Below, one piece after another: positions 1 through 64,000 of a stretch of DNA of 64,000 nt. Positions within the stretch are counted from its first letter, which is position 1; every line of letters starts with the position of its first letter. The notes beneath the pieces are model-generated. The model saw nothing but the letters and a program-made list of their open reading frames with translations, was not told the origin of the DNA and did no database searches. The DNA is from a candidate division FCPU426 bacterium. Its GTDB lineage: Bacteria; Oederibacteriota; Muellerivitia; Muellerivitales; Muellerivitaceae. The stretch is from assembly GCA_963796105.1 (NCBI GenBank), contig CAWCKJ010000004.1, positions 512,001 through 576,000 of the forward strand, given 5' to 3'. Made by a program: the position numbers and the translations under genes.

Positions 1-1296
1 GTGGGAGTGTTCCAGCAGGAGTTGGATTAATTGATGGGTATTAGGTCCAATGGCCTGGGCCTGTTTGAGGCACCATTGTGGGGTTCGTTCCAAGAAGACC
101 GCTTTTTCAGGGGGATAGTGGCCCGGGTTGGTGCGCCAGGTTCCCTTGCGTGTGGCCTTGGCGTGGGAAGCCACGCATTCGTGTTTGAGAAATATATCAA
201 CGGTGGTGTCGGTTAATTGGGCCAGTAGTTTTTGGCCCCGAAGACGGTAGGGAGCCGAGTAATAGGAACCTTCCACGACTACGTGGCAATCGGGGTGCAG
301 AGTGGCTTCTTTGAAGAAAGTTGGATGGTAAGCCGCGGTAGGCAGGGGCAAAAGGGCCTTCTGTTCCACGCTCTGGAAGACGGCCAAGGGTTGAAGCCGG
401 GTGGTGCCATGATCCCGTAAACCTGCCTTGTTCATCACCCAATCGCGGAGTTGATGGTTGGCATCGGTGCGGCCCTGGAAGGAACGACCCTTGAAGAAGG
501 AATTACGGACATAGGGCACGCCGCGTTCAACTTTACCCTTGTGGCGTGGAGTGGCGACGCGGCAAGGGGAGATGATGAAGCCGTAATGGTTGGCGCATTC
601 CACGTAGGTACGGTTGGCCAAGGGATCATAGAGGGCCGCCTTGACGATGGCGCTTTTCAGGTTATCGATTACGATTTTTTTAGGGACTGAATTGAAGAAC
701 TCGAAAGCCCGGCGGTGGCAGGCGATCCAGGTTCTCACGTCCTGTGCGAATACAATCTCGGCGTACATATGCCGGGAATGGGAAAGGGTCATCACGAAAA
801 CCCAGGCCTTGGCTTGCTTGCCACGCGTCTCGTCCCACAAGCGGCCCAAAAGCCCGAAATCCACTTGGGCCTCCTCGCCGGGCGCAACCTCCAGCCTCAC
901 GTAGGCGGGTTTCTCATTGCGAAAAGGCTCCGTATACCTCTTCAGGGTCGAGTAACTCCCCTTCCACCCGTGCCGCTCTTGAAGCATCTCCTGGATGCGA
1001 ATCAAGGTGAAATCTTCCTTCAACCATTCTTGGATGATTCCCTTGAGGGCCTCCAAGGCATGAGCGGGAACGGGCGTGGATTTTTCGCCGTCTTCCCAAG
1101 CCTTCGCCAAATCCTTTTCCAGGGGAAGTTCCCCTTGGAGAAAGCCATGTTCTTTCGCCCAACGCACGTATTGCTTGACCGTGTGCTTATTGCATCCCAG
1201 GGCCCGGGCAGTGGGTTTGAACCCGCCCAAGGCCTGGTAAGTCCTCAAAATCTCACGAATAGTCGTCATGTCGCTCTGCCTCCCTTGTCGGGTCAT
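1..1296 (-). CDS. istA: IS21-family transposase IstA, 3'-truncated by the window edge (not in the ORF track)
   Basis: Manual translation from ATG 1296 (RBS GAGGAG upstream) stays open to base 1: MTRQGRQSDMTTIREILR...PGEEAQVDFG...VMTLSHSRHMY...IVIDNLKSA...KGKVERGV...HGTT...HPDCHVVVEGSYYSAPY. This gives an N-terminal HTH and the DDE triad. Confidence 0.93.
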   Translation of the reverse strand, partial: MTRQGRQSDMTTIREILRTYQALGGFKPTARALGCNKHTVKQYVRWAKEHGFLQGELPLEKDLAKAWEDGEKSTPVPAHALEALKGIIQEWLKEDFTLIRIQEMLQERHGWKGSYSTLKRYTEPFRNEKPAYVRLEVAPGEEAQVDFGLLGRLWDETRGKQAKAWVFVMTLSHSRHMYAEIVFAQDVRTWIACHRRAFEFFNSVPKKIVIDNLKSAIVKAALYDPLANRTYVECANHYGFIISPCRVATPRHKGKVERGVPYVRNSFFKGRSFQGRTDANHQLRDWVMNKAGLRDHGTTRLQPLAVFQSVEQKALLPLPTAAYHPTFFKEATLHPDCHVVVEGSYYSAPYRLRGQKLLAQLTDTTVDIFLKHECVASHAKATRKGTWRTNPGHYPPEKAVFLERTPQWCLKQAQAIGPNTHQLIQLLLEHSH

Positions 1297-1357
1297 GCCG
1301 TTCTCCTCACATGAAGTGAAAAAAGAAAGGAATGACGGTTAGAGAGGCCCTTGGCAA

Positions 1358-1459
1358 GGGGGTCAAAGTCGGTGGCCAGACAGGGGGTCAAAGTGACTGG
1401 CCAGAGGTGGGGTCAAAGTGCTTGGCCAGCTAGGGGGTTAAAGCTCGTGGCCAATGACA
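1358..1459. repeat. IS21 terminal repeats: 4 x 22-bp GGGGGTCAAAGTnnnTGGCCAG at 25-bp period, ending in TGACA
   Basis: Copies at 1358, 1383, 1408 and 1433. Multiple transposase-binding repeats at the ends are typical of IS21. Confidence 0.9.
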
Positions 1460-1499
1460 ATTGTGCCAAACCTTCAAATCCTGAAACCTGCGGGCAGGG

Positions 1500-1828
1500 A
1501 TGTGGGCGGGTTATCTCCCTTTTCGACAGATGTCGCCGGAAATGAGGGCGGTTTATCTCCCATACCGGCAGATGTTACTGGAAATGTGGGCGGTTTATCC
1601 CCTTGCCGACGGAAATGCGGGCAGTTTATCTCTCCTGCCGAAGGATGTTCCCGGCAATGTTGGCGGGTTATCCTCATGTTCCCGGAGCCGGATTGTGCCA
1701 ATCGTGCCATGACCATAGGCGTCGGCCCTAAAAACCCCCCATGTTCATAGGACCCGGCAAAATGACCATAGGAGGCCTCAAAATGTTCATTGGGGTCCTA
1801 GGAGCAGGTCCGTGGGTCCCAGGAGCAG
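1500..1828. repeat. Degenerate compound tandem array with 42-bp and 21-bp periods
   Basis: Core ATGTGGGCGGTTTATC-like at 1500, 1542, 1584, 1615, 1657. ATG(AC/TT)CAT(A/T)GG at 1709, 1741, 1762, 1783. GGGTCC(T/C)AGGAGCAG at 1793 and 1814. Confidence 0.85.
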
Positions 1829-2839
1829 AATCCGGGGGACCTATCAGCTTGAGGTCGCGGGTATGGACAAAAGCGGATGTGGCTTTATCAGGGGTAACAA
1901 TTGGCCAAAACCCAAAAGTGATGAATGTTCAAATGCCACCCGCTGCGGTGCGGGGGGCCAGGCCCCTTTTTTGCTGACACATGCCCACAAGAGCAAGCGA
2001 GACATGTTCCCGGGGTGGGTATTGATACTGATCTAAAGTGTAAAATGTAGCCTTTTGTCCCAGGGACCCAGCTAAAACTATTTCCACTTATACTTTTCAA
2101 ACCAGGCAAAAGGAAAATCTTGGTTAGAGAACCTTTAAAGATAATGATTCCCTCTAATAGGTGCCGAACACGATGCCTGCGGAATTCACAGTAACACCAG
2201 ATTGGCCTAAAAACTCTACTTCGAATACCCCCCATGTCCCCCAATTAGGCCAGGTATTTCCCGGTGGTTTGAATTTCCGGATTCGAATATCTCCTTAATT
2301 CATCACGGCTTGTTTATTCATCTAATTCGGGGTTGGCTACTCTTTCCCTTTGGTTTTGAAATGTGAAAAATCCATTACCCAATCCCTCATTGGCCGGCGT
2401 TTTAGCCACCTGAAGGCTTGGCTGGTATGGTAAAGTTTTTATCGGAGGGCTAATAATTCCCTATCAGGTTTTCTTCTATTCACAAGGGCACGGATGAATG
2501 AATCTCCAGGGTAACGGCGGCACAAAATCGCAAACCAACAACTCCGCTTTGCGCGAACCAATAACGAAACACGAAGGATAGCATGCACAAAATCTTAAGA
2601 TTTTTTCAGGATAAGCCTTTCTTGTCCTCCTTCCTCTTGGTTCTTTTCCCCATAGCCCTGTCTTTGGTTTTGTTCAGGCCGTATTTTTATAACATCGATG
2701 ACTCTTTGATCCTTCTTCTACTCAAGGGTATGGGAATAGCCACCTCTCCCAGCGAAATGGTCCAATATGTTAATGTGCTCCTTTGCTGGGGCCTGTCGTA
2801 TCTCTACCAAATATTGCCGAATTTACAATTATATAGCTC

Positions 2840-3827
2840 AATGCCTCTCCAAACGGTACCTGTTGAAATAAAGGAATACAGGAGTATACTCATTGTTGGA
2901 GGGGCAAATTATGAACTACCAACGGATGAAGGGGATTGAGATTTTCAAGGAAATCGATACAGAAGAAAAGGCACGTCAATGGGTGTGGAAGAGCCGTTTT
3001 GCCGGAAAAGACTTTGTTTGCCCACAATGTGAAGGAGAAAGTTTCTGGCAACACAAAAACCGCCCCGAAGTGCGGGAATGTGACTATTGTCGAAAGCAAA
3101 TACGGCTTCGAGCCGGAACGATCTTCCGGAAATCCAAGATCCCAATCTTAACCTGGTTGAGGATGATTGGATTGGTGATGCAAGGGAAAAGGGGCATTTC
3201 AGCCCTGGAACTTCAGCGGCAATTGGGAATGCCCTCCTACGATACCGTTTGGAGGATGTTGCATAAGATTCGGGAAAGTCTTCGACAAAGGGATGAAAAT
3301 TACCAACTCAAGGAAATCATTGAGTTGGATGGGGCTGTATTCGGCAAGAGAGAAAAGGAAAACCAGGCTGAAGTGCTGGTGGCGGTTGAAAGCAAAGAAT
3401 GGATAGATGAGAAAGGGCGCAAAAAAGAGAAAGCGGGTTTTGCAAAGATAAAGGTGACCGCAGAAACCAAGTGGGAAGCCCAAGCATTCGTCGATCAAGC
3501 AATCCAGAAAGGCGCCATGATAAACACGGATGCCAGTCCCAGCTTGAGAAACTTGGAAAACGTGGATGTGGAGTACCAGGTAACAGCCAATGACCCAGTG
3601 GTGTTAAATCACTGGTTACCTTGGGTCCACCGATTCATTTCCAACGCCAAGGCTTGGATCCTAGGAACCCATCATGGAGTCAACGTGAAATATCTGCCTG
3701 GATACTTGAGCGAATATACTTATCGGTTCAATCGTCGCCATGACCCAGATTCCTTATTTCACCGGGCCTTAACCGCTTGCGCTTTGGCAAAACCCATTAC
3801 TGCGCAAGCGTTGTTCGGATAGGCATG
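2840..3827 (+). mobile_element. IS1595-family element (ISSod11-like group), 988 bp, with 8-bp target site duplication
   Basis: TATAGCTC at 2832-2839 and 3828-3835. Imperfect 15-bp inverted repeats AATGCCTCTCCAAAC (2840-2854) and GTTCGGATAGGCATG (3813-3827). Confidence 0.93.
2893..3822 (+). CDS. IS1595-family transposase (true start probably ATG 2911 or 2926)
   Basis: Zn-ribbon CPQC...CDYC, HTH (GISALELQRQLG), catalytic region ELDG / NTDAS / LPWVHRFISNAK, C-terminal YLSEYTYRFNRR. Confidence 0.93.
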   Translation: MLEGQIMNYQRMKGIEIFKEIDTEEKARQWVWKSRFAGKDFVCPQCEGESFWQHKNRPEVRECDYCRKQIRLRAGTIFRKSKIPILTWLRMIGLVMQGKRGISALELQRQLGMPSYDTVWRMLHKIRESLRQRDENYQLKEIIELDGAVFGKREKENQAEVLVAVESKEWIDEKGRKKEKAGFAKIKVTAETKWEAQAFVDQAIQKGAMINTDASPSLRNLENVDVEYQVTANDPVVLNHWLPWVHRFISNAKAWILGTHHGVNVKYLPGYLSEYTYRFNRRHDPDSLFHRALTACALAKPITAQALFG

Positions 3828-5526
3828 TATAGCTCTTTCCAAGTTCTAACGCTCTTCCTTTCTTTTTGGGCCATCCTGGCTTCCATTCTATTGGGTCCCC
3901 ATGGAAGCTTTAGAACAACGCTATTCCTTTTATCGTCTTTGGGTATGGTTTTCCTTTTTTTCTCATTGTTGCAATACACTCAAACAGCTTCCATGGCCGC
4001 GATAGGAAGTATTTTTCTTTTAGCCAGTCTTTGGAATTCGGAAAACCCGAAGCACCAATACAAAATATTTGTTCTTTCTTTCATTTTGATTCTTTGTTCC
4101 ATCACGCTTCGGGCGGCCTCATTTTCCCTAATCCTTTTGACAGCCATACCTTCCATTGTTTTTCTAGTTTGGAAAAAAGAAGTGACTCCTATTCGTAAAT
4201 CCATTATCCGGTTTCTGGGGTGCACTGCCGTGATCGCGCTCGGGGTTATTTCTTACCATCACTATGTTTACAACAACGATCCAGCTTGGGCGGATTATCT
4301 ACAATTCGAGGCCCCCCGGACGAAATTAAGCGATTATCAGGATCCCGTCTATGATGAAACCACCAAGCCTTTATTCGATACCATTGGTTGGACAAAAAAT
4401 GATCTGTATATGTTTCAATGTTGCGTTTATATGGACAAGAACGTTTATACCTACGAGAACCTTAAAAAAATCGCAGATTACATCCCTAGGGTAACTTTCA
4501 ATAAGCACAAAGACTCTTCCTCCTTGGCTGTTTTTACCAATAAATCCGTTCAAACCGCTATTGTGTTTTTCTTGGCGTTTCTTTTATTTCTCCCCGCGGG
4601 AAGGCGACGTTTAGCCGCGGTAAACGCAATATGGGTTTTCTTCATTCTCTTATTCCTATTGCTTTACCTCAAAATCCCAGAGCGCGTTTGCCTTCCCCCG
4701 ATATTGTTCATTATGTACATGAACCTCTTCGGGACCCATCCTCCGGGACAGGATTCGGGTTCCGGAAAGTCCTCGACCGTTTGGGGGTCCAAGGCGAAAT
4801 ACTCACTGGTTATTTTGGCGTTCTTGTTTTCTTTTCTTCTGGTTCAGGACGTCTATATCGTCAACCGTCAGAAAATTCTCGAGACTGGCGTCCTGAATGA
4901 ATCATTGAAAGGCATCCATCCTCGGCAAAACCAATTGTACGTGAATTTGCTTTCGTCATTCCCTTTCGAGTTGATACCGGCTTTCGACAGCTTTGACGCG
5001 CTGCGAAACATCAATTTCATCCAATTGTCCTGGAACCAACGCTCGCCCACCACCGAAACCATGCTGGATAAATTCAATATCCACAATTTGTTAAAAGACA
5101 TGGTCGATAATCCGAATTTCTTTTTAGTGGTCTTTTCGGACACGAGATCGCCAACCATCCCTAATTTTTTGGCTACCTTGCGAACCTATTTGAAGGAAAA
5201 ATATTCCATTGAAACCTATTTAGAGCAGGCTTATAAGTGCCCGGTTTTTTGGCTGATCCGGTTCCACTCCGGGAATATCCCTCCAAGCCGAAAAGCCATA
5301 GAGGTTCAAAGCAGGTAAAAGGGGAAATTCGCTCTAGAGAGCCTTTAAATAAAATGATTTTCTTCTACCGGCATCCCCCTACTTTCACCATTGGGACGCA
5401 TCCCCATCCCGTTTTAACAAATTCTGACCACCGTCATTTCCTTCATCAAGCGAAAGCGAACATATGAACTTGATTAAATCAAAACATCCCAAGTTATAGC
5501 ACTTTCTCGTCCTATATCTTTTCGTT

Positions 5527-5535
5527 TGCTATAAT
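5527..5535 (+). promoter_or_regulatory. Extended -10 promoter (TGCTATAAT), probably leaderless
   Basis: Perfect TGnTATAAT ending 7 nt before ATG 5543; no Shine-Dalgarno. Confidence 0.6.
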
Positions 5536-5542
5536 CCTCCCC

Positions 5543-7463
5543 ATGGCCAATCAATCCTTCCAGCAGGCGCGGCCTCAATCACATACGCGGGGTTCATTAT
5601 TCACGAATCCCTGGTCTTGGGCCCTTTTTTTCAGCTTCATTCTACTTGTCCTATTAAGCGCGCATTACATCCAAGATCCAGAATCTCGGTTTCCACCTAA
5701 AGGGTGGCCAGTGGATCCTGCAAAACCATTGCGTCCCTACCAAAGATACTTACACCTATACGGTTCCCGACCATGATTACATTGACAGTCATTGGCTTTA
5801 CCAGGTTTTTCTTTACTCGCTTTACTGTGCCGGCAGTTATCCCATACTGACCTTATTTAACATTCTCTTGTTAATCGCGGTTTTTTCATTCGTATGGTTC
5901 CGCCTCCGGTTGACCGGGGCGCCTTTCTGGATGTCCACGCTATTATTCGCCTGGGCTATTTGGGAATGTGAAATCCGCTTCCAGGTCCGGCCTGACATCC
6001 TCAGTTGGCTGCTGATGAGCGTAATGCTTTGGATATTAGAGCAAAGAACCTTTCAAAAAAAAGACCTTCTTTTCATGCTCCCTATTATTCAAGTGCTATG
6101 GGTAAACACGGAGGGCTTATTCATCCTGGGATTAGTTCTGATGGCGGTTTATTTTTTTTCGGATCTTTTACACAAGCATCGGCCGGACAAGAAAGCCTTG
6201 CGTTATTCCTGCCTTTCAGCCTTTCTGTGCCTGGCAAACCCATATTTTTTCCAGGGGTTGTTATTCCCCTTCAATCTATGGAAAACTCTTCATTCCAATT
6301 TAATACAGCCCAATATCAGGGAATTCATGTCACCCTGGATCCGTTTTGGTTTTTCTTCCATGCCGGATTTACAGCTTTGGGGATACAAATTATTTAGTTT
6401 ATTCCTGTTTATCACGCTGTTAATGACCCTCAAAAAAAGAAAAACCCACGAGTTCCTCACGGCTTTTATTTTCTTTATTTTATCCGCGACAGCTGTCCGG
6501 AACATCCCTCTTTTCATACTTACCTGCGCGCCAATTCTAATGAATTGTTGGAAAGATTTGGAATGGGCCTGGATAAGGGACTTCCAAAATAAAACATTAT
6601 CAAAGGCATGGGCCGGGTTATGTTTTTTGGGCTTGATAATCGTTTTATGCGCGAGGGTTGTCACGAATGCATATTACTTGGATGACCTCAGGCCGCCCCG
6701 CTTTGGAATCGGGATCAATGACGAAGACCAGCCCGTTCAGGCAACTTGTTTCCTGGCCGCGAACCATTTAAACGGGAGGATCCTAAATTCATTGAATACC
6801 GGAGGTTGGCTGGACTGGGATGGGCCCTCAAAAACATTCATCGACGGACGCCTGGAGGTGATGGGGGAAAGTTTATTTTCCGAGTTCATCTCGTCTGAAT
6901 ATCCCGGAAAGGTGGCGTCATTGGCCGACAAATACGCCGCCGACATCATTTTTTTCAAGACATCGGATTGCATGCAATGGGTTTTCGACCTTCAAAACAA
7001 CACCAATTGGCGGGCGGTTTACATGGATGGCGAATACGTGATTTACCTCAGGAAAAACTACGCGCCCTTGGTGGAAGCTTTGGACGACGCCCGGATCATG
7101 GCTGAAAACAAATTACAGCCCCTGGACGCGAATCAAGTCTTTGACCTATTGCGCTTGCCCGTTCCTGCCTCCGGGAGCTTGTTTTTAAGAGGCTTTTACG
7201 CGCCGGCGGATTATCCCGAGAGGCTTGTCAACATGGGGACTTTCTATTTCGTGTGCAATCATCCAAAAGCCGGCGAGGCGTTTTTCCTGGAAGCCATCCG
7301 CCGCTCGGGTGGTATTTACTCAAATGTTTATTACTTACTCGGCGTCTGTTATTACCAATATAAACGCTTCGAGGAGTCCCGGTTCTGCCTGGAGAAAGTC
7401 ATAAAAATGGATCCGACCAACCCGTTGGCCCGCCAGCTTCTCGGAAAACTTCACCCCGGATAA
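5543..7463 (+). pseudogene. Polytopic membrane protein with C-terminal TPR, paralogue of 12994-14907, with a +1 frameshift near 5682 (real lesion or sequencing error)
   Basis: Deleting one A in GAAT (5681-5684) gives DPDLGFHLKGGQWILQNH, matching DLDLGFHLRGGQWILQNH of the paralogue, and joins ORFs 5543 and 5868. Confidence 0.85.
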
Positions 7464-7615
7464 ACGCCATAACATTCAGGAATTTTTCCACCTTCCCATG
7501 GCCAAAAATTCAACGGATGAATTGAATTTCCGTAAAAGGGGTCAGTCATTAATTAATAAGGGAGAAGACCCATACTTTAGAAAATAATTCCTATTTTGAG
7601 CGGAGAATAATTGCC

Positions 7616-8185
7616 ATGCCTCTATCAATACCAGCGCTTCTAATCATTGATGTGCAAAAAGCCATTGACCATCCGAGTTGGGGGCACAGAAATAATCCCG
7701 AAGCCGAATCGCAGATAAGCGGGCTTTTGGCAGCTTGGCGCAAAGCTAATGGCCCGGTAATTCACATCCGTCATTTCTCCAGCAACCCAAAATCAACCTA
7801 TAGACCCGGTCAGGAAGGCTGTGAATTCAAGGAACTGGTACTTCCAATGTCGGGAGAACTGATCATTACGAAGAGTGTTCAAAACGCGTTTATCGGAACT
7901 GACTTGGATACGTTTCTTCGTTCGCGGCAAATTTCAAGCCTTGTCATATGCGGTGTTATCACCAATAACTCGGTAGAAACGACTGCGCGCATGGCTGGCA
8001 ATCTTGGATATGAGACTTATGTCGTAGCTGACGCAACCGCCACATTTGACAAAATCGACTTCAATGGACAGCTTCGATCCGCCGATGATGTGCACGCCAT
8101 GTCACTAGCAAACCTTCGCGGAGAATACGCCACTATTCTTTCTTGCGCACAATTGTTGGAACGTTTTAGGTTAATCCCCTCATAA
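7616..8185 (+). CDS. Isochorismatase/cysteine hydrolase family protein
   Basis: ALLIIDVQ, VIHIRH, ITKSVQNAFIGT, GVITNNSVETTAR and VVADATATF motifs; RBS GGAG. Confidence 0.9.
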   Translation: MPLSIPALLIIDVQKAIDHPSWGHRNNPEAESQISGLLAAWRKANGPVIHIRHFSSNPKSTYRPGQEGCEFKELVLPMSGELIITKSVQNAFIGTDLDTFLRSRQISSLVICGVITNNSVETTARMAGNLGYETYVVADATATFDKIDFNGQLRSADDVHAMSLANLRGEYATILSCAQLLERFRLIPS

Positions 8186-8303
8186 AAACCGAAAACGGGT
8201 GCGAAAAGCCATCTTTAGGCGTTATTTGCCGATTTCTGACCCTTTTCCTGAAATGAGTCCACAATGGGGGAGGTGGTAAGAGGGATTTAAAAGGTGGCTA
8301 GTC

Positions 8304-8726
8304 ATGGCAACGGTATGGGCGTTTTTTCTTTCTTTGGTTGCGATGGTCGGCTCGTTTATCGGCTGGGTTTTCCTGAACATGCAAAAACTTTATAAAAAAG
8401 AGAACATCGAGAGGGCCCAGAAATTTTACGAGGAAGGCGAGGCCCACTTCGCGAAAAAGAACTACAAGGACGCCAAGTGGAATTACGCTTTGGTCAGCGA
8501 GTTTTACGGCAAGCCCCATACAAACTGGCTGGACCTGTCGGTTGAGAAAGAGTGGATCTGCCGGGCCTACCTGAACGAATGGGCACCCTCCAAGGGGCCT
8601 TCCTATGAGGATATCAGACTGACTCAGCCTAAGCTCTACGCGAAATACAAGCCCACCCTCGACCAAGTCACTCCGGTTATGCCCGTCAAAAAACCAAAAA
8701 AGAAAAATGACCGCCGCCGGAAATAA
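8304..8726 (+). CDS. Small membrane-anchored protein with one TPR-like helix pair and a basic tail
   Basis: N-terminal hydrophobic helix; AQKFYEEGEAHFAKKNYKDAKWNY; RBS AAGGTGG. Confidence 0.7.
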   Translation: MATVWAFFLSLVAMVGSFIGWVFLNMQKLYKKENIERAQKFYEEGEAHFAKKNYKDAKWNYALVSEFYGKPHTNWLDLSVEKEWICRAYLNEWAPSKGPSYEDIRLTQPKLYAKYKPTLDQVTPVMPVKKPKKKNDRRRK

Positions 8727-8733
8727 AGTCGTG

Positions 8734-9026
8734 ACACAACTTTATCAAATTTTTTGGAAGTTGGTTCTTCCCCCCTCTGAAAGAGGGGGATTAAGAGGAA
8801 GTTAGATTTGTTTCGGGGTTTAGCAACAACTAATACCCCCCTATCCCCCTTTTTCAAAGGGACTTATTTACTTCACTCCCGAAAGGACGATATGCCCGCA
8901 AATAAACAAAAAACGCCTGAAAAAAAGAAGGCAAAAGAAGGAAAAGGGAGTTAACTATATAAGCCCCTTTTCAAAGGGGGGGATAGTTATCTAAAGCATT
9001 CCTTTCGGAATTTGCCAAAGTTGAGT
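8734..9026. repeat. MITE/REP-like intergenic element
   Basis: Imperfect 18-bp terminal inverted repeats (8734-8751 and 9009-9026, 15/18 match) enclosing three CCCC-TTTTCAAA-GGGG-type palindromes. Confidence 0.55.
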
Positions 9027-9108
9027 TCGTGAGTAGTTTTTATATCCCCAAACGAAGTGGGGATAAGGTTAAAATCGGATTCTTGAACACCCCCTTTGGA
9101 GAATCCGC

Positions 9109-11196
9109 TTGGTCTATTCGAAAAAACTTCTGATTGGTCCCCTGCTATTCCTGACCGCCTTTGAGTTCGCCTTGCTGGGGCTCAATCCAACCTTTTACGC
9201 GGATGACAGCCCCGAAATCATCACCGTCGCCGCCGCCTTGGGCGTGCCCCACCCGCCCGGTTATCCCCTCTATATGTTGTTGGGCCGGCTGATGTCGTTA
9301 CTCCCCCTTCCCCTCTGTTTCAGCGTCAACCTGCTTTCCGCCCTCTTGGGCTCGCTCATTTGCCTTCTTGTCTTTTTCTTGTTGAACAAAAGATTTGAGG
9401 TTCCCGCTTTCATCAGCGCGCCCTTCGCGTTCCTCTGGATGGCTGGATTGTCCTCCTACCCTTCCGCCCTGAGCGCCAAGAGAGGCATTTATGAGCTCGC
9501 GGGGGTTTTCGTCCTGGCCATTCTGGCGAGCCTGTTGGACGGGCGCCTGAAACTGGCGGCCTTCCTATACGGCCTTTCCCTGGGGGGCCATTGGATGACC
9601 ATGTCCGTTTATGGGCCGGGCCTGTTGGTCCTGGCCTATGTAGAGTCCCGGAAAAAACCTTGGAACCCCCGCCATCTGATTAAGCCTGCCTTGTTCTTCC
9701 TGATGGGTTTATCCCTATATCTTTACCTTCCCTTGCGGGCGGTGAATGAACCGGTAGTGAATTGGGGTTATCCCGCCCATTGGGACCCTTTTCTCAAGCA
9801 TCTCACCCGCTATGTGGACAAGGGGCGGGATTTCACCACGGACGCGGGCCAATGGTTCCAAACCTTGGGGCTTTACCTCCGAATGGCTTTTTCCGAATTC
9901 TTTGGCCTGGGATTGCTGGCCTTGGCGGGTTTGGTTTTTGAATGGAGGAAAAACCGCTGGAGGGCTTTGGGTCTGTTGTTGACTTGGGTAGGGCTGGTTG
10001 CCTCCATCAGTATCTTCTCCAAATATTCTGGTAAAAGGCCCCCGCTTCTGGAGGATTATTCCGTTTCGTCCTGGGTTTTAGTCGCTCTTTTATCGGGCCT
10101 CGGAGCCTGGGGAATAATCGGTTTCCGCGAAAAGTGGCGGGTCCGCGCCACAGCGCTCGGCGCTGTACTCTTAGCCCTTTCCCTCGTTGGGGTAGGCTAC
10201 CGCGTCGCGAACAACAGCCAGGCCCACTACACCTGCGTTTATGATTATGCCCTCAATTCTTTCAAGTCCCTGCCGTCTAACGCCTTGTTCTTTTGCGCGG
10301 GGGACGAACTGCAATTCCCCAGCTGGTATTTCCAATTCGTGAAAGGCGTGAGGCCCGACCTTTGCGTGGCAGGGTCCAGTTTGAGTATGGATTGGAACCG
10401 CATCCAACTGGCCCGCCTCCATCCGGGCTTGAATGTTCCTTACCCCCGGCACGACCCAAGCAAGGTCTATGACTTCGATCCTTTCATTCCCTGGATGATT
10501 CAGAACAACCCCCAACGCCGTTTCTATTTCACCTTCCCGCCCTCGGACGCGGGTCTGGGTGACTTAGTCCTGGCCCCACTGGGCCTTGCCCAAGAAGGCG
10601 CCCCGCCCCCAAGAAAACCCCTTTTCGAGGAAAACACCAACGATTCATTCTGGGCGAAAGCGCGCTTGAGACATTTGAACCCGCCCTATTCCTCGGTTGA
10701 TCTTCGCTCTTGGAATACCCTACTGGAGGACTACGGGGGCAAGCGCCAGCAATTGGCCCTCCATGAAATGAACCAAGGTGTTCTCCTGGAATCCTCAATC
10801 TCTTCCAGGAAGCAAGCCGGAGAATGGTACGGGAAAAGCCTGGCCAACCTGATGGCGATTCAGGATTGGAACCCCGAAAGTTCCCAAAACGTCATTGACC
10901 GGGGACCCAACTACATGGGCTTGGGGCCCCTATTGCACGCGGTGGTATTCCACCAGAGTGTTCTTTTGGACATCGGAGTCGATTATTTTCACTTAGGGGA
11001 CCTGGACCAGGCGGGGCTCTGGATTCAAAGGGCCTCCCTCTCGGTGCCTAATGACGCGGATCATTATTACTACGCGGGGCTGATGTCCTACCAGGCGAAC
11101 AATTACCCGGATTCCAGGAAATGGCTTCAAAAGACCCTTCAGGCCGATCCCAGCTACACCAGGGCCAACCAACTTCTGCAATACTTGAACCGATAA
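9109..11196 (+). CDS. DUF2723 / TMEM260-like GT-C membrane glycosyltransferase with C-terminal TPR
   Basis: YADDSPEIITVAAALGVPHPPGYPLYMLLG and YLYLPLRA..P.VNWG signatures; multiple TM helices; terminal TPRs. Confidence 0.88.
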   Translation: MVYSKKLLIGPLLFLTAFEFALLGLNPTFYADDSPEIITVAAALGVPHPPGYPLYMLLGRLMSLLPLPLCFSVNLLSALLGSLICLLVFFLLNKRFEVPAFISAPFAFLWMAGLSSYPSALSAKRGIYELAGVFVLAILASLLDGRLKLAAFLYGLSLGGHWMTMSVYGPGLLVLAYVESRKKPWNPRHLIKPALFFLMGLSLYLYLPLRAVNEPVVNWGYPAHWDPFLKHLTRYVDKGRDFTTDAGQWFQTLGLYLRMAFSEFFGLGLLALAGLVFEWRKNRWRALGLLLTWVGLVASISIFSKYSGKRPPLLEDYSVSSWVLVALLSGLGAWGIIGFREKWRVRATALGAVLLALSLVGVGYRVANNSQAHYTCVYDYALNSFKSLPSNALFFCAGDELQFPSWYFQFVKGVRPDLCVAGSSLSMDWNRIQLARLHPGLNVPYPRHDPSKVYDFDPFIPWMIQNNPQRRFYFTFPPSDAGLGDLVLAPLGLAQEGAPPPRKPLFEENTNDSFWAKARLRHLNPPYSSVDLRSWNTLLEDYGGKRQQLALHEMNQGVLLESSISSRKQAGEWYGKSLANLMAIQDWNPESSQNVIDRGPNYMGLGPLLHAVVFHQSVLLDIGVDYFHLGDLDQAGLWIQRASLSVPNDADHYYYAGLMSYQANNYPDSRKWLQKTLQADPSYTRANQLLQYLNR

Positions 11197-11303
11197 TTCA
11201 AGGACAGCCATTCAAGCCTACTGGTTTGCTCCATCGGATTTTTCAGAAGCCAAATAAGGAATACTGTGTTTGCCGGTCCTTAAAACACGATTCCCTGAAG
11301 CCC

Positions 11304-11334
11304 GAAACTTTCAACCGGTGTATGACGTCTAATG
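11304..11334 (+). promoter_or_regulatory. ECF-sigma-type promoter GAAACT-N16-CGTCTAATG
   Basis: Matches the ECF -35 AAC / -10 CGT pattern; a second copy lies at 49220-49250. Confidence 0.55.
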
Positions 11335-11370
11335 ATGTGACGCCGTAAATAACGCTGGAGGGGTCTGAAA

Positions 11371-12003
11371 ATGAATAAAACATGGTTGGTGTTGGGAATT
11401 TTATCCGCCTTTTGGGGGGCCTTCCTCCGTCCGGCCCAGGCCCAGGTCCAGGTGGGCATTTCCGTGGGAGGCGGCGGCGACAGCTTCCACTTGGCCATCG
11501 GCAATTATTACCACGCCCCTCCCGATCAAGTGGCGGTCTGTACCCAAAGGCATATTCCCGACGAGGAAATGCCGGTGGTCTTTTTCATCGCCGGACAGGC
11601 CCGCGTGGCGCCTGGGGTCGTCGTCGACCTCCGGTCCCAGGGAATGCCCTGGTTTGAGATTGTCCGCCACTTCCGCTTGAGCCCGAGGATTTTCTACGTG
11701 CCCATGCGCGGCCCCGTGGTAGGAACCCCCTATGAGCGCTTTTACGCCTACTACAACAGACGGGGGGCCCGGGTCCGCCTGATGGACTCGGATTTCGTGA
11801 ACATGGTGAACCTGCGCTTCGCCTCCGAGTATTACCACCGCACACCGGAGGAGATCGTCCGAATGAGGGCCGGGGGGCACAATTACGCCTATATCCACAA
11901 CCAATACCGCGCCCAGCCCGCGAATCAACAACCGCACCATTTCAACAGGCGGGACGATCGCAGGGATGACCGCCGCGATGACCGCAGGGACAACGGTTAT
12001 TGA
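11371..12003 (+). CDS. Secreted hypothetical protein with a C-terminal (RDDR)n tail
   Basis: Signal peptide ending AQA; RBS GGAGG; high-GC3 codon pattern. Confidence 0.75.
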   Translation: MNKTWLVLGILSAFWGAFLRPAQAQVQVGISVGGGGDSFHLAIGNYYHAPPDQVAVCTQRHIPDEEMPVVFFIAGQARVAPGVVVDLRSQGMPWFEIVRHFRLSPRIFYVPMRGPVVGTPYERFYAYYNRRGARVRLMDSDFVNMVNLRFASEYYHRTPEEIVRMRAGGHNYAYIHNQYRAQPANQQPHHFNRRDDRRDDRRDDRRDNGY

Positions 12004-12080
12004 GGTTTCAAAAAGCCGATCTTCTTCTCCCGATTATCAAAAAGTAGGATAATGCCCTTGTCTCTAATTGAGGAGGTAGT

Positions 12081-12971
12081 TTGAAATTTTTTGGGTTTTT
12101 ATCCTTATCCTTATTCCTGGGCGCCGTTAACAACCTTTGGGCGGTCCCCGTGACCGTCGAGAACATCAACTACAAGGTCACGCTCTCCGAGACCCTGCCG
12201 GGCCTGGACGACCAGATTGTCGCCCAAGCCGGACCCACCATCAACGTGACGATCCTGGATAAAATGCGCAACACCAGGATGATCTATCCCCTTCCGGCCT
12301 ACGCCGTCCATTATTACTTCCTTCGGGACGAGGCCTTGGACCTGGTTTGCCGCACCACCCTCCGGGGGGCCGAGGGTGGCCCGCGCTACACCTTCCTCCA
12401 GTTGAATCTTTCCAACGAGCAGGATTCCGGCCAGTTCCAAAACCTGAAGCGTTTTTTCTTCTCCCCCGACGGCCAGTTTCTCCTGGCGGTCCTGGATGGC
12501 TCCGGGGCGCCGGACCCTATCGTCCTCATGCGCCTCCAGGAATCGCCTATCAAGGTCGGATGGCTCTATTCAAGCAAGAACAGTGTCAATTATTTCGGGC
12601 GGGCCCTTCCAGCCATGGCCCAGGATGTTTTCTTGAACGATGCCGTGGGTTGGTCGGCTGATTCCTCCACCGCGGCTTTCGTGCTTTCCGCCCCCGACGG
12701 GACGAAGGACGCCCAAGGCCAGCCGGTCCTGAGGGATTTCCTGGCATGCCTGCGTTTGAGCGGGGAGGGTTTCCGGGTGTCGGCCCAGCCTTTGGACCTT
12801 TCTTCTTACCATTACCACCACGGTTCCGTGATCACGGACATCAAATGCGACGGGGGAAAAGCCACCCTTTTATTCGTCCAGAGCGACTCCTCGCAGAACC
12901 TGACGGCTGAGTTTCCCCTCCCGCCCGATACCCCCGCCCAGGAGAAACCCGCCCCGACCCCGGCGCCTTGA
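12081..12971 (+). CDS. Secreted hypothetical protein with a Pro-rich tail
   Basis: RBS GAGGAGG before the TTG start; signal-peptide-like N-terminus. Confidence 0.7.
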   Translation: MKFFGFLSLSLFLGAVNNLWAVPVTVENINYKVTLSETLPGLDDQIVAQAGPTINVTILDKMRNTRMIYPLPAYAVHYYFLRDEALDLVCRTTLRGAEGGPRYTFLQLNLSNEQDSGQFQNLKRFFFSPDGQFLLAVLDGSGAPDPIVLMRLQESPIKVGWLYSSKNSVNYFGRALPAMAQDVFLNDAVGWSADSSTAAFVLSAPDGTKDAQGQPVLRDFLACLRLSGEGFRVSAQPLDLSSYHYHHGSVITDIKCDGGKATLLFVQSDSSQNLTAEFPLPPDTPAQEKPAPTPAP

Positions 12972-12993
12972 GATCAGGGTAATCCAAGCCTTA

Positions 12994-14907
12994 TCAAGGG
13001 AGACTATTGAGCACCTGTAGCGCCACGGGATTGGAAGGATTGTCCTCCAGCACCCGCTTCATGCAAAGCCGGGCCTCGTCATATCGTTTGGTCGAGTTAT
13101 ATAAAAGCCCCAGGCTGTAATAGAGTTCGCCATACCTTCCTTCGGACCGCCGTATGGCCTCCAGCAAGAACGCCTCTCCAGCTTTCAAATGCCCCTCCAG
13201 CAACAGGAAAGACCCGGTCCAAAAAATCCCGGTGGGAATATCGGCGCTCCTGTAAAAGCCCTCAAAAAAGGATTTCCAGGCCGTGACCCCGGGGAGCCGC
13301 AATAATTCCGGAGACTGGTTGAATATGTCCGCCGGCACCTCCCTTTCCTCCAGGAACTTGGCGTCTTCCTGTTCCGGCACCCAGGAGGCGTAGCCTCTAC
13401 GGAGATAAATCGCGGTAAAGCCGTCCAGGTAAACCCGCCGCCAATTGCGGTTGTTCGGAAGGTCCGCGATCCAGTGGGTGAAGAGGCTGGGATTGATGAA
13501 AAGGATGTCGGCCTGGTATTGGTTCGCCAGGGGGTCCAAGCCCCCGGGATTCTGGGACACAAGGTACTCGCCGAAGAGCTGGTCCCCCATGACTTCCAGG
13601 CGCCCGTCCATGAATACTTTCTGGGGTCCCTTCCAGTCCAGCCACCCGCCGGAATTCAAGGTGTTCAAGATCCTGCCGTCCAGGCGGTTCTTCGCCAGGA
13701 ATTCCGCGGCTCTCACCGGCTGGCTGTTGTCGTTCACCCCGAGGCCAAACCGCTCGGATCTCCTGGAGTCGGCGTAATAAGCTCCTGTGACGATCCTCAA
13801 GCCGAAAGCCAGGATTAGCAGAGTGAAAACCCCCGCAGCCCAGGGAGAGGAAAGGAATTTTTCCTGGAATTTCCGAAGCCCTGTCCATTGAAGGTCATTC
13901 CAACAGGCCGCGGCGGCCGGCAGGCTGGCGAGCATGAATAGGGGAATGTTCCGGTTGGCCATGGCGGAAAGGACAAAGAAAACCGACGCAAGGAACAGCT
14001 CATGGGCCTTCCTTTTCTTGAAGGTTGCCAGGAGCAGGAACAGCAGGAAAAAACTGTAAATCTTGTAAACAAGGACGGGCCCCCCGGGGAGGGGGGAGTT
14101 CTGGGCCGAGACCCAGGGGGATACAAGCTCGCGGATATTGGGGCGGAAAAGTTCCGAGTTGAGGATTTTCCAATTGGAGAAGGGATAAATCGCCCCCTTG
14201 AGGAAATAGGGATTGACCAAACAAACAACCAGAGCCAGGGCGCTCCATTTCAGCATCTTCCGGTCGATCCGTCCTTCATGGATCACGCTGGAAATCAGGA
14301 ACAAGCCCATCACTCCCCATCCCAGGACGAAAAGGCCCTCGACGTTACCCCAGAGGATTTGGATCAAGGGCAGGAGAAACAACCAGTTCCGCCGCTTCGC
14401 CTCCTTTTGCTCCAGCACCCAAATCATGAGGCCTAAAAACACCCAGCTGAGTATTTCAGGCCTGACTTGGAAGCGGATCTCGGAAATCCACGCTGCCGCG
14501 CCCATCAACAGGACGCCCATCCAGGAGGAGGTCCCATTTGACCTTACGCGGAACCAAGCCAGGCCGAAGGCCGTCAGGATCAGGATGATGTTGCAGAGGG
14601 ACAGGAAGGAATAACCCCCGGCCAGGTATGCCAGGTAAAGCAGGACCTGGTAAAACCAATGGATATCCAGGTACTCGTGGTCCGGAACGCTGTAGGTATA
14701 GGCGTCTTTTAAGGGCACCCAATGGTTCTGGAGAATCCATTGGCCTCCCCTCAGGTGAAAACCCAGGTCCAGGTCCGTGATGAACCGGGCCGCCAAAAGG
14801 GCGGTTAAAAGGAAACAGGAAAGAAGGGGCCAGAACCAGGGATCGGGGAAAACACTCCGTTTGGAAGAGGCTTCACTGGCGGGCGCTTGGGCTGGATTTG
14901 AAAGCAT
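12994..14907 (-). CDS. Polytopic membrane protein with C-terminal TPR (putative GT-C glycosyltransferase)
   Basis: DLDLGFHL..G motif after TM1, RPE loop, NPY, GGWL.W...VFMDGR periplasmic motif, terminal TPR. Confidence 0.85.
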   Translation of the reverse strand: MLSNPAQAPASEASSKRSVFPDPWFWPLLSCFLLTALLAARFITDLDLGFHLRGGQWILQNHWVPLKDAYTYSVPDHEYLDIHWFYQVLLYLAYLAGGYSFLSLCNIILILTAFGLAWFRVRSNGTSSWMGVLLMGAAAWISEIRFQVRPEILSWVFLGLMIWVLEQKEAKRRNWLFLLPLIQILWGNVEGLFVLGWGVMGLFLISSVIHEGRIDRKMLKWSALALVVCLVNPYFLKGAIYPFSNWKILNSELFRPNIRELVSPWVSAQNSPLPGGPVLVYKIYSFFLLFLLLATFKKRKAHELFLASVFFVLSAMANRNIPLFMLASLPAAAACWNDLQWTGLRKFQEKFLSSPWAAGVFTLLILAFGLRIVTGAYYADSRRSERFGLGVNDNSQPVRAAEFLAKNRLDGRILNTLNSGGWLDWKGPQKVFMDGRLEVMGDQLFGEYLVSQNPGGLDPLANQYQADILFINPSLFTHWIADLPNNRNWRRVYLDGFTAIYLRRGYASWVPEQEDAKFLEEREVPADIFNQSPELLRLPGVTAWKSFFEGFYRSADIPTGIFWTGSFLLLEGHLKAGEAFLLEAIRRSEGRYGELYYSLGLLYNSTKRYDEARLCMKRVLEDNPSNPVALQVLNSLP

Positions 14908-14914
14908 GTGAAGG

Positions 14915-14923
14915 ATTATACCA
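14915..14923 (-). promoter_or_regulatory. Extended -10 promoter (TGGTATAAT), probably leaderless
   Basis: TGnTATAAT ending 7 nt before ATG 14907, the same geometry as at the paralogue. Confidence 0.6.
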
Positions 14924-14943
14924 AACAGTCCATCGGTTGCTTC

Positions 14944-17097
14944 TTAATGCCTGGAATGTTCCGCGAGGACTTTCGCTTTTCGGAAATTTTCCTCGGCCAA
15001 ATCCTCCCGTCCCATTTTCCGGTAGGTCAATCCGAGCTTTTGATAAATGCCCGGATTGTCGGGCTGGAGGGACGAGGCCCTTCGGAGCAAATCCAACGCT
15101 TCCGGGAACTTTCCGGATTGAAAGTCAATGAAGCCCAGGTTGAGGTAATAAATGACTTCGTTCGGGTCGGCCGAGATTCCCTCCTGGTACAGCTTCGCCG
15201 CCTCGGCGTAATTCCCCCCCTGGGCGTATAAATTGGCCAGGTTGACCAGATAACTTTGGTTGTCGGGGTCCAGGGAAACGGCCTTTTGATAGGCCGCGAA
15301 GCTTTTTTCCGGTTGTTTCAAATACCAGTAGCTGACTCCCAGGTTGTTGTAGGCCGAGGCCAGGTCCGGGTCAAGTTGAACGGCTTTTTGGGCTTCCGCC
15401 AGGGCTTCATCGTAATTCCCGGATTTCTGGTAAACCTTGCTGAGGTTGGAATGAGGAATGGCGTTTTTGGGGTCCTTCTCGATCGAGGTCTTGAACCAGG
15501 CCGCGGCGTCCTCCGCCAGGCCTTTCGAGAAAAGGCAGGTTCCCTTGGAATCATAGGGCGCGGAGGGGGCGGGATCTGCCGCGATGGCCTGGTCGAAAGC
15601 CCTGATGGCCTCGTCATAATGTCCCGCGTCCTGGTAGGCGTTTCCAAGTTCCGAGTAGGTGATGACGGAAGTCTCGGAATGGACCCTCACCGCGTTTTCC
15701 CAAAGGGCGATGGAATCCTTCCAGGTCGCTGATTGGAGGAAGGTTCCATAGCCCAGGCCGGCCGTGAGTCCCGCCGCCAGGATTGGGAATAAAAAACGCC
15801 GCTTTGAAAGAATAAAGACCGCCAGATAGGCAAAAAGCAAAAATGGACCCAGGCTCGGAAGGTAGGTGTAACGGTCGGCGGAGGTCTGGAATCCGGCTTG
15901 AAGAATTCCCAGCACGGGAAGAAGGGTGATGAAATAGTAAAGGCTTCCCGCCGCCAGGTATGGCCGTCTCTTGAGCCAATAAAGGCAAATCCCCGCCCAT
16001 AGGACGGCTAAACCGACGCAAAGAAGCTGCCCTGCGGAAAAGGCCTTTGTTTTTTCGGTGATGGGATAAAAAGCCGCCAATCCCGATGGAAAAATCATTT
16101 TTTCAACGTAAAAGACCAAGGAGTGAAAAGCGTTCATGACGCGGATTCCCAGGGGAATATCCTGTGTTTTCAAAACAGCCTCGCCTTTGAACTGGGAAAG
16201 GACCGTCAGCCAGCCGCACAACAGACTCGCGATGAAAAACGGGATTTTTTCCAAATAGACCTTCGCCCCTTCTTTTGAAAATCTCCCCAACGGCCAAAAA
16301 TCCAAAAGAAATAAAACCAAGGGAAAGGAGACCGCCATGGGTTTGGATACAAGGGCCAGAGAGAAGAGCCCCAGGCAGGCGGCAAGCCTCAATCCCTTTC
16401 CCCGCGCGGAGCTGGCATAATCCAAGTAAAGCAGGAGACCTCCCAGGTATAAGAACCCGCAAAGAACGTCTTTCCTTTCGGTGGCCCAGGCCACGGATTC
16501 CACATGGAGGGGATGGATCCCAAATAGAAGCGCCGCGAGAAAGGCCGCTTTGACTTCATTCCGGCCGCGCCCGGGGTTCCCTTCGGTTTCCTTCCGGTTT
16601 CCCGCCAAGTTGAGAATCCTCCGGCAAACCAGGAAAACCAGCCCGGTATTCAGGGCATGAAGGATCAGGTTGGTGAGGTGATAAATTCTCGGGTCCAGGC
16701 CTCCCATCCAAAAATTCAGGGCCAGGGAAAACCATGTGAGGGGAATCCAATTACTGCAATAAAAAGCGTTGAGCATCCAACGGATGGAAGCGAAATCCAG
16801 GTGACGGATATGGAGGTTCTTGACGATGAATTCACTGTCATCCCAATTGACGAAGCCGTTGTTCAGGGAGGGAATGTAAACCAGGACGGTGATGAGGACC
16901 ACGAGGACCAGGGCCCATCCATCGCGGTGGGTACCAGGCTCCCGTGCCGCTCCCTCTTTTAATTCAGCGACCTTTTCACAGGGTCTCTCGATGATCTTGC
17001 GGACCTGCCTGGGGCTCAAGCCGGTTCTACCAGCCAATTCCTCCAAAGGGAGGGACCGGTTTTGAAGGACAAACTCTCTTTTTTCCTTTTTGGACAA
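14944..17097 (-). CDS. TMTC-like GT-C protein with a long TPR array
   Basis: NGFVNWDD, YHLTNLILH, LFGIHPLHVESVAWATERKD and ADRYTYLPS motifs; about 7 TPRs. Confidence 0.9.
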   Translation of the reverse strand: MSKKEKREFVLQNRSLPLEELAGRTGLSPRQVRKIIERPCEKVAELKEGAAREPGTHRDGWALVLVVLITVLVYIPSLNNGFVNWDDSEFIVKNLHIRHLDFASIRWMLNAFYCSNWIPLTWFSLALNFWMGGLDPRIYHLTNLILHALNTGLVFLVCRRILNLAGNRKETEGNPGRGRNEVKAAFLAALLFGIHPLHVESVAWATERKDVLCGFLYLGGLLLYLDYASSARGKGLRLAACLGLFSLALVSKPMAVSFPLVLFLLDFWPLGRFSKEGAKVYLEKIPFFIASLLCGWLTVLSQFKGEAVLKTQDIPLGIRVMNAFHSLVFYVEKMIFPSGLAAFYPITEKTKAFSAGQLLCVGLAVLWAGICLYWLKRRPYLAAGSLYYFITLLPVLGILQAGFQTSADRYTYLPSLGPFLLFAYLAVFILSKRRFLFPILAAGLTAGLGYGTFLQSATWKDSIALWENAVRVHSETSVITYSELGNAYQDAGHYDEAIRAFDQAIAADPAPSAPYDSKGTCLFSKGLAEDAAAWFKTSIEKDPKNAIPHSNLSKVYQKSGNYDEALAEAQKAVQLDPDLASAYNNLGVSYWYLKQPEKSFAAYQKAVSLDPDNQSYLVNLANLYAQGGNYAEAAKLYQEGISADPNEVIYYLNLGFIDFQSGKFPEALDLLRRASSLQPDNPGIYQKLGLTYRKMGREDLAEENFRKAKVLAEHSRH

Positions 17098-17158
17098 TGA
17101 AAAACCCCGTTGTTTTATCGTTTTTCGATTCAGCTCGGAAGGCGGTGTTTTTCAGGAA

Positions 17159-18277
17159 TCAAGCGAGGGAACTGCTGGACCCGGGTCCGAATCTCATCTC
17201 CATTTTCTCCAGCGCCAGTTCCTTGTCCATCGGAACTTGGAATTTCTTCTTGTCGCTGGCCTTCAGGTAGGCCTGCCGGGCGCTGATCTTGCCGGCCTGG
17301 TAGAAATTCATCAGGCAGTGGTCCATGGTCTGCATGCCCAGCTGTCCGCTCATCTCGATGAGGGAGGTGATGCCGGAAATCTTGCCGGTCCGGATCAGGT
17401 TCGGGAGGCTCTTGTCGTAATTGAGCACCTCCACCGCCGCGCAGCGCCCCTTGCCGTCCTTGGTGGGACAAAGCTGCTGGGCCACGATTCCCTTGAGGGC
17501 CGCGGCCAGGGCGTCGCGCGCCTTGTCCCTCTCGTCGGCCGGATAGACGTTGATGATGCGGTCGATGGTTTTCGAGGTGGAGTTGGTGTGCAGGGTGGCC
17601 AGGACCAGGATGCCCATCTCGGCCGCGGCGATGACGAGCGAGATGGTCTCGTAATCCCTCATTTCCCCCACCAGGATGATGTCCGGGTCCTGGCGCATGG
17701 ACGACCGCAGGGCCGCCTTGAAGGAATGGGTGTCGTGGTGGACCTCGCGCTGGGTGATCTTGCACTTTTTCATGTAGTGCACGAACTCGATGGGGTCCTC
17801 GATGGTGAGGATGTTGGCCTCGCGCGTGTTGTTGATCTCGTCGATCATGGCGGCCAGGGTGGTGCTCTTCCCGCTGCCGGTGGGGCCGGTGACGAGGATG
17901 AGGCCCCTTTTCACCTTGCACATCTCCCGGATGACCGGGGGCATGCCGAGCTGTTCCAGCGAGAGGATCTTGGTGGGGATGGTGCGGAATACCGCGGCGA
18001 GCCCCTGCTGGTTGAAAAAAACATTCGCGCGGTACCGGGCCAGGTCCGGAACCTCGTAGGCGTAATCGTAGTCGCGCTTCTGCCAGCACAGCTCCCATTG
18101 CTCCGGGGACATGGTCTCGTAGATCCAGGACATGATCATGTCCTCGGTGATGACCGTCTCATTCAAGGGGGTGAGGTCCCCCCTTACGCGCACCAGGGGG
18201 GGATTGCCGATGGTGAGGTGCATGTCGGACGCCCCCAGTTCCACCATGGCGCGGCATAGTTCCGGCATGGCCGCCAT
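17159..18277 (-). CDS. pilT: PilT/PilU-family type IV pilus retraction ATPase
   Basis: ASDMHL, GPTGSGKSTT, TIEDPIE, RQDPDIILVGEMRD, TLHT, GMQTMD. Confidence 0.9.
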   Translation of the reverse strand: MAAMPELCRAMVELGASDMHLTIGNPPLVRVRGDLTPLNETVITEDMIMSWIYETMSPEQWELCWQKRDYDYAYEVPDLARYRANVFFNQQGLAAVFRTIPTKILSLEQLGMPPVIREMCKVKRGLILVTGPTGSGKSTTLAAMIDEINNTREANILTIEDPIEFVHYMKKCKITQREVHHDTHSFKAALRSSMRQDPDIILVGEMRDYETISLVIAAAEMGILVLATLHTNSTSKTIDRIINVYPADERDKARDALAAALKGIVAQQLCPTKDGKGRCAAVEVLNYDKSLPNLIRTGKISGITSLIEMSGQLGMQTMDHCLMNFYQAGKISARQAYLKASDKKKFQVPMDKELALEKMEMRFGPGSSSSLA

Positions 18278-19311
18278 CAGGACACCTCCGCCAGGATCTC
18301 ATCGGCCAAGGCCTGGGTGATTTTCTTGGAAGCCACCAGGGCCTTGAGGGAAGCCTCCATGGTCTGCATGCCCTGCAGGATCCCCGTGGCGATGACGGAC
18401 GGGATCTTGAAGAAATCGCCCTCCCGGATGACGTTGGCGACGGCGGTGATGTTGGCCAGGATCTCGAAAGCCGCCACCATGCCTGTCCCCTCGGCGTTGA
18501 CCAGGAGCCGCTGGGAGAGGATTCCCACGAGGTTCTCGGCGAGACTCACGATTGCCTGGGGCTGCTCGCCCGCCGGGAAAAGGCTGACGACGCGGGAAAT
18601 CGTGGAAGTCGCGGAGCCGGTATGAAGGGTGCCGATGACCAGGTGGCCCGTCTCGGCGGCGGTGAGGGCGAGGCTCATGGTCTCGTGGTCTCGCATCTCC
18701 CCCACCATGATGATGTCCGGGTCCTCCCGCAGGGCGCTTCGAAGGGCGTTGGTGAAACTGGCCGTGTGCGTCCCCACCCCGCGCTGGTTGACCACGGACT
18801 GCTTGCGGTGGTGGATGTACTCGATGGGGTCCTCGATGGTGATGATGTTTTCCTCGGTGGTCTCGTTCAGGTAATCCACCAGGGCGGCGCAGGTGGTGGA
18901 CTTGCCGCAGCGCCCGGGACCCGTGATGAGGATGATGCCCTGGTTGGCGTCCGCGAACTTCTTGAGGATGGGGGGAAGGCCCAGCTCATCGATGGTGCGG
19001 ACCTTGGAGGTGAAATGACGGAACACCGCGTCCCACCCCCGGCGCTGGCGGTAGGCGTTGAGCCGGAACCTCTCTCCGTTGGAGAGGGAATAGGTGGTGT
19101 CGATTTCCCAGGTTTCCTTCAGGTGCGCGAGGGCGTTCTCGTCCAGGATCTCGAAAATCAATTCCTCGCATTCCTGGGCGGGAAGGGGTTTATCCGTGAC
19201 GGGCAAAAGCCTGCCCAAACGCCGGACGCAGGCGGGCGATTCCGAGGCGATGTGAAGGTCGGAACCCTTTTGGTCGATGCAAGTTTGCAGGTAGGAATCG
19301 ACTTTGGGCAT
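18277..19311 (-). CDS. pilT: PilT/PilU-family type IV pilus retraction ATPase
   Basis: GSDLHI, GPGRCGKSTT, TIEDPIEY, ALREDPDIIMVGEMRD, AETGHLVIGTLHT. Confidence 0.9.
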   Translation of the reverse strand: MPKVDSYLQTCIDQKGSDLHIASESPACVRRLGRLLPVTDKPLPAQECEELIFEILDENALAHLKETWEIDTTYSLSNGERFRLNAYRQRRGWDAVFRHFTSKVRTIDELGLPPILKKFADANQGIILITGPGRCGKSTTCAALVDYLNETTEENIITIEDPIEYIHHRKQSVVNQRGVGTHTASFTNALRSALREDPDIIMVGEMRDHETMSLALTAAETGHLVIGTLHTGSATSTISRVVSLFPAGEQPQAIVSLAENLVGILSQRLLVNAEGTGMVAAFEILANITAVANVIREGDFFKIPSVIATGILQGMQTMEASLKALVASKKITQALADEILAEVS

Positions 19312-19379
19312 GGATTTTCTTTAAAGTGGAATAACAGCTCTCAGGGCCCGGATCGTCAGCTCAATGTATCTAACCGCGA

Positions 19380-19408
19380 CTTATATCCTTTAATATAACC
19401 CAAGGCAA
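19380..19408 (-). promoter_or_regulatory. Sigma70-like promoter TTGCCT-N17-TATAAG upstream of the pilT pair
   Basis: Consensus-like hexamers with a 17-nt spacer, about 70 nt upstream of ATG 19311. Confidence 0.45.
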
Positions 19409-19455
19409 CATTCCCTTTCAGCATATTTATCAGGGCAAAAAGCGGGAATCCGCGA

Positions 19456-19989
19456 TCACATCAATCCCTGGATGAAGAAAACCAGCCCGACCGCGCCGAA
19501 TCCCAGGCTGACGAACCAAAAGGGCTTGCGGCGGGTCAGCGCCGAGATGGCCGCGATGGCGATGGCCACCTGGAACAATGTGACGCTGTGGGCCAGGCCC
19601 TCGTGATGGCTCAAATGGTCCTCGGATTTTTTCTGGAATTTCCCTGCTTCCTCCTTGATTTTTTCCTGGTCTTCCTTGTACTGCTCCATTTTCTTTTGGT
19701 CGGCCTCCGGCGGTTTTCGGTTGAGGCCCGCCAATAGCTCCAACTTGGAACCCAGGACCGCGGCCTTGATCCCCTTGGCCTGGTAAAAAGCCCATTGGTC
19801 CGAGGACTTGATCTGGCTGAGCATGGCCTCATTGGCGTGGAATCCCGCCATGAGGGAAGCTACCGCCGCGAAGGCCGCCAGGAAGGCGGAACTTAAGGCC
19901 ACTCCCATGATCCATCCCTCGTTGGAATGCCTCGCGCTGTGCTCCATGTGCTCGTGAAGGTGCTCCGTGGGGACTTCCACTTCTTCCAT
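19456..19989 (-). CDS. DUF4337-family membrane protein
   Basis: His/Glu-rich N-terminus, SDQWAFYQAKGIK, LFQVAIAIAAIS; three TM helices. Confidence 0.8.
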   Translation of the reverse strand: MEEVEVPTEHLHEHMEHSARHSNEGWIMGVALSSAFLAAFAAVASLMAGFHANEAMLSQIKSSDQWAFYQAKGIKAAVLGSKLELLAGLNRKPPEADQKKMEQYKEDQEKIKEEAGKFQKKSEDHLSHHEGLAHSVTLFQVAIAIAAISALTRRKPFWFVSLGFGAVGLVFFIQGLM

Positions 19990-20059
19990 GATCTCAACTC
20001 CTGGGTTTTATTCACCGGCGGGGGAATTTTCGACAATAAGGCGGGCTGAGGCAAGTGAT

Positions 20060-20084
20060 AAAAAAGGGGCGAAGATCTCGCCCC
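20060..20084 (-). terminator. Intrinsic terminator after the desaturase gene
   Basis: GGGGCGA-N5-TCGCCCC stem followed by a T6 tract on the minus strand. Confidence 0.7.
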
Positions 20085-20101
20085 CTGGTGGATTGGCCTA
20101 T

Positions 20102-21046
20102 TTAGGCGGTTGCCCTTGATCCGCCCAGGCCCGCGTGGAGGATTTGCTTAGGATGGACCTGGATATCCCAGACCAATCCGACGAGGGAAAAAGCCTTGAG
20201 GATGTAATGGGAAGGGTCGATTTCCCACCAATAGATTCCCTGGCGTTCGGAAAAAGGATAGCGGTGGTGGTTATTGTGCCAGCCCTCTCCCATGGTAATG
20301 AGCGTAAGAAAGAGGCTGTTTCTGCTGTCATCCCCCGTCCGGAACCTTTTCGTCCCGATCAAATGGGAAAGGGAGTTGATGCTGAAGGTACCGTGGTAAA
20401 GAGCGGTGGTGCTGGTGAAAAAGCCCCAGGTGAGCATCTGCATGCCGTTGGTGTGGAGTCCCGGCGCCGAGTGCTGCAGGAATGAGCCTAATAAATAAAT
20501 GGCCGCCGCCAGGACGAAAGGGGCTACCCCGTGGTGTTTGTTGATCCACCTCAGTTCCGGGTATTTGGCCAGGTCCTTCACGGCCGCCTCGTTGGTTCCG
20601 GAGTATTTTTTGCAGAGAACCCAACCCACATGGGCCCACCAAAGGCCCCTCAAGCGGGGGGAATGGATGTCTTTTTCGGTGTCCGAATATTTGTGATGAT
20701 GCCGGTGGTGGGCGGCCCACCAAAGCGGCCCCTGCTGGGCGCAGGAAGCCCCCCAGAAGGCCAGGACAAATTGGAAAAAGCGGCCGGTCTTATAAGTCCT
20801 GTGGGAAAAATACCGGTGGTAGGCCCCGGTGATGGCGAACATACGGCCGTAATACATGAAAAGGCAAACAACCGCCGCGGCCCAGCTGATGCCGGTGAAA
20901 ACCGCGGCGATCCCGATGACATGCACCCCGAAAAAAGCCAGGCTTCCGGCCCAGTCGATCTGCTCGTCATGGGTGTACTTGAGGCGCAGGCGGCGCCAAA
21001 CGGTCTCCGGCCCGGTTTGGGCGGACAAGGACAAATCTTTTGACAT
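20102..21046 (-). CDS. Membrane delta-9-type acyl-CoA/acyl-lipid desaturase
   Basis: Three His boxes: HRYFSH, HRHHH and GEGWHNNHH. Confidence 0.92.
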   Translation of the reverse strand: MSKDLSLSAQTGPETVWRRLRLKYTHDEQIDWAGSLAFFGVHVIGIAAVFTGISWAAAVVCLFMYYGRMFAITGAYHRYFSHRTYKTGRFFQFVLAFWGASCAQQGPLWWAAHHRHHHKYSDTEKDIHSPRLRGLWWAHVGWVLCKKYSGTNEAAVKDLAKYPELRWINKHHGVAPFVLAAAIYLLGSFLQHSAPGLHTNGMQMLTWGFFTSTTALYHGTFSINSLSHLIGTKRFRTGDDSRNSLFLTLITMGEGWHNNHHRYPFSERQGIYWWEIDPSHYILKAFSLVGLVWDIQVHPKQILHAGLGGSRATA

Positions 21047-21147
21047 TTAAAAAATCTCCCCATTTTCAGCAACAACCCCGCGGGATACCGTTGCCTTTAC
21101 GCGATTATACCCGCCTGTCGGAGCCGAAAAAAACAGAGGGGAATATT

Positions 21148-22125
21148 TTATTTCACTCCTGAAAACCCGGATTCCCTTGGTTTTTTACCCCGAGTCCGGA
21201 TTTCCAGGACGGATTTTTCCACTCCCCTGGAGGCGAAAGTGATCAGGACCACCGCGGCCACGATCAGGCTGGCGGCCAAAAAAACCCGGGGGGAAAGCGC
21301 CTCCCCCGCCAACAGCCAGCCCAGGAAAACAGCGATGACCGGGTTCACGAAAGCGTAGGTGGACGCCAGGGCTGGGGTGGCTTTGTGGAGAACCCAAATA
21401 TAGGACGTGAATCCCAACAATGATCCGAAGAAAATCAAATAGGACCAGGAAGCGAGTGAAACAAGGCTGACCGCCCCCGGGTGAAAAAGGGCCGCCTCCC
21501 CGAGGAACAAACCAAAGGCCAATTGCATCAGTCCCCCCGCGACCATCTCCATGGATGTGGCTTGGAGGGGGGAAGCAGGAAGGGGCGCCGTCCGGGAATA
21601 GAGGGAACCCACGGCCCAGGTCACGGGCGACAGGGACAATACCAGGGTCCCCCACGGATTCAAAGGTCCCATGCCCGAAGTCTTTCCTGGCAGCACTAAA
21701 AAGGCGATTCCGGCCAGGCCCAACCCAAGCCCGGCGGTCATCCTGATTCCGGGTTTGGCTTCCCTTTTCCAAATCCATTGGAGCGCGACGATCCATAGGG
21801 GCACTGTGGCCACTAAAAGGGCCGCAATGCCGGATGGCACTTTTTGCTCGGCCCAAGTGACCCCGCCGTTGGAGCAGAAAACGAGGCAAAAGCCCACCAC
21901 CGCCGAGGCTTTCCATTGCCTCAAGCCTGGCCGGGGGGCGCCTTTCATCCGGGTCCAACCGTAAAGAAGAAGTCCCGCCGCCACAAACCTGCTTCCGGCC
22001 ATCAGGAATGGGGGCAGGGTCTCTATGGCGAAACGGATGGCCAAATAAGTGGAACCCCAAATGAAATAAACGGCGGATAACGCCAGCCAAACGCCTGGCG
22101 CCGGGGGTTTCTTTGGGCTTTGCAC
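21148..22125 (-). CDS. EamA/DMT-family transporter (YedA-like)
   Basis: VYFIWGSTYLAIR, PPFLMAGSRF and YAFVNPVIAVFLG motifs; about 10 TM helices. Confidence 0.9.
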   Translation of the reverse strand: MQSPKKPPAPGVWLALSAVYFIWGSTYLAIRFAIETLPPFLMAGSRFVAAGLLLYGWTRMKGAPRPGLRQWKASAVVGFCLVFCSNGGVTWAEQKVPSGIAALLVATVPLWIVALQWIWKREAKPGIRMTAGLGLGLAGIAFLVLPGKTSGMGPLNPWGTLVLSLSPVTWAVGSLYSRTAPLPASPLQATSMEMVAGGLMQLAFGLFLGEAALFHPGAVSLVSLASWSYLIFFGSLLGFTSYIWVLHKATPALASTYAFVNPVIAVFLGWLLAGEALSPRVFLAASLIVAAVVLITFASRGVEKSVLEIRTRGKKPRESGFSGVK

Positions 22126-22212
22126 GGGCCTTTTCCTGTCTTATCATGAAATAGGGATACGAATTTAATCGCGGTACCGGCGAAACAACCCTTTTTCTCT
22201 TTTAAGAAAGAA

Positions 22213-23181
22213 ATGAAGGTTAACATGGCCGAACTTCAACAAGCTACCCCCCACGTTAAGAAAAACCTTCTTCTCATCCGGTCTCTTTTGGCCGTCATTC
22301 TATACTGTTTCGCTTTCCTGTTCCTTCAAGCTCATTCCGACCAGAAAGGCATGATCCTGTCCTACGTATTGGTTTACGCCGCCACCTTCATCCCCTTTTA
22401 CTTCCTGGGAGAGGAAAAATGGGAGTTGGTCCGTTATCAATTCGTCGTCTTCAGCATGGATTCCGTTTTTTTGATGGGGGCTGTTTACCTTTTCGATTTT
22501 TTCGAGACAAACCTGCTCATCATGATATTCCTGACTTTTTTCATCTCCGCCTTGAGCCAATCGGTGGGCCGGAGCATCCTGGTGGGAATCGCGGTCATCG
22601 GGATCTATGTCTATCTCCATTTCCAAAAAGCCGACTCTTTCAATTGGATGGACCCGATGCTGCTGATTTCCTGCAGCCTTCTTTTCGTCGTTTCCATCCA
22701 TTCCGGCTACCTGGCCTTCAGGACGGTGCAGGAAGAGAAGGAAATCATGGATCTGGCGAAAAAGGCGAACCTGTTGAGCGAAAAAGTCCGGGAAGGGGAC
22801 CAGGCGGCCCTGGAATACGCCGCCACCCTGAAAAACGTCCTGGATACCCTGCCGATCGGGGCCATCGCCGTTTCTCCCCATGGTTTCGTGCTGTTCGTGA
22901 ATAATACCGTGGGAAAAATCCTGGACTTGAACCCCAAAAGCCTGGTGAACCTTTATTTGTTCAACAAGGACACGGTATTGGCTGAAATCGGGGAATCCAT
23001 GGCCCAGGCCTTAAAGGACCGGCGCGACCTGAAGCGGGAATACCTGGATATCCGTTGGAAGGGTTTTGCTAAGAGGATCCGTTTGGACAGTTCCTCGGGA
23101 ACGGGACCCACCGGAAAGCTTTGGGGAACCTTGTTCCTCATCCAGGAATCCGTAAAGCCGTCCTCCCAAGATGAAAATTAA
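22213..23181 (+). CDS. Membrane protein with coiled coil and C-terminal PAS-like domain
   Basis: About 5-6 TM helices, then LKNVLDTLPIGAIAVSPHGFVLFVN...ILDL, ending GTLFLIQE. Confidence 0.75.
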   Translation: MKVNMAELQQATPHVKKNLLLIRSLLAVILYCFAFLFLQAHSDQKGMILSYVLVYAATFIPFYFLGEEKWELVRYQFVVFSMDSVFLMGAVYLFDFFETNLLIMIFLTFFISALSQSVGRSILVGIAVIGIYVYLHFQKADSFNWMDPMLLISCSLLFVVSIHSGYLAFRTVQEEKEIMDLAKKANLLSEKVREGDQAALEYAATLKNVLDTLPIGAIAVSPHGFVLFVNNTVGKILDLNPKSLVNLYLFNKDTVLAEIGESMAQALKDRRDLKREYLDIRWKGFAKRIRLDSSSGTGPTGKLWGTLFLIQESVKPSSQDEN

Positions 23182-23233
23182 TCCCCGTTAACCCCGATTT
23201 CCCAATAGGCATTCTATCCAATAGATGTGCCCC

Positions 23234-23770
23234 TCATCTCTTCCGAGGGTTGAGCGTCTTTGACATCAGAAGGATATCCTCGTATTTCCCCAAGTGTTTT
23301 CTCGCCTTCTTCCGGAGGCCATCCTTTGCAAAACCGAATTTCCTGTAAAGCCGGATGGCCCGCTGGTTGGAAGCGAATACTTCCAATTGAACGCTTTCAT
23401 ATCCCTTGGTGAATTCAGCGTGCTTCAGGGTGGTTTCAAGGAGTTGAGCGCCGATGCCCCTTTGGCGGTATTCGCGCAGGACCCCCATGTATAAAAGACC
23501 GACGTGACCCGTTCCAGGACGGTGGTCCGGCCTGATATCACACCAACCGATGACTTTTTTCCCGGCCAAAGCCAAGAAAAAGCTCTCACTTTCCTTAATT
23601 TTCCGAAGGACGATTTTCCGGACTTCCCTGATGGGGGGCGCTTTCAAGGCCAGCAGCCATTTGACCTCGCGGGCCACCTGGTCCCAGCAGCGCCTGTATT
23701 CAGGGATATGCCCCCGGGCGACCGGGATAAAACTGATCTTTTCCTGGCTTTGCCTCATCTGGCGGTCCAA
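23234..23770 (-). CDS. GNAT-family N-acetyltransferase
   Basis: MGVLREYRQRGIG motif A; LEVFASNQRAIRLYRKFGF. Confidence 0.88.
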   Translation of the reverse strand: MDRQMRQSQEKISFIPVARGHIPEYRRCWDQVAREVKWLLALKAPPIREVRKIVLRKIKESESFFLALAGKKVIGWCDIRPDHRPGTGHVGLLYMGVLREYRQRGIGAQLLETTLKHAEFTKGYESVQLEVFASNQRAIRLYRKFGFAKDGLRKKARKHLGKYEDILLMSKTLNPRKR

Positions 23771-23921
23771 TACTTTGGAATTTGCGCTAAACCCTTGGGG
23801 AAAGTATCGAAAATATATTTCTAACTCGAAAGCGGCTCTTGGCCTATTTTATGCGTGAAAAATCGATCGTGCTAATCCCAATTTTACTTGCTAAGAATGC
23901 GTGGCGGGTCAAAATAGAGTC

Positions 23922-24013
23922 AGCCGCACAGTCTATCAGATATGGGCCACTATCCAATTGATGAGTCGTGGTGAGCCCCTGATCTCCGGGTTACCGGAGC
24001 GTGCGGCTTTTTT
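23922..24013 (+). ncRNA. Candidate structured small RNA (family unassigned)
   Basis: AGCCGCAC/GTGCGGCT closes a three-way junction. TTGCTA-N16-CAAAAT lies just upstream and a T6 tract sits at the 3' end. Confidence 0.5.
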
Positions 24014-24040
24014 ATTGTCCTTTTCGCCCTCTCCACCAGC

Positions 24041-24075
24041 AAAAAAGCCCAATGGTCCCGCCATTGGGCTTTTTT
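24041..24075. terminator. Bidirectional intrinsic terminator after sdhB
   Basis: AAAAAAGCCCAATGG-TCCCG-CCATTGGGCTTTTTT. Confidence 0.88.
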
Positions 24076-24096
24076 GTTTTGGGGATATACCGGATT

Positions 24097-24846
24097 TTAC
24101 CGAGGAAGGGACGATTCCTTCCCGAAGACCTTGTTCCACAAAATGCGAAGGGGATCATAGTATTTATCCACGACCCGCTCCTTCAGAGGAATAATCGCGT
24201 TATCGGTGATGCGGATCTCCTCCGGGCAGACCTCGGTGCAGCATTTGGTGATGTTGCACAAGCCCAAACCGTACTGGTCCTTGAGAAGCCCCGTGCGGTC
24301 CAATCCATCGATGGGGTGCATTTCCAGCGAGGCGGTCCGAACGAAAAAACGGGGGCCCGCGAACTGGCCCTCCTTGTGGTGCTCCCTCAGGACGTGGCAG
24401 GTGTCCTGGCAGAGGAAACACTCGATGCACTTTCGGAATTCCTGGACCCTATCCACGTCCCTTTGCTCCCAATTCCAGACCGCCCCGTCTTTCGGCGTAA
24501 AGGGAGGAATCTTCTTGTTCATCTCGTAATTGTAGGATACGTCGGTAACCAAGTCCTTCATGATGGGGAAGGTTTTCATGGGTGTGACGGTGATGGGTTT
24601 GCCCTCCTCAAACTCGTTGAGCCGGGCCATGCACATGAGGCGGGGCCTGCCGTTGATCTCGGCGGAGCAGGAACCGCACTTGCCCGCCTTGCAGTTCCAC
24701 CGGCAGGCCAAGTCCGTGGCTTGGTTGGCCTGGACACGGTGCACCGCGTCCAACACCACCATGCCCTCGTCGGCGTCCACGAAGTAATCCTTCAGCTTGC
24801 CGCCTTCCGAGTTGCCACGGTACAATTTCAAATGAATCTTCGGCAT
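24097..24846 (-). CDS. sdhB: Succinate dehydrogenase/fumarate reductase iron-sulfur subunit (Sdh1/Rv0247c-like)
   Basis: CRWNCKAGKCGSC, CIECFLCQDTC and CNITKCCTEVCP. Confidence 0.92.
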   Translation of the reverse strand: MPKIHLKLYRGNSEGGKLKDYFVDADEGMVVLDAVHRVQANQATDLACRWNCKAGKCGSCSAEINGRPRLMCMARLNEFEEGKPITVTPMKTFPIMKDLVTDVSYNYEMNKKIPPFTPKDGAVWNWEQRDVDRVQEFRKCIECFLCQDTCHVLREHHKEGQFAGPRFFVRTASLEMHPIDGLDRTGLLKDQYGLGLCNITKCCTEVCPEEIRITDNAIIPLKERVVDKYYDPLRILWNKVFGKESSLPR

Positions 24847-24880
24847 TTTCTCCCGCTTTCCAATACCTTTAAACCCCGCC

Positions 24881-26761
24881 TTAATGCGCGGGCGCTTCTC
24901 CCCGGATTTGCTTCAGGATTTCAGGCTTGAGAAACCCGTCTTTCACCAGTTCCCCTTCCAGTTCGGCCGGAATCTGCGGCAGGTCCTCTTTCGCCACTTC
25001 CATGGAGTCGCCCTTCTTTCGTATGACCATTCTTTTTTTCGCGAGTTCCAGCGAGTAATTCGCGTAATCCGTCCTGGTGTGGCCTCCGCGGGATTCTTTC
25101 CGCTCCTTGGCGGCCCTGGCGACGGCTTCCCCCACGATCAGCAAATTCCTCAGGTCCATGACCACGTGCCATCCGGGATTGAAGAGGCGGTTCCCTTCCG
25201 CCGAAATGCCCGCCCACCTCTCCTTGAGTGAGACCAATTCCAAAAGGGCTTGGTCCAGGAGCGGCTCCTCGCGGTACATGCCCGCGCCCCTTTCCATGAC
25301 CAGCTGCAAGTCGGCCAAGACCCGGTAGGACGTTTCCCCGCCCGTCTTCTCGAAAGGCCGGTTCATCTCCTGGTCCAAGCAGGGAAGAACGCTGGAATCC
25401 ACCTTGGGAACCGGGGCCTTCTTGGCGTAGGCGGCGGCGTGCTCCCCCGCCAGTTTGCCGAAAACCACCAGGTCCGATAGCGAGTTTCCTCCCAAGCGGT
25501 TGGAGCCGTGCATTCCCGCGGAGCATTCCCCCGCCGCGAAAAGACCCGGCACCGTGGACATCTGGGTCTCGGGGTCCACCTTGATTCCCCCCATCATGTA
25601 ATGGCAGGTAGGGGCCATTTCCATGGGAACTTTGGTGATATCCACGTCGGCCAGCTGCTTGAACTGGTGGTACATGGAGGGAAGCTTCTTTTTTATATCC
25701 TCGTTCGTCCTGCGCGAGGCGATATCCAGGTATACCCCGCCATGCTCGGTTCCCCGGCCTTCCTTGATCTCGGTCCAGACCGCCCTTGCCACCACGTCCC
25801 GGCTCATGAGTTCCGGGGGTTTGCGGTCCTTGACCGTCTCTTCCTTCCAGCCCTCCACCACGACTTTCTTGAACCAGGCGTCCGCCTCTTCCTCGGTATC
25901 CGCGTAAATCCCTTTATATTTAGGGGGGATATACTTGAACATGAATCGCTCCCCCTTGTTGTTCTTAAGAACCCCGCCTTCCCCCCGCACGCCCTCGGTA
26001 ATGAGAAGCCCCCGGACCGAAGGGGGCCAAACCATGCCGGTGGGATGAAACTGGATATATTCCATGTCGGCGAGGTCCGCCCCCGCCAGGTAAGCCAGGG
26101 CGAACCCGTCGCCCGTGCATTCCCAGGAATTGGAGTTGATGCGGTAGAGTTTCCCGATTCCGCCCGTGGCGAGAATGACCGACTTGGCCTTGAATAGCAC
26201 CGGCCGGCCGGTTTCGCGGAAATAGCCGTAGGCCCCCGCGACCCTTTCCCCGTCCTTGAGAAGCGAGTAAAGGGTGCATTCCATATGCACCTCGATTCCG
26301 GAATGGACGCCCTTGTCTTGGAGGGAACGGATGATTTCCAGCCCGGTCCGGTCCCCCACGTGGGCCAGGCGCTTGTAAGTATGTCCCCCGAAATGCCGCA
26401 CGTTGATGTTGCCCTTGCCGTCGGAGGTGCGGTCGAAGACGGCTCCCCATTTTTCCAGCTCCCGGACCCGGTCCGGGGCCTGCTGGGCGTGGATTTGGGC
26501 CATCCGCCAATGATTGGCGAAATTACCGCCTATCATGGTGTCGCAAAAATGCTGGCGCCAGGAATCCCGGGAATCCATTGTGGCCAGGGCCGCGGCGATT
26601 CCCCCCTCGGCCATGACGGTGTGGGCCTTTCCTAAAAGGGATTTGCAGACCAGGCCTGTTTTACAGCCCGCCGCGGAAGCCTCGATGGCGGCGCGCAACC
26701 CCGCCCCGCCCGCGCCGATGACAAGCACGTCATACTCGAAAGTTTGGTAACTGTCGGCCAC
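24881..26761 (-). CDS. sdhA: Succinate dehydrogenase/fumarate reductase flavoprotein (Rv0248c-like)
   Basis: GAGGAG, KAHTVMAEGG, QFHPTG, TEGVRGEG, HYMMGG, HGSNRLGGNSL. Confidence 0.94.
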   Translation of the reverse strand: MADSYQTFEYDVLVIGAGGAGLRAAIEASAAGCKTGLVCKSLLGKAHTVMAEGGIAAALATMDSRDSWRQHFCDTMIGGNFANHWRMAQIHAQQAPDRVRELEKWGAVFDRTSDGKGNINVRHFGGHTYKRLAHVGDRTGLEIIRSLQDKGVHSGIEVHMECTLYSLLKDGERVAGAYGYFRETGRPVLFKAKSVILATGGIGKLYRINSNSWECTGDGFALAYLAGADLADMEYIQFHPTGMVWPPSVRGLLITEGVRGEGGVLKNNKGERFMFKYIPPKYKGIYADTEEEADAWFKKVVVEGWKEETVKDRKPPELMSRDVVARAVWTEIKEGRGTEHGGVYLDIASRRTNEDIKKKLPSMYHQFKQLADVDITKVPMEMAPTCHYMMGGIKVDPETQMSTVPGLFAAGECSAGMHGSNRLGGNSLSDLVVFGKLAGEHAAAYAKKAPVPKVDSSVLPCLDQEMNRPFEKTGGETSYRVLADLQLVMERGAGMYREEPLLDQALLELVSLKERWAGISAEGNRLFNPGWHVVMDLRNLLIVGEAVARAAKERKESRGGHTRTDYANYSLELAKKRMVIRKKGDSMEVAKEDLPQIPAELEGELVKDGFLKPEILKQIRGEAPAH

Positions 26762-26802
26762 TCGTCTCCCCTTAAAAGGTTTTACGGCTCAGAAACTACG
26801 GT

Positions 26803-27573
26803 TTAAAAAATCTTAATGTCTTTCCAAATGCCCATCGCCACGAGCCTCACATACAAATCGGCGAAGCCCACCATGACCAAGGAAAGCCATCCCCAAAGCG
26901 GATGGTCCTCGTTCATTTTGGAAACCCTGCACCAGACTTTGTAACGGATGTCATTCATGCGGCAGGTGGAGAAGCAATCCAGTCTTCCACCCACAATATG
27001 CCGCCAGGCGTGGCAGGACCCGACATAGAGGGTCAGAAGGATGGTATCCGCAAATAGAACCAGGGTTCCCAGCCCCACCGAGTAAGTTTTGGGGCCCTCG
27101 AGCGTGAAGGCTTTCACGAGATCCACCCAGTGGTTGATGACGAGAAGGAGGGCGAAGTAAAGAAAATACCGGTGCACATTTTGGAGAATGAATGGAAAAG
27201 CCTGCTCGCCCTTGTATTCCCGCGGCTCCTCACCCACAGCGCAGGCGGGGGGATCCTGGAAAAGGGCTCGGTAGTAGGCTTTCCGGAAGTAATAACAGGT
27301 GCCGCGGAAGCCAGCGGGCGCCCAAAGAATCAGGAGGGCCGGCGACCATTTGAACCAGGAGGGCGAAAGAAAAGGGGAAAAAGCCGGGGAAACATAGGAA
27401 CCCCATTGGTAATAAACCTGGCCCTGGGGCCCGTAGGGAGTGAGGGCCGCCCAGGTCATGTAGACGAGAAAGGCGAGAAGTCCCAGCCCGACCCAGAGGG
27501 ACTCCAGCCACCATTGATCCTCCCGTAAAGTGACCCCGGCTCCAGTTTGAGTTCTTACATCCACTTCCATCAT
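26803..27573 (-). CDS. sdhC: SDH membrane anchor (Rv0249c-like)
   Basis: FRGTCYYFRKAYYR, PFILQNVHRY and SCHAWRHIVGG motifs; first gene of the sdh trio. Confidence 0.82.
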   Translation of the reverse strand: MMEVDVRTQTGAGVTLREDQWWLESLWVGLGLLAFLVYMTWAALTPYGPQGQVYYQWGSYVSPAFSPFLSPSWFKWSPALLILWAPAGFRGTCYYFRKAYYRALFQDPPACAVGEEPREYKGEQAFPFILQNVHRYFLYFALLLVINHWVDLVKAFTLEGPKTYSVGLGTLVLFADTILLTLYVGSCHAWRHIVGGRLDCFSTCRMNDIRYKVWCRVSKMNEDHPLWGWLSLVMVGFADLYVRLVAMGIWKDIKIF

Positions 27574-27646
27574 GGTCTCCCAGTGAATTTTTCAAATGGA
27601 CCGTTTTTCAGCCATCCCGGCCCCGATGGCGGAATCCGGCCTTTTC

Positions 27647-28636
27647 CTACCACTTCAAGCTTGAGCTGTGTCCCGGCTCCGCCTTTTCAGCCGGATTGAT
27701 ATATCTTTTGGCGAAATTGACAGCCGTCGCACCCTCGGCAAAACCGGTCGCGATGAGGTCCAATTTCCCGGGATGGGTGACGATATCTCCCGCGGCATAG
27801 ATCCCGGGAATGTTCGTTTCCATGCGCTGGTTCACGGGAATCTTGTTTTTCTCGAGAGTCAAGCCCCAATCCTTGAGAAAAGAGAGGCTGGCCTGGAAGC
27901 CGAAATTCAAGATGACAAAATCCACGGGGAGGGTTTCCTCTTTTTTGGTATGGTTCTCATAGATGACCGCCTCGTCCACCCGGCCGTTTCCATGGACGGT
28001 CCCCAGTTCATACCAGAGTTTAACATCGACCTTGGAAGCCTTGAGTTTGTTGACGGAGGATTCATGGGCGCGGAACTCGTCCCGCCGGTGGATGAGGGTG
28101 ACTTGCGATGCCATGGGCTCCAGCATCAAGGCCCAATCCACGGCCGAGTCCCCGCCGCCCACGATCAGGACATTCTTCCCACGGAAGGGCTCTAATGCAA
28201 GGACCCCGTACTGCACGCCTTTTCCCTCGTAACGGGCGAGTTCAGGGTTGGGATGTTTTTTGGGGGTGAAGGAACCCATGCCCAGGGTCAATACCACCGT
28301 CCTGGAAAGAAATTTTTGCCCTTGGTCGGTGGTCAACTCAAAGATCGCGTCCGGCCGCTTGGTGAGGTTGGTCACTTTTTGGCCCAGGGCGAGCGGCGGA
28401 TTGAAGCGCATCATTTGTTCCGCTAAGTCCTTGACCAGGTCCTTGCCCATGACCCTGGGGTAGCCGGCTACGTCAAAGATATCCTTCTCGGGATACATGG
28501 CGGCGATTTGGCCGCCCAAAGCCTCCAGGGAGTCGACCAGCATGAATTTCATGCCGCGAAGCCCCGCGTAAAAACCGCCGAATAAACCGGCCGGACCCGC
28601 GCCGATAATGATGACGTCGAATACTCCCTCGGGCAT
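27647..28636 (-). CDS. TrxR-like ferredoxin-NADP+ reductase (YumC type)
   Basis: GAGPAG, LGGQ...YPEKDIFDVAG, GGGDSAVDWAL, HRRDEFRAH, C-terminal PGHSS; no CxxC motif. Start placed by RBS GGAGGA. Confidence 0.88.
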   Translation of the reverse strand: MPEGVFDVIIIGAGPAGLFGGFYAGLRGMKFMLVDSLEALGGQIAAMYPEKDIFDVAGYPRVMGKDLVKDLAEQMMRFNPPLALGQKVTNLTKRPDAIFELTTDQGQKFLSRTVVLTLGMGSFTPKKHPNPELARYEGKGVQYGVLALEPFRGKNVLIVGGGDSAVDWALMLEPMASQVTLIHRRDEFRAHESSVNKLKASKVDVKLWYELGTVHGNGRVDEAVIYENHTKKEETLPVDFVILNFGFQASLSFLKDWGLTLEKNKIPVNQRMETNIPGIYAAGDIVTHPGKLDLIATGFAEGATAVNFAKRYINPAEKAEPGHSSSLKW

Positions 28637-28754
28637 CATACTCCTCCATTTTGACATTCATTAAATTCCGGCTGATAAAGCAATAGGCCTTTTAACCGCC
28701 GCTTCCAGTCAAAAATCTCCCGGGGAAAAACGCCTCCGGCGCCGGGCCTTTGAC

Positions 28755-29198
28755 TCACCGATGAGGCTGGTGGCTCAAAAAAACCGCCGGGCGCTCGATG
28801 GTGATGCTTCCCTTGATGCAAACCGTCTCGCAGAGCTTGCAGCTGACGCATTTTTTCTCGTCCACGACCGCGATCTTGAAAAACTCCGGATGATCGTCGC
28901 GGGGCTTCATGGAGATGCACTCGAAGGGGCAGACATCCACGCAGAACTCGCAGGCGGTGCAGGTCTCCGGGTCCACCTTGGCCTTGGGAATTTGAACCGG
29001 TTTGATTTTTTTGACGGTCTCCCCGATGGGATTGATGATAGCCTCGACCGGGCAGAAAATACCGCACACCCCGCAGTCGATGCAAAGGGAAGGATCGATG
29101 TGGTGGAGGTTTTTTTTCTCCCCGGCGATGGCTTCCGTGGGGCATTTCACGGCGCACAACGTACAACCGATGCAGTTATCCAGGATAACGTGCGGCAT
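28755..29198 (-). CDS. Polyferredoxin with four [4Fe-4S] motifs
   Basis: CIGCTLCAVKCP, CIDCGVCGIFCP, CTACEFCVDVCP, CVSCKLCETVCI; RBS GGGAG before ATG 29198. Confidence 0.88.
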   Translation of the reverse strand: MPHVILDNCIGCTLCAVKCPTEAIAGEKKNLHHIDPSLCIDCGVCGIFCPVEAIINPIGETVKKIKPVQIPKAKVDPETCTACEFCVDVCPFECISMKPRDDHPEFFKIAVVDEKKCVSCKLCETVCIKGSITIERPAVFLSHQPHR

Positions 29199-29353
29199 GA
29201 AGGCTCCCCTTGAATTGCGGAAAAAACTTATTTCGAGATAATTTAAGCAAAAGGCCATTAAAAGAAAAGCGCATTTTCATGGTTGCCGGCTCCATCCCCG
29301 GAGCATGGTTTCCAACTGTAACGAATGGCCGATCCGGAAATTTCCGGTTTTCC

Positions 29354-30250
29354 CTACATATACTCTTCAATCAGGCTTTTGCGTTTTTGAGGGTCCAGGC
29401 TCAGTTTCCGCTGGCTCGCCAGAGCCTCTCCCTGCAAGGCCGGGTCCGCCGCGTCTATGGAGGGCTGGGGATGGGGATTTCGGTAAAGGACCCCGATGGG
29501 GATCTTCGCCCCCCATTCCTTGGCCCGGCTCATGGCGGCGTTCCAGTCGGCCGGGTCATGCCCCGATTCCTCCAGCTTATAGACGCGTTCCTTGAACCAT
29601 CCGAAAGTATTCTGCTTGTTGAATGTCACGCAGGGGGAAAACACGTCGATATGGGCGAATCCGGGATATTGGATGGCCTGGATGTAAAGCGATTTCAAAT
29701 GGTTGATGTCCCCCGAGAACCCTCGGGCCACGAAACCGCATCCCGCCGCGAGTGACATGACCATGGGATTCAACTGCCCCTCCGGATTTCCAAAAGGAGT
29801 GGACTTGGTCTTCATTCCCGTCTCGGAAGTCGGCGATGTCTGGCCGGTGGTAAGTCCATAGATCTCATTGTCCATGACGATATAGGTCAAGTTGATGTTT
29901 CTTCGGATGGAGTGCACGAAATGGCCTTGGCCGATCCCGTAGCCGTCCCCATCGCCCCCGCAGGCGATCACGGTCATCTCGTGGTTGGCCAGTTTGCAGC
30001 CGGTCGCAACAGGCAGGGACCTCCCATGCAGGGAATGCATTCCGTAGGATTTGAAAAACCCAGGCAGGTTGGAGGAACAGCCGATCCCCGAGACGATCAT
30101 CAGCCTCTCGTTGGGAATTCCCAGCTCAGCCACGGCGCGTTGAAGAACGGTCAGGACCCCGTAATCCCCGCATCCAGGGCACCAATCGGGCGGGATTTCC
30201 GGTTTATAATGTTTGGCCTCCCGGGCTATCGGTTCGGTAACTGTTTGCAT
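29354..30250 (-). CDS. korB: 2-oxoacid:ferredoxin oxidoreductase beta subunit
   Basis: WCPGCGD, SGIGCSS, GDGD...DNEIYGLTTGQ (TPP-binding), SPCVTFN. Confidence 0.9.
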   Translation of the reverse strand: MQTVTEPIAREAKHYKPEIPPDWCPGCGDYGVLTVLQRAVAELGIPNERLMIVSGIGCSSNLPGFFKSYGMHSLHGRSLPVATGCKLANHEMTVIACGGDGDGYGIGQGHFVHSIRRNINLTYIVMDNEIYGLTTGQTSPTSETGMKTKSTPFGNPEGQLNPMVMSLAAGCGFVARGFSGDINHLKSLYIQAIQYPGFAHIDVFSPCVTFNKQNTFGWFKERVYKLEESGHDPADWNAAMSRAKEWGAKIPIGVLYRNPHPQPSIDAADPALQGEALASQRKLSLDPQKRKSLIEEYM

Positions 30251-30340
30251 GAAATCCTCCTCGGATTTTTCTCTATAGGTTGGTCAATTTCGGTTTTACT
30301 GCTGTTCAATAATCTTTTATTTTTCCTTATTCCTTCCGTT

Positions 30341-32167
30341 TCAATGAACCGAAGTGGTGGTCATGACTCCGGGTCCCGGGGGATGAGGCGACTGCCAACC
30401 AGGCTCCAGGGACTGTACCTCCACTAGTTTCTTTCCTTTTAAGACTTCCTTCACGGCTTCCACCACTTGGTTGGGTTGGAATGGCTCCCCGTCGTACTTG
30501 CGGATATCAGCGTGGGCGGTGATTCCGGACTCCGCCCTCAGATGCCTGGAAAACTGCCCGCTTTTGTTCATTTCCACCACGCAAATTTTTCTGGATTTTC
30601 CAAGGATTTCCGCTGCTTCCTGGGCCTGGAACGGCACCATGTACTTGAAGGATAGATGGTTCGCCTTGATCCCCTGGGCGTTCAATTTCTCAACCGCCTC
30701 CGTGGCCACGCCCCAAGTGGAGCCGAAGGTCACGAGAGTGATGTCCGCGCCAGCGGGCCCCTCCAGCTTCAGAGGCGCGGCGTAATCCCTTGTGACGCCC
30801 TCCATCTTTCGGGTTCTCTTGTCCACCATCTTCTTTCGGATGACGGGATTCGTGTAGACGTCGGAAACCAGGACCCCATCCTCGTCATGCTCGTCGGAAG
30901 CCGCCACATACAAGCGGTTGGGAAGGCCTGGAATAGCTCTGGGTGAAATCCCGGAGGGTGTGTCCTTATACCGAAGATAGGTCTTGGGTTTTCCATCATC
31001 CTCGAAAATCATTTCACCCCTGTCGATTTTGAACTCGCGTCCCAGGATGGAGGTATCCAGGGTCATGTGCCCCTCGCTCATCAATAGATCGGACAGGATC
31101 ACCACGGGGCACTGGTATTTTTCCGCCAAATTGAAGGCTTCCTCCATGGTGTCATAACAGTCCGAGATGGAGGTAGGCGCGATGATAATGCGCGGGAAAT
31201 CGCCCTGCGAGGCCCCGATAGCCTGGGTCAGGTCCCCTTGCTCCTGTTTGGTGGGAAGTCCCGTTGAAGGGCCTCCCCTCATGACGTTGACCATCACCAC
31301 GGGAGTTTCCATCATTCCGGCCAGTCCCAGCGCCTCGGTCATGAGGGCGAAACCCCCGCCCGAAGTGGCGCACATGGCCCTGACTCCCATGTGGCCCGCG
31401 CCAATGGCCATATTGGCCACGCTGATCTCGTCTTCCACCTGGCGCACGCAAACATCCAGGTCTTTCCCGTGGGCTCCCATCCAATGAAGGATTCCCGTGG
31501 CCGGGCTCATGGGATAAGCGCAATAGAATTTGCAGCCCGCGTTGACCGCTCCCAAGGCGATGACATTGTTTCCAGCCACCATGGCCAGTTTCGTTCCAGT
31601 ATGTGTCAAAGGATTGGAAACGGGTTTGTAGGTCTTGTCCGCGAAATCATAGCCTGCCCGGGCAGCGTCCACGTTGGCCTTGACCACTTGGGGTTTTTTC
31701 TTGAAGGTGTATTCAAAGACAGAGGAAAGGGCGGAAAAATCCAACCCGATCAAACGAGTCAGCGCGCCTAAAGCGGCGGTGTTTTGCATGATGGGAAGGG
31801 CGTCCTTGCCGACCAACTCAAATACCGGCAGGGGGCAAAGCTGCACGCCTTGAGGAGCCTTGGCGGGTTTGACCTTGTCGCCGTTATAAACGCAAAGGCC
31901 GCCCGGTTTCAGCTCCTGGAGGTGGCGGTCCATTGCATCCTGGTTCAAAGCGATTACACATTGGACTTGGTCACCCACGTTGTGGGGTTTTCGGGTTGAA
32001 ATCCGAAGACGAACCCAGGAATGGCCTCCCCGGATCAGGGATTGGTAGCTGGTGTATACGTAAACATGAAGACCCTGGCGGGCGCTGGTCAGGGCCAGGT
32101 TATCCGCCGTGGAGGCTCCGCCGTCTCCTGCCGCGCCGCCAATACCCACAATGATTTCATTTTCCAC
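30341..32167 (-). CDS. korA: 2-oxoacid:ferredoxin oxidoreductase alpha subunit (gamma-alpha fusion)
   Basis: IRGGHS, YPMSPAT, QVEDEI, TSGGGFALM, RGGPSTGLPT. Confidence 0.9.
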   Translation of the reverse strand: MENEIIVGIGGAAGDGGASTADNLALTSARQGLHVYVYTSYQSLIRGGHSWVRLRISTRKPHNVGDQVQCVIALNQDAMDRHLQELKPGGLCVYNGDKVKPAKAPQGVQLCPLPVFELVGKDALPIMQNTAALGALTRLIGLDFSALSSVFEYTFKKKPQVVKANVDAARAGYDFADKTYKPVSNPLTHTGTKLAMVAGNNVIALGAVNAGCKFYCAYPMSPATGILHWMGAHGKDLDVCVRQVEDEISVANMAIGAGHMGVRAMCATSGGGFALMTEALGLAGMMETPVVMVNVMRGGPSTGLPTKQEQGDLTQAIGASQGDFPRIIIAPTSISDCYDTMEEAFNLAEKYQCPVVILSDLLMSEGHMTLDTSILGREFKIDRGEMIFEDDGKPKTYLRYKDTPSGISPRAIPGLPNRLYVAASDEHDEDGVLVSDVYTNPVIRKKMVDKRTRKMEGVTRDYAAPLKLEGPAGADITLVTFGSTWGVATEAVEKLNAQGIKANHLSFKYMVPFQAQEAAEILGKSRKICVVEMNKSGQFSRHLRAESGITAHADIRKYDGEPFQPNQVVEAVKEVLKGKKLVEVQSLEPGWQSPHPPGPGVMTTTSVH

Positions 32168-32487
32168 TGATAAATCCTCCCCTTTGATTGATAAACCGAG
32201 CCTGATTTAACCCCCCTACTTTCTCTCTCATTCAGTGAATGGAAAGACATCCTAATACACGGGAAAAAATCCATTCATTAGATCAACTAATAGTAAGAAA
32301 GCTTCGCCAAAACAAGGGAATGCATCTCAATTTGGCGCCGCCAGGGATAGCATGATACCTAGGGAAACCTTAAAATCTCAACCACTCGAGGCCATGAAAT
32401 TAAGGAAAAAAACGAAATTACCATCAATGGTGGTTTCTAAAGGAAAGAAGCCCTTTTAAAACACCGGGAGCCAGACTGGAACCCGAT

Positions 32488-33336
32488 TTATTTTTGCTTG
32501 AGGCTAAAAGGGACCGGTTTTCCCGATCCTTCCATTTTGAGATAAGCGAATGACTTGGAACGAACCAACTTGCCTTTAGGACCGTAAAACCCCCTCAAGA
32601 TCAAGCCAATACCCTTGGAGTAATAATCCCTCTGGGTTGAAATCAATCTTCCTTTCTTGAATTCCTTTTCGGACACGCATAAGCAATCGGGATAATTTCT
32701 GGATTTGATCCTGGTTTTATCAAACCCAGCTTGAAAGGATTGGACGATTCCCCCCTTCAATTTATATTTCCACTTGACCCTGCGGCCTTTTTTGGGGAGC
32801 TTAAGAAAACAAGATCGGCCGGATGGCTTTTTCCCGGTGAAGTTTTGGGCTCCTTCCAGAGTGAACAGAATATCCTGATACTCCGCCGTATCCAGAAAAC
32901 CATCGGAAATTTTGAACTTTCCCACCAGGGTCCCGTCCCCCATTCTCCGGTATTCCTGGCACTCCACCACTCGGGTTTTCTTAACCCTCTCCCCAGGGGC
33001 TGGCGCTAAATACTCATAATTGACCTTCGAGCCCGGAACCACGGGAAAATAATCTTCCATTGTTGTTTCCGATGATTTAAGGATCCTGTCTTTTTTTGAG
33101 ATTCGATTCGGAACGGAGGTCGGAACCATCAGCGGCGGAGCGCTGGAATTCCTTCCTGGAAAAGCCGAGGAAGGGGTGGATATTATCCGGGGTATGGTGA
33201 TGAGGGGTTGCTTGAATCCCTGGACTTCCCTTCCCAGCTCGGAATTTCCCTGTCCAGGCGTGAGGGCGGGTAGAGAATCGGGCCAAACGGGAGATGAGAT
33301 AATAAGAAAAGCAAAGAAAAATTTAGCTCGGTTCAT
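32488..33336 (-). CDS. Basic secreted hypothetical protein
   Basis: Signal-like N-terminus, Pro/Ser linker, beta-rich domain DYFP...YYSKGIGLI. Confidence 0.6.
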   Translation of the reverse strand: MNRAKFFFAFLIISSPVWPDSLPALTPGQGNSELGREVQGFKQPLITIPRIISTPSSAFPGRNSSAPPLMVPTSVPNRISKKDRILKSSETTMEDYFPVVPGSKVNYEYLAPAPGERVKKTRVVECQEYRRMGDGTLVGKFKISDGFLDTAEYQDILFTLEGAQNFTGKKPSGRSCFLKLPKKGRRVKWKYKLKGGIVQSFQAGFDKTRIKSRNYPDCLCVSEKEFKKGRLISTQRDYYSKGIGLILRGFYGPKGKLVRSKSFAYLKMEGSGKPVPFSLKQK

Positions 33337-33473
33337 TCAAATCCTTGATGGAAGATTTTAGGTTGCCCCCATTTCATGCCTAGCGGCGCGCCAAGAAGGG
33401 AGCTTTTGACCCGAAAAATTGGATGGGCGATTCGTAAATAATTTTAAAAATCCAGCGGACGGATTTTAAACCT

Positions 33474-33947
33474 TCACTCGAATCCGTAAAAAGAATAGGG
33501 AATTTGCTTGGAATCGGTAATGGTGCTATTGACGTAAACCTCACCTAATGTGCTGTCATAAAGCCATCCAACCCCGCTTGCCGCGGGGACTGAGGCCACG
33601 GTGGTCATGCTGACCTCCGCTCCCGATGGGCTGATGGCTCCCGGCACAAAATACCCGGTGACTTTAACTGGATTGACGTTGTCCAAATATTGGCTGAAGC
33701 TATAGTTCGGAAAGGAACTTAATGTCGAGGGCCAAACCCCATGTTGGTCGCCGTAATAAATGATGACCGCGGCTTTCAGTCCCGACAAACTGCCTTTGGT
33801 TTGCCCTTCCTTGGACCTTTCGATCATTTGCCCGAACCGGGGTATGGCGACAGCGGCAAGAATACCGATAATGGCGATCACAATCATGAGTTCAACCAAA
33901 GTAAACCCGTGAAGGGTTCTCTGAAACCGCCGCATACCCACCCCCAA
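33474..33947 (-). CDS. Type IV pilin / type II secretion pseudopilin
   Basis: Prepilin motif GFTLVELMIVIAIIGILAAVAIP. Confidence 0.9.
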   Translation of the reverse strand: MGVGMRRFQRTLHGFTLVELMIVIAIIGILAAVAIPRFGQMIERSKEGQTKGSLSGLKAAVIIYYGDQHGVWPSTLSSFPNYSFSQYLDNVNPVKVTGYFVPGAISPSGAEVSMTTVASVPAASGVGWLYDSTLGEVYVNSTITDSKQIPYSFYGFE

Positions 33948-34190
33948 AAGGCAAAAAAATAAAACGAATATTCTTTATGAATACCACGACCCAAGCTTAT
34001 TTTAACGTATTTTCGAGTTTTAATTTCGCGAAAAAGGAAATAACCGGCAAAAAACATATCGCTGGAATTATGGGTCAATCGGGGCCTTTTCAACTCAATT
34101 AAGGACATGGCGGTAGATGGCAAATAGGACGCCCTTCAGTAAGGTTGGAAAGCTGGAAATCGGGAACTGGTTTTAGAAAACCAAGAGATT

Positions 34191-35621
34191 TTAAAAAGGA
34201 AATTTCAGGAACCCCGCCGCCAAAATAGCTAAAGCGCAAAGGAAAAAAACCGTTTGAATTCCAAAGGAGGGAAACCCGAATTCTTTTTCCCCCTCGCCGG
34301 ACGGCTTCATATAAAAATAGGCCACAACGCGCAAGTAATAATAAGCCGAAACAAAACTGTTCAAGACCGCGATGAGGGCCAGCCCCACCATTCCGTGATC
34401 CACTGAAAGCTTAAATAGGTAATATTTCCCGAAAAAACCCGCCGTCGGAGTCATGCCGGCGAGTGAAAATAGGAACAAAGACATCCATAAAGCCCTCCAC
34501 GGATGGCGGGAGCCAAATCCGCGAAAATCCTCCAGGCTCACTCGGGTCTCCCCTTTCCCCCCCTCCCAGGCCAGCCAGCCGAAAGCCCCGGCGGACATAA
34601 GAGTGTAGGCCAAAAGGTAGAAAGCCACGGCCCTTTCCACTTGGTCCGCTGGGGCGAGGGAAGCGGCGGAAAGACCCACAAGGATATAACCCGCGTGGGC
34701 CACGCTGGAATAAGCCAGCATCCGTTTGAGGCTGGTTTGCATCAGGGCCCCCATATTTCCCACTGTCATGCTTAGGACCGCCATGGCCATCAGGGCGTAG
34801 GTCCAAGCGCCGGGAAACCCGAAAGTTTCCGTGAACAACCGGGTCAAGGCCCCGAAAGCCGCCGCTTTCACGCCTGTGGCAAGCAAGGAGGCTACGGGAG
34901 CCGGAGCTCCGTCATAAACATCGGGCGCCCAGAAGTGAAACGGAACTGAGGCGGTCTTGAACCCAAAACCGGCTAAGATGAAAGCTATCCCGCATTTCAC
35001 GAAAAACGACCCGGAGTGTCCTTGTTCCAGGTAAATACGGATATTTTGGAATTGGAGGGACCCGGCCGCCCCATACAGATAGGCCATGCCCATCAGGAGA
35101 AAGGCCGAGGCGAACACTCCGGTCAGGAAATACTTGAGCGAAGCCTCCAAGGATCTTTCCCGGACGCGCAAATACCCCGACAGGACATAGGAAGACAGGG
35201 ACATGATCTCCAGCCCCACAAAAAGGGTCAGGAACTCGGAGGCCATCACCAGAATCATCATTCCGGAAACCGCCAAAAGCAAAAGGGCGTAATATTCCCC
35301 CGTGGCCGAGTTTTCCCGGCGCAAATAAGTGTCGGAGAAAGCGCAGGCTAAAAGGCCTGAAAGAAGGCAGATACCCTGGAGCGTCAGGGAGTAAAGGTCC
35401 ATCACCACGGCTCCCTGGAATAGGGGACCCGTCATGGGCCGGATAGAAAGAAGCCTGAAAACCGACCCTAAAGCGATTAGGAGAATGGCGCCGGTGAGGA
35501 TGGGGGCAATCTTTCGCCCGTCCTCCTTCAGGATAATTTCCAGAAGAAGCAGGAGTGCCGAGCCGGCCGCCACCAGCCAAAAAGGAAAAAGGCCCCAAAA
35601 GGAAGGCAGTACGCTTGTCAT
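34191..35621 (-). CDS. nuoN: NADH-quinone oxidoreductase subunit N
   Basis: EASLKYF, FKTASVPFHFWAPDVY and KRMLAYSSVAHAGY; ATG 35621 overlaps the nuoM stop. Confidence 0.93.
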   Translation of the reverse strand: MTSVLPSFWGLFPFWLVAAGSALLLLLEIILKEDGRKIAPILTGAILLIALGSVFRLLSIRPMTGPLFQGAVVMDLYSLTLQGICLLSGLLACAFSDTYLRRENSATGEYYALLLLAVSGMMILVMASEFLTLFVGLEIMSLSSYVLSGYLRVRERSLEASLKYFLTGVFASAFLLMGMAYLYGAAGSLQFQNIRIYLEQGHSGSFFVKCGIAFILAGFGFKTASVPFHFWAPDVYDGAPAPVASLLATGVKAAAFGALTRLFTETFGFPGAWTYALMAMAVLSMTVGNMGALMQTSLKRMLAYSSVAHAGYILVGLSAASLAPADQVERAVAFYLLAYTLMSAGAFGWLAWEGGKGETRVSLEDFRGFGSRHPWRALWMSLFLFSLAGMTPTAGFFGKYYLFKLSVDHGMVGLALIAVLNSFVSAYYYLRVVAYFYMKPSGEGEKEFGFPSFGIQTVFFLCALAILAAGFLKFPF

Positions 35622-37141
35622 CGGTTGAATCTCTTTTCTTTGTCCACTTCCTCCTGAATGCGCCTTTGCTGAGCCGCGAACTCGGTCATGGTGGGAGGGG
35701 GCTTTAGTTTCAAAATGATCTTCATTTGAACCGACTTTTCCAGCGGACGGAGAAAGAAGTTGGGAAAAAGTCCCATCCAAAGCGTCAAGACGACCAAGGG
35801 CAACAACGTCAAGCCCTCCCTGAGGGACAAATCCCCGGCGCTTCCAGTCTCGCGGGAAGGCCCGAAAAAAACATTCCCATAAAGGCTGTACATGTACCAG
35901 CCAGCCAGTACAAAACCCACCAAGGCTGACAAAGCGAGCAGGTGGTAATTTTGGTAGGCTGAAACCAGAGTTAAAATCTCCCCCACAAATCCCCCGAAAC
36001 CGGGCATGCCAAGGGCGGCGAGCATGATCCAAAGGAACGCCGAAGCCAGAAGGGGCGCTCCCTTGGCCATACCCCCGTAGGAGGACATCTCGTGGGATTG
36101 TCCCCTCTCATGGATCATTCCGATGAGAAGGAACAATCCCCCTATGTAAACGCCGTGGGCCATCATCAAGTAAAGACTTCCCTGCAGGCTGGACTCCGTG
36201 AGGGTGAAAATTCCCAGGACGATCAATCCCATATGGGAAAACGAGGCATAAGCGGTCATTCGCTTGAAATTCGTTTGGATGGAGGCCATGAGGGACCCGT
36301 GGATGATCCCTGCCACGGCCAGAACCATCAGCCAAGGGGCGAAATTCTTGGCCGCAACAGGGAAAAGAGGGATGCAAAAGCGGAGCAGTCCATAAGCGCC
36401 CAGTTTCACCAGGACCGCCGAAAGAAGGACCGTGCCGCCCGCCGGGGCCTCGGTATAGGCATCCGGCAGCCAGGCGTGGAACGGGATCAAGGGAACCTTG
36501 ATCAGGAACGCCAGGGCGAAGGCGAGGAAGCACCAGAATTGTACATCCTCCGGGAACCAGTGCTCAAAGATCTTTTCGTAATCGAAGCTTTTGGCTTCGT
36601 GGGTGATATAAAGAAGGCCAACCAGCATCAAAACGGAACCCAGCATCGTGAAAAGAACGAATTTCGTCGTGGCTTTGACCCGGTTCTCGCCGCCCCAAAT
36701 CCCGATGAGAAAAAACGCCGGGATCAGCATGAGCTCCCAAAAAAGATAGAAAATGAACAAATCGGTGGCGGTGAGAGTCCCGATCACCGACGCCTCCATC
36801 AGAAGCACGCTCGCGCAAAACCCGCGGACGTTCTTTTGGATGGCGCGGTAGCTTCCCAGCAGGACCAGGGGGGTCAAAAGGGTTGTCAACAGGATCAGCC
36901 AGAGGGAGATGCCGTCCATTCCAAGGCTGTAATGGATGCCCATGGATGGAAGAAGGTCGTATTTCTCGCGGAATTGGAAACCCCCGTCATCCGGGTCAAA
37001 ACGGGTGTATAGGGACAGGGAAATGATAAAAACCGCCAAAGAAGCCGCAAACGAGAATTTCTTGGCCCCCCTTTCGGGGGGAATCAATCCCGTCAGAAGC
37101 GAGGCGGCGATAGGCAAGCCGATTAAAATGGAAAGAATCAA
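35618..37141 (-). CDS. nuoM: NADH-quinone oxidoreductase subunit M
   Basis: GMDGIS, FWELMLIP, IKVPLIPFHAWLPDAYTEAP. Confidence 0.94.
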   Translation of the reverse strand: MILSILIGLPIAASLLTGLIPPERGAKKFSFAASLAVFIISLSLYTRFDPDDGGFQFREKYDLLPSMGIHYSLGMDGISLWLILLTTLLTPLVLLGSYRAIQKNVRGFCASVLLMEASVIGTLTATDLFIFYLFWELMLIPAFFLIGIWGGENRVKATTKFVLFTMLGSVLMLVGLLYITHEAKSFDYEKIFEHWFPEDVQFWCFLAFALAFLIKVPLIPFHAWLPDAYTEAPAGGTVLLSAVLVKLGAYGLLRFCIPLFPVAAKNFAPWLMVLAVAGIIHGSLMASIQTNFKRMTAYASFSHMGLIVLGIFTLTESSLQGSLYLMMAHGVYIGGLFLLIGMIHERGQSHEMSSYGGMAKGAPLLASAFLWIMLAALGMPGFGGFVGEILTLVSAYQNYHLLALSALVGFVLAGWYMYSLYGNVFFGPSRETGSAGDLSLREGLTLLPLVVLTLWMGLFPNFFLRPLEKSVQMKIILKLKPPPTMTEFAAQQRRIQEEVDKEKRFNR

Positions 37142-37225
37142 GAGAACCTCTTTTATATCCTTATGAATTTGAGACTTTTTGACAGTTTAGTAGGCGGCTC
37201 CTGCGGCCGTTCCCTTTTCCATAGG

Positions 37226-39208
37226 TTAATGCGTCAACATGTAAATCAGCAAAGCGGCGCCGATGGCGATATAAAGCAGGTAGACCCGGATCAAGCCGAC
37301 CTGGAAACCACGAAGAAGTTTCGCCAAACCGTAAAACCCCCTGACCGCGGCATCTATCATCCGGTTGATCAGAAGCTGTTCGACAATCCTGTTTGAAACC
37401 ACATTCGCGAAACTTTTGACCCATTTGATAACGGTCATCTCGTAAATTTTGTCAACATAATATTTTTGCTCAATGGCTTTCTTCCCCCCGGGGATCAGTT
37501 TTAGAATCCTCGCGCTGACGTTGTGCTTCAAGCCATAGACGTACCAAGCCGCGCCCGCGCCCAAGCCCGCTACCAGGAAAGACAGGAGCATCAACAAGGG
37601 TTCCACCTTCGGGGAAAGGGCGTTGGGTTCGAGGGAGGAGAGCCGGAAAAGGGGCTCGAGAAATTTATTAAACGGATTTTCACCGCCGATTCCCTCAGGC
37701 ACGCCGATCCACCCCACGAAGATGGAGCCCAACGCCAGGATAAAGAGAGGAATTACCATCGCGCGCGGGGACTCATGCATCTGCTCAAACATTTCCGGGG
37801 TGCCCTTGAATTCCCCCAAAAAAACCAAGACAACCAGCCTTGTCAGGTAGAAGGCCGTTAAAAAAGCCGCAGTCAAGGCCCCGAAATAAAGTACTTCAGG
37901 AAGTCCCGGCACCAAAGAGTTCGGGGTGGCGAGGGTCCTCCAGAGAATTTCATCCTTGCTGAAAAAAGACCCGCAAAAGGGAAGAAGCCCCGTCAGGGAA
38001 AGCCAGCCAATCAGGAAGGACACGCTCGTCAGGGGCACATGCTTTAAAAGGCCTCCCATCTTCCGGATATCCTGCTCGCCCTTGAGGACGTGAATGACGG
38101 AACCGGCTCCCAAAAAAAGGCAGGCTTTGGAAAAACCATGGGTGATGAGGTGGAACATCCCGGCTGAATAGGCTCCGACTCCCGCCCCCAGAAACATGAA
38201 TCCCAGCTGGGAAATGGTGGAATAGGCCAGTATTTTTTTAATGTCGTTCTGGCCCAGGGCGATGGTGCCGGCCAATAGCGCCGTCAATAGGCCGATGACA
38301 GCCACTGTCATGGAAGCCCAGGGGGCCAGCACATAAAGAAAATGAAGCCGGGCCACCAGGTAAACACCCGCGGTCACCATCGTGGCCGCGTGGATCAAGG
38401 CCGAGACCGGCGTCGGCCCCGCCATGGCGTCCGGCAGCCAGACATACAGGGGAATTTGGGCGGACTTCCCGGCCGCTCCGAAGAAAAAGCAAAGACAGGC
38501 TAGGGTGGCCATGGTCTCGTTAAAAGCCATCTTATGGGCTTGAAGGTCGTTGAAATCGAGGGTCCCGGTCAATCCGTAAACAATTAAAAGTCCGGCCAGG
38601 AAACCCGCGTCCCCGATCCTGTTCAAAATGATGGCTTTTTTCCCCGCGTCGGCCTTGGCTTTGTCCTCAAACCAGAAACTGATGAGGATATAAGAACAGA
38701 ACCCGACTCCCTCCCATCCCAGGAAAAGAACCAGCAAGTTCTCCGCCATGACTAGCACCAGCATGGAGAAAAGGAAAAGATTGAGAAATACGAAATACCG
38801 TCCAAAACCTTCGTCCCCCTTCATATAACCCACCGAGTAGAGATGGATAAGGCTTGAGACAAACGTGATAAAAACAGCCATGACGATGGAAAGCGAGTCG
38901 AGCTGCAAATTCAATCGGACATGAAAACCCCCCGCCTCGATCCAATCGAACAAGTCCTGGACCAGGCAAACATTCTCATGGAGATTCTTGAATTGGAGGA
39001 AAACCAGGAAAGCGGCGAGGAAGGAAAATACGGACGCCCCGCACCCGATGACGGAATAAATCCTCTCAGCAAAAGACGTTTTCCTTCCCGGGAAAAACAG
39101 GACGAATAAGCCGTTGAGGACGGCGCCCAGGAGGGGAAACGCCGGTATGAGCCAGATCCAGCCGTTGGGGATCAAGGCACTGTTTTGAATGTGTTCGAGT
39201 CCTAGCAT
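37226..39208 (-). CDS. nuoL: NADH-quinone oxidoreductase subunit L
   Basis: GWEGVG, NRIGDAG, KSAQIPLYVWLPDAMAGPTPVSALIHAATMV. Confidence 0.95.
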   Translation of the reverse strand: MLGLEHIQNSALIPNGWIWLIPAFPLLGAVLNGLFVLFFPGRKTSFAERIYSVIGCGASVFSFLAAFLVFLQFKNLHENVCLVQDLFDWIEAGGFHVRLNLQLDSLSIVMAVFITFVSSLIHLYSVGYMKGDEGFGRYFVFLNLFLFSMLVLVMAENLLVLFLGWEGVGFCSYILISFWFEDKAKADAGKKAIILNRIGDAGFLAGLLIVYGLTGTLDFNDLQAHKMAFNETMATLACLCFFFGAAGKSAQIPLYVWLPDAMAGPTPVSALIHAATMVTAGVYLVARLHFLYVLAPWASMTVAVIGLLTALLAGTIALGQNDIKKILAYSTISQLGFMFLGAGVGAYSAGMFHLITHGFSKACLFLGAGSVIHVLKGEQDIRKMGGLLKHVPLTSVSFLIGWLSLTGLLPFCGSFFSKDEILWRTLATPNSLVPGLPEVLYFGALTAAFLTAFYLTRLVVLVFLGEFKGTPEMFEQMHESPRAMVIPLFILALGSIFVGWIGVPEGIGGENPFNKFLEPLFRLSSLEPNALSPKVEPLLMLLSFLVAGLGAGAAWYVYGLKHNVSARILKLIPGGKKAIEQKYYVDKIYEMTVIKWVKSFANVVSNRIVEQLLINRMIDAAVRGFYGLAKLLRGFQVGLIRVYLLYIAIGAALLIYMLTH

Positions 39209-39248
39209 TTAGTCCCGCGCCTCAATTCATGGATGATATCAATTATTC

Positions 39249-39566
39249 TCAGCCCTTCAAACTGCTGAATAAATCAACGTCAACGGAGTTCCTCAAGCGG
39301 TACAGGGCCAGGAGGAGGGCCAGTCCCACGCAAGCCTCGGCCGCCGCGACCGCCACGACGAACAGGGCCGCCACCTGCCCGGCCATGTCGCCGTTGATCC
39401 TGGAAAATGTGACGAAGGAAAGATTGATCGCGTTCAGCATGAGTTCCAACGACATCAGGATGACGAAAAGGTTCCTCCGGGAGAATACTCCCGCCATGCC
39501 CACGATAAATAAGAGAGTGGAAAGGACCAGGTAATGGGACGGCGTCACTGGGAAAAACAAGTCCAT
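39249..39566 (-). CDS. nuoK: NADH-quinone oxidoreductase subunit K
   Basis: RRNL..LMSLELMLNA, VAAAEACVGLA; start trimmed to ATG 39566. Confidence 0.93.
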   Translation of the reverse strand: MDLFFPVTPSHYLVLSTLLFIVGMAGVFSRRNLFVILMSLELMLNAINLSFVTFSRINGDMAGQVAALFVVAVAAAEACVGLALLLALYRLRNSVDVDLFSSLKG

Positions 39567-39677
39567 ATGAACCCCGAATCGAATAAAGTTCCCGGGCCTT
39601 GACCGGGTCAGCCATTTCCTCAACCAGCCGCGAATCCTTGCTACAAACCGTCCGGTTTGTAGCGGTCTTATATGCCG

Positions 39678-40181
39678 TTAAAGTTTCTTTTTTGCCAGCA
39701 CCACCGCTCCTACGACAGCCGTTAGGAGCAGCAGTGAAAGCATCTCGAATGGAAACAAATAGATCGAAAAAATCTTTTCCCCCACGCTGACAAGCCCTCC
39801 GAAATCCGCGGGAATCAGCGAATTTTTCAAGCCCCGGGAGGGAAAACCCAACGACAGGAAAGGGCTTAGAAACATCCCAGCCGAACCTAGAAGCGCCAAG
39901 GCTACGACCGCCCATTTCGCCCTCAATTTCCCCAACTCTTCCTCATGAAGGTTCAACAGCATGATGACGAAAAGCACCAGGACCGTGATGCCCCCCGCGT
40001 AGATCAGAACCTGGACCACCGCGATAAACTGGGCTGAAAGCAGGGCGTAAAGTCCCGCCAAGGCGGCGAAAGCGCCCACCATAGCCAGGGCGGAAGCTAT
40101 GGGATTGGTCCGGGTGATCACCAAAAGACCCAAACCCAGCAAGAGCGCCGAAAGAATGTAAAACACCGCCGATTCCATCAT
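39678..40181 (-). CDS. nuoJ: NADH-quinone oxidoreductase subunit J
   Basis: QVLIYAGGI.VL.LFVIMLL, YLFPFE. Confidence 0.93.
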   Translation of the reverse strand: MMESAVFYILSALLLGLGLLVITRTNPIASALAMVGAFAALAGLYALLSAQFIAVVQVLIYAGGITVLVLFVIMLLNLHEEELGKLRAKWAVVALALLGSAGMFLSPFLSLGFPSRGLKNSLIPADFGGLVSVGEKIFSIYLFPFEMLSLLLLTAVVGAVVLAKKKL

Positions 40182-40222
40182 GATTACCTCAAGCAAAAAT
40201 TCTCAAAATGAGGACCGATCCG

Positions 40223-40780
40223 TCAGGGCTTGGCATGCGGTCCATGGGTCCAAATTAAAGGCCGGGGTGGATTATAACCGGTAACGAAGTCGCTGTTGTC
40301 ATGATCCATCAGGAATTTCTTGTCGTACACGAGGCTTTGACGGGTGTAACCGGCCAGGGTCACTTCCGGCACGTCCATTCGGATGGCGTCCAGGGGGCAG
40401 GCATCCACGCAAAAGCCGCAGTAAACACAGCGCAGCATGTCGATGTCGAATTTTTCCGGGAACTTCTCGATAAACGGGTCCTTGGACTCGGCCGCCCGGA
40501 TATGGATGCACTCGGCCGGACATGCGGTGGCGCAAAGCATGCAGGCGGTGCACCGGGTGGAGCCGTCCTGCCGCTTCATCAGGCGGTGCCGGCCCCGGGT
40601 CGCGGGAGGAAGCGCCTTTTTCTCTTCGGGGAAAAAAACCGTGGGGATCCGGCCGGGATTCAGGAGGTTTTGAACAGCGTGACGCAGGGTCACGTAAAGG
40701 CCTCCCAAGATCTCGGCGATGTAAAATTTTTGCAGGGCCCTCATTTTGGGCCGGTTCACGATTTTCAAGGAATCCCCCAA
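40223..40780 (-). CDS. nuoI: NADH-quinone oxidoreductase subunit I
   Basis: RCTACMLCATACP and RCVYCGFCVDACP. Confidence 0.93.
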   Translation of the reverse strand: MGDSLKIVNRPKMRALQKFYIAEILGGLYVTLRHAVQNLLNPGRIPTVFFPEEKKALPPATRGRHRLMKRQDGSTRCTACMLCATACPAECIHIRAAESKDPFIEKFPEKFDIDMLRCVYCGFCVDACPLDAIRMDVPEVTLAGYTRQSLVYDKKFLMDHDNSDFVTGYNPPRPLIWTHGPHAKP

Positions 40781-40808
40781 ACAAAGCGGTTAATCACCCG
40801 GTCCATTC

Positions 40809-42119
40809 TCAACTTTTTTGAACCAGGATTAAAACTCCAGTAACCAGCAGGTTCAACAATGCGATGGGCAGCATGATTCTCCAGCCCAGCTTCATGAGCT
40901 GGTCGTAGCGGAATCTCGGCAAGGTCCAGCGCACCCAAACATAAAGCCAGCAAAAGAATAAAACCTTTACGAGCAGCGTCAGGACCTGCAGGACGGCGGT
41001 GAATACCGGCGGAGCCCATTCGGGTAAAGGTCCGTTCAAAAAAGCGTAACCCAGGCAGGCAAGTCCCGCCAGGACGCCGAGAAAACCAGTCCCCGAAATC
41101 AGGAAAGGCTCCCACCGCTTTAGGCCCTGATATTGGTTTTGATTTCGTTTGGCCCGCAAATAGAGGACGAACCCGAATAATCCCCCCCCGGTCACGAGGG
41201 CCAATCCGAGAATCTTCAGCGTCACGGAAGGGTTTTGCCTGAGAAAATCCGCAGTCGCGAACGGGACCTGGTATCCCCCTAGAAATAGGGTGGAAAGGAC
41301 GAAGGATACCACCGTCATATTCACGTATTCCGCCATGAAGAAAAGGGCGAATTTCACGCCGGAGTATTCCACATGGTATCCGGCCACGAGCTCACTTTCA
41401 CCCTCCGCCAGGTCAAAAGGGTTCCGATTGGTCTCGGCGAAACCGCAGACCAAAAATAAGAGAAATCCCACCGGTTGGAGAAAAATGCCCCAGTTGGGAA
41501 GAGGCAAAGCGTATCCAAAGAAGCTCAAAAAACCTCCCTGGATTTCCACCACCTGGCCCATTCCAGCTTGCTGGTAGGACATCAACAAACCCGCCAAAGC
41601 CAGGCCCATGGAAAGCTCGTAGGAAATCATTTGGGCGGAGGACCGCAATCCCCCTAGCAGGGAAAACTTGTTGTTGGAGGACCATCCCGCCAAGATCACC
41701 CCGAACACGCCCAAACCGGCGATGGAGAAAATATAGAGTGCTCCCATACCCAAATCGGCCGCTTGGAACCGCAAGGTACGGCTCCCGAAAGTCTCCGGGG
41801 AGGCAAGGGGAATGACGAGCAGGGGAAGAAGCGCGATAGTCATGGACCAGCAGGGAGCCAGGAAGTAGTAAAAACGGTTGACCCGGCCCGGAGTGACGCT
41901 TTCCTTCATCATCAGCTTGAGCGTGTCGGCGAAATTTTGGATGTACCCCATAAGGCGCAACCCAAGGATGTCAGTCCGATTGGGGCCGATGCGGTCCTGA
42001 ATCACCGCGCTTCCCTTTCGCTCCAACCAGATCAGGAAGGGGATGAAAGATAGCGGAAGAATCCAAGCGACCACCACCATGAACGTGGTATTGAGGAAGA
42101 TGAATAGCTGGTTATCCAA
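40809..42119 (-). CDS. nuoH: NADH-quinone oxidoreductase subunit H
   Basis: ERK...QDRIGPNR, AETNRNPFDLAEGESELVAGY, PRFRYDQLM. Confidence 0.95.
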   Translation of the reverse strand: MDNQLFIFLNTTFMVVVAWILPLSFIPFLIWLERKGSAVIQDRIGPNRTDILGLRLMGYIQNFADTLKLMMKESVTPGRVNRFYYFLAPCWSMTIALLPLLVIPLASPETFGSRTLRFQAADLGMGALYIFSIAGLGVFGVILAGWSSNNKFSLLGGLRSSAQMISYELSMGLALAGLLMSYQQAGMGQVVEIQGGFLSFFGYALPLPNWGIFLQPVGFLLFLVCGFAETNRNPFDLAEGESELVAGYHVEYSGVKFALFFMAEYVNMTVVSFVLSTLFLGGYQVPFATADFLRQNPSVTLKILGLALVTGGGLFGFVLYLRAKRNQNQYQGLKRWEPFLISGTGFLGVLAGLACLGYAFLNGPLPEWAPPVFTAVLQVLTLLVKVLFFCWLYVWVRWTLPRFRYDQLMKLGWRIMLPIALLNLLVTGVLILVQKS

Positions 42120-42161
42120 TGCTTCCTCCCAAAACGATTCTTCTCAAACGGGCTTTTTGTT

Positions 42162-43787
42162 TCATGCTTTTTCCTTAACCGCAGGCCGCGAGCAGGTGTC
42201 GGCGCTTTGAAAAGGCTCCGGCGCGCTGGTCTTAAACGCCAAAATTTTTCCAACGCCCGGAATGGAGGAGAAGGTCATCCCCCTCAAGGCCTCGGCCCCG
42301 AGAGCCATGTCGTTAAAGATAGACTGAGTGTCCTCCAGGTCCATCCCGGGGGCTTCAAGGGCCAATCCCAGGCGGTAAACCCAGACGCAGGCTTCCACAA
42401 CGTCCGGATGGGGCGAGTCCAGCGCCGCTTGGAATTTTTGCAGTCTCCACGTGGCGTTCACATAGGTTCCCGCCCGCTCCGTAAAAGGCAGGATGGGAAA
42501 AGCCATGGCCGCTTGCTGGGCCAGGGGGGTTTGATGGGTTGAAAGAACCACCAGGACCTTCACTTTTTTGTACTTTTTCAGGGACTCCTCCACATCCCTT
42601 CCCTGGGAGTCTGGATGAAGCAGGAGGACCGCCTTGAATTCCCCCTTTTCCATCCTTGTGTTGAACTTCTCATCCTCCTTTGGAATCCCTAAAAGTTTCA
42701 ACCCCGCCTCGTTGGGATATTTCTCCGGAAGTCTCAGAATGGAGTCGAAAGTCCCTTTGGAGGGACCGGAGGAAGCTCTTAGGTTCTTGGGGTTGAATTT
42801 CTTCTCGAACAATTTTAAAAGGGCGTATTGGTCCTCAAGGGTGGCATAGGGGGAGGCGATTCCCGCAATCTCCTCCTTGGAAATTCCCGCTAGAAGGGCG
42901 GCCAATTGGCCGATTCCCTCCTTCAGGGAAGTGTTCTTATGCCCCAGGCGAATTTCCATCAGGCGGTTCTCCTGGTAATGCTTGAAGGAAAACCGGCCCT
43001 CGTCGCAGATCCAGGCCTTGTTGAGCCCGGCGTTTTCCCTGGGCATGAAGCGGTAAATCCTTCCTTGGTTATGCTCCGCTGTGATATTGCAACCCCTCGC
43101 GCAACCCGGGCAGATGGACGGCGTTTTTTTCAGGAGCCAAACCCTCTGTTTGAAGCGGAATTCCTTCAGGGTGAGCGCGCCGACCGGGCAGACATCCGCG
43201 ACATTGCCCGAATAGGGGTTGTCCAGCCGGATACCAGGGAAGATGGTGAGCTTGGCCTCGTGCCCGCGGTGGATGATCCCCAGTTCGGAGGTTTTGGGGA
43301 CCTCATCCACGAAACGGATGCAACGGGTGCAAAGAACGCAGCGCTCCTGGTCCAAAACGACATGCTCGCCGATATCCTCGGCTTTGCCTCCCTTGAAATA
43401 CCGCTCGACTCCCCGGCGGAAGTCATAAAGGCCGTACTGCATGTATTGGTCCTGGAGCCTGCACTCCCCCGCCTTGTCGCAGACGGGGCAGTCCAGTGGA
43501 TGGTCCAGCAGGAGCATTTCCAGCGCGGTTCTTTGGGCCTCCTGTGCCCTGGGAGTGTCCGTATGGATGACCATTCCTTCCGCCGCGTGGGTGTTGCACC
43601 CGATGGCGAGCTGGTTGCCCTTGGGCCCCTCGATTTCCACCATGCAGGTGCGGCAATTGCCAGCCACCGGCAGGTAGCGGTGGTAGCAAAAGTGCTCCAG
43701 GGGGATGCCGTTGGTGACTGCCGCCTCCAGCACATTCGTGCCTTCGGGGACCTCCACTTTTTTCCCGTTGATGGTGATTTTCGCCAC
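42162..43787 (-). CDS. nuoG: NADH-quinone oxidoreductase subunit G (short form)
   Basis: CYH...GNCRTC, HPLDCPVCDKAGEC, CVLCTRC and CPGCARGC...ICDEGR. Confidence 0.92.
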   Translation of the reverse strand: MAKITINGKKVEVPEGTNVLEAAVTNGIPLEHFCYHRYLPVAGNCRTCMVEIEGPKGNQLAIGCNTHAAEGMVIHTDTPRAQEAQRTALEMLLLDHPLDCPVCDKAGECRLQDQYMQYGLYDFRRGVERYFKGGKAEDIGEHVVLDQERCVLCTRCIRFVDEVPKTSELGIIHRGHEAKLTIFPGIRLDNPYSGNVADVCPVGALTLKEFRFKQRVWLLKKTPSICPGCARGCNITAEHNQGRIYRFMPRENAGLNKAWICDEGRFSFKHYQENRLMEIRLGHKNTSLKEGIGQLAALLAGISKEEIAGIASPYATLEDQYALLKLFEKKFNPKNLRASSGPSKGTFDSILRLPEKYPNEAGLKLLGIPKEDEKFNTRMEKGEFKAVLLLHPDSQGRDVEESLKKYKKVKVLVVLSTHQTPLAQQAAMAFPILPFTERAGTYVNATWRLQKFQAALDSPHPDVVEACVWVYRLGLALEAPGMDLEDTQSIFNDMALGAEALRGMTFSSIPGVGKILAFKTSAPEPFQSADTCSRPAVKEKA

Positions 43788-43789
43788 TT

Positions 43790-45079
43790 TTAAATCCCCT
43801 TGATTTCAGCCGGAACGGCTGAAAAAGTAGGTTTGCAGAGCCTCTCAAAATCCGGCCGGAACTTCTTGATGAAGCTTTTCAACGGCATGGCCAGGGCCGC
43901 CGAAAAAACGCAGATGGTGTGCCCCTCCATGTCATCGGCGACCTCCAGCATCAGGTCCAGGTCCTTGGTAGTGCTCTCCCCGGAGAGTAGTTTTTGCATG
44001 AGACGGTGCTCCCAGGCCGTGCCTTCCCGGCAGGGTGTGCATTGCCCGCAGGATTCGTGGGAATAAAAATGGGTCAGGTTGCCGAGGACCCTGGCCATGT
44101 CCGTGTGCTCGTTCAATAGGATGGCGCATCCCGTTCCCAGGAAAGTGCCATGGTCGTGCATGCTCTCATAGGTAAGCAGGAGATCCTCGCATTCCTTGGC
44201 CGTCAGCACCGGGCAGGAGGAACCCCCGGGAATGACGGCTTTGAGGCGCCCTCCCTTCACTCCCTTGCCGAATTTCTCGATGAATTCCATCATGGGCAAG
44301 CCGAAAGGCATCTCCCAGTACCCGGCTTGGTTCACGTGGCCCGAGAGCCCGAAGAGATGCGTGCCGGGGGAATCTGGCGTCCCGATGGAAGTGTAGGCTT
44401 TCGCCCCGTTCTGGATGATCCAGGGGACGGACGCGAGGGTCTTCACGTTGTTGACGATGGTGGGCCGGCGGAAAAGGCCCACGGAAGCGGGAAAGGGCGG
44501 CTTGATCCTGGGTTTTCCTGGTTTTCCTTCCAGTGATTCCAACAATCCCGTTTCCTCCCCGCAGATGTAGGCTCCCGCCCCGCGATGCACGTAAACCTCC
44601 AAGTCGAACCCCGAGTCCAGGATGTTTTTCCCTAGGTAGCCGGATTTTTTGGCCTCCTCAATGGCCCCGTTCAAACGCCGCATTTCATCGAAGAATTCTC
44701 CCCGGATATAGACATAGGCTATATGGCATCCGATGGCGTAGCTGGCGCAGACCACGCCTTCCAAGAGCAGGTGCGGGTCGTTCAACAGCATATACCGGTC
44801 GGTAAAGGTGCCTGGTTCGCCCTCGTCGGCGTTGACCACCAGGTAAACGGGCTTTCCGGCCGCGGGCGGCACGAAGGACCACTTGGTCCCAGTCGAAAAA
44901 CCCGCCCCGCCTCGGCCCTTGAGGCCGGAAGCCTTCACCTCATTGATCACCTCCGAAGGTTTCATGGAGAAAAGCTTTTTCAGGGACGAGTAGCCGCCGG
45001 TGGACAACGACACCTTCAAGGTGTGGCTATCCTGGAGGCCGAATCTCTTTGTCAATTGCGGTTCAACTGTCGGCATCAT
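43790..45079 (-). CDS. nuoF: NADH-quinone oxidoreductase subunit F
   Basis: GRGGAGF, NADEGEPGT, GAGAYICGEET, ESCGQCTPCREG. Confidence 0.95.
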   Translation of the reverse strand: MMPTVEPQLTKRFGLQDSHTLKVSLSTGGYSSLKKLFSMKPSEVINEVKASGLKGRGGAGFSTGTKWSFVPPAAGKPVYLVVNADEGEPGTFTDRYMLLNDPHLLLEGVVCASYAIGCHIAYVYIRGEFFDEMRRLNGAIEEAKKSGYLGKNILDSGFDLEVYVHRGAGAYICGEETGLLESLEGKPGKPRIKPPFPASVGLFRRPTIVNNVKTLASVPWIIQNGAKAYTSIGTPDSPGTHLFGLSGHVNQAGYWEMPFGLPMMEFIEKFGKGVKGGRLKAVIPGGSSCPVLTAKECEDLLLTYESMHDHGTFLGTGCAILLNEHTDMARVLGNLTHFYSHESCGQCTPCREGTAWEHRLMQKLLSGESTTKDLDLMLEVADDMEGHTICVFSAALAMPLKSFIKKFRPDFERLCKPTFSAVPAEIKGI

Positions 45080-45110
45080 CTCTCCAATGATAAGAAATCA
45101 TTCCGGATTT

Positions 45111-45602
45111 CTATCTTCTGATCTCGAACATTTTTAATTTTTCAATCAACTTTTCGATCTTCTCCGGCGTCAGGTTCTCGTGGTACTCGTCGTTCACCCT
45201 CATGCAGGGACCCGTGTGGCAGGATGCCAGGCATTCCACTGGCTGGTAGCTAAAAAGGCCGTCAGGCGTGGTTTCCCCCGGTTTCAAGTCCAGAACCCTC
45301 TCGAGGGTTTTCTGGATTTCCTCGGCCCCGTTCAAAAGGCAGGAAAGGGTTTTGCAGACCTGCAGGTTGTACTTGCCCGGCTTGTTCTTGTGGTAAAGGG
45401 TGTAAAACTCGGCCACTTCCAGGACCTGGACCGGGGAGACGCCCACCAGTTTCGCGGCCGCCTCTAAAACATCATTGGACAGCCATCCAAAATCCCTCTG
45501 GGCGAGCCAGAGCGCCGGCAACAAGGCCGCCCTGCGGACAGGATACCGGGCCGCGATACTCTCGAACTCTTTAATGGTTTCCGGTTTGAATGCCACAGCC
45601 AT
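45111..45602 (-). CDS. nuoE: NADH-quinone oxidoreductase subunit E
   Basis: VCKTLSC...ECLASC [2Fe-2S] ligands. Confidence 0.93.
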   Translation of the reverse strand: MAVAFKPETIKEFESIAARYPVRRAALLPALWLAQRDFGWLSNDVLEAAAKLVGVSPVQVLEVAEFYTLYHKNKPGKYNLQVCKTLSCLLNGAEEIQKTLERVLDLKPGETTPDGLFSYQPVECLASCHTGPCMRVNDEYHENLTPEKIEKLIEKLKMFEIRR

Positions 45603-45613
45603 ATCGACCCCTG

Positions 45614-45648
45614 AATTTAAAATTCAACATTTAAAATTTAAAATTCGA
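45614..45648. repeat. Five AT-rich heptamer repeats (AATTTAA-like) between nuoD and nuoE
   Basis: AATTTAA AATTCAA CATTTAA AATTTAA AATTCGA. Confidence 0.75.
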
Positions 45649-45664
45649 GCTTGATCATTTCCTT

Positions 45665-46912
45665 TCAACGATCCAGCTCGCCGGCGATGATATTGATGGA
45701 CCCCAGGTTCACAATGGCGTCGGCGATCATGGAACCCTCGATCATCTCGTGGAACGCCGCGAAATTCATGAAACAAGGAGGTCGGCATTTCATCCGATAG
45801 GGATTCTTTCCCCCGTCGGACACGATATAGAAACCCAATTCCCCGTTGGCGGCCTCGGTGGCGTCGTAAATCTCCCCCGCCTCCGGGCGGATGCCGTGCA
45901 TGATGATTTTGAAATGGTTCATCAAGCCCTCGATATTGCCGTAGGTTTGAGCCTTGGGGGGCAGGGCCACCCTCTTGTCGTCGCTTATCACCGGCCCGCC
46001 TGGCATCTTCCGGAGGGCTTGCTCGATGATGGATGCGGATTCCTCGATCTCGTAAAGCCGCACGAAAATGCGGTCGAAAACGTCCCCTCGGGTCCCCACC
46101 GGCACCTCGAACTTGAAATCCTCGTAATGGTAATAGGGCTCCGCCTTGCGGAGGTCGTAATCCACCCCGCAGGCCCTTAAAGTCGGCCCGGTCCAGCCGT
46201 AGGAGAGTGCCCTTTCCTTGGAGATCACGCAGACTCCCTGGGTGCGGTCGAGGAAAATCCGGTTTGTTTCCACGAGTTTCTTCACATCCGAGAGGCTTTC
46301 CCTCACGGCCTTCAGGGCCGCGCGGACTTCCCCGCCGAAAGCGGGATAAACGTCCCTCATCAATCCCCCGATGCGGGTATAGCTGGAGGTCAGCCTGGCC
46401 CCGCAAAGCTTTTCCAGGATGTCGTAAACCTTCTCCCGGACGTTGAAAAAATACCAGAAATTGGTCAAGGCCCCCATGTCCACGAGGTTGGCCCCCACGC
46501 AAACCACGTGGTCGATGATGCGGTTCAACTCGGCGGTGATCACGCGGATGAAGACCGCCCGTTCCGGGATCTGGATCCGGAGCATGCGTTCCACCGCCTT
46601 GCAGTAACCCACGTTGTTCATGATGGCCGAGACGTAATTGAGCCGGTCAGTGTAAGGGATCCCCTGTTGGAAAGTATGCGCCTCGCAATCCTTCTCGAAA
46701 CCCCGGTGAAGGTATCCCTGCTCTGTCACAGCGCCCACAATGGTCTCGCCGTCCAGGGCGCAGAGAACCCTCAGGGCCCCGTGGGTGGCCGGGTGGCTGG
46801 GCCCCAAGTTCACGTAAACCAAGTCCTTTTTTTCCTTGGGACCTGAAAAATCCATTCCTGAGGCTGATTCTGCGTGGGGTAGAAGGGTTTCGGGGTTGAA
46901 AGAGGAACTCAT
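45665..46912 (-). CDS. nuoD: NADH-quinone oxidoreductase subunit D
   Basis: NLGPSHPATHG, GYLHRGFEK, DRLNY, terminal GELDR; no NiFe CxxC. Confidence 0.95.
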   Translation of the reverse strand: MSSSFNPETLLPHAESASGMDFSGPKEKKDLVYVNLGPSHPATHGALRVLCALDGETIVGAVTEQGYLHRGFEKDCEAHTFQQGIPYTDRLNYVSAIMNNVGYCKAVERMLRIQIPERAVFIRVITAELNRIIDHVVCVGANLVDMGALTNFWYFFNVREKVYDILEKLCGARLTSSYTRIGGLMRDVYPAFGGEVRAALKAVRESLSDVKKLVETNRIFLDRTQGVCVISKERALSYGWTGPTLRACGVDYDLRKAEPYYHYEDFKFEVPVGTRGDVFDRIFVRLYEIEESASIIEQALRKMPGGPVISDDKRVALPPKAQTYGNIEGLMNHFKIIMHGIRPEAGEIYDATEAANGELGFYIVSDGGKNPYRMKCRPPCFMNFAAFHEMIEGSMIADAIVNLGSINIIAGELDR

Positions 46913-47448
46913 CGGAACCCCTTGGCCCTGAGGCGCGAATCCATCTCATCCATCAGGGATTCGTTGTTGGAAAGCGATTGGCGTTTAGTGATGGGATAGT
47001 CCTTGCGCAGGGGATGCCCCACGAACTCATGGTGGTTCAGGATGCGCTTCAAGTTGGGATGGCCCGTGAAGCGCACGCCCATCTGGTCGAAAGCTTCCCT
47101 CTCCAGCCTTTCCGCGTTGGCGAATAGCGGGACCAGGGACGGGACGGAAGGATCGTCCTCCGGTACCAGGACCTTCAATTGGAGGCGGTGCTTCTGGGTA
47201 ACGGATTTGAATAGGTAGGCCAAGCCAAATCTCTCCACTTCCCATCCGGGAAAGGCTGAATAGTCGATGGAAACCAGGTCCACGAGCATATCCATATGCA
47301 AATTGGCGTTGTCCCGGAGGGTTTTCACCACATCCCCAAGACTATTCCGGTCCACTTGGATTTCCAGGAATCCGTAGCGGTCTTGTGAGCCCAGAATGGC
47401 GTCCGGATGTTTCCGTTGGAGTTTTTCAAGGATCAAAATATTTTCCAT
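46909..47448 (-). CDS. nuoC: NADH-quinone oxidoreductase subunit C
   Basis: ERE.FD..G..F.GHP...GHPLRKDYP. Confidence 0.93.
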   Translation of the reverse strand: MENILILEKLQRKHPDAILGSQDRYGFLEIQVDRNSLGDVVKTLRDNANLHMDMLVDLVSIDYSAFPGWEVERFGLAYLFKSVTQKHRLQLKVLVPEDDPSVPSLVPLFANAERLEREAFDQMGVRFTGHPNLKRILNHHEFVGHPLRKDYPITKRQSLSNNESLMDEMDSRLRAKGFR

Positions 47449-47544
47449 TGAATAACGAAACCTTTCCCTTGGAAGGCTGACTATCAAACATTAAAGAAAC
47501 TAACTGCGCATCGTCATTTTGCCGTGATTCACCCCGTGCAAAAA

Positions 47545-48048
47545 TCAGTAATCAAACTTCGGTTCTTTCACCTGGAACTGGGCTTGAGGGGTAGTCTTAG
47601 AGTTGGCGATCTTGTGTTGGAGTTTCATCACGGCTTCCAGGATGGCCTCTGGCCGGGGGGGACAGCCGGAAATGTAAACATCCACCGGTATCACCTGGTC
47701 GATCCCCTGAACGGTGCAGTAGTTGTTGTAAAACCCGCCGGAGGAGGCGCAAACTCCCATCGAAACAACCCACTTGGGATCAGACATTTGCTCATATACT
47801 TGTTTGAGAATTGGCGCCTGCTTGAAGGTGACGGTGCCTGCGACTAGGAGCAAGTCAGCTTGGCGGGGGGAAAACCGGATAAGTTCGGCCCCGAAGCGGG
47901 AGAGATCGAACACCGAGGCCGCCACGCTCATGAACTCAATGGCGCAGCAGGCGGTGCCGAAAGCCATGGGCCAAAGTGAGTTTTTCCGGCCCCAATCGGC
48001 CACCGCGTCCAGGCGGGTCGTGATAAAAGGAATTTCTTCTATTCCCAA
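47545..48048 (-). CDS. nuoB: NADH-quinone oxidoreductase subunit B
   Basis: FGTACCAIE, SPRQAD, MGVCASSGG, GCPPRPE; likely TTG start at 48048 overlapping the end of nuoA. Confidence 0.93.
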   Translation of the reverse strand: MGIEEIPFITTRLDAVADWGRKNSLWPMAFGTACCAIEFMSVAASVFDLSRFGAELIRFSPRQADLLLVAGTVTFKQAPILKQVYEQMSDPKWVVSMGVCASSGGFYNNYCTVQGIDQVIPVDVYISGCPPRPEAILEAVMKLQHKIANSKTTPQAQFQVKEPKFDY

Positions 48049-48416
48049 TCCAGCGCCCCCCTTTTCAGGAGGTAAAACCAGCCGAAAGCCAGCACCCCTA
48101 GGAATCCCATCATGGAAAAGAACCCGCCCCAGGCAAGCTTTTGGAAGACCGCCGCCCAGGGAAAAAGAAACACGATTTCCACGTCGAAAACCAGGAAACA
48201 CATGGCGACCAGGTAGAATTTGACGTTGAACCGATAGCGGGCGTCGCCCGCCTGGCCTGGGGGTTGAATTCCGCATTCATAAGTGGAGAGCTTGGCTTGA
48301 TTGGGGTTGCGGGGCCCTAATAGGAGGGAGACGAGAAGCATGCCAGCGGGAACCAAGAGGGCAAGCGCGAAGGCCAAAACAAATGGGTATAAATTCTCCA
48401 TAAACCCGGAATTCAT
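48039..48416 (-). CDS. nuoA: NADH-quinone oxidoreductase subunit A
   Basis: YECG, FLVFDVE, terminal GALDWE. Confidence 0.93.
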   Translation of the reverse strand: MNSGFMENLYPFVLAFALALLVPAGMLLVSLLLGPRNPNQAKLSTYECGIQPPGQAGDARYRFNVKFYLVAMCFLVFDVEIVFLFPWAAVFQKLAWGGFFSMMGFLGVLAFGWFYLLKRGALDWE

Positions 48417-48484
48417 CGCGCTCCCCCCTGTTCCCAACACGTTCCCGCCTATTTTCCGCATAAAAGCCGGGACGTAAACAACGA

Positions 48485-48514
48485 ATTATAGGTTTTTCAT
48501 GGATAAAGGGTCAA
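48485..48514 (-). promoter_or_regulatory. Sigma70 promoter of the nuo operon, TTGACC-N18-TATAAT
   Basis: Near-consensus hexamers about 70 nt upstream of nuoA. Confidence 0.65.
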
Positions 48515-48631
48515 TGTGGGGCTGGTAATAAAACCTACATGAGACCATGGGAATGGACAAAAGCGATGGGATTTAAACAGAGGTGAATTGGTTCAAAGAC
48601 CTATGTGTTTGCGTTTTAAGGGTTTAATCAC

Positions 48632-49186
48632 TTAAATGAAAGAATAGCCCACCAGGAATGTAAGGGTTCCATTCTGAAGATTGGCTTTATTCTCAACGTT
48701 TTGAAGGCCCAATTCATACCGCCCGCTGATGATCAATTTGTCGAAATCCAGTTCCACCCCGCCGATCAAGCCTGTGTCAAAGCTGTTCACACCGCTCAGG
48801 TTATTGGAAAGTACATTCTCGCTGAAAGCCGGTCCCAGGAGGATGGCCGGGTTGACGACGGGGGTTCCGAGTGAAAGCTTCACGAGAATTGGAACTTCCA
48901 GGTAATCCAATTCGCTGGTAGTGGACTCCCCCGCGATCTTGGCCCCTTTTTGCTCATATAAAATCTCAGGCCTAATGGAGAAATTGTTGCCGAAGTTCAA
49001 GCCCAAAAACCCGCCCCCGGCAAAACCCAAACGGGAGTCGGTTAATTTTGTTTTGGAAACATCATCCCCGATGAAATTGGCGAAATTCGCCCCAGCTTCC
49101 AGTCCCAAGTTGAAGGTCTGGGCCGAAGCCCGGCAAACCAATAAACCTGCAATTAAAAAAGCCGTGGTCATAATTCTCAATTTCAT
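48632..49186 (-). CDS. Outer-membrane beta-barrel (porin-family / PorT-like) protein
   Basis: Signal peptide ending ASA; amphipathic strands (IRPEILYEQKG, LDYLEVPILVK); terminal GYSFI; RBS AAGGAG. Confidence 0.82.
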   Translation of the reverse strand: MKLRIMTTAFLIAGLLVCRASAQTFNLGLEAGANFANFIGDDVSKTKLTDSRLGFAGGGFLGLNFGNNFSIRPEILYEQKGAKIAGESTTSELDYLEVPILVKLSLGTPVVNPAILLGPAFSENVLSNNLSGVNSFDTGLIGGVELDFDKLIISGRYELGLQNVENKANLQNGTLTFLVGYSFI

Positions 49187-49219
49187 TCTCTTTCTCCTTT
49201 GATCCTTTAGTGGCATACC

Positions 49220-49250
49220 CATTAGACGTGCCAACGAAAAGGAAGGTTTC
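49220..49250 (-). promoter_or_regulatory. ECF-sigma-type promoter GAAACC-N16-CGTCTAATG
   Basis: Same motif and spacing as 11304-11334. Confidence 0.55.
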
Positions 49251-49255
49251 TCCAC

Positions 49256-50701
49256 TTATTTGGCTTTCTTGGACCACTCAGTATGCAGGAAACCCATCTC
49301 CGGATGGTCCGTCCTCTGGTAGGTATGGGCCCCGAAGAAATCCCTTTGGGCCTGGGTGAGGTTCTGGGGCAGATCCGCCGTTCGGTAGCTGTCGAAATAG
49401 GCCAAGCTGGCGCCCATGGCGGGAACCGGGATTCCCAGGGACACTGCCGTTGATACCACCTTGCGCCAGCTTCCCTGGGTGGATTCCACTTGTTTCCTGA
49501 ATGAGTCGTCCAAAAGAAGCGAGGGAAGGTTGGGATCGCGGTCATAGGCCTTCATGATCTCGTCCAAAAGCCTCGCGCGGATGATACAGCCCCCCTTCCA
49601 AATGCGGGCCATTTCCTTGAGGTTGACGTTCCAATGGTACTCGTCCGAGGCCGCCTTGATGAGGCGCATGCCCTGGGTGTAGGAGCATATCTTGGAATCG
49701 TACAAGGCGTCCCGGACCGCGTCGATGAGTTCCTGCTTGGCCGGCTTATCGGACGATATCCCCGTGCCCTTGATTTTCGTGGAAACCTTGACCCTCTCTT
49801 CTTTCATGGAGGATAAGGACCTCGCGTCGATGGCCGCGGCGATGGTGGGAATGGGAACTCCCAGGTCTAGGGCGATCTGGACGGTCCACTTCCCCGTGCC
49901 CTTTTGTCCCGCCTTGTCCAACACCATGTCCACCAGGGGATTGTCCGTCTCGTCATCCTTCACGGTGAAAACTTTGGCGGTAAGCTCGATCAGGAAGGAA
50001 TCCAGCAGGCCCTTGTTCCATCCCGCGAAAATTTCCCCCAGTTCCCGTGCCTTCAAGCCCAGGCCTTTGCGGAGGATGTCGTAAGCCTCGGCGATCAACT
50101 GCATATCGCCGTACTCGATGCCGTTGTGGACCATCTTGACGAAATGGCCCGCCCCGTCCGGGCCCACGTGGGTCACGCAGGGCCCGGAGTCGGTCTTGGC
50201 GGAGATGGCCTCGAACACGGGCCGCACGAATTCGTAGGCCTTGGGGCTTCCCCCCGGCATGATGGAGGGCCCGAAGCGCGCCCCTTCCTCTCCCCCCGAA
50301 ACGCCCGCCCCGAAGAAAAAGAAACCCTCCCGGGTCAATTCCGCCTCCCGGCGCTGGGTGTCCTTGAACCAGGAATTGCCCCCGTCAATGACGATATCCC
50401 CTTTGGAAAGGAGGGGTTTCAACTTCTGGATAGTTTCATCCACCGGATCCCCGGCCTTGATCATGAGCATCACGCGCCGGGGAGGTTTCAAGGATTTCAC
50501 GAATTCCTCCAGGGAATAGGCGCCGATGAATTTTTTTCCGGGATACTTTTTCATAAAGGGGTTGACCCGGTCGCTGTGATGGTTGTACACCGCCACGCTG
50601 AAACCGTGGTCCTCGATGTTCAGGGCCAGGTTCTCCCCCATGACCGCGATCCCCAGGACGCCAAAATCCGCCTGTTTCAATGGTTGATCCTGTGACGCCA
50701 T
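49256..50701 (-). CDS. gnd: 6-phosphogluconate dehydrogenase, decarboxylating
   Basis: GIAVMGENL, GVSGGEEGA, KMVHNGIEYGDMQ, QAQRDFFGAHTY. Confidence 0.96.
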   Translation of the reverse strand: MASQDQPLKQADFGVLGIAVMGENLALNIEDHGFSVAVYNHHSDRVNPFMKKYPGKKFIGAYSLEEFVKSLKPPRRVMLMIKAGDPVDETIQKLKPLLSKGDIVIDGGNSWFKDTQRREAELTREGFFFFGAGVSGGEEGARFGPSIMPGGSPKAYEFVRPVFEAISAKTDSGPCVTHVGPDGAGHFVKMVHNGIEYGDMQLIAEAYDILRKGLGLKARELGEIFAGWNKGLLDSFLIELTAKVFTVKDDETDNPLVDMVLDKAGQKGTGKWTVQIALDLGVPIPTIAAAIDARSLSSMKEERVKVSTKIKGTGISSDKPAKQELIDAVRDALYDSKICSYTQGMRLIKAASDEYHWNVNLKEMARIWKGGCIIRARLLDEIMKAYDRDPNLPSLLLDDSFRKQVESTQGSWRKVVSTAVSLGIPVPAMGASLAYFDSYRTADLPQNLTQAQRDFFGAHTYQRTDHPEMGFLHTEWSKKAK

Positions 50702-50828
50702 AGCCTGTCCTCCCTTAGTTGTATCGTGCGCGGCATTTTAGCATGAAGGTAATCCGAAAACCGAAAGCCCAGCGGGCTATAATAATAAAACCTTCCCGCG
50801 CCGATTCGGGACTATCGGGAGCGAGTGA

Positions 50829-52910
50829 TTGTTGAAAATCTCCTCAAGTTTGGGCCCTTTAAACCTTTTTATCCTTTATTTGCTCTTGCTGGTGACTTAC
50901 GGAATTTGGCTCGCTCACGGGCTTCCGTTCCATATCGATACCCTCGTTTACGACTACCCAGAGCGGTCCTTAAATCTGCAAAACCTCCAGGAGGGCTGGA
51001 TTCCCTTATGGAATCCTTATATTTCCTGCGGCATACCGCATCTGGCCAATTGGCAATCCGCTGTCTTTTATCCCCCCTATTGGCTCCTGCGCTTTACGGG
51101 AGTTCAACAAGGCTTGGTCTGGATCGCCCTCCTTCATTGCGCCTGGGCTTACGCCGGTTTTTACCTCTGGGCCCGCTCCCAAAAAGTTTCAACCTGGGTC
51201 AGCGCCTTGGGCGCGCTCTCTTTCGCGGGGTCGGCCCATCTCACTCTTTGCTGGGTCAATCTTCACTTCATCTCGACCGCGATCTGGATACCCTGGGCTT
51301 TTTACTCCATCCACCTGGTCCTTCGTGAGAAACAATGGCGGTGGATGTTGGCGGCGGCCGGAGTCATCAGCTTCCAATTGTTGGCGGGATATCCCCTATT
51401 TGTTTTCTATACCTGGCTGTCCCTCACGGTTTGGCTGGCGTTTCAAAAAATTCACTTCCAGGATTGGGTTCGGATCAAACTGGTCTTTGTCATTGCGTTG
51501 GCCTTTACCTCCTTCCAATGGCTTCCATTCCTGGAATTCCTGACTTACGCCAAAAGAGGGGGCTGGGACCTTTATCCCTACTACACCCATGGCCGGGAAT
51601 TCCTGACGCTTCTTCAACCGCGCCTCCTGGGATTTCCCGGTTCCAACTCCTACCAAGCCAACCCCGCCAATTCCATCTATGGTGATCTCTATTTCGGGCT
51701 GATTCCCCTTATGCTCTGGGCCGCCAGCCTCATCTGGAAAAGAAAGGGGTTTTCTCTTTGGGGTTGGTCTGCCCTCGCCGGGTTGGCTTGGCTGGCTGGA
51801 CCTTATTTCCCGCTTCTGGGATTCGTTCCGGCAAAAGCCCTGGAACTTTTGGAGCCTTCCAAGGCCGTGTCGGTCTTTTTGTTCACCGCCTGTACCGCCG
51901 CCTGTCTTTCAGCGGATGGCTTCGTTTCCGGTTTCAAGAAAAGCCCTTTAATCCGGATGGGTTTGGGCCTGGCGGCTCTTCTTTGGGTGGTGGACATGGG
52001 GCGGCTTCCCTTTGAGCTGGTTTTGAAAACGCCGGATTATTTCGGGGATGCAACCATAGGACAAAACGCTCAAAAACTTCGGCAATGGGCGGAGGACAAA
52101 AGGATGCTCGCGATTCAATCCCCGGACCGGTTAACGGCGGGAGGCGGGAAATTAAAGGATGTGCTCGGCGGCGAACTATTGGGCTCCTGTGTAAAAAACT
52201 TCCTTCCCAACACCAATGCGGTTTGGGGTATCCGATCCCCCAGTTCCTACCTCTCGCTCTATACCGACAGCTCCCTCAATCTGGATAAATACGCCGCCAA
52301 GGGTTTTCCATTTCTAGGGGATCTTTTGGATATCGCGGGGGTCCGGTTGTTTCTCCTACCCCAGAGCTTGCCTCGCTCAAAATTCAAGGACCTGGGGTTT
52401 TGGGCCGGAAACACCTTGAGCCTGAATCCCCGCGCGTCCGAGGACATGAGGTGGGTTCCAATGGCTTCGGGATATCCCAGCCGGCCTGAAATCCTGAATA
52501 TCCTGGCCAAACCCAACAGCGGGTGGGAAAAGAAGGTTTACCTTGAAAAAAATAACGACGGAACCAGCGTTCAACTCGAACCGGTCAATCGCGCGGGAAT
52601 TTTCCCCGCGGTGAAGGATTACCAACGCCCTTGCGCTTCCCGGGCTTCTGTGGGCGTACCGGAATGTAATAATGGTTTTTTGGTTTTCAACGAGAGTTTT
52701 GCGCCCGGGTGGCACGCCTGGGTAGATGGAAAACCCACTCCCATCTTGAGAGCCTACGGATTGTTCATGGCGGTTCAGGTGATGAATGGATCACAACAGG
52801 TGGATTTCCGTTTTGAGCCAGTTTCCTTCCGTTTGGGGTTTTTTATTACCTTGGCTACCTATTTTGTTCTATTGTCCTCATTGGGTATCAGGAATTTTTT
52901 AAATGATTAA
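50829..52910 (+). CDS. YfhO-family GT-C membrane protein
   Basis: PLWNPY..CG.P..AN.Q..VFYP; C-terminal LVFNESFAPGWHAWVDG...V.FRFEP. Confidence 0.85.
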   Translation: MLKISSSLGPLNLFILYLLLLVTYGIWLAHGLPFHIDTLVYDYPERSLNLQNLQEGWIPLWNPYISCGIPHLANWQSAVFYPPYWLLRFTGVQQGLVWIALLHCAWAYAGFYLWARSQKVSTWVSALGALSFAGSAHLTLCWVNLHFISTAIWIPWAFYSIHLVLREKQWRWMLAAAGVISFQLLAGYPLFVFYTWLSLTVWLAFQKIHFQDWVRIKLVFVIALAFTSFQWLPFLEFLTYAKRGGWDLYPYYTHGREFLTLLQPRLLGFPGSNSYQANPANSIYGDLYFGLIPLMLWAASLIWKRKGFSLWGWSALAGLAWLAGPYFPLLGFVPAKALELLEPSKAVSVFLFTACTAACLSADGFVSGFKKSPLIRMGLGLAALLWVVDMGRLPFELVLKTPDYFGDATIGQNAQKLRQWAEDKRMLAIQSPDRLTAGGGKLKDVLGGELLGSCVKNFLPNTNAVWGIRSPSSYLSLYTDSSLNLDKYAAKGFPFLGDLLDIAGVRLFLLPQSLPRSKFKDLGFWAGNTLSLNPRASEDMRWVPMASGYPSRPEILNILAKPNSGWEKKVYLEKNNDGTSVQLEPVNRAGIFPAVKDYQRPCASRASVGVPECNNGFLVFNESFAPGWHAWVDGKPTPILRAYGLFMAVQVMNGSQQVDFRFEPVSFRLGFFITLATYFVLLSSLGIRNFLND

Positions 52911-52918
52911 TTTTAAAT

Positions 52919-53923
52919 TTAAGGTAACTGATCCGGGACGAGGTCCACTTCTTTCAAGGCGGCTTTCAACCCTCCCGCCACATCCTTGGGGACATCCAAG
53001 GCCCAGAAATCCAAGAAGAAAAGCCTGGGGCTTTCCTGAACCAGCCTGTGATGGATGGCCGTCACGGTGATCCGATTCTGGGACAAGGCTTCCATGACAG
53101 GTTCCAACTCATCGGTTGTCAGGACGAATTCCCCGGCCGCGGCCAGAAGTTTCCCCTTTTGTTGAAATTGAATCGTAATGGCCGTACCCATCAAAGGAGG
53201 GATTTCTTCCCCATCCTCCTCAATCGCGTCCGCCCGGGCAAAATGGTATTTCAAAAGCCCGCCATCCTCCTCCCCCGCGCCCAAGCGGGTCTTGACCATA
53301 TCCCAAATCTTTTTTGATGGAGCGCTATTCACTTGCGAGGACGCCGGAAGGGGTTTTCCCTCAGGGGTTGGGGGCGTTACCGTCGGAAGAGGGTTTGAAA
53401 CCTGTGAAACGGGGGTCCCGGTGTGATAAAGGGCTTCCCGGAGCGTTTCCGCCAGTTGGGATCTTGGCCCGTGGGCGGTGAAAGAGAGGCTTTCCAAGGC
53501 CGGGGATTCATGCAAAAGGGGATGGGAGAGGTCCGTCACTTGGAAGCCGTGGCGGATCAGGGTCAGGATGACTTTCGGAACCTCCTGGTCCAGCAACACC
53601 AGGTTACCCACCAAGAGGGTCCCTTTGAGTGGCTTTTTCGAAGTCCCTTTTTCGCCTTCAACCTTGTCCGGTGTGTTTGCCAAAGCCTTTTTGCCGCTGA
53701 TGGGTTTAAAGGAAAACCAGCTGGCGGTGGCCAGGCCTGGGTCCACCGATACGCCTGATACCAGCACATTCAAGTCAGTCCGGGGAATGGAGACCCTCAG
53801 GATTTCCCCCTCCGCCACCCCTGAGCGTCCCAGGATCTTCTCAACCGACTGCCACTCGGAACAAACCCCCGGGGAGGAACAAAGAACCCAGCCGAGAAGG
53901 GTAAACGGGATCCAGTTTTTCAT
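52919..53923 (-). CDS. DUF1259 (LppY/LpqO-like) double-domain secreted protein
   Basis: Two repeats of G.LVL...E...V...L...G..VT...H....E.P; signal peptide. Confidence 0.8.
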   Translation of the reverse strand: MKNWIPFTLLGWVLCSSPGVCSEWQSVEKILGRSGVAEGEILRVSIPRTDLNVLVSGVSVDPGLATASWFSFKPISGKKALANTPDKVEGEKGTSKKPLKGTLLVGNLVLLDQEVPKVILTLIRHGFQVTDLSHPLLHESPALESLSFTAHGPRSQLAETLREALYHTGTPVSQVSNPLPTVTPPTPEGKPLPASSQVNSAPSKKIWDMVKTRLGAGEEDGGLLKYHFARADAIEEDGEEIPPLMGTAITIQFQQKGKLLAAAGEFVLTTDELEPVMEALSQNRITVTAIHHRLVQESPRLFFLDFWALDVPKDVAGGLKAALKEVDLVPDQLP

Positions 53924-54216
53924 CGAGTCCTCCCGCCAAAATTGACAACTGAATGTAAACTTCGGGTAAAATTTCCCCGGTGTCTTGGCCTGGATACCAA
54001 CTGAAGTATATCCTCCCTCACGGCTGGCGTGCCTTCATTTAAAGAACTTTTTTCTTTTCCATCAGCTCTCTCAGGCTTATGATTTTCAAGAGATTTTGAT
54101 CTTTTCAATTTCAAAAAGGCGGACGCCCATTCCGGCGTCACCCGCCAATCAATCTGGGCCCAAAAGGGTTATGCGGCAGGACCCATCTCAAACCGGCGGA
54201 AAAAGGCCTCTGAGCC

Positions 54217-56005
54217 ATGGAACATAAAAATACAAACACCGGCAAAGGCCCTTATTCCATCGGGAAAATCTGGGGGGAGGCCACTTCCTTCCTCACCCGC
54301 TACCATAAGATCTGGTGGATCGACCTCTCCCTGCTTCTGGGTTTGATCGGCCTGATCTTCGGGATCATGAACGTGGCCGGCGAGTGGACCGGCGTGCACC
54401 GGCCCACCGTGGAGATCGACCTGTCCCCCTGGGCCCTTCCCAAGTACACCTTCTTTTCCCTCTGCCGGGGACTTTTGGCCTACATCATCTCCCTGGTTTT
54501 CACGATCGCCTACGGCTATTGGGCGGCGAAGGACCATGTGGCTGAAAAGGTGCTCATTCCCATGCTGGATATCCTGCAAAGCATTCCGGTCCTGGGTTTC
54601 ATGCCGGGGCTGGTCCTGGCCCTCATGGCCATTTTCCCTGACAGCAACATCGGCCTGGAATTGGCGGCGGTCATCATGATCTTCACGGGCCAGGCCTGGA
54701 ACATGACCTTCAGTTTCTACCAGTCGCTCCGGTCCATCCCGCAGTACCTGCTGGAAGCCGCGGCCGTTTACAAGTTCAACTGGCTCCAGAAATCCCTCAA
54801 GCTGGAGCTTCCCTTCTCGGCCATTGGACTCATCTGGAATAGCATGATGAGCATGGCGGGCGGCTGGTTCTTCCTCACCGTCAGCGAGGCCTTCCAGTTG
54901 GGGGACAAGGATTTCCGCCTCCCCGGCCTGGGTTCCTACATGAGCGTGGCCAACGACAAGGGCGACGGCTGGGCCAAACTTTGGGGCATCATCGCCATGG
55001 TTTTAATGATTGTTTTCCTGGACCAGTTCCTCTGGCGGCCCCTGGTGGTTTGGGGGCAGAAATTCCGGGTGGAGGAAGGGGCCCAGGAGGAAAACATGAA
55101 ATCTTGGTTCCTGGAATTCCTCGAGCGTTCCGAGATCATCCATTTTATCGGGCGCCTGTTCCGGCGCAGACCCAAAACAACCGACGCGGTTCCAGCCCCG
55201 GACAGGCTCCGGGCCGAGCCCGCCATGCCGCCGACTCCGGGGGCTCCCAACAAACTCATGAAAACAGTCTCGGTGTTGGCTTTCACTTCGCTGGTGGGAA
55301 TCATGTTATTCGGCGCTTGGAAAATCATCCTTCTTTTCTCCCAGGTTCACCTGGAGCAATGGAGCCTCATCCTAGGGGAGGCCTCCGCGAGTCTGGGGCG
55401 GGTCCTGACGGCGGTGGGACTTTCCGCGCTTTGGGCGATCCCTATCGGGCTTTGGATCGGGCTTTCCCCCCGTCTCTCCCGCGTGGCCCAGCCCTTCGTG
55501 CAGGTGGCGGCGTCCTTTCCCGCGCCCATGCTTTTTTCCTACGTCATCATCGTCTTGAAATTCATGGGGATCTCCTTGAATTGGGGGAGCCATCGCGCTC
55601 ATGATCCTGGGAGCCCAGTGGTATATTCTTTTTAACGTGGTGGCGGGAGCCATGGCCATCCCCTCGGACCTGTTGGAGGCGGCCCGCATGTACCGCATGA
55701 GGGGATGGGACCTGTTCTGGAAAGTTAAAATGCCGGGCATTTTCCCTTACCTGGTCACTGGCATGGTCACCTCAGCCGGCGGCACTTGGAACGCCAGTAT
55801 CGTGGCGGAGTACGTGACGGACAAGGGGAAAACCTTGACGGCCTACGGCCTGGGTTCCCAGATCAGCATCGCGGCAAGCAAATCAGACCTTCCCATGCTG
55901 GCAGCCAGCGTTGTGGTCATGTCGTTGATGGTGGTGACTTTCAACCGCCTGGTTTGGAAGCGGCTTTACCGTCTGGCGGAGGAGAAGTACTCGCTTAGCA
56001 AGTAA
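54217..56005 (+). pseudogene. NitT/TauT-family ABC permease (double domain) with a +1 frameshift near 55590 (real lesion or sequencing error)
   Basis: LDILQSIPVLGF, QAWNMTFSFYQS. Removing one C in AGCCATC restores NWGSIALMILGAQWYILFN and joins ORFs 54217 and 55601. Confidence 0.85.
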
Positions 56006-56008
56006 CTC

Positions 56009-56131
56009 CGAAGTTGCGTTAGCAACTTCGAATTATTAGTTTTGAATTTTAAGTTTTAAATGTTGGAAAGATTTCCGGTGTTCGGAAATCCTCAATAATT
56101 TAGAATTCAAAATTAATCATTTAAAATTTGT
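56009..56131. repeat. Intra-operon palindromic element: two hairpins plus oppositely oriented heptamer arrays
   Basis: CGAAGTTGC-GTTA-GCAACTTCG (56009-56030); GATTTCCG-N5-CGGAAATC (56070-56090) flanked by AATTYAA-like arrays. Confidence 0.7.
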
Positions 56132-56147
56132 TCGCGGGGGGGTTTTT

Positions 56148-57656
56148 ATGGCGGTAAACATCGCGGAAGTCCAGGCCAAGCAGAAACTCATCGAGGTCAA
56201 GAACGTCAGCCAGGAATTCTCTCTCCCCAACGGAAAGTCCCTGAAAGTCCTGGAAAACATCGATTTGTTCGTGAATTCCAGGGAGGTCGTGACCTTCCTG
56301 GGACCATCCGGCTGCGGCAAATCCACGCTCCTTCGCATCCTGGCAGGCTTGATCCCCCCCACGAAGGGCCAGGTCTTCTACCACGACCGCCCCTTGAACG
56401 GCTTGAACACCGGGGTTTCCATCGTATTCCAGAGTTTCGCGCTCTTCCCCTGGATGACCGTCATGGAGAACATCCAGACAGCCCTGAAGTCCCGCGGATT
56501 TCCCGCTGGGGAGATCGACGACCGGGCCCAAAAAGCCGTCCACATGGTGGGTCTGGCCGGATTCGAGGATACCTATCCCCGGGAATTGTCCGGCGGGATG
56601 AAACAGCGCGTCGGCATCGCCCGGGCCTTGTCGGTGGACCCGGAAATCCTCTTCATGGATGAGCCCTTCAGCCACGTGGACGCCCTGACGGCCGAGTCAC
56701 TGAGGGCGGAAGTCATCGACATTTGGGCCGCCCAGGACCGCAACCCCTCCTCCATCCTCATGGTCAGCCACGACATCCCCGAGGTGGTTTACATGGCCGA
56801 CCGGATCGTTCTACTCTCCGCCAACCCGGGAAGGCTCGTGAAAATCGTCGAGAATCCCCTTCCCCGGCCCCGGGATTACCGTTCCCCCGACTTCAACCGC
56901 CTGGTCGAGCAATTGCATGAAATCATCACGGGCCATGAGATTCCCGACGAGCCCCAGATGGAACTCATCCCCAACGTGATGCCCCCGGCCGAGTCCCTTC
57001 CCGACACCATTCCGGGGGAAATCGTGGGCGTTCTGGAATACCTGGACGCCCGCGAAGGCAAGGAGGACGTGTTCCGGATCGCCGCGGAAACCGACAAGGA
57101 ATTCGGCTCCGTCATCAAGGCCGTCAAGGCTGCGGAGCTACTGGATTTCGTGGACACGCCCAAGCGCATGGTGGTGTTGACGCCCGACGGACAGCGTTTC
57201 ATGAAGGCCACGAGCCAGGAGAGGCAGAACATCTGGAAGGAACAGCTCCTGAAACTCAGGCTTTTCAAGCAGGTGAACGACATGCTCTCCAAGCATCCCC
57301 GCATGAAACTGGACGCGGAGCTGGTGCAGGAGGTCATTATTCTCAACCTGCCAGCGGAGAACTACGAGAAAACTTTCGAGACATTCGTGCAATGGGCCAT
57401 GTACGGGAACCTTTTCGCCTATGACGAGGACACCCAGAAGCTTTTCTTCCCCCGCAAACGGCCCTCCAGGTCAAAGCCGAAGGGGGAACCTAAACAGGCC
57501 GTCAACGGAAAAGCTTCCGAGGTCCGGGCGGATGCCCAGCCATCCTCAAGCCAGCCGTTAAACGGGGAGGCTTCAAAAACCGGCGCGCCTCCCGCTCCGG
57601 AAACGGCCGCCGCCGAGACCCCCTCTTCCAGCGAATCCAACCCGCCCATGGCCTGA
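56148..57656 (+). CDS. NitT/TauT-family ABC ATPase with C-terminal AAA-associated domain
   Basis: [26 protein letters not shown]; long C-terminal extension. Confidence 0.92.
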
Positions 57657-57755
57657 GCCGCCGCAAGCGGGCTCTTCCCGCGGTGAAAATCGTTTTTTTT
57701 AACCGTGACGGTGCTAAACTGTCGGCGTTTTCAACCTTCTTTTGAAAGGGGATCT

Positions 57756-58409
57756 ATGGAATTCCTGCACCAAGCCTTGGATTTCTTCCTGCACCTGGAC
57801 AAGCACCTCGCGGAGATCGTCCAAACCTACGGCAGCCTGACTTATGGCATCCTTTTCGGGGTGATTTTCTGCGAGACGGGCCTGGTGGTGACGCCTTTCC
57901 TGCCGGGGGATTCCCTTCTTTTCGCGGCGGGCGCCTTGACGGCGGCGGGAGTCATGCCCCTGCCCGCCTGGGCCGTTTACGTCATGCTGACCTTCGCGGC
58001 GCTTCTGGGGGACAACAGCAACTACTGGATCGGCCGGACTGTTCCGAACCTATTCAACAAGTTCATCAACAAAAAATACCTGGCCCAAACCCATGAGTTC
58101 TACGAAAAACACGGGGTCCTGACGCTCGTCATCGCCCAGTTCGTGCCCATCATCCGCACCTTCGCGCCCTTCGTGGCGGGCATCGGGGACATGACCTACG
58201 GGAAATTCCTGCGTTTCAACTTCTTGGGGGTCTTCCTTTGGACGACGCTATTCACCTGGACGGGATATTTCTTCGGGAACCTGGAATTCGTGAAGGCCAA
58301 CTTTCACTACGTCATCCTGGGCATCATCGTTGTTTCGGTGATCCCCATCTTGATTGAACTGGCCAAGCAATTCCGCGGTAAAACCGAGCGGCCCTCCCGA
58401 AAGAGATAA
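57756..58409 (+). CDS. dedA: DedA-family (VTT domain) membrane protein
   Basis: FCETGLVVTPFLPGDSLLFAAG, FVPIIRTFAPFVAG. Confidence 0.9.
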   Translation: MEFLHQALDFFLHLDKHLAEIVQTYGSLTYGILFGVIFCETGLVVTPFLPGDSLLFAAGALTAAGVMPLPAWAVYVMLTFAALLGDNSNYWIGRTVPNLFNKFINKKYLAQTHEFYEKHGVLTLVIAQFVPIIRTFAPFVAGIGDMTYGKFLRFNFLGVFLWTTLFTWTGYFFGNLEFVKANFHYVILGIIVVSVIPILIELAKQFRGKTERPSRKR

Positions 58410-58438
58410 GGTTAAATTCCCAGGGGGTTCTTCCTGAA

Positions 58439-60472
58439 TTACTGGGCCGGGGCCGGCTGGACTTTTTGGACGACCATATCGCTCTCGATCCCATTGACAT
58501 CGACCGCGGTGACCGCGAAATAATAGGTTTTGCCGTTCTTCAACGGCTTTAAAAGCGCCTTCAGGACGGTTTGGGGGGCCTTGGTCAGCCGCCGGAACCC
58601 CGACCCATCATCCGAAACATAAAGGTGATATCCCGCCGCGCCGTCCACGGCGTTCCAGGTCAGTTTCGCGGACCCATCCCCCGGCTCCACCTTGAATTGG
58701 GTGACAATCGAAAGTTTAGCGGGAGGGGCCGGCGTCGGGGTGGGAACGGGTTGTTTCGGAGGGGCGGCAAGCCTCACTTCCAGGGACTGGCTCAAGCCGC
58801 TCTCCGAGCCGTCGGAGCCGACGATCGAAACCGCGAACAGGTACAACTTTCCGGTATTGAGTTTCTTCAGGACGACTTTGGTTTCCGTGACCGCGCGGGC
58901 CGTCAATTTCTGGGGAGGCTTACCTGGATCCCCCAGGAGATAGAGGTTATAACCCGCCGGATTTCCAGTGGTGGGCTTGCTCCATTCCAGTTGAACCCCT
59001 TCCCCCGCCGGGGATGCTTTGAGACCCGAGGGCGGCGTTAGGGCCGCGACAGCCGCGGCGCCCGCCGTGACCGTCAGCTTGGACATGGCGCTTTCCCGTC
59101 CAGCGGCGCTCACCGAGACCACCCCAAAGGCGTATTCCTGGCCGTTCTTGAGGTTCTTGAGTTTGAGGGTGGTTTCCCTGATGGGCCTTGTAGTCAGTCG
59201 GACATAGGCCTGGGTTCCCGGTTTTTTCAGGTAGAGCTGGTACCCCAGCAGGTCCTTTTGCTGGATGGGATTCCAGGAGAGGACGATCTCCCGGTCGAGA
59301 GGCCTGGCCTGCAGACCCGCCGGGGCCGGAAGTCCCGAGGCCCCTTCCGCCCCGAAGCGGAAGATCATGGAGAACCGGTGGGTGCTTCCCAAGGTGCTTA
59401 ACGGCGTGAAGGCGTAGTCAAACTGGAGGAATTTGAGGTTCACCCCCATCCCGGCGGTCGGGTTCTGCTGGTCGCTGTTCCCCGCGAAACCCGCGCGCAA
59501 GGCGAGGGTCTTGTCGTACCAATATTCCGCCCCCACTGCCCCGGAATAGGCCTGGGCCCCGAACTGGTAGGAGTTGTCCAGGGCGAAAAGAAGGGTGTGC
59601 CTGGGGGTCTCCACCACCTTGCAGGCCAATCCCAGCCGCCCCAAGGTGGGCAGGGAGTCCGCCTCCGAGACGAACTTGACCTGCTGTCCCACGTTGAAGA
59701 CGCCCGCGCCGACGCTGAAGCCGCTCCCCGGAGTGAGCAAAACCCCGAAGTCGCCCCCCATGGCCTGGGCGTTGAAGCCCGCGATGTTCCGGAAGATGTA
59801 TTTGCCGGTGACCCCGAAGGAAATCAGGTCCTTGATCCGGAAGGCGAAGGAGGCCGAAAGATCGTTGTCCCCGGCCGAGACTGAGGGGGCAAGGCCGTTG
59901 GTGCTGTCGAAGGGCGGGACCCCCAGGTTGACGAAGCCGATCCCCACGCCGAAGGTGTTCTCGCCCGCGGGGAGGGGCAGCGCGATTCCGCCGAAGTTGT
60001 AGGCGATGTCGCTCAAGTAAAGCATGTGCAGGTAGCCGACCTCAGGGTGCTCCAGGAGGGCCAGGCCCGCCGGGTTCCAGGTCAGCGCGTTGACGTCGTC
60101 GGCCACCGCCGTGAAGGCCCCGCCCATTCCCTGGCTCCTGGCGCCCGCGTCGATCCCCAGGAAATCCGCGCCGCTAGTGAGTTGCTGCGCCTGCGCCCTG
60201 TTCCCCGAATAAAAAATAGGCACTATCACCACAGAGACACATGCCACCCACCTTATAAGATGAAAAGAAGGTGGTATAGTCCCGCATTTCCTAAATAAGT
60301 ACTTGAAAAGATGCGCGGGACAGAGACACAGCAAGCGGCAGATTTTTCTAAAAGGGGAACCGATTGCCCCCTTGGCCTGTTCCCGGATTTTACAATATTT
60401 CGAATTTATATTTTTTTCCTTTTTTTTCACTGTGTCTCTGAGTCCCTGTGGTGAAAAATTTTTTCTGATCAT
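58439..60472 (-). CDS. PorV/UPF0164-family outer-membrane barrel fused to three fibronectin type III domains
   Basis: GADFLGIDAGARSQGMGGAFTAVADDVNALTWNPAGL...THRFSMIFRFG, then three L.W...GY.LY...L.L..G..Y.F.V repeats. Confidence 0.85.
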   Translation of the reverse strand: MIRKNFSPQGLRDTVKKKEKNINSKYCKIREQAKGAIGSPFRKICRLLCLCPAHLFKYLFRKCGTIPPSFHLIRWVACVSVVIVPIFYSGNRAQAQQLTSGADFLGIDAGARSQGMGGAFTAVADDVNALTWNPAGLALLEHPEVGYLHMLYLSDIAYNFGGIALPLPAGENTFGVGIGFVNLGVPPFDSTNGLAPSVSAGDNDLSASFAFRIKDLISFGVTGKYIFRNIAGFNAQAMGGDFGVLLTPGSGFSVGAGVFNVGQQVKFVSEADSLPTLGRLGLACKVVETPRHTLLFALDNSYQFGAQAYSGAVGAEYWYDKTLALRAGFAGNSDQQNPTAGMGVNLKFLQFDYAFTPLSTLGSTHRFSMIFRFGAEGASGLPAPAGLQARPLDREIVLSWNPIQQKDLLGYQLYLKKPGTQAYVRLTTRPIRETTLKLKNLKNGQEYAFGVVSVSAAGRESAMSKLTVTAGAAAVAALTPPSGLKASPAGEGVQLEWSKPTTGNPAGYNLYLLGDPGKPPQKLTARAVTETKVVLKKLNTGKLYLFAVSIVGSDGSESGLSQSLEVRLAAPPKQPVPTPTPAPPAKLSIVTQFKVEPGDGSAKLTWNAVDGAAGYHLYVSDDGSGFRRLTKAPQTVLKALLKPLKNGKTYYFAVTAVDVNGIESDMVVQKVQPAPAQ
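60226..60454. repeat. CACCACAGAGACAC-family REP-like repeats inside the 5' end of the PorV-like ORF
   Basis: Copies at 60226-60241 and 60320-60331, with an inverted copy at 60430-60454. Confidence 0.65.
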
Positions 60473-63400
60473 TTAACAACAGCGACTTTCAGGATCTGGT
60501 GGTAAGAGCCGGACTTGATCTCAATCAAATATATTCCCGAGGCCACGACATTGCCGTTTTTATCCTTCATGTCCCAGGATGTTTTGACCTGCGCTCCCGC
60601 GACGGCGGCAGGAGGCGAAAGCGTGCGGATCACCCTTCCCGCGATGTTATAGATGTTCAATTCCACGGGCCCGCTCGCGGCAAGATCGTAGTAAATACCC
60701 AGAGTCTGCCCTAACAGAGGCCGGACCAGGTTGGCGTCGAAGACCATTTGGCCTGATTTCACTCCCGGCGGCGGCGCGGGGGGCTTGAGGGTGGTGGAGT
60801 AGGCGTGGTTGGAATTGGAGCTGGTGCCGGAGGGCACGGAATATACCGCCCTGGCCACGTAGAAATAGGTGACGTTTTCGCTCAAACCCGTGTCGTTGAA
60901 AAGGGTGACGGCGGCGAAAGCGGTGTTGTAAAGGGTCGTCACCGGCGCGGTCAGAGTCGCGCTGTAGGAAGTGGTCCTATAGATCGCGTAACCCGACACG
61001 ATCCGGCCCAGGTCGTTGGCCGGAGTCCAGGTGAGCTGGATGGTATTGGCAGTGGTCCCCTTGGCGGTCAGGCCCGTGGGGGGATTGAGGTTGCCGGTGA
61101 CGCTGGAGGATGTGATGGTCACGGCGCCGCTCTCGTGGATGCCGGGAACAGCCTGGCCCGTGGAATCGATGGCCGCCACCGTGAAGGTGACCGAAACCCC
61201 GTTGGTCGAGGGTTCCAAAAGCCATGTTTGCGTCGTCAGGATGGTGGTCGGTGCCCCGCCGGAAGTAATGATGACCTGGTACTCGGAAACGGGCAGTCCT
61301 CCTGCGGAGGGCGCCCCGGCTGGGGCCCAATCGATGAGGATCTGCTGGTCCCCTGGCTGGGCGTTCAAGCCCGTCGGTGCGGGAGGGGGGTTGGCGGGGC
61401 CGTCCAGGACTTCGGCGGAAAGCTGTCCCGCGTGTCCCACCGCGTCCAGGGCCTCCACCTCATAGCCGTAAAGCTGGCCTAAGGAGGCGGTGGTGTCCAC
61501 ATAGATTGAAACTCCGGAGCCCACCACCGTAAGGGGCTCCGTCAGGTTGTAGGTTCCCGCGGCGGTCCGCCGGTAAATGGCGTAGCCGGTGATGTTGAAG
61601 GAATGGGTGGCCGGGGCCGACCAGGTAAGGGTCACGTCCGCGTTGCTGGAAGTCGAGGTGACGGCGGGAGGGCCCAGGGCGTAGGGATAACCCGTCACGG
61701 GAGACGAGGGGCTCAAGCTTGTGACTCCGTTGGTGTTCACGGCATAGACCTGGTACACGAAAGTGGAACCGTCGGCGGCGGGGGTGTCCACGTCGGTCAC
61801 CGGGATATTCGCCGCGGTCACGGCGCTGTTGACAGTGGTCAAGGGGGCTGAGTTTCGGGTGATCAAGTACTCTAGCACGTTCACCTTGTCCAGCGGGCCG
61901 TTGGTGACCCAACGCAGGGTGACCGCGTTGTCGCCGTCGGATTCGCCCAGGCTGACGGGGGCGTTGGGCGGCCTGGCGGGCGTGGCGAAGACAGTGGCGC
62001 TTCCGCTGAGGCAGTAGGTCCCCAGGTGGTCGATGGAAACAAGGTAATAATAATAAGTAGTCCCGTTCGTCACGGGGGCATCGGTGAATGATCCTCCGAG
62101 GCCCACGATCGTGAGGGCGGCATAACCGCTGAATTGGGCCGTGCTTCGATATAGTTGATAGCCAGTCACTGGCGAGGCACCACCCGCGGCGTCCGTCCAG
62201 GAGACCGCCACCTGGGCGACACCGCCAGTGGCCGAAAGGTTGCTGGGTTGGTTAATATTGTTCGTGCTTGGAGTGTTCGTGACAGACGCGGAATTGGCGC
62301 TGATATGGAGCCCACTGGTGATTCCGGAGTTGTCAACCGCCACCAGGTAATAAGTGTAGCTGATAGTGTTCGTCAAACCCGTGACGACATAACCCGTAGT
62401 GGTGGAACTGACCATGGTTACTGGCGTTGTCACACCGCCGCTGACCTGGTAAATCTGGTACCCGCCGATGGGAAGGGTTCCCGCCGTCCCTGGCAGCCAG
62501 GTGATCTGGATTTCAGTGTCCCCGGCGTATATTCCCACGCTCACAGGGGCTCCGGGCTGGACGAGGGGTTCTGCCGTGACAGGCGCCGTCGGGGCGCTTA
62601 GGTTTCCTTTCATGTCCACGGTTTGCAAGGAATAGTAGTAGTTTGTTCCGTTCGTGACGGCATTATCAGTGTAACCCGCGGCCGAGGCTGGAAGGAACGT
62701 GATCGGTGCTCCTGTCACACCGGCAGATGTGACGCGGAAGACGTCGTATCCGGAAACAGGATAGGTGGTGGCGGCAGGGTCGGACCAGGCCAGGACCACC
62801 TGGTTGCTCGCGGGAGTCGCGGAAGGGGAACCTGGCGCGTTGGGAAGGCGGAAGGCCGTGACCGGCATGGCCAGGTTGGTATTCAGGGGGCTCTGGAGGC
62901 CTCCCAGCTCGGCTTCCACCATGTAATAGTAGGCTGTCCCGTCCGCCGCTGTGGCATCCACGAAACTGGTTCCCAAGGAGGAGACGCTGGTGATAGGGGT
63001 GTAAGCGGTGGAAGCGGGTCCGCTTCCGGTGACCGGCCCGGGAGCGCGGTAGATGTTGTAGCCTGTGATGGCCTGAATGGCGGGGTTGGGGGCCCAGGCC
63101 AGGCTGACCAAAGGCTGGCTGGTGCTGGTGCCGGACTGGGCGGTCAAGCTGGCCGGAGAGGAAGGCCCGATCAGGATGGACAAGGGAGCCGATCGGGGGC
63201 CCTCGCCCGTGGCGTTGGAGGCGGAAATCTGGAAAGTATAGGTCTGGCCGTTTTGGACCGGCCATTGGAAGGTGATGGGCATGGCAAATCCCGCCGTGAC
63301 CGTCACGGGCTGGACCAGGATGGATTGGTTGGAGTTCAATTGGCGGTAGATGTTGTAAACGGTCACGTCGCCGGTTCCCACGGTGACCCAGTTCAAGGCC

Positions 63401-64000
63401 ACCGAGACATCGTCGGGCAGGAGGTTGACGGAGTTCAACACGGGCGCCGAGGGATAGGTGAGCTGGCTCACGGGCCCGTCGAGAGCGCTGGTCCCGAACG
63501 CGTTCAAGGTTTGAAGCCAGTAATAATAGGTTGTATCCCCCGCCTGGGTCGGGTAACCCAGGGAAACAGACGCGCTGGATAAAACGTTGGTTACGGCGGA
63601 AGACGCGCTGGAGGTGGTGGCCGCAAGGGAATAAATACCCGTGACGCTCGCGTCCGCGATGGCGGGCCAGGTGACTGCCATGTCATTTTGGGCGTCGAGG
63701 AGGCTGACCGCCAAGCCAGCGGGGGTCTGGGGGGCCAATCCCCAAGTGACAGCCGCCGAGGGAAGGCTTTCCCCACCCACGATGGTTAATCCGCTTCCAA
63801 AATTGGTAGCGGTGACATAATAGGCGTAGCTGACGCCCTGGGATGCGGAATTGTCTGAGAGGCTATTGAACCCACCATTCGGTGTCGTAGATATCAATTG
63901 AGTTACGGGTGTCGTAAGGGGGTTGTTGATCCGGTAAAGCGAGTATTCTTTCACGTTCTCCGAAGCGGGATTGAGGGTCCAAATGACCGTAATGACACTG
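60469..64000 (-). CDS. Large Thr/Ser-rich fibronectin type III repeat surface protein with FlgD-Ig/T9SS-like C-terminal domain (5' end outside the window)
   Basis: Frame is open to 64000; at least 11 FN3-like units (L.W...GY..YR...D.....G..YYY.V); ends IYNIAGRVIRTL...WDMKDKNGNVVASGIYLI...KVAVVK. Confidence 0.9.
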   Translation of the reverse strand, partial: SVITVIWTLNPASENVKEYSLYRINNPLTTPVTQLISTTPNGGFNSLSDNSASQGVSYAYYVTATNFGSGLTIVGGESLPSAAVTWGLAPQTPAGLAVSLLDAQNDMAVTWPAIADASVTGIYSLAATTSSASSAVTNVLSSASVSLGYPTQAGDTTYYYWLQTLNAFGTSALDGPVSQLTYPSAPVLNSVNLLPDDVSVALNWVTVGTGDVTVYNIYRQLNSNQSILVQPVTVTAGFAMPITFQWPVQNGQTYTFQISASNATGEGPRSAPLSILIGPSSPASLTAQSGTSTSQPLVSLAWAPNPAIQAITGYNIYRAPGPVTGSGPASTAYTPITSVSSLGTSFVDATAADGTAYYYMVEAELGGLQSPLNTNLAMPVTAFRLPNAPGSPSATPASNQVVLAWSDPAATTYPVSGYDVFRVTSAGVTGAPITFLPASAAGYTDNAVTNGTNYYYSLQTVDMKGNLSAPTAPVTAEPLVQPGAPVSVGIYAGDTEIQITWLPGTAGTLPIGGYQIYQVSGGVTTPVTMVSSTTTGYVVTGLTNTISYTYYLVAVDNSGITSGLHISANSASVTNTPSTNNINQPSNLSATGGVAQVAVSWTDAAGGASPVTGYQLYRSTAQFSGYAALTIVGLGGSFTDAPVTNGTTYYYYLVSIDHLGTYCLSGSATVFATPARPPNAPVSLGESDGDNAVTLRWVTNGPLDKVNVLEYLITRNSAPLTTVNSAVTAANIPVTDVDTPAADGSTFVYQVYAVNTNGVTSLSPSSPVTGYPYALGPPAVTSTSSNADVTLTWSAPATHSFNITGYAIYRRTAAGTYNLTEPLTVVGSGVSIYVDTTASLGQLYGYEVEALDAVGHAGQLSAEVLDGPANPPPAPTGLNAQPGDQQILIDWAPAGAPSAGGLPVSEYQVIITSGGAPTTILTTQTWLLEPSTNGVSVTFTVAAIDSTGQAVPGIHESGAVTITSSSVTGNLNPPTGLTAKGTTANTIQLTWTPANDLGRIVSGYAIYRTTSYSATLTAPVTTLYNTAFAAVTLFNDTGLSENVTYFYVARAVYSVPSGTSSNSNHAYSTTLKPPAPPPGVKSGQMVFDANLVRPLLGQTLGIYYDLAASGPVELNIYNIAGRVIRTLSPPAAVAGAQVKTSWDMKDKNGNVVASGIYLIEIKSGSYHQILKVAVVK

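Follow-up and report, generated by a model that had tools for sequence, protein, structure and literature searches.

Expanded GT-C-type families in a candidate division FCPU426 bacterium and their possible role in protein glycosylation

Five polytopic membrane proteins encoded within 15 kb of the window (the whole stretch of 64,000 nucleotides that was analysed) belong to four GT-C-type families, which are expanded both genome-wide and throughout the taxonomic family. On balance, the TPR-bearing members probably move polyprenol-linked sugars onto secreted periplasmic proteins. This reading draws on observed family memberships, paralog counts, catalytic-type residues, donor-synthase-like genes and secreted Thr/Ser/Pro-rich proteins, together with predicted folds for the families of 12994 and 2583 (genes are named by their start positions). 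The features concerned are the following.

2583 to 2839, + strand: 5' part of a GT-C gene with an IDD motif, 59% identity to the N-terminus of a paralog
2840 to 3827, + strand: IS1595-family insertion sequence of 988 bp, transposase at 2893-3822 (PF12762, NF033547)
3828 to 5318, + strand: 3' part of the interrupted 2583 gene, 72% identity to the intact paralog
5543 to 7463, + strand: FIDGR-family GT-C gene with TPR, frameshifted near 5680, 50% identity to the 12994 gene
9109 to 11196, + strand: TMEM260-like GT-C gene with TPR, intact, 695 aa (PF11028; human TMEM260 homology)
12994 to 14907, - strand: FIDGR-family GT-C gene with TPR, intact, 637 aa (predicted STT3/PglB/AglB fold)
14944 to 17097, - strand: TMTC-like protein with a long TPR array, intact, 717 aa (TPR Pfam match; motifs)
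17159 to 19311, - strand: two PilT-like ATPases (PF00437), neighbours of the array
50829 to 52910, + strand: YfhO-like GT-C gene, one of 14 in the census (PF09586)
58439 to 60472, - strand: PorV-family barrel carrying FN3 repeats; the genome has 19 PorV-family matches (NF033709)
60469 to 64000, - strand: 3' part of an FN3 surface protein of 2194 aa whose C-terminal domain is FlgD-type, a candidate substrate only

The array and the genome-wide expansion

Open reading frames are present at all five starts given in the first-pass annotation, and all five genes fall into GT-C-type families, the four families being mutually unrelated by sequence. All five had been described as polytopic proteins; 9109, 12994 and 14944 are intact, whereas 2583 and 5543 are broken in the assembly, the former by the IS1595 element and the latter by a frameshift that may be a genuine lesion or an assembly artefact. 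The acidic motifs described after the first transmembrane helix were recovered as IDD (2583), ADD (9109), DLD (12994) and WDD (14944), but the DPD of 5543 does not lie in a single frame. C-terminal TPRs had been claimed in four proteins. They are strongly matched in 14944, and the 3' part of 5543 also scores above the cut-off, but 9109 and 12994 fall below it. The labels TMEM260-like and TMTC-like suit 9109 and 14944, respectively, but neither suits 5543 and 12994, which are STT3/PglB-like. The proposed sixth gene at 50829 matches the YfhO family of Pfam (E 2.7e-14), and its C-terminus gives weak PgfM1 and PgfM2 matches.

The genome census comprises 115 GT-C-like ORFs of at least six types in 4.98 Mb, including 20 FIDGR-family, 11 TMEM260-like and 14 TMTC-like paralogs. 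A seven-member cluster was identified as MFS/spermidine synthase and left out (122 to 115), and eleven extra singleton membrane proteins had no GT-C Pfam match (one matched DUF2298) and were not entered. Comparing the genome's families profile against profile gave little information, linking only PMT2a with the TMEM260-like family (95.6%). There are 11 GT-C arrays of at least three genes, of which the window array is the densest; five starts fell within 12.5 kb in 38 of 2000 random placements of the 115 ORFs. The expansion is present in all 25 family genomes (15 to 63 PMT_2 and 4 to 12 TMEM260-like genes per genome) and is therefore old and maintained. It is thus family-wide and not specific to the window locus. 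The expanded system that had been suggested was found to be far larger than claimed, but there is no support for the window locus being that system.

A single operon for the five genes is ruled out, as they lie on both strands, are interleaved with other genes and differ in content in the sister species, where the best matches of 2583 and 5543 are on other contigs. A promoter scan of the array gave a signal below shuffle level. Such arrays would result from gene birth, movement and loss, and would not represent a co-regulated unit. The local cluster itself is of little importance.

The four GT-C-type families

Gene 9109 matches PF11028 with 70.9 bits (cut-off 24.2) and is homologous over residues 22-451 to human TMEM260 (CAZy GT117; PDB 9rql, E 3.1e-21), sharing its layout of GT-C domain, periplasmic domain and TPRs. 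In the human enzyme, D52 and D441 are catalytic, H67 and R264 bind the donor, and R355 and Y267 contact mannose. D33, H48, R234 and D399 of 9109 align to D52, H67, R264 and D441 (HMMER alignment), the last within an equivalent of G440-D441; the catalytic Asp position, which had been named as a point of comparison, was thereby located. Across the 11 bacterial paralogs, compared with one in human, the D52 and H67 columns are kept in 11 of 11, D441 in 10 (Glu in the other) and R264 in nine. The mannose contacts R355 and Y267, in contrast, are not matched in the sequence alignment of 9109, which has D316 and D237 there. R355 aligns to Arg in only one of the 11 TMEM260-like paralogs, so their sugar may be mannose or another. 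The IPT/TIG domain (PF01833) was not found in the genome, which is 96.8% complete (control positive in 2 of 14), and the TMEM260 sequon P-x5-P-x3-G-P-x2-G/A-G-G-x2-T/S had no match in 20,874 ORFs. Distant bacterial TMEM260 homologs have previously been mentioned (PMC10214176).

Gene 14944 represents a common bacterial family with at least 7324 homologs, which carry the JGI label 'protein O-mannosyl-transferase'. It resembles human TMTC1-4 (GT105) in combining a membrane domain with a long TPR array. The motifs listed for TMTCs are DD (M1), SHKSYRP (M2), RxD (M3), KE(T/Q)xxT (M4) and ERxxY (M7) (PMC7801869). D86-D87, R208-K-D210 and D408-R409-x-x-Y412 are at least 90% conserved in 82 sequences of the 14944 family; DD, RxD, Lys and (D/E)RxxY follow the TMTC order, the equivalence being one of order and not of alignment. 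In contrast to the human proteins, SHKSYRP and KE(T/Q)xxT were not found in the family, which has NWIP and KPM(A) instead, and no DW motif was seen. DUF1736 (PF08409) had no match in the genome, and the control also matched nowhere. Judged from its sequence, 14944 is TMTC-like with apparently altered sugar and metal motifs. A literature search returned no tested function for bacterial TMEM260- or TMTC-like proteins.

The FIDGR family, to which 12994 and 5543 belong, comprises 16,644 clusters at 50% identity. For the 12994 model (pLDDT 92), every one of the best 16 structure matches is an OST (Z 18.2-22.1, 425-466 residues), and the best match to the GT66 (STT3/AglB/PglB) fold covers both the membrane and the periplasmic domain (Z 22.1, rmsd 4.6, 451 aligned). 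Further matches include Pmt4 (Z 17.6 over 323 residues) and DPY19 (Z 15.7), and those of the 12994 and 2583-family models also take in ArnT, Aft and ALG. TMEM260 and TMTC are absent from the fold matches listed for 12994, which is compatible with kinship all the same. The model also supports the TPR region (TPR match Z 12.3).

D47 and E260 are conserved in 93% and 99% of 148 FIDGR sequences, and R319 and D434-G-R are conserved as well. By position and order, an EL1 Asp, the Glu of an xIxE motif (TIXE/SVSE-like; TINE or TIKE in some paralogs), an Arg and a DGGK-like DG correspond to those of GT66, and the Gly-to-Asp spacing of 14 equals that of C. jejuni PglB (G461-D475). The family differs from GT66 in several respects. 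The WWDYG pocket was not found in the 148 sequences, which have a TLNSG-type sequence there (T416-L-N-S-G420, only Gly conserved, 94%), nor was the second DXD of EL2, whose place is taken by R149-P150-E151. Moreover, the model has about 11 membrane helices (counted by eye) compared with 13 in OSTs, a C-terminal TPR is added, there is no STT3 Pfam match, and 20 paralogs occur. A search of 81 phylum genomes for PF21436 gave no match, 25 FIDGR domains had no fitting family in Pfam or NCBIfam, and the FIDGR and TMTC-like membrane domains matched no PDB sequence. The family is predicted to keep the OST-like EL1 Asp and TIXE Glu and to lack the WWDYG sequon reader. More tentatively, FIDGR may be a huge, unnamed bacterial branch of the OST fold that kept the catalytic Asp and Glu, lost the WWD and glycosylates proteins by another rule, with clients chosen via TPRs; its 20 copies and the TMEM260-, TMTC-, PMT- and YfhO-like enzymes would then form an outsized toolkit. 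We know of no larger bacterial protein-glycosylation toolkit that has been described. Faster divergence of the TPRs would also result from relaxed constraint.

Gene 2583 has neither TPR nor Pfam match. The IS1595 element within it is flanked by an 8-bp target duplication at 2832 and 3828 and is present in the genome in 24 full-length copies with at least 99.9% identity; an intact paralog lies at G000:C16:64671-66431. The model of a 2583-family paralog (pLDDT 89.5) has the acidic motif after the first transmembrane helix and a predicted GT-C fold, as proposed for the window genes and also seen in the 12994 model, and its best 20 of 48,161 structure chains are all GT-C-fold entries. ArnT is the best match (Z 13.9, rmsd 5.5, 434 aligned), but no subfamily is distinct, ArnT, ALG12 and AftA being as close as protein transferases (Z 12.7-13.9).

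Donors, candidate substrates and alternative explanations

A polyprenol-phosphate-mannose synthase, which the first-pass annotation had suggested looking for, has a like gene in the genome: G000:C3:81254 resembles Pyrococcus Dol-P-Man synthase (5mlz, E 1e-32). In a scan of eight of the 22 GT2s, each one had lipid-phosphate-sugar-synthase models among its best NCBIfam matches, in every case below the cut-off. On the acceptor side, Thr/Ser/Pro-rich tract amounts to at least 150 residues in 84 ORFs, whereas none of 2374 in a shuffled pool reaches this length. A FlgD-type C-terminal domain is found in 41 of these 84, and the genome has 68 FlgD_ig and 19 PorV matches in total. The FN3 surface protein at 60469 contains 23% Ser+Thr and 23 N-x-S/T, and no Thr/Pro-repeat tract. 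GT-C genes show no tendency to lie close to Thr/Pro-rich ones: 14 do so within 3 kb, compared with 20.5 +/- 4.1 under random placement. In a set of 41 genomes, PMT_2 counts correlate with those of FlgD (rho 0.61), but the correlation is gone after correction for genome size (rho 0.18, p 0.25; -0.08 in the family only).

In the proposed mechanism, GT2 enzymes would load one or more sugars onto polyprenol phosphate. The periplasmic domain and TPRs of each paralog would hold an extended peptide emerging from the Sec channel. Activation of the acceptor, probably the hydroxyl of a Ser or Thr, would fall to the EL1 Asp together with D399 (9109) or E260 (12994). Paralogs may diverge in peptide or sugar preference, and the glycosylated products would leave via the PorV/FlgD-domain route and build up a glycoprotein coat. 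The streptococcal Pgf/PgtC2 and actinobacterial PMT systems likewise pair a GT2 polyprenol-P-sugar synthase with an extracytoplasmic GT-C acting on Ser/Thr-rich regions. They have one to three GT-Cs, whereas here the number is about 115, drawn from six or more types, in a diderm with a PorV/CTD route. The YfhO-family proteins PgtC2 and PgfM1 of streptococci are reported to glycosylate Ser/Thr-rich regions, and teichoic acid is a target of YfhO homologs (PMC12041528).

TPRs could instead bind partner enzymes, and lipids and polysaccharides are further substrates of GT-C enzymes; both points were counted against the protein-glycosylation reading. It is nevertheless unlikely that most paralogs decorate LPS/lipid A, glycolipids, capsule or other polysaccharide, like ArnT, GtrII, YfhO and Aft, with TPRs that bind assembly partners. 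Such a role would suit the 54 PMT_2/ArnT-type and 14 YfhO-type ORFs among the 115 of the census, the TPR-less 2583 family with its ambiguous fold matches, and candidate protein substrates that have no genomic or phylogenetic link to the GT-Cs. It accords poorly with the likeness of the three intact array genes to enzymes that act on proteins: with the acceptor-side D441 kept in TMEM260-like 9109, with the TMTC-like motifs of 14944, and with 12994, whose best fold match is STT3/PglB and whose TIXE-like Glu corresponds to a peptide-binding motif in OST.

Alternatively, the expansion could stem largely from mobile-element-driven duplication, with few working paralogs, many redundant or decaying ones and an array devoid of joint function. 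Near-identical FIDGR copies (92-99.9% DNA) on contigs C5, C6, C12 and C16, two of them beside conjugation-like genes, point in this direction, as do the two broken window genes and the array content unlike that of the sister species. This origin is nonetheless quite improbable, given that the reading frame is fully open and the motifs are largely kept in 19 of 20 FIDGR paralogs and that every family genome shares the expansion.

Least probable is the original proposal of a window locus for fold-specific O-mannosylation of beta-sandwich (FN3) domains or pilins, parallel to human TMTC/TMEM260: the homology and key residues of 9109, the DPM-synthase-like gene and the FN3 and pilT genes inside the window fit it, but the genome yielded neither IPT/TIG domain nor TMEM260 sequon, human TMEM260 itself recognises an extended peptide (bioRxiv 10.64898/2026.03.17.711096), the sugar-contact motifs (R355; SHKSYRP) are altered, pilT adjoins in only 3 of 19 family genomes, the sister-species counterparts of 2583 and 5543 lie elsewhere, and only three of the five genes are intact.

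A literature search of chiefly non-subscription articles found no study on bacterial TMEM260/TMTC homologs, the STT3-fold FIDGR family or the present GT-C expansion. The 11 TMEM260-like and 14 TMTC-like paralogs offer tractable enzymes for studying the origin of animal O-mannosylation and client choice by TPRs. The FIDGR family is the larger prize, with tens of thousands of sequences that lack a family model. Its chemistry would reveal how the OST scaffold was re-aimed and may be useful for glycoengineering.

GT-C census and the window array

The source genome (G000; 4.98 Mb, 96.8% complete), in which the window occupies positions 512001-576000 of contig C4, was surveyed by clustering 297 polytopic ORFs, followed by profile extension. 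Seven cluster members proved to be MFS/spermidine-synthase proteins and were removed, leaving 115 GT-C-like ORFs. The share of the genome is about 5% (264,694 bases, a figure still counting the seven removed genes). PF13231 and PF11028 gave 50 and 11 matches, respectively; by phmmer, 12994 has 20 relatives, 14944 has 14 and 50829 has 12 (genes are named by their start in the window).

GT-C-like ORFs of the source genome by type, with the basis of assignment
PMT_2-type: 54 ORFs, 2 of them fragments; Pfam for most
FIDGR (12994/5543 type): 20 ORFs, 1 frameshifted; structure model
TMTC-like: 14 ORFs; motifs alone
YfhO-like: 14 ORFs; one Pfam hit plus similarity
TMEM260-like: 11 ORFs; Pfam for all
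2583 type: 2 ORFs; structure model

The five genes reported by the first-pass annotation at 2583, 5543, 9109, 12994 and 14944 are all present at those starts. Their "cluster" is the densest of 11 arrays with at least three members and a sample of a genome-wide expansion; five starts fell within 12.5 kb in 38 of 2000 random placements. Three of the five are intact: 9109 (695 aa), 12994 (637 aa) and 14944 (717 aa). Gene 2583 is split by a 988-bp insertion element with an 8-bp target duplication, and 5543 changes frame near 5680 in the assembly, exactly on the acidic motif that had been quoted for it. C-terminal TPRs, claimed for four of the genes, are strong in 14944 and above cut-off in the 3' part of 5543, but below cut-off in 9109 and 12994; 2583 has no TPR match.

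Mobile elements of the window
1-1296 and 1359-1676: IS21-like transposase (rve and Mu C-terminal Pfam domains); the end carries 25-bp and 42/73-bp imperfect direct repeats
2840-3827: IS1595 element; 24 full-length copies in the genome, at least 99.9% identical

The near-identical full-length IS1595 copies represent a recent burst. Another copy, at C2:469993 (C denotes contigs), lies between fragments of a PMT_2-type gene.

The GT-C expansion characterises the whole lineage: every one of 25 family genomes has 15-63 PMT_2 and 4-12 TMEM260-like matches, and 16 more distant genomes have 3-47 PMT_2 matches each. Ordinary bacteria are not known to carry more than a few such genes; the controls used here showed presence rather than counts. 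In the sister species (G001), synteny with pilT extends to the TMTC-like, FIDGR and TMEM260-like genes, and an additional PMT_2 gene and a second FIDGR gene in tandem are present there. For 2583 and 5543, the best matches in that species are on other contigs. The pilT adjacency, from which pilins had been proposed as targets, is true of the source genome; among 19 family genomes with a pilT ortholog, many of them fragmented assemblies, a listed TMTC-like or FIDGR gene adjoins it in just three (G000, G001 and another family genome, G011). The sister pilT ortholog (6668-7808 of record L020, from G001:C24) is itself split between two frames, so the frameshifts here could be genuine or could stem from the assembly. 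In a WOR-3 record (L008, 1609-9893), a FIDGR gene lies amid a PMT_2-like gene and two similar polytopic genes, which may indicate mixed GT-C arrays in other uncultured phyla.

Wzy_C/O-antigen-ligase domains gave ten matches in the genome, two of them in one protein (C4:85962-88967) inside a six-gene GT-C array; these proteins are possible PglL-like O-oligosaccharyltransferases.

TMEM260-like, TMTC-like and 2583-type genes

Gene 9109 matches human TMEM260 (9rql) with an E value of 3.1e-21. Its D33, H48, R234 and G398-D399 align on TMEM260 D52, H67, R264 and G440-D441, whereas R355 and Y267 have no match. D52 is required for TMEM260 activity, and distant bacterial homologs have been mentioned already (PMC10214176); remaining residue roles, the finding that the TPR suffices to bind peptide, and the recognition of peptides in extended form are described in bioRxiv 10.64898/2026.03.17.711096. 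Across the 11 paralogs, the D52 and H67 columns are invariant, D441 is conserved in 10, and the position of R355 is variable. Neither a PF01833 match nor the TMEM260 sequon was found in the genome. Gene 9109 is putatively TMEM260-like in its working, but the same sugar or client cannot be assumed.

For 14944, the membrane domain gave at least 7324 matches among 7998 scored candidates, many of those listed bearing the JGI label 'protein O-mannosyl-transferase'. Set against the seven motifs of TMTCs (PMC7801869), 14944 retains DD, RxD, the M4 Lys and a DRxxY; it departs from them at M2, the M4 Glu and DW. PF08409 gave no match in the genome, but the control was equally silent. By these motifs, 14944 is classed as TMTC-like. 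The 2583 family, judged on its intact paralog, is a predicted GT-C type with no subfamily preferred.

Candidate donors and acceptors, and readings of the expansion

The genome has 22 GT2 genes. The proposed search for a polyprenol-phosphate-mannose synthase gave a candidate: one of eight short GT2s scanned, encoded 2 kb away from a FIDGR gene, matches the Dol-P-Man synthase of Pyrococcus (E 1e-32). In the eight, lipid-phosphate-sugar synthases were the best NCBIfam hits, below cut-off. On the putative acceptor side, 84 ORFs carry long Thr/Ser/Pro tracts, 41 of them with an FlgD-type C-terminal domain; the genome has 68 such domains and 19 PorV-family matches. Tracts of this type are glycosylated by streptococcal enzymes of the YfhO family, whereas in Bacillus and Listeria the homologs act on teichoic acid (PMC12041528). 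T9SS-like traits occur at window 58439-64000 and genome-wide, and all 41 genomes searched have FlgD-type C-terminal domains (5-82 each).

A multi-family toolkit for periplasmic protein glycosylation is the most likely reading, with moderate confidence. GT-C genes show no genomic proximity to tract-bearing genes, and their counts do not co-vary with those of candidate substrates beyond genome size, which counts against a simple enzyme-substrate link. Decoration of polysaccharides or lipids by the GT-C enzymes is unlikely. That the paralogs are mostly redundant is improbable. The fold-specific O-glycosylation locus first proposed, with the FN3 protein at 60469-64000 as a suggested target, is very doubtful. 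This protein is 23% Ser+Thr but has no Thr/Ser/Pro tract. No study of these bacterial GT-C families turned up in the literature searched.

The FIDGR family

The protein glycosylation toolkit would include a family with a predicted oligosaccharyltransferase (OST) scaffold. A model of 12994 built from 103 sequences (pLDDT 92) was compared using Foldseek and VIA, and OSTs ranked first: human OST-A (Z 22.1, rmsd 4.6, 451 residues), PglB (19.9) and AglB (19.1), followed by Pmt4 (17.6 over 323), ArnT (15.8) and DPY19 (15.7). The model places 12994 and 5543 in a predicted kind different from the TMEM260- and TMTC-like genes.

In an alignment of 148 sequences (the query, 140 new representatives and seven earlier hits), D47 (93%), R149 (99%), E260 (99%), R319 (87%; K 11%), G420 (94%) and D434-G-R (96/88/95%) are conserved, and T416-L-N-S is variable. 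By order and secondary structure rather than superposition, these residues would represent the first DXD, TIXE, phosphate-site Arg, DGGK and WWDYG Gly of OSTs (motifs as in PMC8342417 and PMC3527161). The G420-D434 spacing of 14 residues equals that of C. jejuni G461-D475. In OSTs, the +2 Ser/Thr sits in a pocket made by WWD; this family lacks WWD, so it falls outside GT66 and would not be expected to recognise N-x-S/T in the OST manner. A search of 81 phylum genomes gave no canonical STT3 core.

The family comprises 16,644 representatives at E<=1e-30 and 39,345 at 1e-3, and no Pfam or NCBIfam model fits the 25 members scanned. Thirty atlas hits share no common Pfam domain and are called 'hypothetical protein' among the matches listed; Dpy19, PMT_2 and STT3 clusters come next. 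Four paralogs are 92-99.9% DNA-identical:
G000:C5:50612-52636
G000:C6:320456-322480
G000:C16:19003-21027
G000:C12:301846-303801

A gene pair beside the C6 and C16 copies looks conjugation-related, so the family may be carried by mobile elements. Near the C6 copy, at G000:C6:309296-315097, a Cas4/Cas1-like ORF comes after one of 1314 aa; going by the N-terminal sequence alone, this resembles a locus for type V CRISPR.

The interest of the finding lies mainly in this family, with its predicted STT3 fold and without WWDYG.

Follow-up and report, generated by a model that had tools for sequence, protein, structure and literature searches.

The PorV/PorQ-family barrel encoded at 58439..60472 (minus strand) of the window, the whole 64,000-nucleotide stretch of DNA that we analyzed, is probably the private carrier and lasting anchor of the FN3-repeat giant encoded just upstream of it, within an SprA system that has no detectable GldL, GldM or GldN. 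The earlier note had proposed a dedicated cargo-shuttle pair, in which a giant FN3-repeat gene with a FlgD-Ig/CTD-like end overlaps a PorV-like barrel gene carrying three C-terminal FN3 domains. The gene structure was as described, and the pair's dedication is supported by its distribution among related genomes and by its gene order. Three features had escaped that note: 17 paralogues of the barrel in the same genome, the periplasmic side of its tail in the model, and a pilin cassette upstream of the pair.

A tailed PorV-family barrel and its giant cargo

Read from the overlapping ATG, the barrel gene encodes 677 residues, comprising a barrel and three FN3 domains according to its open reading frame, Pfam and HMM searches, and a structural model. 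All of its parts lie on the minus strand. The leader (60188..60472) is long and variable and, when inspected by eye, ends in a hydrophobic stretch and a likely signal peptidase I site; because its length of about 95 residues is unusual, it is not certain whether translation starts at the overlapping ATG or further in. An N-terminal hatch and a 14-strand barrel follow (59348..60190; model and fold match). The tail consists of a first, basic FN3 domain (59057..59332; pI 10.1), a second (58763..59038; pI 9.4) and a third behind a flexible Pro-rich linker (58442..58708; pI 9.0). The PorV/PorQ family model NF033709 matched residues 99-373 at 165.8 bits (cut-off 90), and Pfam recognized three fn3 stretches (78.7 bits) and UPF0164 (32.2 bits). 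The scores fell below the equivalog cut-offs for PorV proper (NF033710, 71.4 versus 250), PorQ (NF033711, 83.5 versus 220) and PorV2 (NF052325, 72.7 versus 325). In a profile search of the PDB, PorV (6h3i_F; E 1.4e-32) was the sole barrel among the best 60 of 92 matches, and the model (pLDDT 91.8), which contains the hatch, the 14 strands and the NPA hatch motif, was structurally closest to Flavobacterium johnsoniae PorV (Z 34.4, rmsd 3.0, 279 aligned residues).

These traits are common to PorV and to FadL/TodX proteins. The alternative is that the barrel binds no CTD and is a channel for small molecules, like FadL, or a scaffold, like BamG. FadL/TodX structures matched the model at Z 27-31 (FadL itself at 28-31), the nearest only 3 Z below PorV, and BamG at 26.4; Toluene_X also gave a weak match, and tailed UPF0164 barrels of Treponema have been interpreted as nutrient transporters (PMC8407342, in excerpt). 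However, the Toluene_X match of 23 bits is under its cut-off of 29.7, PorV is the better match in both sequence and fold, the barrel gene is strictly linked to a CTD gene, and an interface with the CTD is predicted, which together make a channel or scaffold very improbable.

The cargo enters the window with its 3' part, residues 1019-2194 (60469..64000, minus strand), which is made of acidic, Ser/Thr-rich FN3 repeats. Its reading frame is open at the window edge; the whole gene encodes 2,194 residues (C4:572469-579053) and continues for about 3 kb, to the window-equivalent position 67053. Motif spacing suggests about 16 FN3 repeats in all, preceded by a Sec-type leader and a 470-residue head for which neither a Pfam family nor a PDB sequence match was found. 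An Atlas search with residues ~440-920 returned FN3 clusters only (0.83-0.84), which we regard as a lead only. Pfam recognized fn3 and a terminal FlgD_ig domain (36.6 bits, cut-off 27). This C-terminal domain (60472..60771, minus strand) is, by model and fold match, a sorting-type, seven-strand Ig sandwich with a conserved lysine near its end. Its score against the type A CTD model TIGR04183 is below the cut-off (17.3 versus 23 bits), while the seven-strand fold (pLDDT 96) and the terminal lysine are present. The best match in a wide fold search was the PorU CTD (Z 11.7, rmsd 2.6, 95 aligned residues), followed by the PorZ CTD (Z 10.4), with generic Ig domains within about 1.5 Z of the best match. 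By sequence, the top PDB matches were flagellar FlgD.

Probable dedication of the pair and its predicted interface

The two genes share an ATGA (60469..60472, minus strand), in which the cargo's stop codon (TGA, 60471-60469) and the barrel's start codon (ATG, 60472-60470) overlap. The barrel's ATG lies at -4 or -1 in nine of the 12 orthologous loci that could be parsed (three of the 15 could not), and a CTD gene stands just upstream of the barrel in all 15 close orthologous loci examined. Within the genome, eight of the 18 PorV-family genes directly follow a gene that ends in a CTD by HMM, and one more does so by eye. This adjacency of CTD and barrel genes is more than chance (binomial p ~1e-8, with the gene total estimated at 4,300). 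A scan for promoters and terminators found sites no more numerous than in shuffled sequences.

The pair is also gained and lost as a unit. Orthologues of the barrel (E<1e-140) and of the cargo (E<1e-60) occur in the same 15 of the order's 32 genomes, and the pair is variably present within genera g3 and g17; these counts are taken among kin and are not independent evidence, and one genome scored as having neither gene (G069) has a contig that ends in an apparent start of the cargo. Eight genomes that lack the pair have, after the pilin gene that otherwise precedes it, the gene that elsewhere lies 3' of the barrel. All 14 close orthologous CTDs compared matched this cargo's CTD as best among 122. 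Agreement between CTD and barrel was found in 17 of 28 pairs overall and in three of the 14 beyond the close orthologues (28 of 29 loci were usable; one had no upstream CTD). Two of the 20 PorV-FN3 loci of other families were uninformative.

Modeling the CTD together with the barrel gave a score of 0.92, compared with 0.01 for the best of three controls; this does not rank the CTD above the other 120 of the genome. Of 157 solved complexes, 116 attained the score mark used, as did two of 215 mismatched pairs. Repeated runs had at least 98% of contacts in common, and the partners' pLDDT was at least 89. In the model, the CTD contacts the loops after strands 1, 3, 5, 7, 11 and 13 and the N-terminal tail, opposite the barrel's C-terminus, and its Lys95 is in contact with residues 94 and 96 of the barrel. 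This predicted contact resembles that of type A CTDs, whose conserved lysine touches PorV (PMC10994853, in excerpt). Among 51 orthologues, conservation was 73% at interface positions, 63% in the remaining barrel and 40% in the tail. Since the complex resembles solved SprA-PorV-CTD structures, its high score may be owed to memory of these structures.

The same data bear on the alternative that the barrel serves many CTD proteins of this SprA system in general and is simply co-expressed with the present cargo. Some sharing of carriers is required, as about 112 of the genome's 121 CTD-like proteins lack a barrel gene next to their own; a single PorV serves all type A CTDs in Bacteroidota (PMC12618676, in excerpt), and the complex prediction covers the cognate CTD and three controls, not the other CTDs of the genome. 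Against this role for the present barrel, it is co-present or co-absent with its cargo in 32 of 32 genomes, and five tail-less paralogues, one of which has the best family score in the genome, are candidates for it. We therefore consider a general carrier unlikely.

In the predicted complex, the CTD and the FN3 tail lie on opposite faces of the barrel, which places the three tail domains in the periplasm in the model. Related Treponema barrels have C-terminal domains that were likewise assigned to the periplasm (PMC8407342, in excerpt), and three of the 17 paralogues in the genome end in an OmpA domain. If the barrel is a dedicated carrier, the cargo would cross the inner membrane via Sec, and the barrel would dock at a lateral opening in the SprA homologue, with its outer loops and N-terminal tail binding the cargo's CTD. 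Carrier and cargo would then leave SprA sideways. Because no PorU sortase was found, the CTD probably stays uncut, and the cargo would remain on the barrel as a long stalk that holds its N-terminal head outward, as PorZ does on PorQ. The periplasmic FN3 domains might fasten the carrier, once loaded, to the cell wall or to a partner bound there. This is the most likely role for the tail, because in paralogues its position is taken by an OmpA-like peptidoglycan-binding domain or a TPR domain; the proposal is tentative and draws on analogy and on the tail's basic charge only.

Upstream of the pair, we observed a type IV minor-pilin cassette. The pair usually lies behind such a cassette, yet the cassette persists without the pair. 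This raises the alternative that the pair works with a type IVa pilus, either with the FN3 giant at or beside the pilus tip, or with the priming complex and retraction ATPase gripping the FN3 tail to give a GldLM-like pull. In 12 of 14 loci such a cassette immediately precedes the cargo; these include a locus from another family (G078) and, in G062, two cassettes that differ from each other. In the present genome the cassette is the only one of its kind by motif scan, the genome encodes pilB, pilT, pilC, pilMNOP and pilQ, and the cargo occupies the usual place of pilY1. However, in 15 further loci the cassette occurs without the pair in 11, is followed by the cargo in three and meets a contig end in one. 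The other eight cargo-barrel pairs of the genome were not seen adjoining pilin genes, and among PorV-FN3 pairs of other families, few of which could be followed upstream, those of G096 and G097 have no pilins there. A shared function with the pilus thus has a low probability. The idea that the pilus needs the cargo as a PilY1 substitute is weakened, because the cassette stands alone in 11 of the 15 loci. The pilus-tip adhesin PilY1/PilC has a C-terminal beta-propeller (PMC12918778, in excerpt); the cargo has neither this propeller nor any PilY1 domain and ends in the Ig-type CTD. A search with PF05567 (PilY1) matched none of 31, and its control was also without a match.

An SprA system without a detectable motor

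Of the components that the earlier note had singled out, SprA was recovered, porL, porM, porN and porU were not detected in the genome, and porK gave partial matches only. The SprA homologue is a 2,020-residue open reading frame that scores 207.3 bits against TIGR04189 (cut-off 200), with its match to the family limited to four pieces, and it has an FN3 domain at its N-terminus. As a single sequence it found nothing in the PDB, and a profile was needed: the phylum profile matched 6h3i_A at E 3e-47. SprA is present in 92 of the phylum's 99 genomes. By contrast, neither GldM nor GldN was found in any of the 60 phylum genomes at least 90% complete, and no GldL match in these exceeded the cut-off (one reached 20 bits); the positive controls found GldM in four of five, GldL in five of six and GldN in four of five Bacteroidota-type genomes. 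Very divergent homologues of GldL and GldM may exist in the phylum. In this genome, GldK searches gave partial matches of at most 63 bits (cut-off 350), with unrelated surroundings at the two loci inspected. All 48 matches to the PorU model NF033707, a search of this genome run without a control, fell within model positions 962-1095, which correspond to the CTD, and no sortase was found. PF11751 (PorP/SprF) had no match in the genome, and neither PF11751 nor TIGR04131 matched the cargo or the barrel. We also considered TonB/ExbBD as the missing motor and rejected it: three exbB-like loci, found by motif, adjoin apparent TonB-dependent receptor genes by eye, not sprA or PorV genes.

Overall, the gene content supports a T9SS-related system that appears motor-less, judged by detectable GldL, GldM and GldN. 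The earlier note had left the choice between a T9SS-related system and a simplified two-partner one, and the first of these stands, given SprA, the PorV family and the CTD-like domain. Neither result that the note had named as refuting its idea was obtained: the host is not a Bacteroidota member with a canonical T9SS, and the barrel resembles PorV more than FadL and has a predicted CTD interface. Tight translational coupling and joint loss would fit an SprA-independent system with the barrel itself as the passage for its cargo. Two-partner transporters (type Vb) are 16-strand Omp85/TpsB barrels with POTRA domains, whereas the present one is 14-stranded, holds a hatch in its lumen and showed no POTRA domain in either its model or the search against Pfam. 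Because SprA is encoded in the genome and throughout much of the phylum, the barrel is plugged, and the CTD is predicted on its outer face, we rejected two-partner export, which is extremely unlikely.

By RpoB, the host falls outside Bacteroidota. Among the best 120 RpoB matches, the nearest named ones were FCPU426 (64-65%) and Firestonebacteria, and none was named as Bacteroidota. An RpoB tree set the genome apart from five Bacteroidota-type RpoBs, other FCB phyla not being included as named rows. This agrees with the earlier impression of a genome unlike Bacteroidota, and RpoB supports grouping the host with FCPU426/Goldbacteria; its phylum is represented by 99 genomes only. T9SS has been called exclusive to Bacteroidota (PMC5445135; PMC12618676, in excerpt) or to the FCB group (PMC11205867), and SprA FCB-specific (PMC12611786, in excerpt). 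Our literature search turned up no description of an SprA/PorV system from this phylum; most subscription papers and the supplements of PMC12611786, which give SprA by phylum, were outside its reach.

SprA in 92 of 99 genomes, with GldM and GldN in none of 60 and GldL in none of 60 over the cut-off, points to a simpler export core. The energy-requiring step is the motor-driven extraction of carrier and cargo, and in F. johnsoniae without the motor, cargo is trapped on SprA (both PMC10994853, in excerpt). A motor-less system therefore needs a release mechanism, and none was found; the apparently motor-less phylum makes this energy question testable. A bolder proposal holds that the type IX-like core is motor-free across a non-Bacteroidota phylum and coupled here to the type IVa pilus, with the FN3 tail as a handle that is pulled or positioned and a filament motor replacing the rotary one, which we consider a long shot. 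The pair is a compact test case, with two genes gained and lost together, an interface that has been predicted and a handle defined on the periplasmic side, and the nine cognate pairs in one genome offer a ready matrix for how a CTD chooses its carrier. Such a system would explain how many giant surface proteins are displayed in FCPU426/Goldbacteria, which include cellulose binders (PMC7031533).

Comparison with known systems

The closest structural parallel is F. johnsoniae PorV/SprA (PDB 6H3I, 8GL6), which shares the 14-strand hatch barrel, the seven-strand CTD with a terminal lysine, the predicted binding by outer loops and an SprA homologue. There, however, a single, tail-less PorV handles all type A cargo, whereas this genome encodes 18 paralogues, about half with a cargo of their own and most with periplasmic tails. 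It also differs in that GldL, GldM, GldN and PorU were not found in our searches, in the N-terminal FN3 domain on SprA, and in a host outside Bacteroidota.

The gene order recalls type B CTD cargo and PorP/SprF, in which each shuttle is encoded immediately downstream of its own cargo, and cargoes that lack such a neighbor use a shared one (PMC12618676, in excerpt). In those systems, a PorP-PorE-PG1035 complex may link such an anchor to peptidoglycan (PMC10947112, in excerpt), a wall link that resembles the OmpA-tailed paralogues described here. Unlike type B, the present barrel belongs to another family (no PF11751), and its CTD fold is type A-like. Similarly, the UPF0164 'FadL-like' barrels TP0548, TP0859 and TP0865 of Treponema pallidum belong to the same Pfam family and have a C-terminal domain that has been placed in the periplasm, but their tails are TPR-like and they have been read as nutrient transporters (PMC8407342, in excerpt), whereas our barrel has an FN3 tail and an adjacent CTD cargo. 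Recent modeling labels the T. pallidum barrels PorV/FadL-like (PMC13749626, in excerpt).

In its proposed function, the pair parallels PorQ-PorZ of Porphyromonas gingivalis, where a PorV-family barrel holds one CTD protein whose CTD is uncleaved (PMC10947112, in excerpt). The present barrel differs in scoring below the PorQ cut-off (83.5 versus 220), in its FN3 stalk cargo, in the lack of an attachment complex among the components found, and in its FN3 tail. By this analogy, a carrier and anchor that follows the PorQ-PorZ logic, in a T9SS-like system that appears to be motor-less, is our best reading of the pair.

Anatomy and predicted folds of the pair

Reading of the open reading frames placed the 677-aa barrel gene at positions 58439-60472 of the window on the minus strand, with the cargo gene upstream on the same strand and open at the window edge; the cargo's TGA and the barrel's ATG share an ATGA at 60469-60472 (minus strand). 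Followed along the genome contig beyond the window, the cargo reaches 2,194 aa. A Sec-type leader, seen by eye, is followed by a 470-aa head that matched nothing in Pfam or among PDB sequences, about 16 acidic FN3 repeats by motif spacing (six stretches pass in Pfam; the repeats' pI is near 4), and a terminal domain matched by the FlgD_ig HMM and weakly by TIGR04183. The earlier note's giant FN3 gene with a FlgD-Ig/CTD-like end, joined to a PorV-like gene overlapping at its ATG, is thereby confirmed. Conservation within the cargo is highest in the CTD, its last ~100 residues (mean 49% vs 14-37% elsewhere, figures partly depressed by truncated rows). In two other genomes, G058 and G051, the cargo orthologue is split over two ORFs beside an intact barrel gene (loci L144:8854-14873 and L146:5258-11895), which we read as a frameshift or an assembly error.

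The barrel protein scored above the PorV/PorQ family HMM cut-off and below those of PorV, PorQ and PorV2 proper. Its AlphaFold2 model, built from 76 sequences (mean pLDDT 91.8), shows a 14-strand barrel (residues 50-278 of the mature model) with a hatch, followed by three FN3 domains; Pfam likewise found three fn3 stretches, as the earlier note had claimed. A PDB profile search gave 92 matches, and PorV was the sole barrel in the top 60; it also gave the best structural alignment to the model (Z 34.4, rmsd 3.0, 279 aligned), followed by FadL/TodX (Z 27-31), with BamG at Z 26.4. Since the number of strands is even, the chain exits the barrel on the same side as the start of strand 1. Of the 17 paralogues, 3 have an OmpA domain at this position, at least four have TPRs and three have fn3 (Pfam). 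OmpA domains bind peptidoglycan, which, together with the strand count, places the FN3 tail in the periplasm. Of 51 orthologues, 50 have a basic tail. Scoring of 7,994 candidates recovered relatives of the PorV-FN3 fusion in 52 other clusters (45-73% identity over at least 96% of the length), and the fusion is thus a real family. The barrel's leader (window 60190-60472) is AT-rich, long and unconserved, ranging from about 25 to 95 aa across relatives, and the closest relative lacks an ATG at the overlap position. A free-standing 312-aa protein encoded elsewhere in the source genome, G000 (locus L203, G000:C3:663632-664570), contains two domains that share 30-40% identity with the barrel's FN3 tail.

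The cargo's last 100 residues were predicted to form seven strands (pLDDT 96). In a wide fold search with this CTD, the best match was the PorU CTD (Z 11.7, rmsd 2.6, 95 aligned); the PorZ CTD took third place (10.4), generic Ig domains scored only slightly lower, and FlgD reached 8.6. The top Foldseek match was PorZ, and FlgD was the best PDB match by sequence. The predicted complex of CTD and barrel scored 0.92, compared with 0.01 for the best control, a pass that expresses likeness rather than binding or specificity, since similar complexes have already been solved; 116 of 157 solved complexes attained the mark applied, as did 2 of 215 mismatched pairs. Three runs shared at least 98% of contacts, with partner pLDDT of at least 89. 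In the prediction, the CTD is seated on outer loops of the barrel (those after strands 1, 3, 5, 7, 11 and 13) and its N-terminal tail, on the side of the barrel away from the FN3 tail. Lys95 of the CTD, which is nearly invariant, is among the predicted contacts; a conserved CTD lysine also touches PorV in F. johnsoniae complexes, according to passages of PMC10994853.

Host and T9SS inventory

The nearest named RpoB matches were candidate division FCPU426 (64-65% over residues 500-1000) and then Firestonebacteria, with no Bacteroidota named among the best 120. We take Goldbacteria, Firestonebacteria and Elusimicrobia to lie outside the FCB group. A tree of 56 RpoB sequences (51 picked from the 120 matches and five from Bacteroidota-type genomes) grouped the source lineage with sequences labelled FCPU426 at moderate support (0.89) and placed it far from the Bacteroidota clade. 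Matches and tree thus agree on the non-Bacteroidota host proposed earlier. Passages of PMC7031533 assign FCPU426 16S to Goldbacteria, with Firestonebacteria and Elusimicrobia as neighbours.

The source genome (96.8% complete) encodes 18 PorV-family ORFs, 16 of them above the cut-off, and 121 ORFs with a CTD-like C-terminal domain by iterated HMM, a few doubtful. It also has a 2,020-aa SprA homologue above the TIGR04189 cut-off, adjoining lpx and lptFG genes. A profile of 21 such homologues matched F. johnsoniae SprA (E 3e-47), and SprA matches occurred in 92 of the 99 genomes of the phylum, including 58 of the 60 that are at least 90% complete. None of these 60 gave a GldM or GldN match, and none had GldL over the cut-off; the positive controls were found in 5/6 genomes for GldL, 4/5 for GldM and 4/5 for GldN, the same Balneolales genome being missed each time. 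In the source genome, GldK matches were partial and far below the cut-off, and PorU matches were confined to the CTD. The genome therefore has the outer-membrane core, and none of the known motor, hub and sortase components turned up. SprA, PorV-family barrels and CTD proteins together uphold the claim of a T9SS-related system.

The missed control (G106, the genome of locus L047; completeness unstated) may point to motor-less states inside the wider Bacteroidota group. The SprA homologue (L080:9281-20000, G000:C3:212280-223212) carries an FN3 domain near its N-terminus; the cargo's closest paralogue, a 1,631-aa FN3-CTD protein, lies downstream of it, and most of the relatives listed have a CTD-type gene after sprA. 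Four PorV-family genes, one FN3-tailed, lie in or beside the flagellar cluster (L198, L202, L193 and L194; G000:C3:401381-427613). A PorV-TPR gene (L200) precedes an ECF-sigma-like gene and a small protein with a CTD/FlgD-like end at G000:C12:90925-93555, and a similar small protein is encoded at G000:C12:82702-83919; some barrels may act in signalling, not export.

Joint inheritance and the pilin cassette

In the source genome, the HMM places a CTD gene just before 8 of the 18 barrels, and reading by eye adds a ninth. The order CTD gene-barrel is kept at all 15 close orthologous loci, and among 20 distant PorV-FN3 loci a CTD gene lies directly upstream in 17, none in one, and two are uninformative. 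Across the 32 genomes of the order, which are kin rather than independent, barrel and cargo orthologues occur in the identical 15. Some genera that otherwise have the pair include members without either gene, and in the pair's absence the genes on its two sides often sit next to each other (8 genomes). The pair is jointly inherited, and in this sense the dedication claimed earlier holds. Close orthologous CTDs chose this cargo's CTD among 122 in 14 of 14 cases; for distant pairs it was 3 of 14.

Directly upstream of the cargo, beyond the window, lies a minus-strand type IV minor-pilin cassette of 431, 1,233, 724 and 321 aa (L081:9930-17948, G000:C4:579426-587447). These proteins include giant members, and the cassette is conserved in the family both with and without the cargo-barrel pair. 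The 431- and 1,233-aa genes carry prepilin motifs and the other two look PilX-like by eye; the genome also carries a complete type IVa pilus locus. A pilin cassette precedes the cargo at 12 of 14 loci (G078 and G062 have different cassettes). Its PilW-like gene is present in 25 of 99 genomes, and at 11 of 15 further loci the pair is missing behind the cassette, so the pair is an optional addition to the pilin operon. The plain reading is a shared use in surface attachment; mechanical coupling with the pilus is possible but unsupported. The PilX-like gene is split in the source genome (L081:14811-17948) into a 321-aa protein with a pilin-type start and a 724-aa protein with a signal-peptide-like start, and is a single 663-aa gene in G065 (L145:1465-3453). 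Judged by eye, the 724-aa protein might supply a C-terminal strand in trans, as passages of PMC12918778 describe for PilY1. On the other side, window 39678-58409 carries an ordinary set of genes by eye, with a nuo (NADH dehydrogenase) cluster, gnd, an ABC transporter pair and, convergent on the barrel gene, a DedA-family gene.

Relation to known systems

Passages of PMC5445135, PMC11205867 and PMC12618676 restrict the T9SS to Bacteroidota or FCB, and the text of PMC12611786, its tables aside, calls SprA FCB-specific. PMC12635249 treats gliding as ancestral in Bacteroidota, motor-less systems being absent from the passages concerned. Our literature search found no publication on a SprA/PorV system in the FCPU426 phylum. 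New here are the family of FN3-tailed carriers, the membrane side on which their tail lies, the exactly matching loss of the two genes and the pilin-cassette link.

We propose that the cargo would be exported through SprA with the barrel as carrier and, its CTD uncut, could stay lastingly anchored in the manner of PorQ-PorZ, for which anchoring with an uncut CTD is described in passages of PMC10947112. Each cargo might have its own shuttle, by analogy with type B cargo (one shuttle per cargo in the relevant part of PMC12618676), and the FN3 tail may serve as a tether. In F. johnsoniae, the motor is needed to release carrier and cargo from SprA (passages of PMC10994853), a step for which no other mechanism was found here. 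Membership in the canonical T9SS fails on motor, hub, sortase and host, but the pair appears to work like the PorV/CTD arm of that system.
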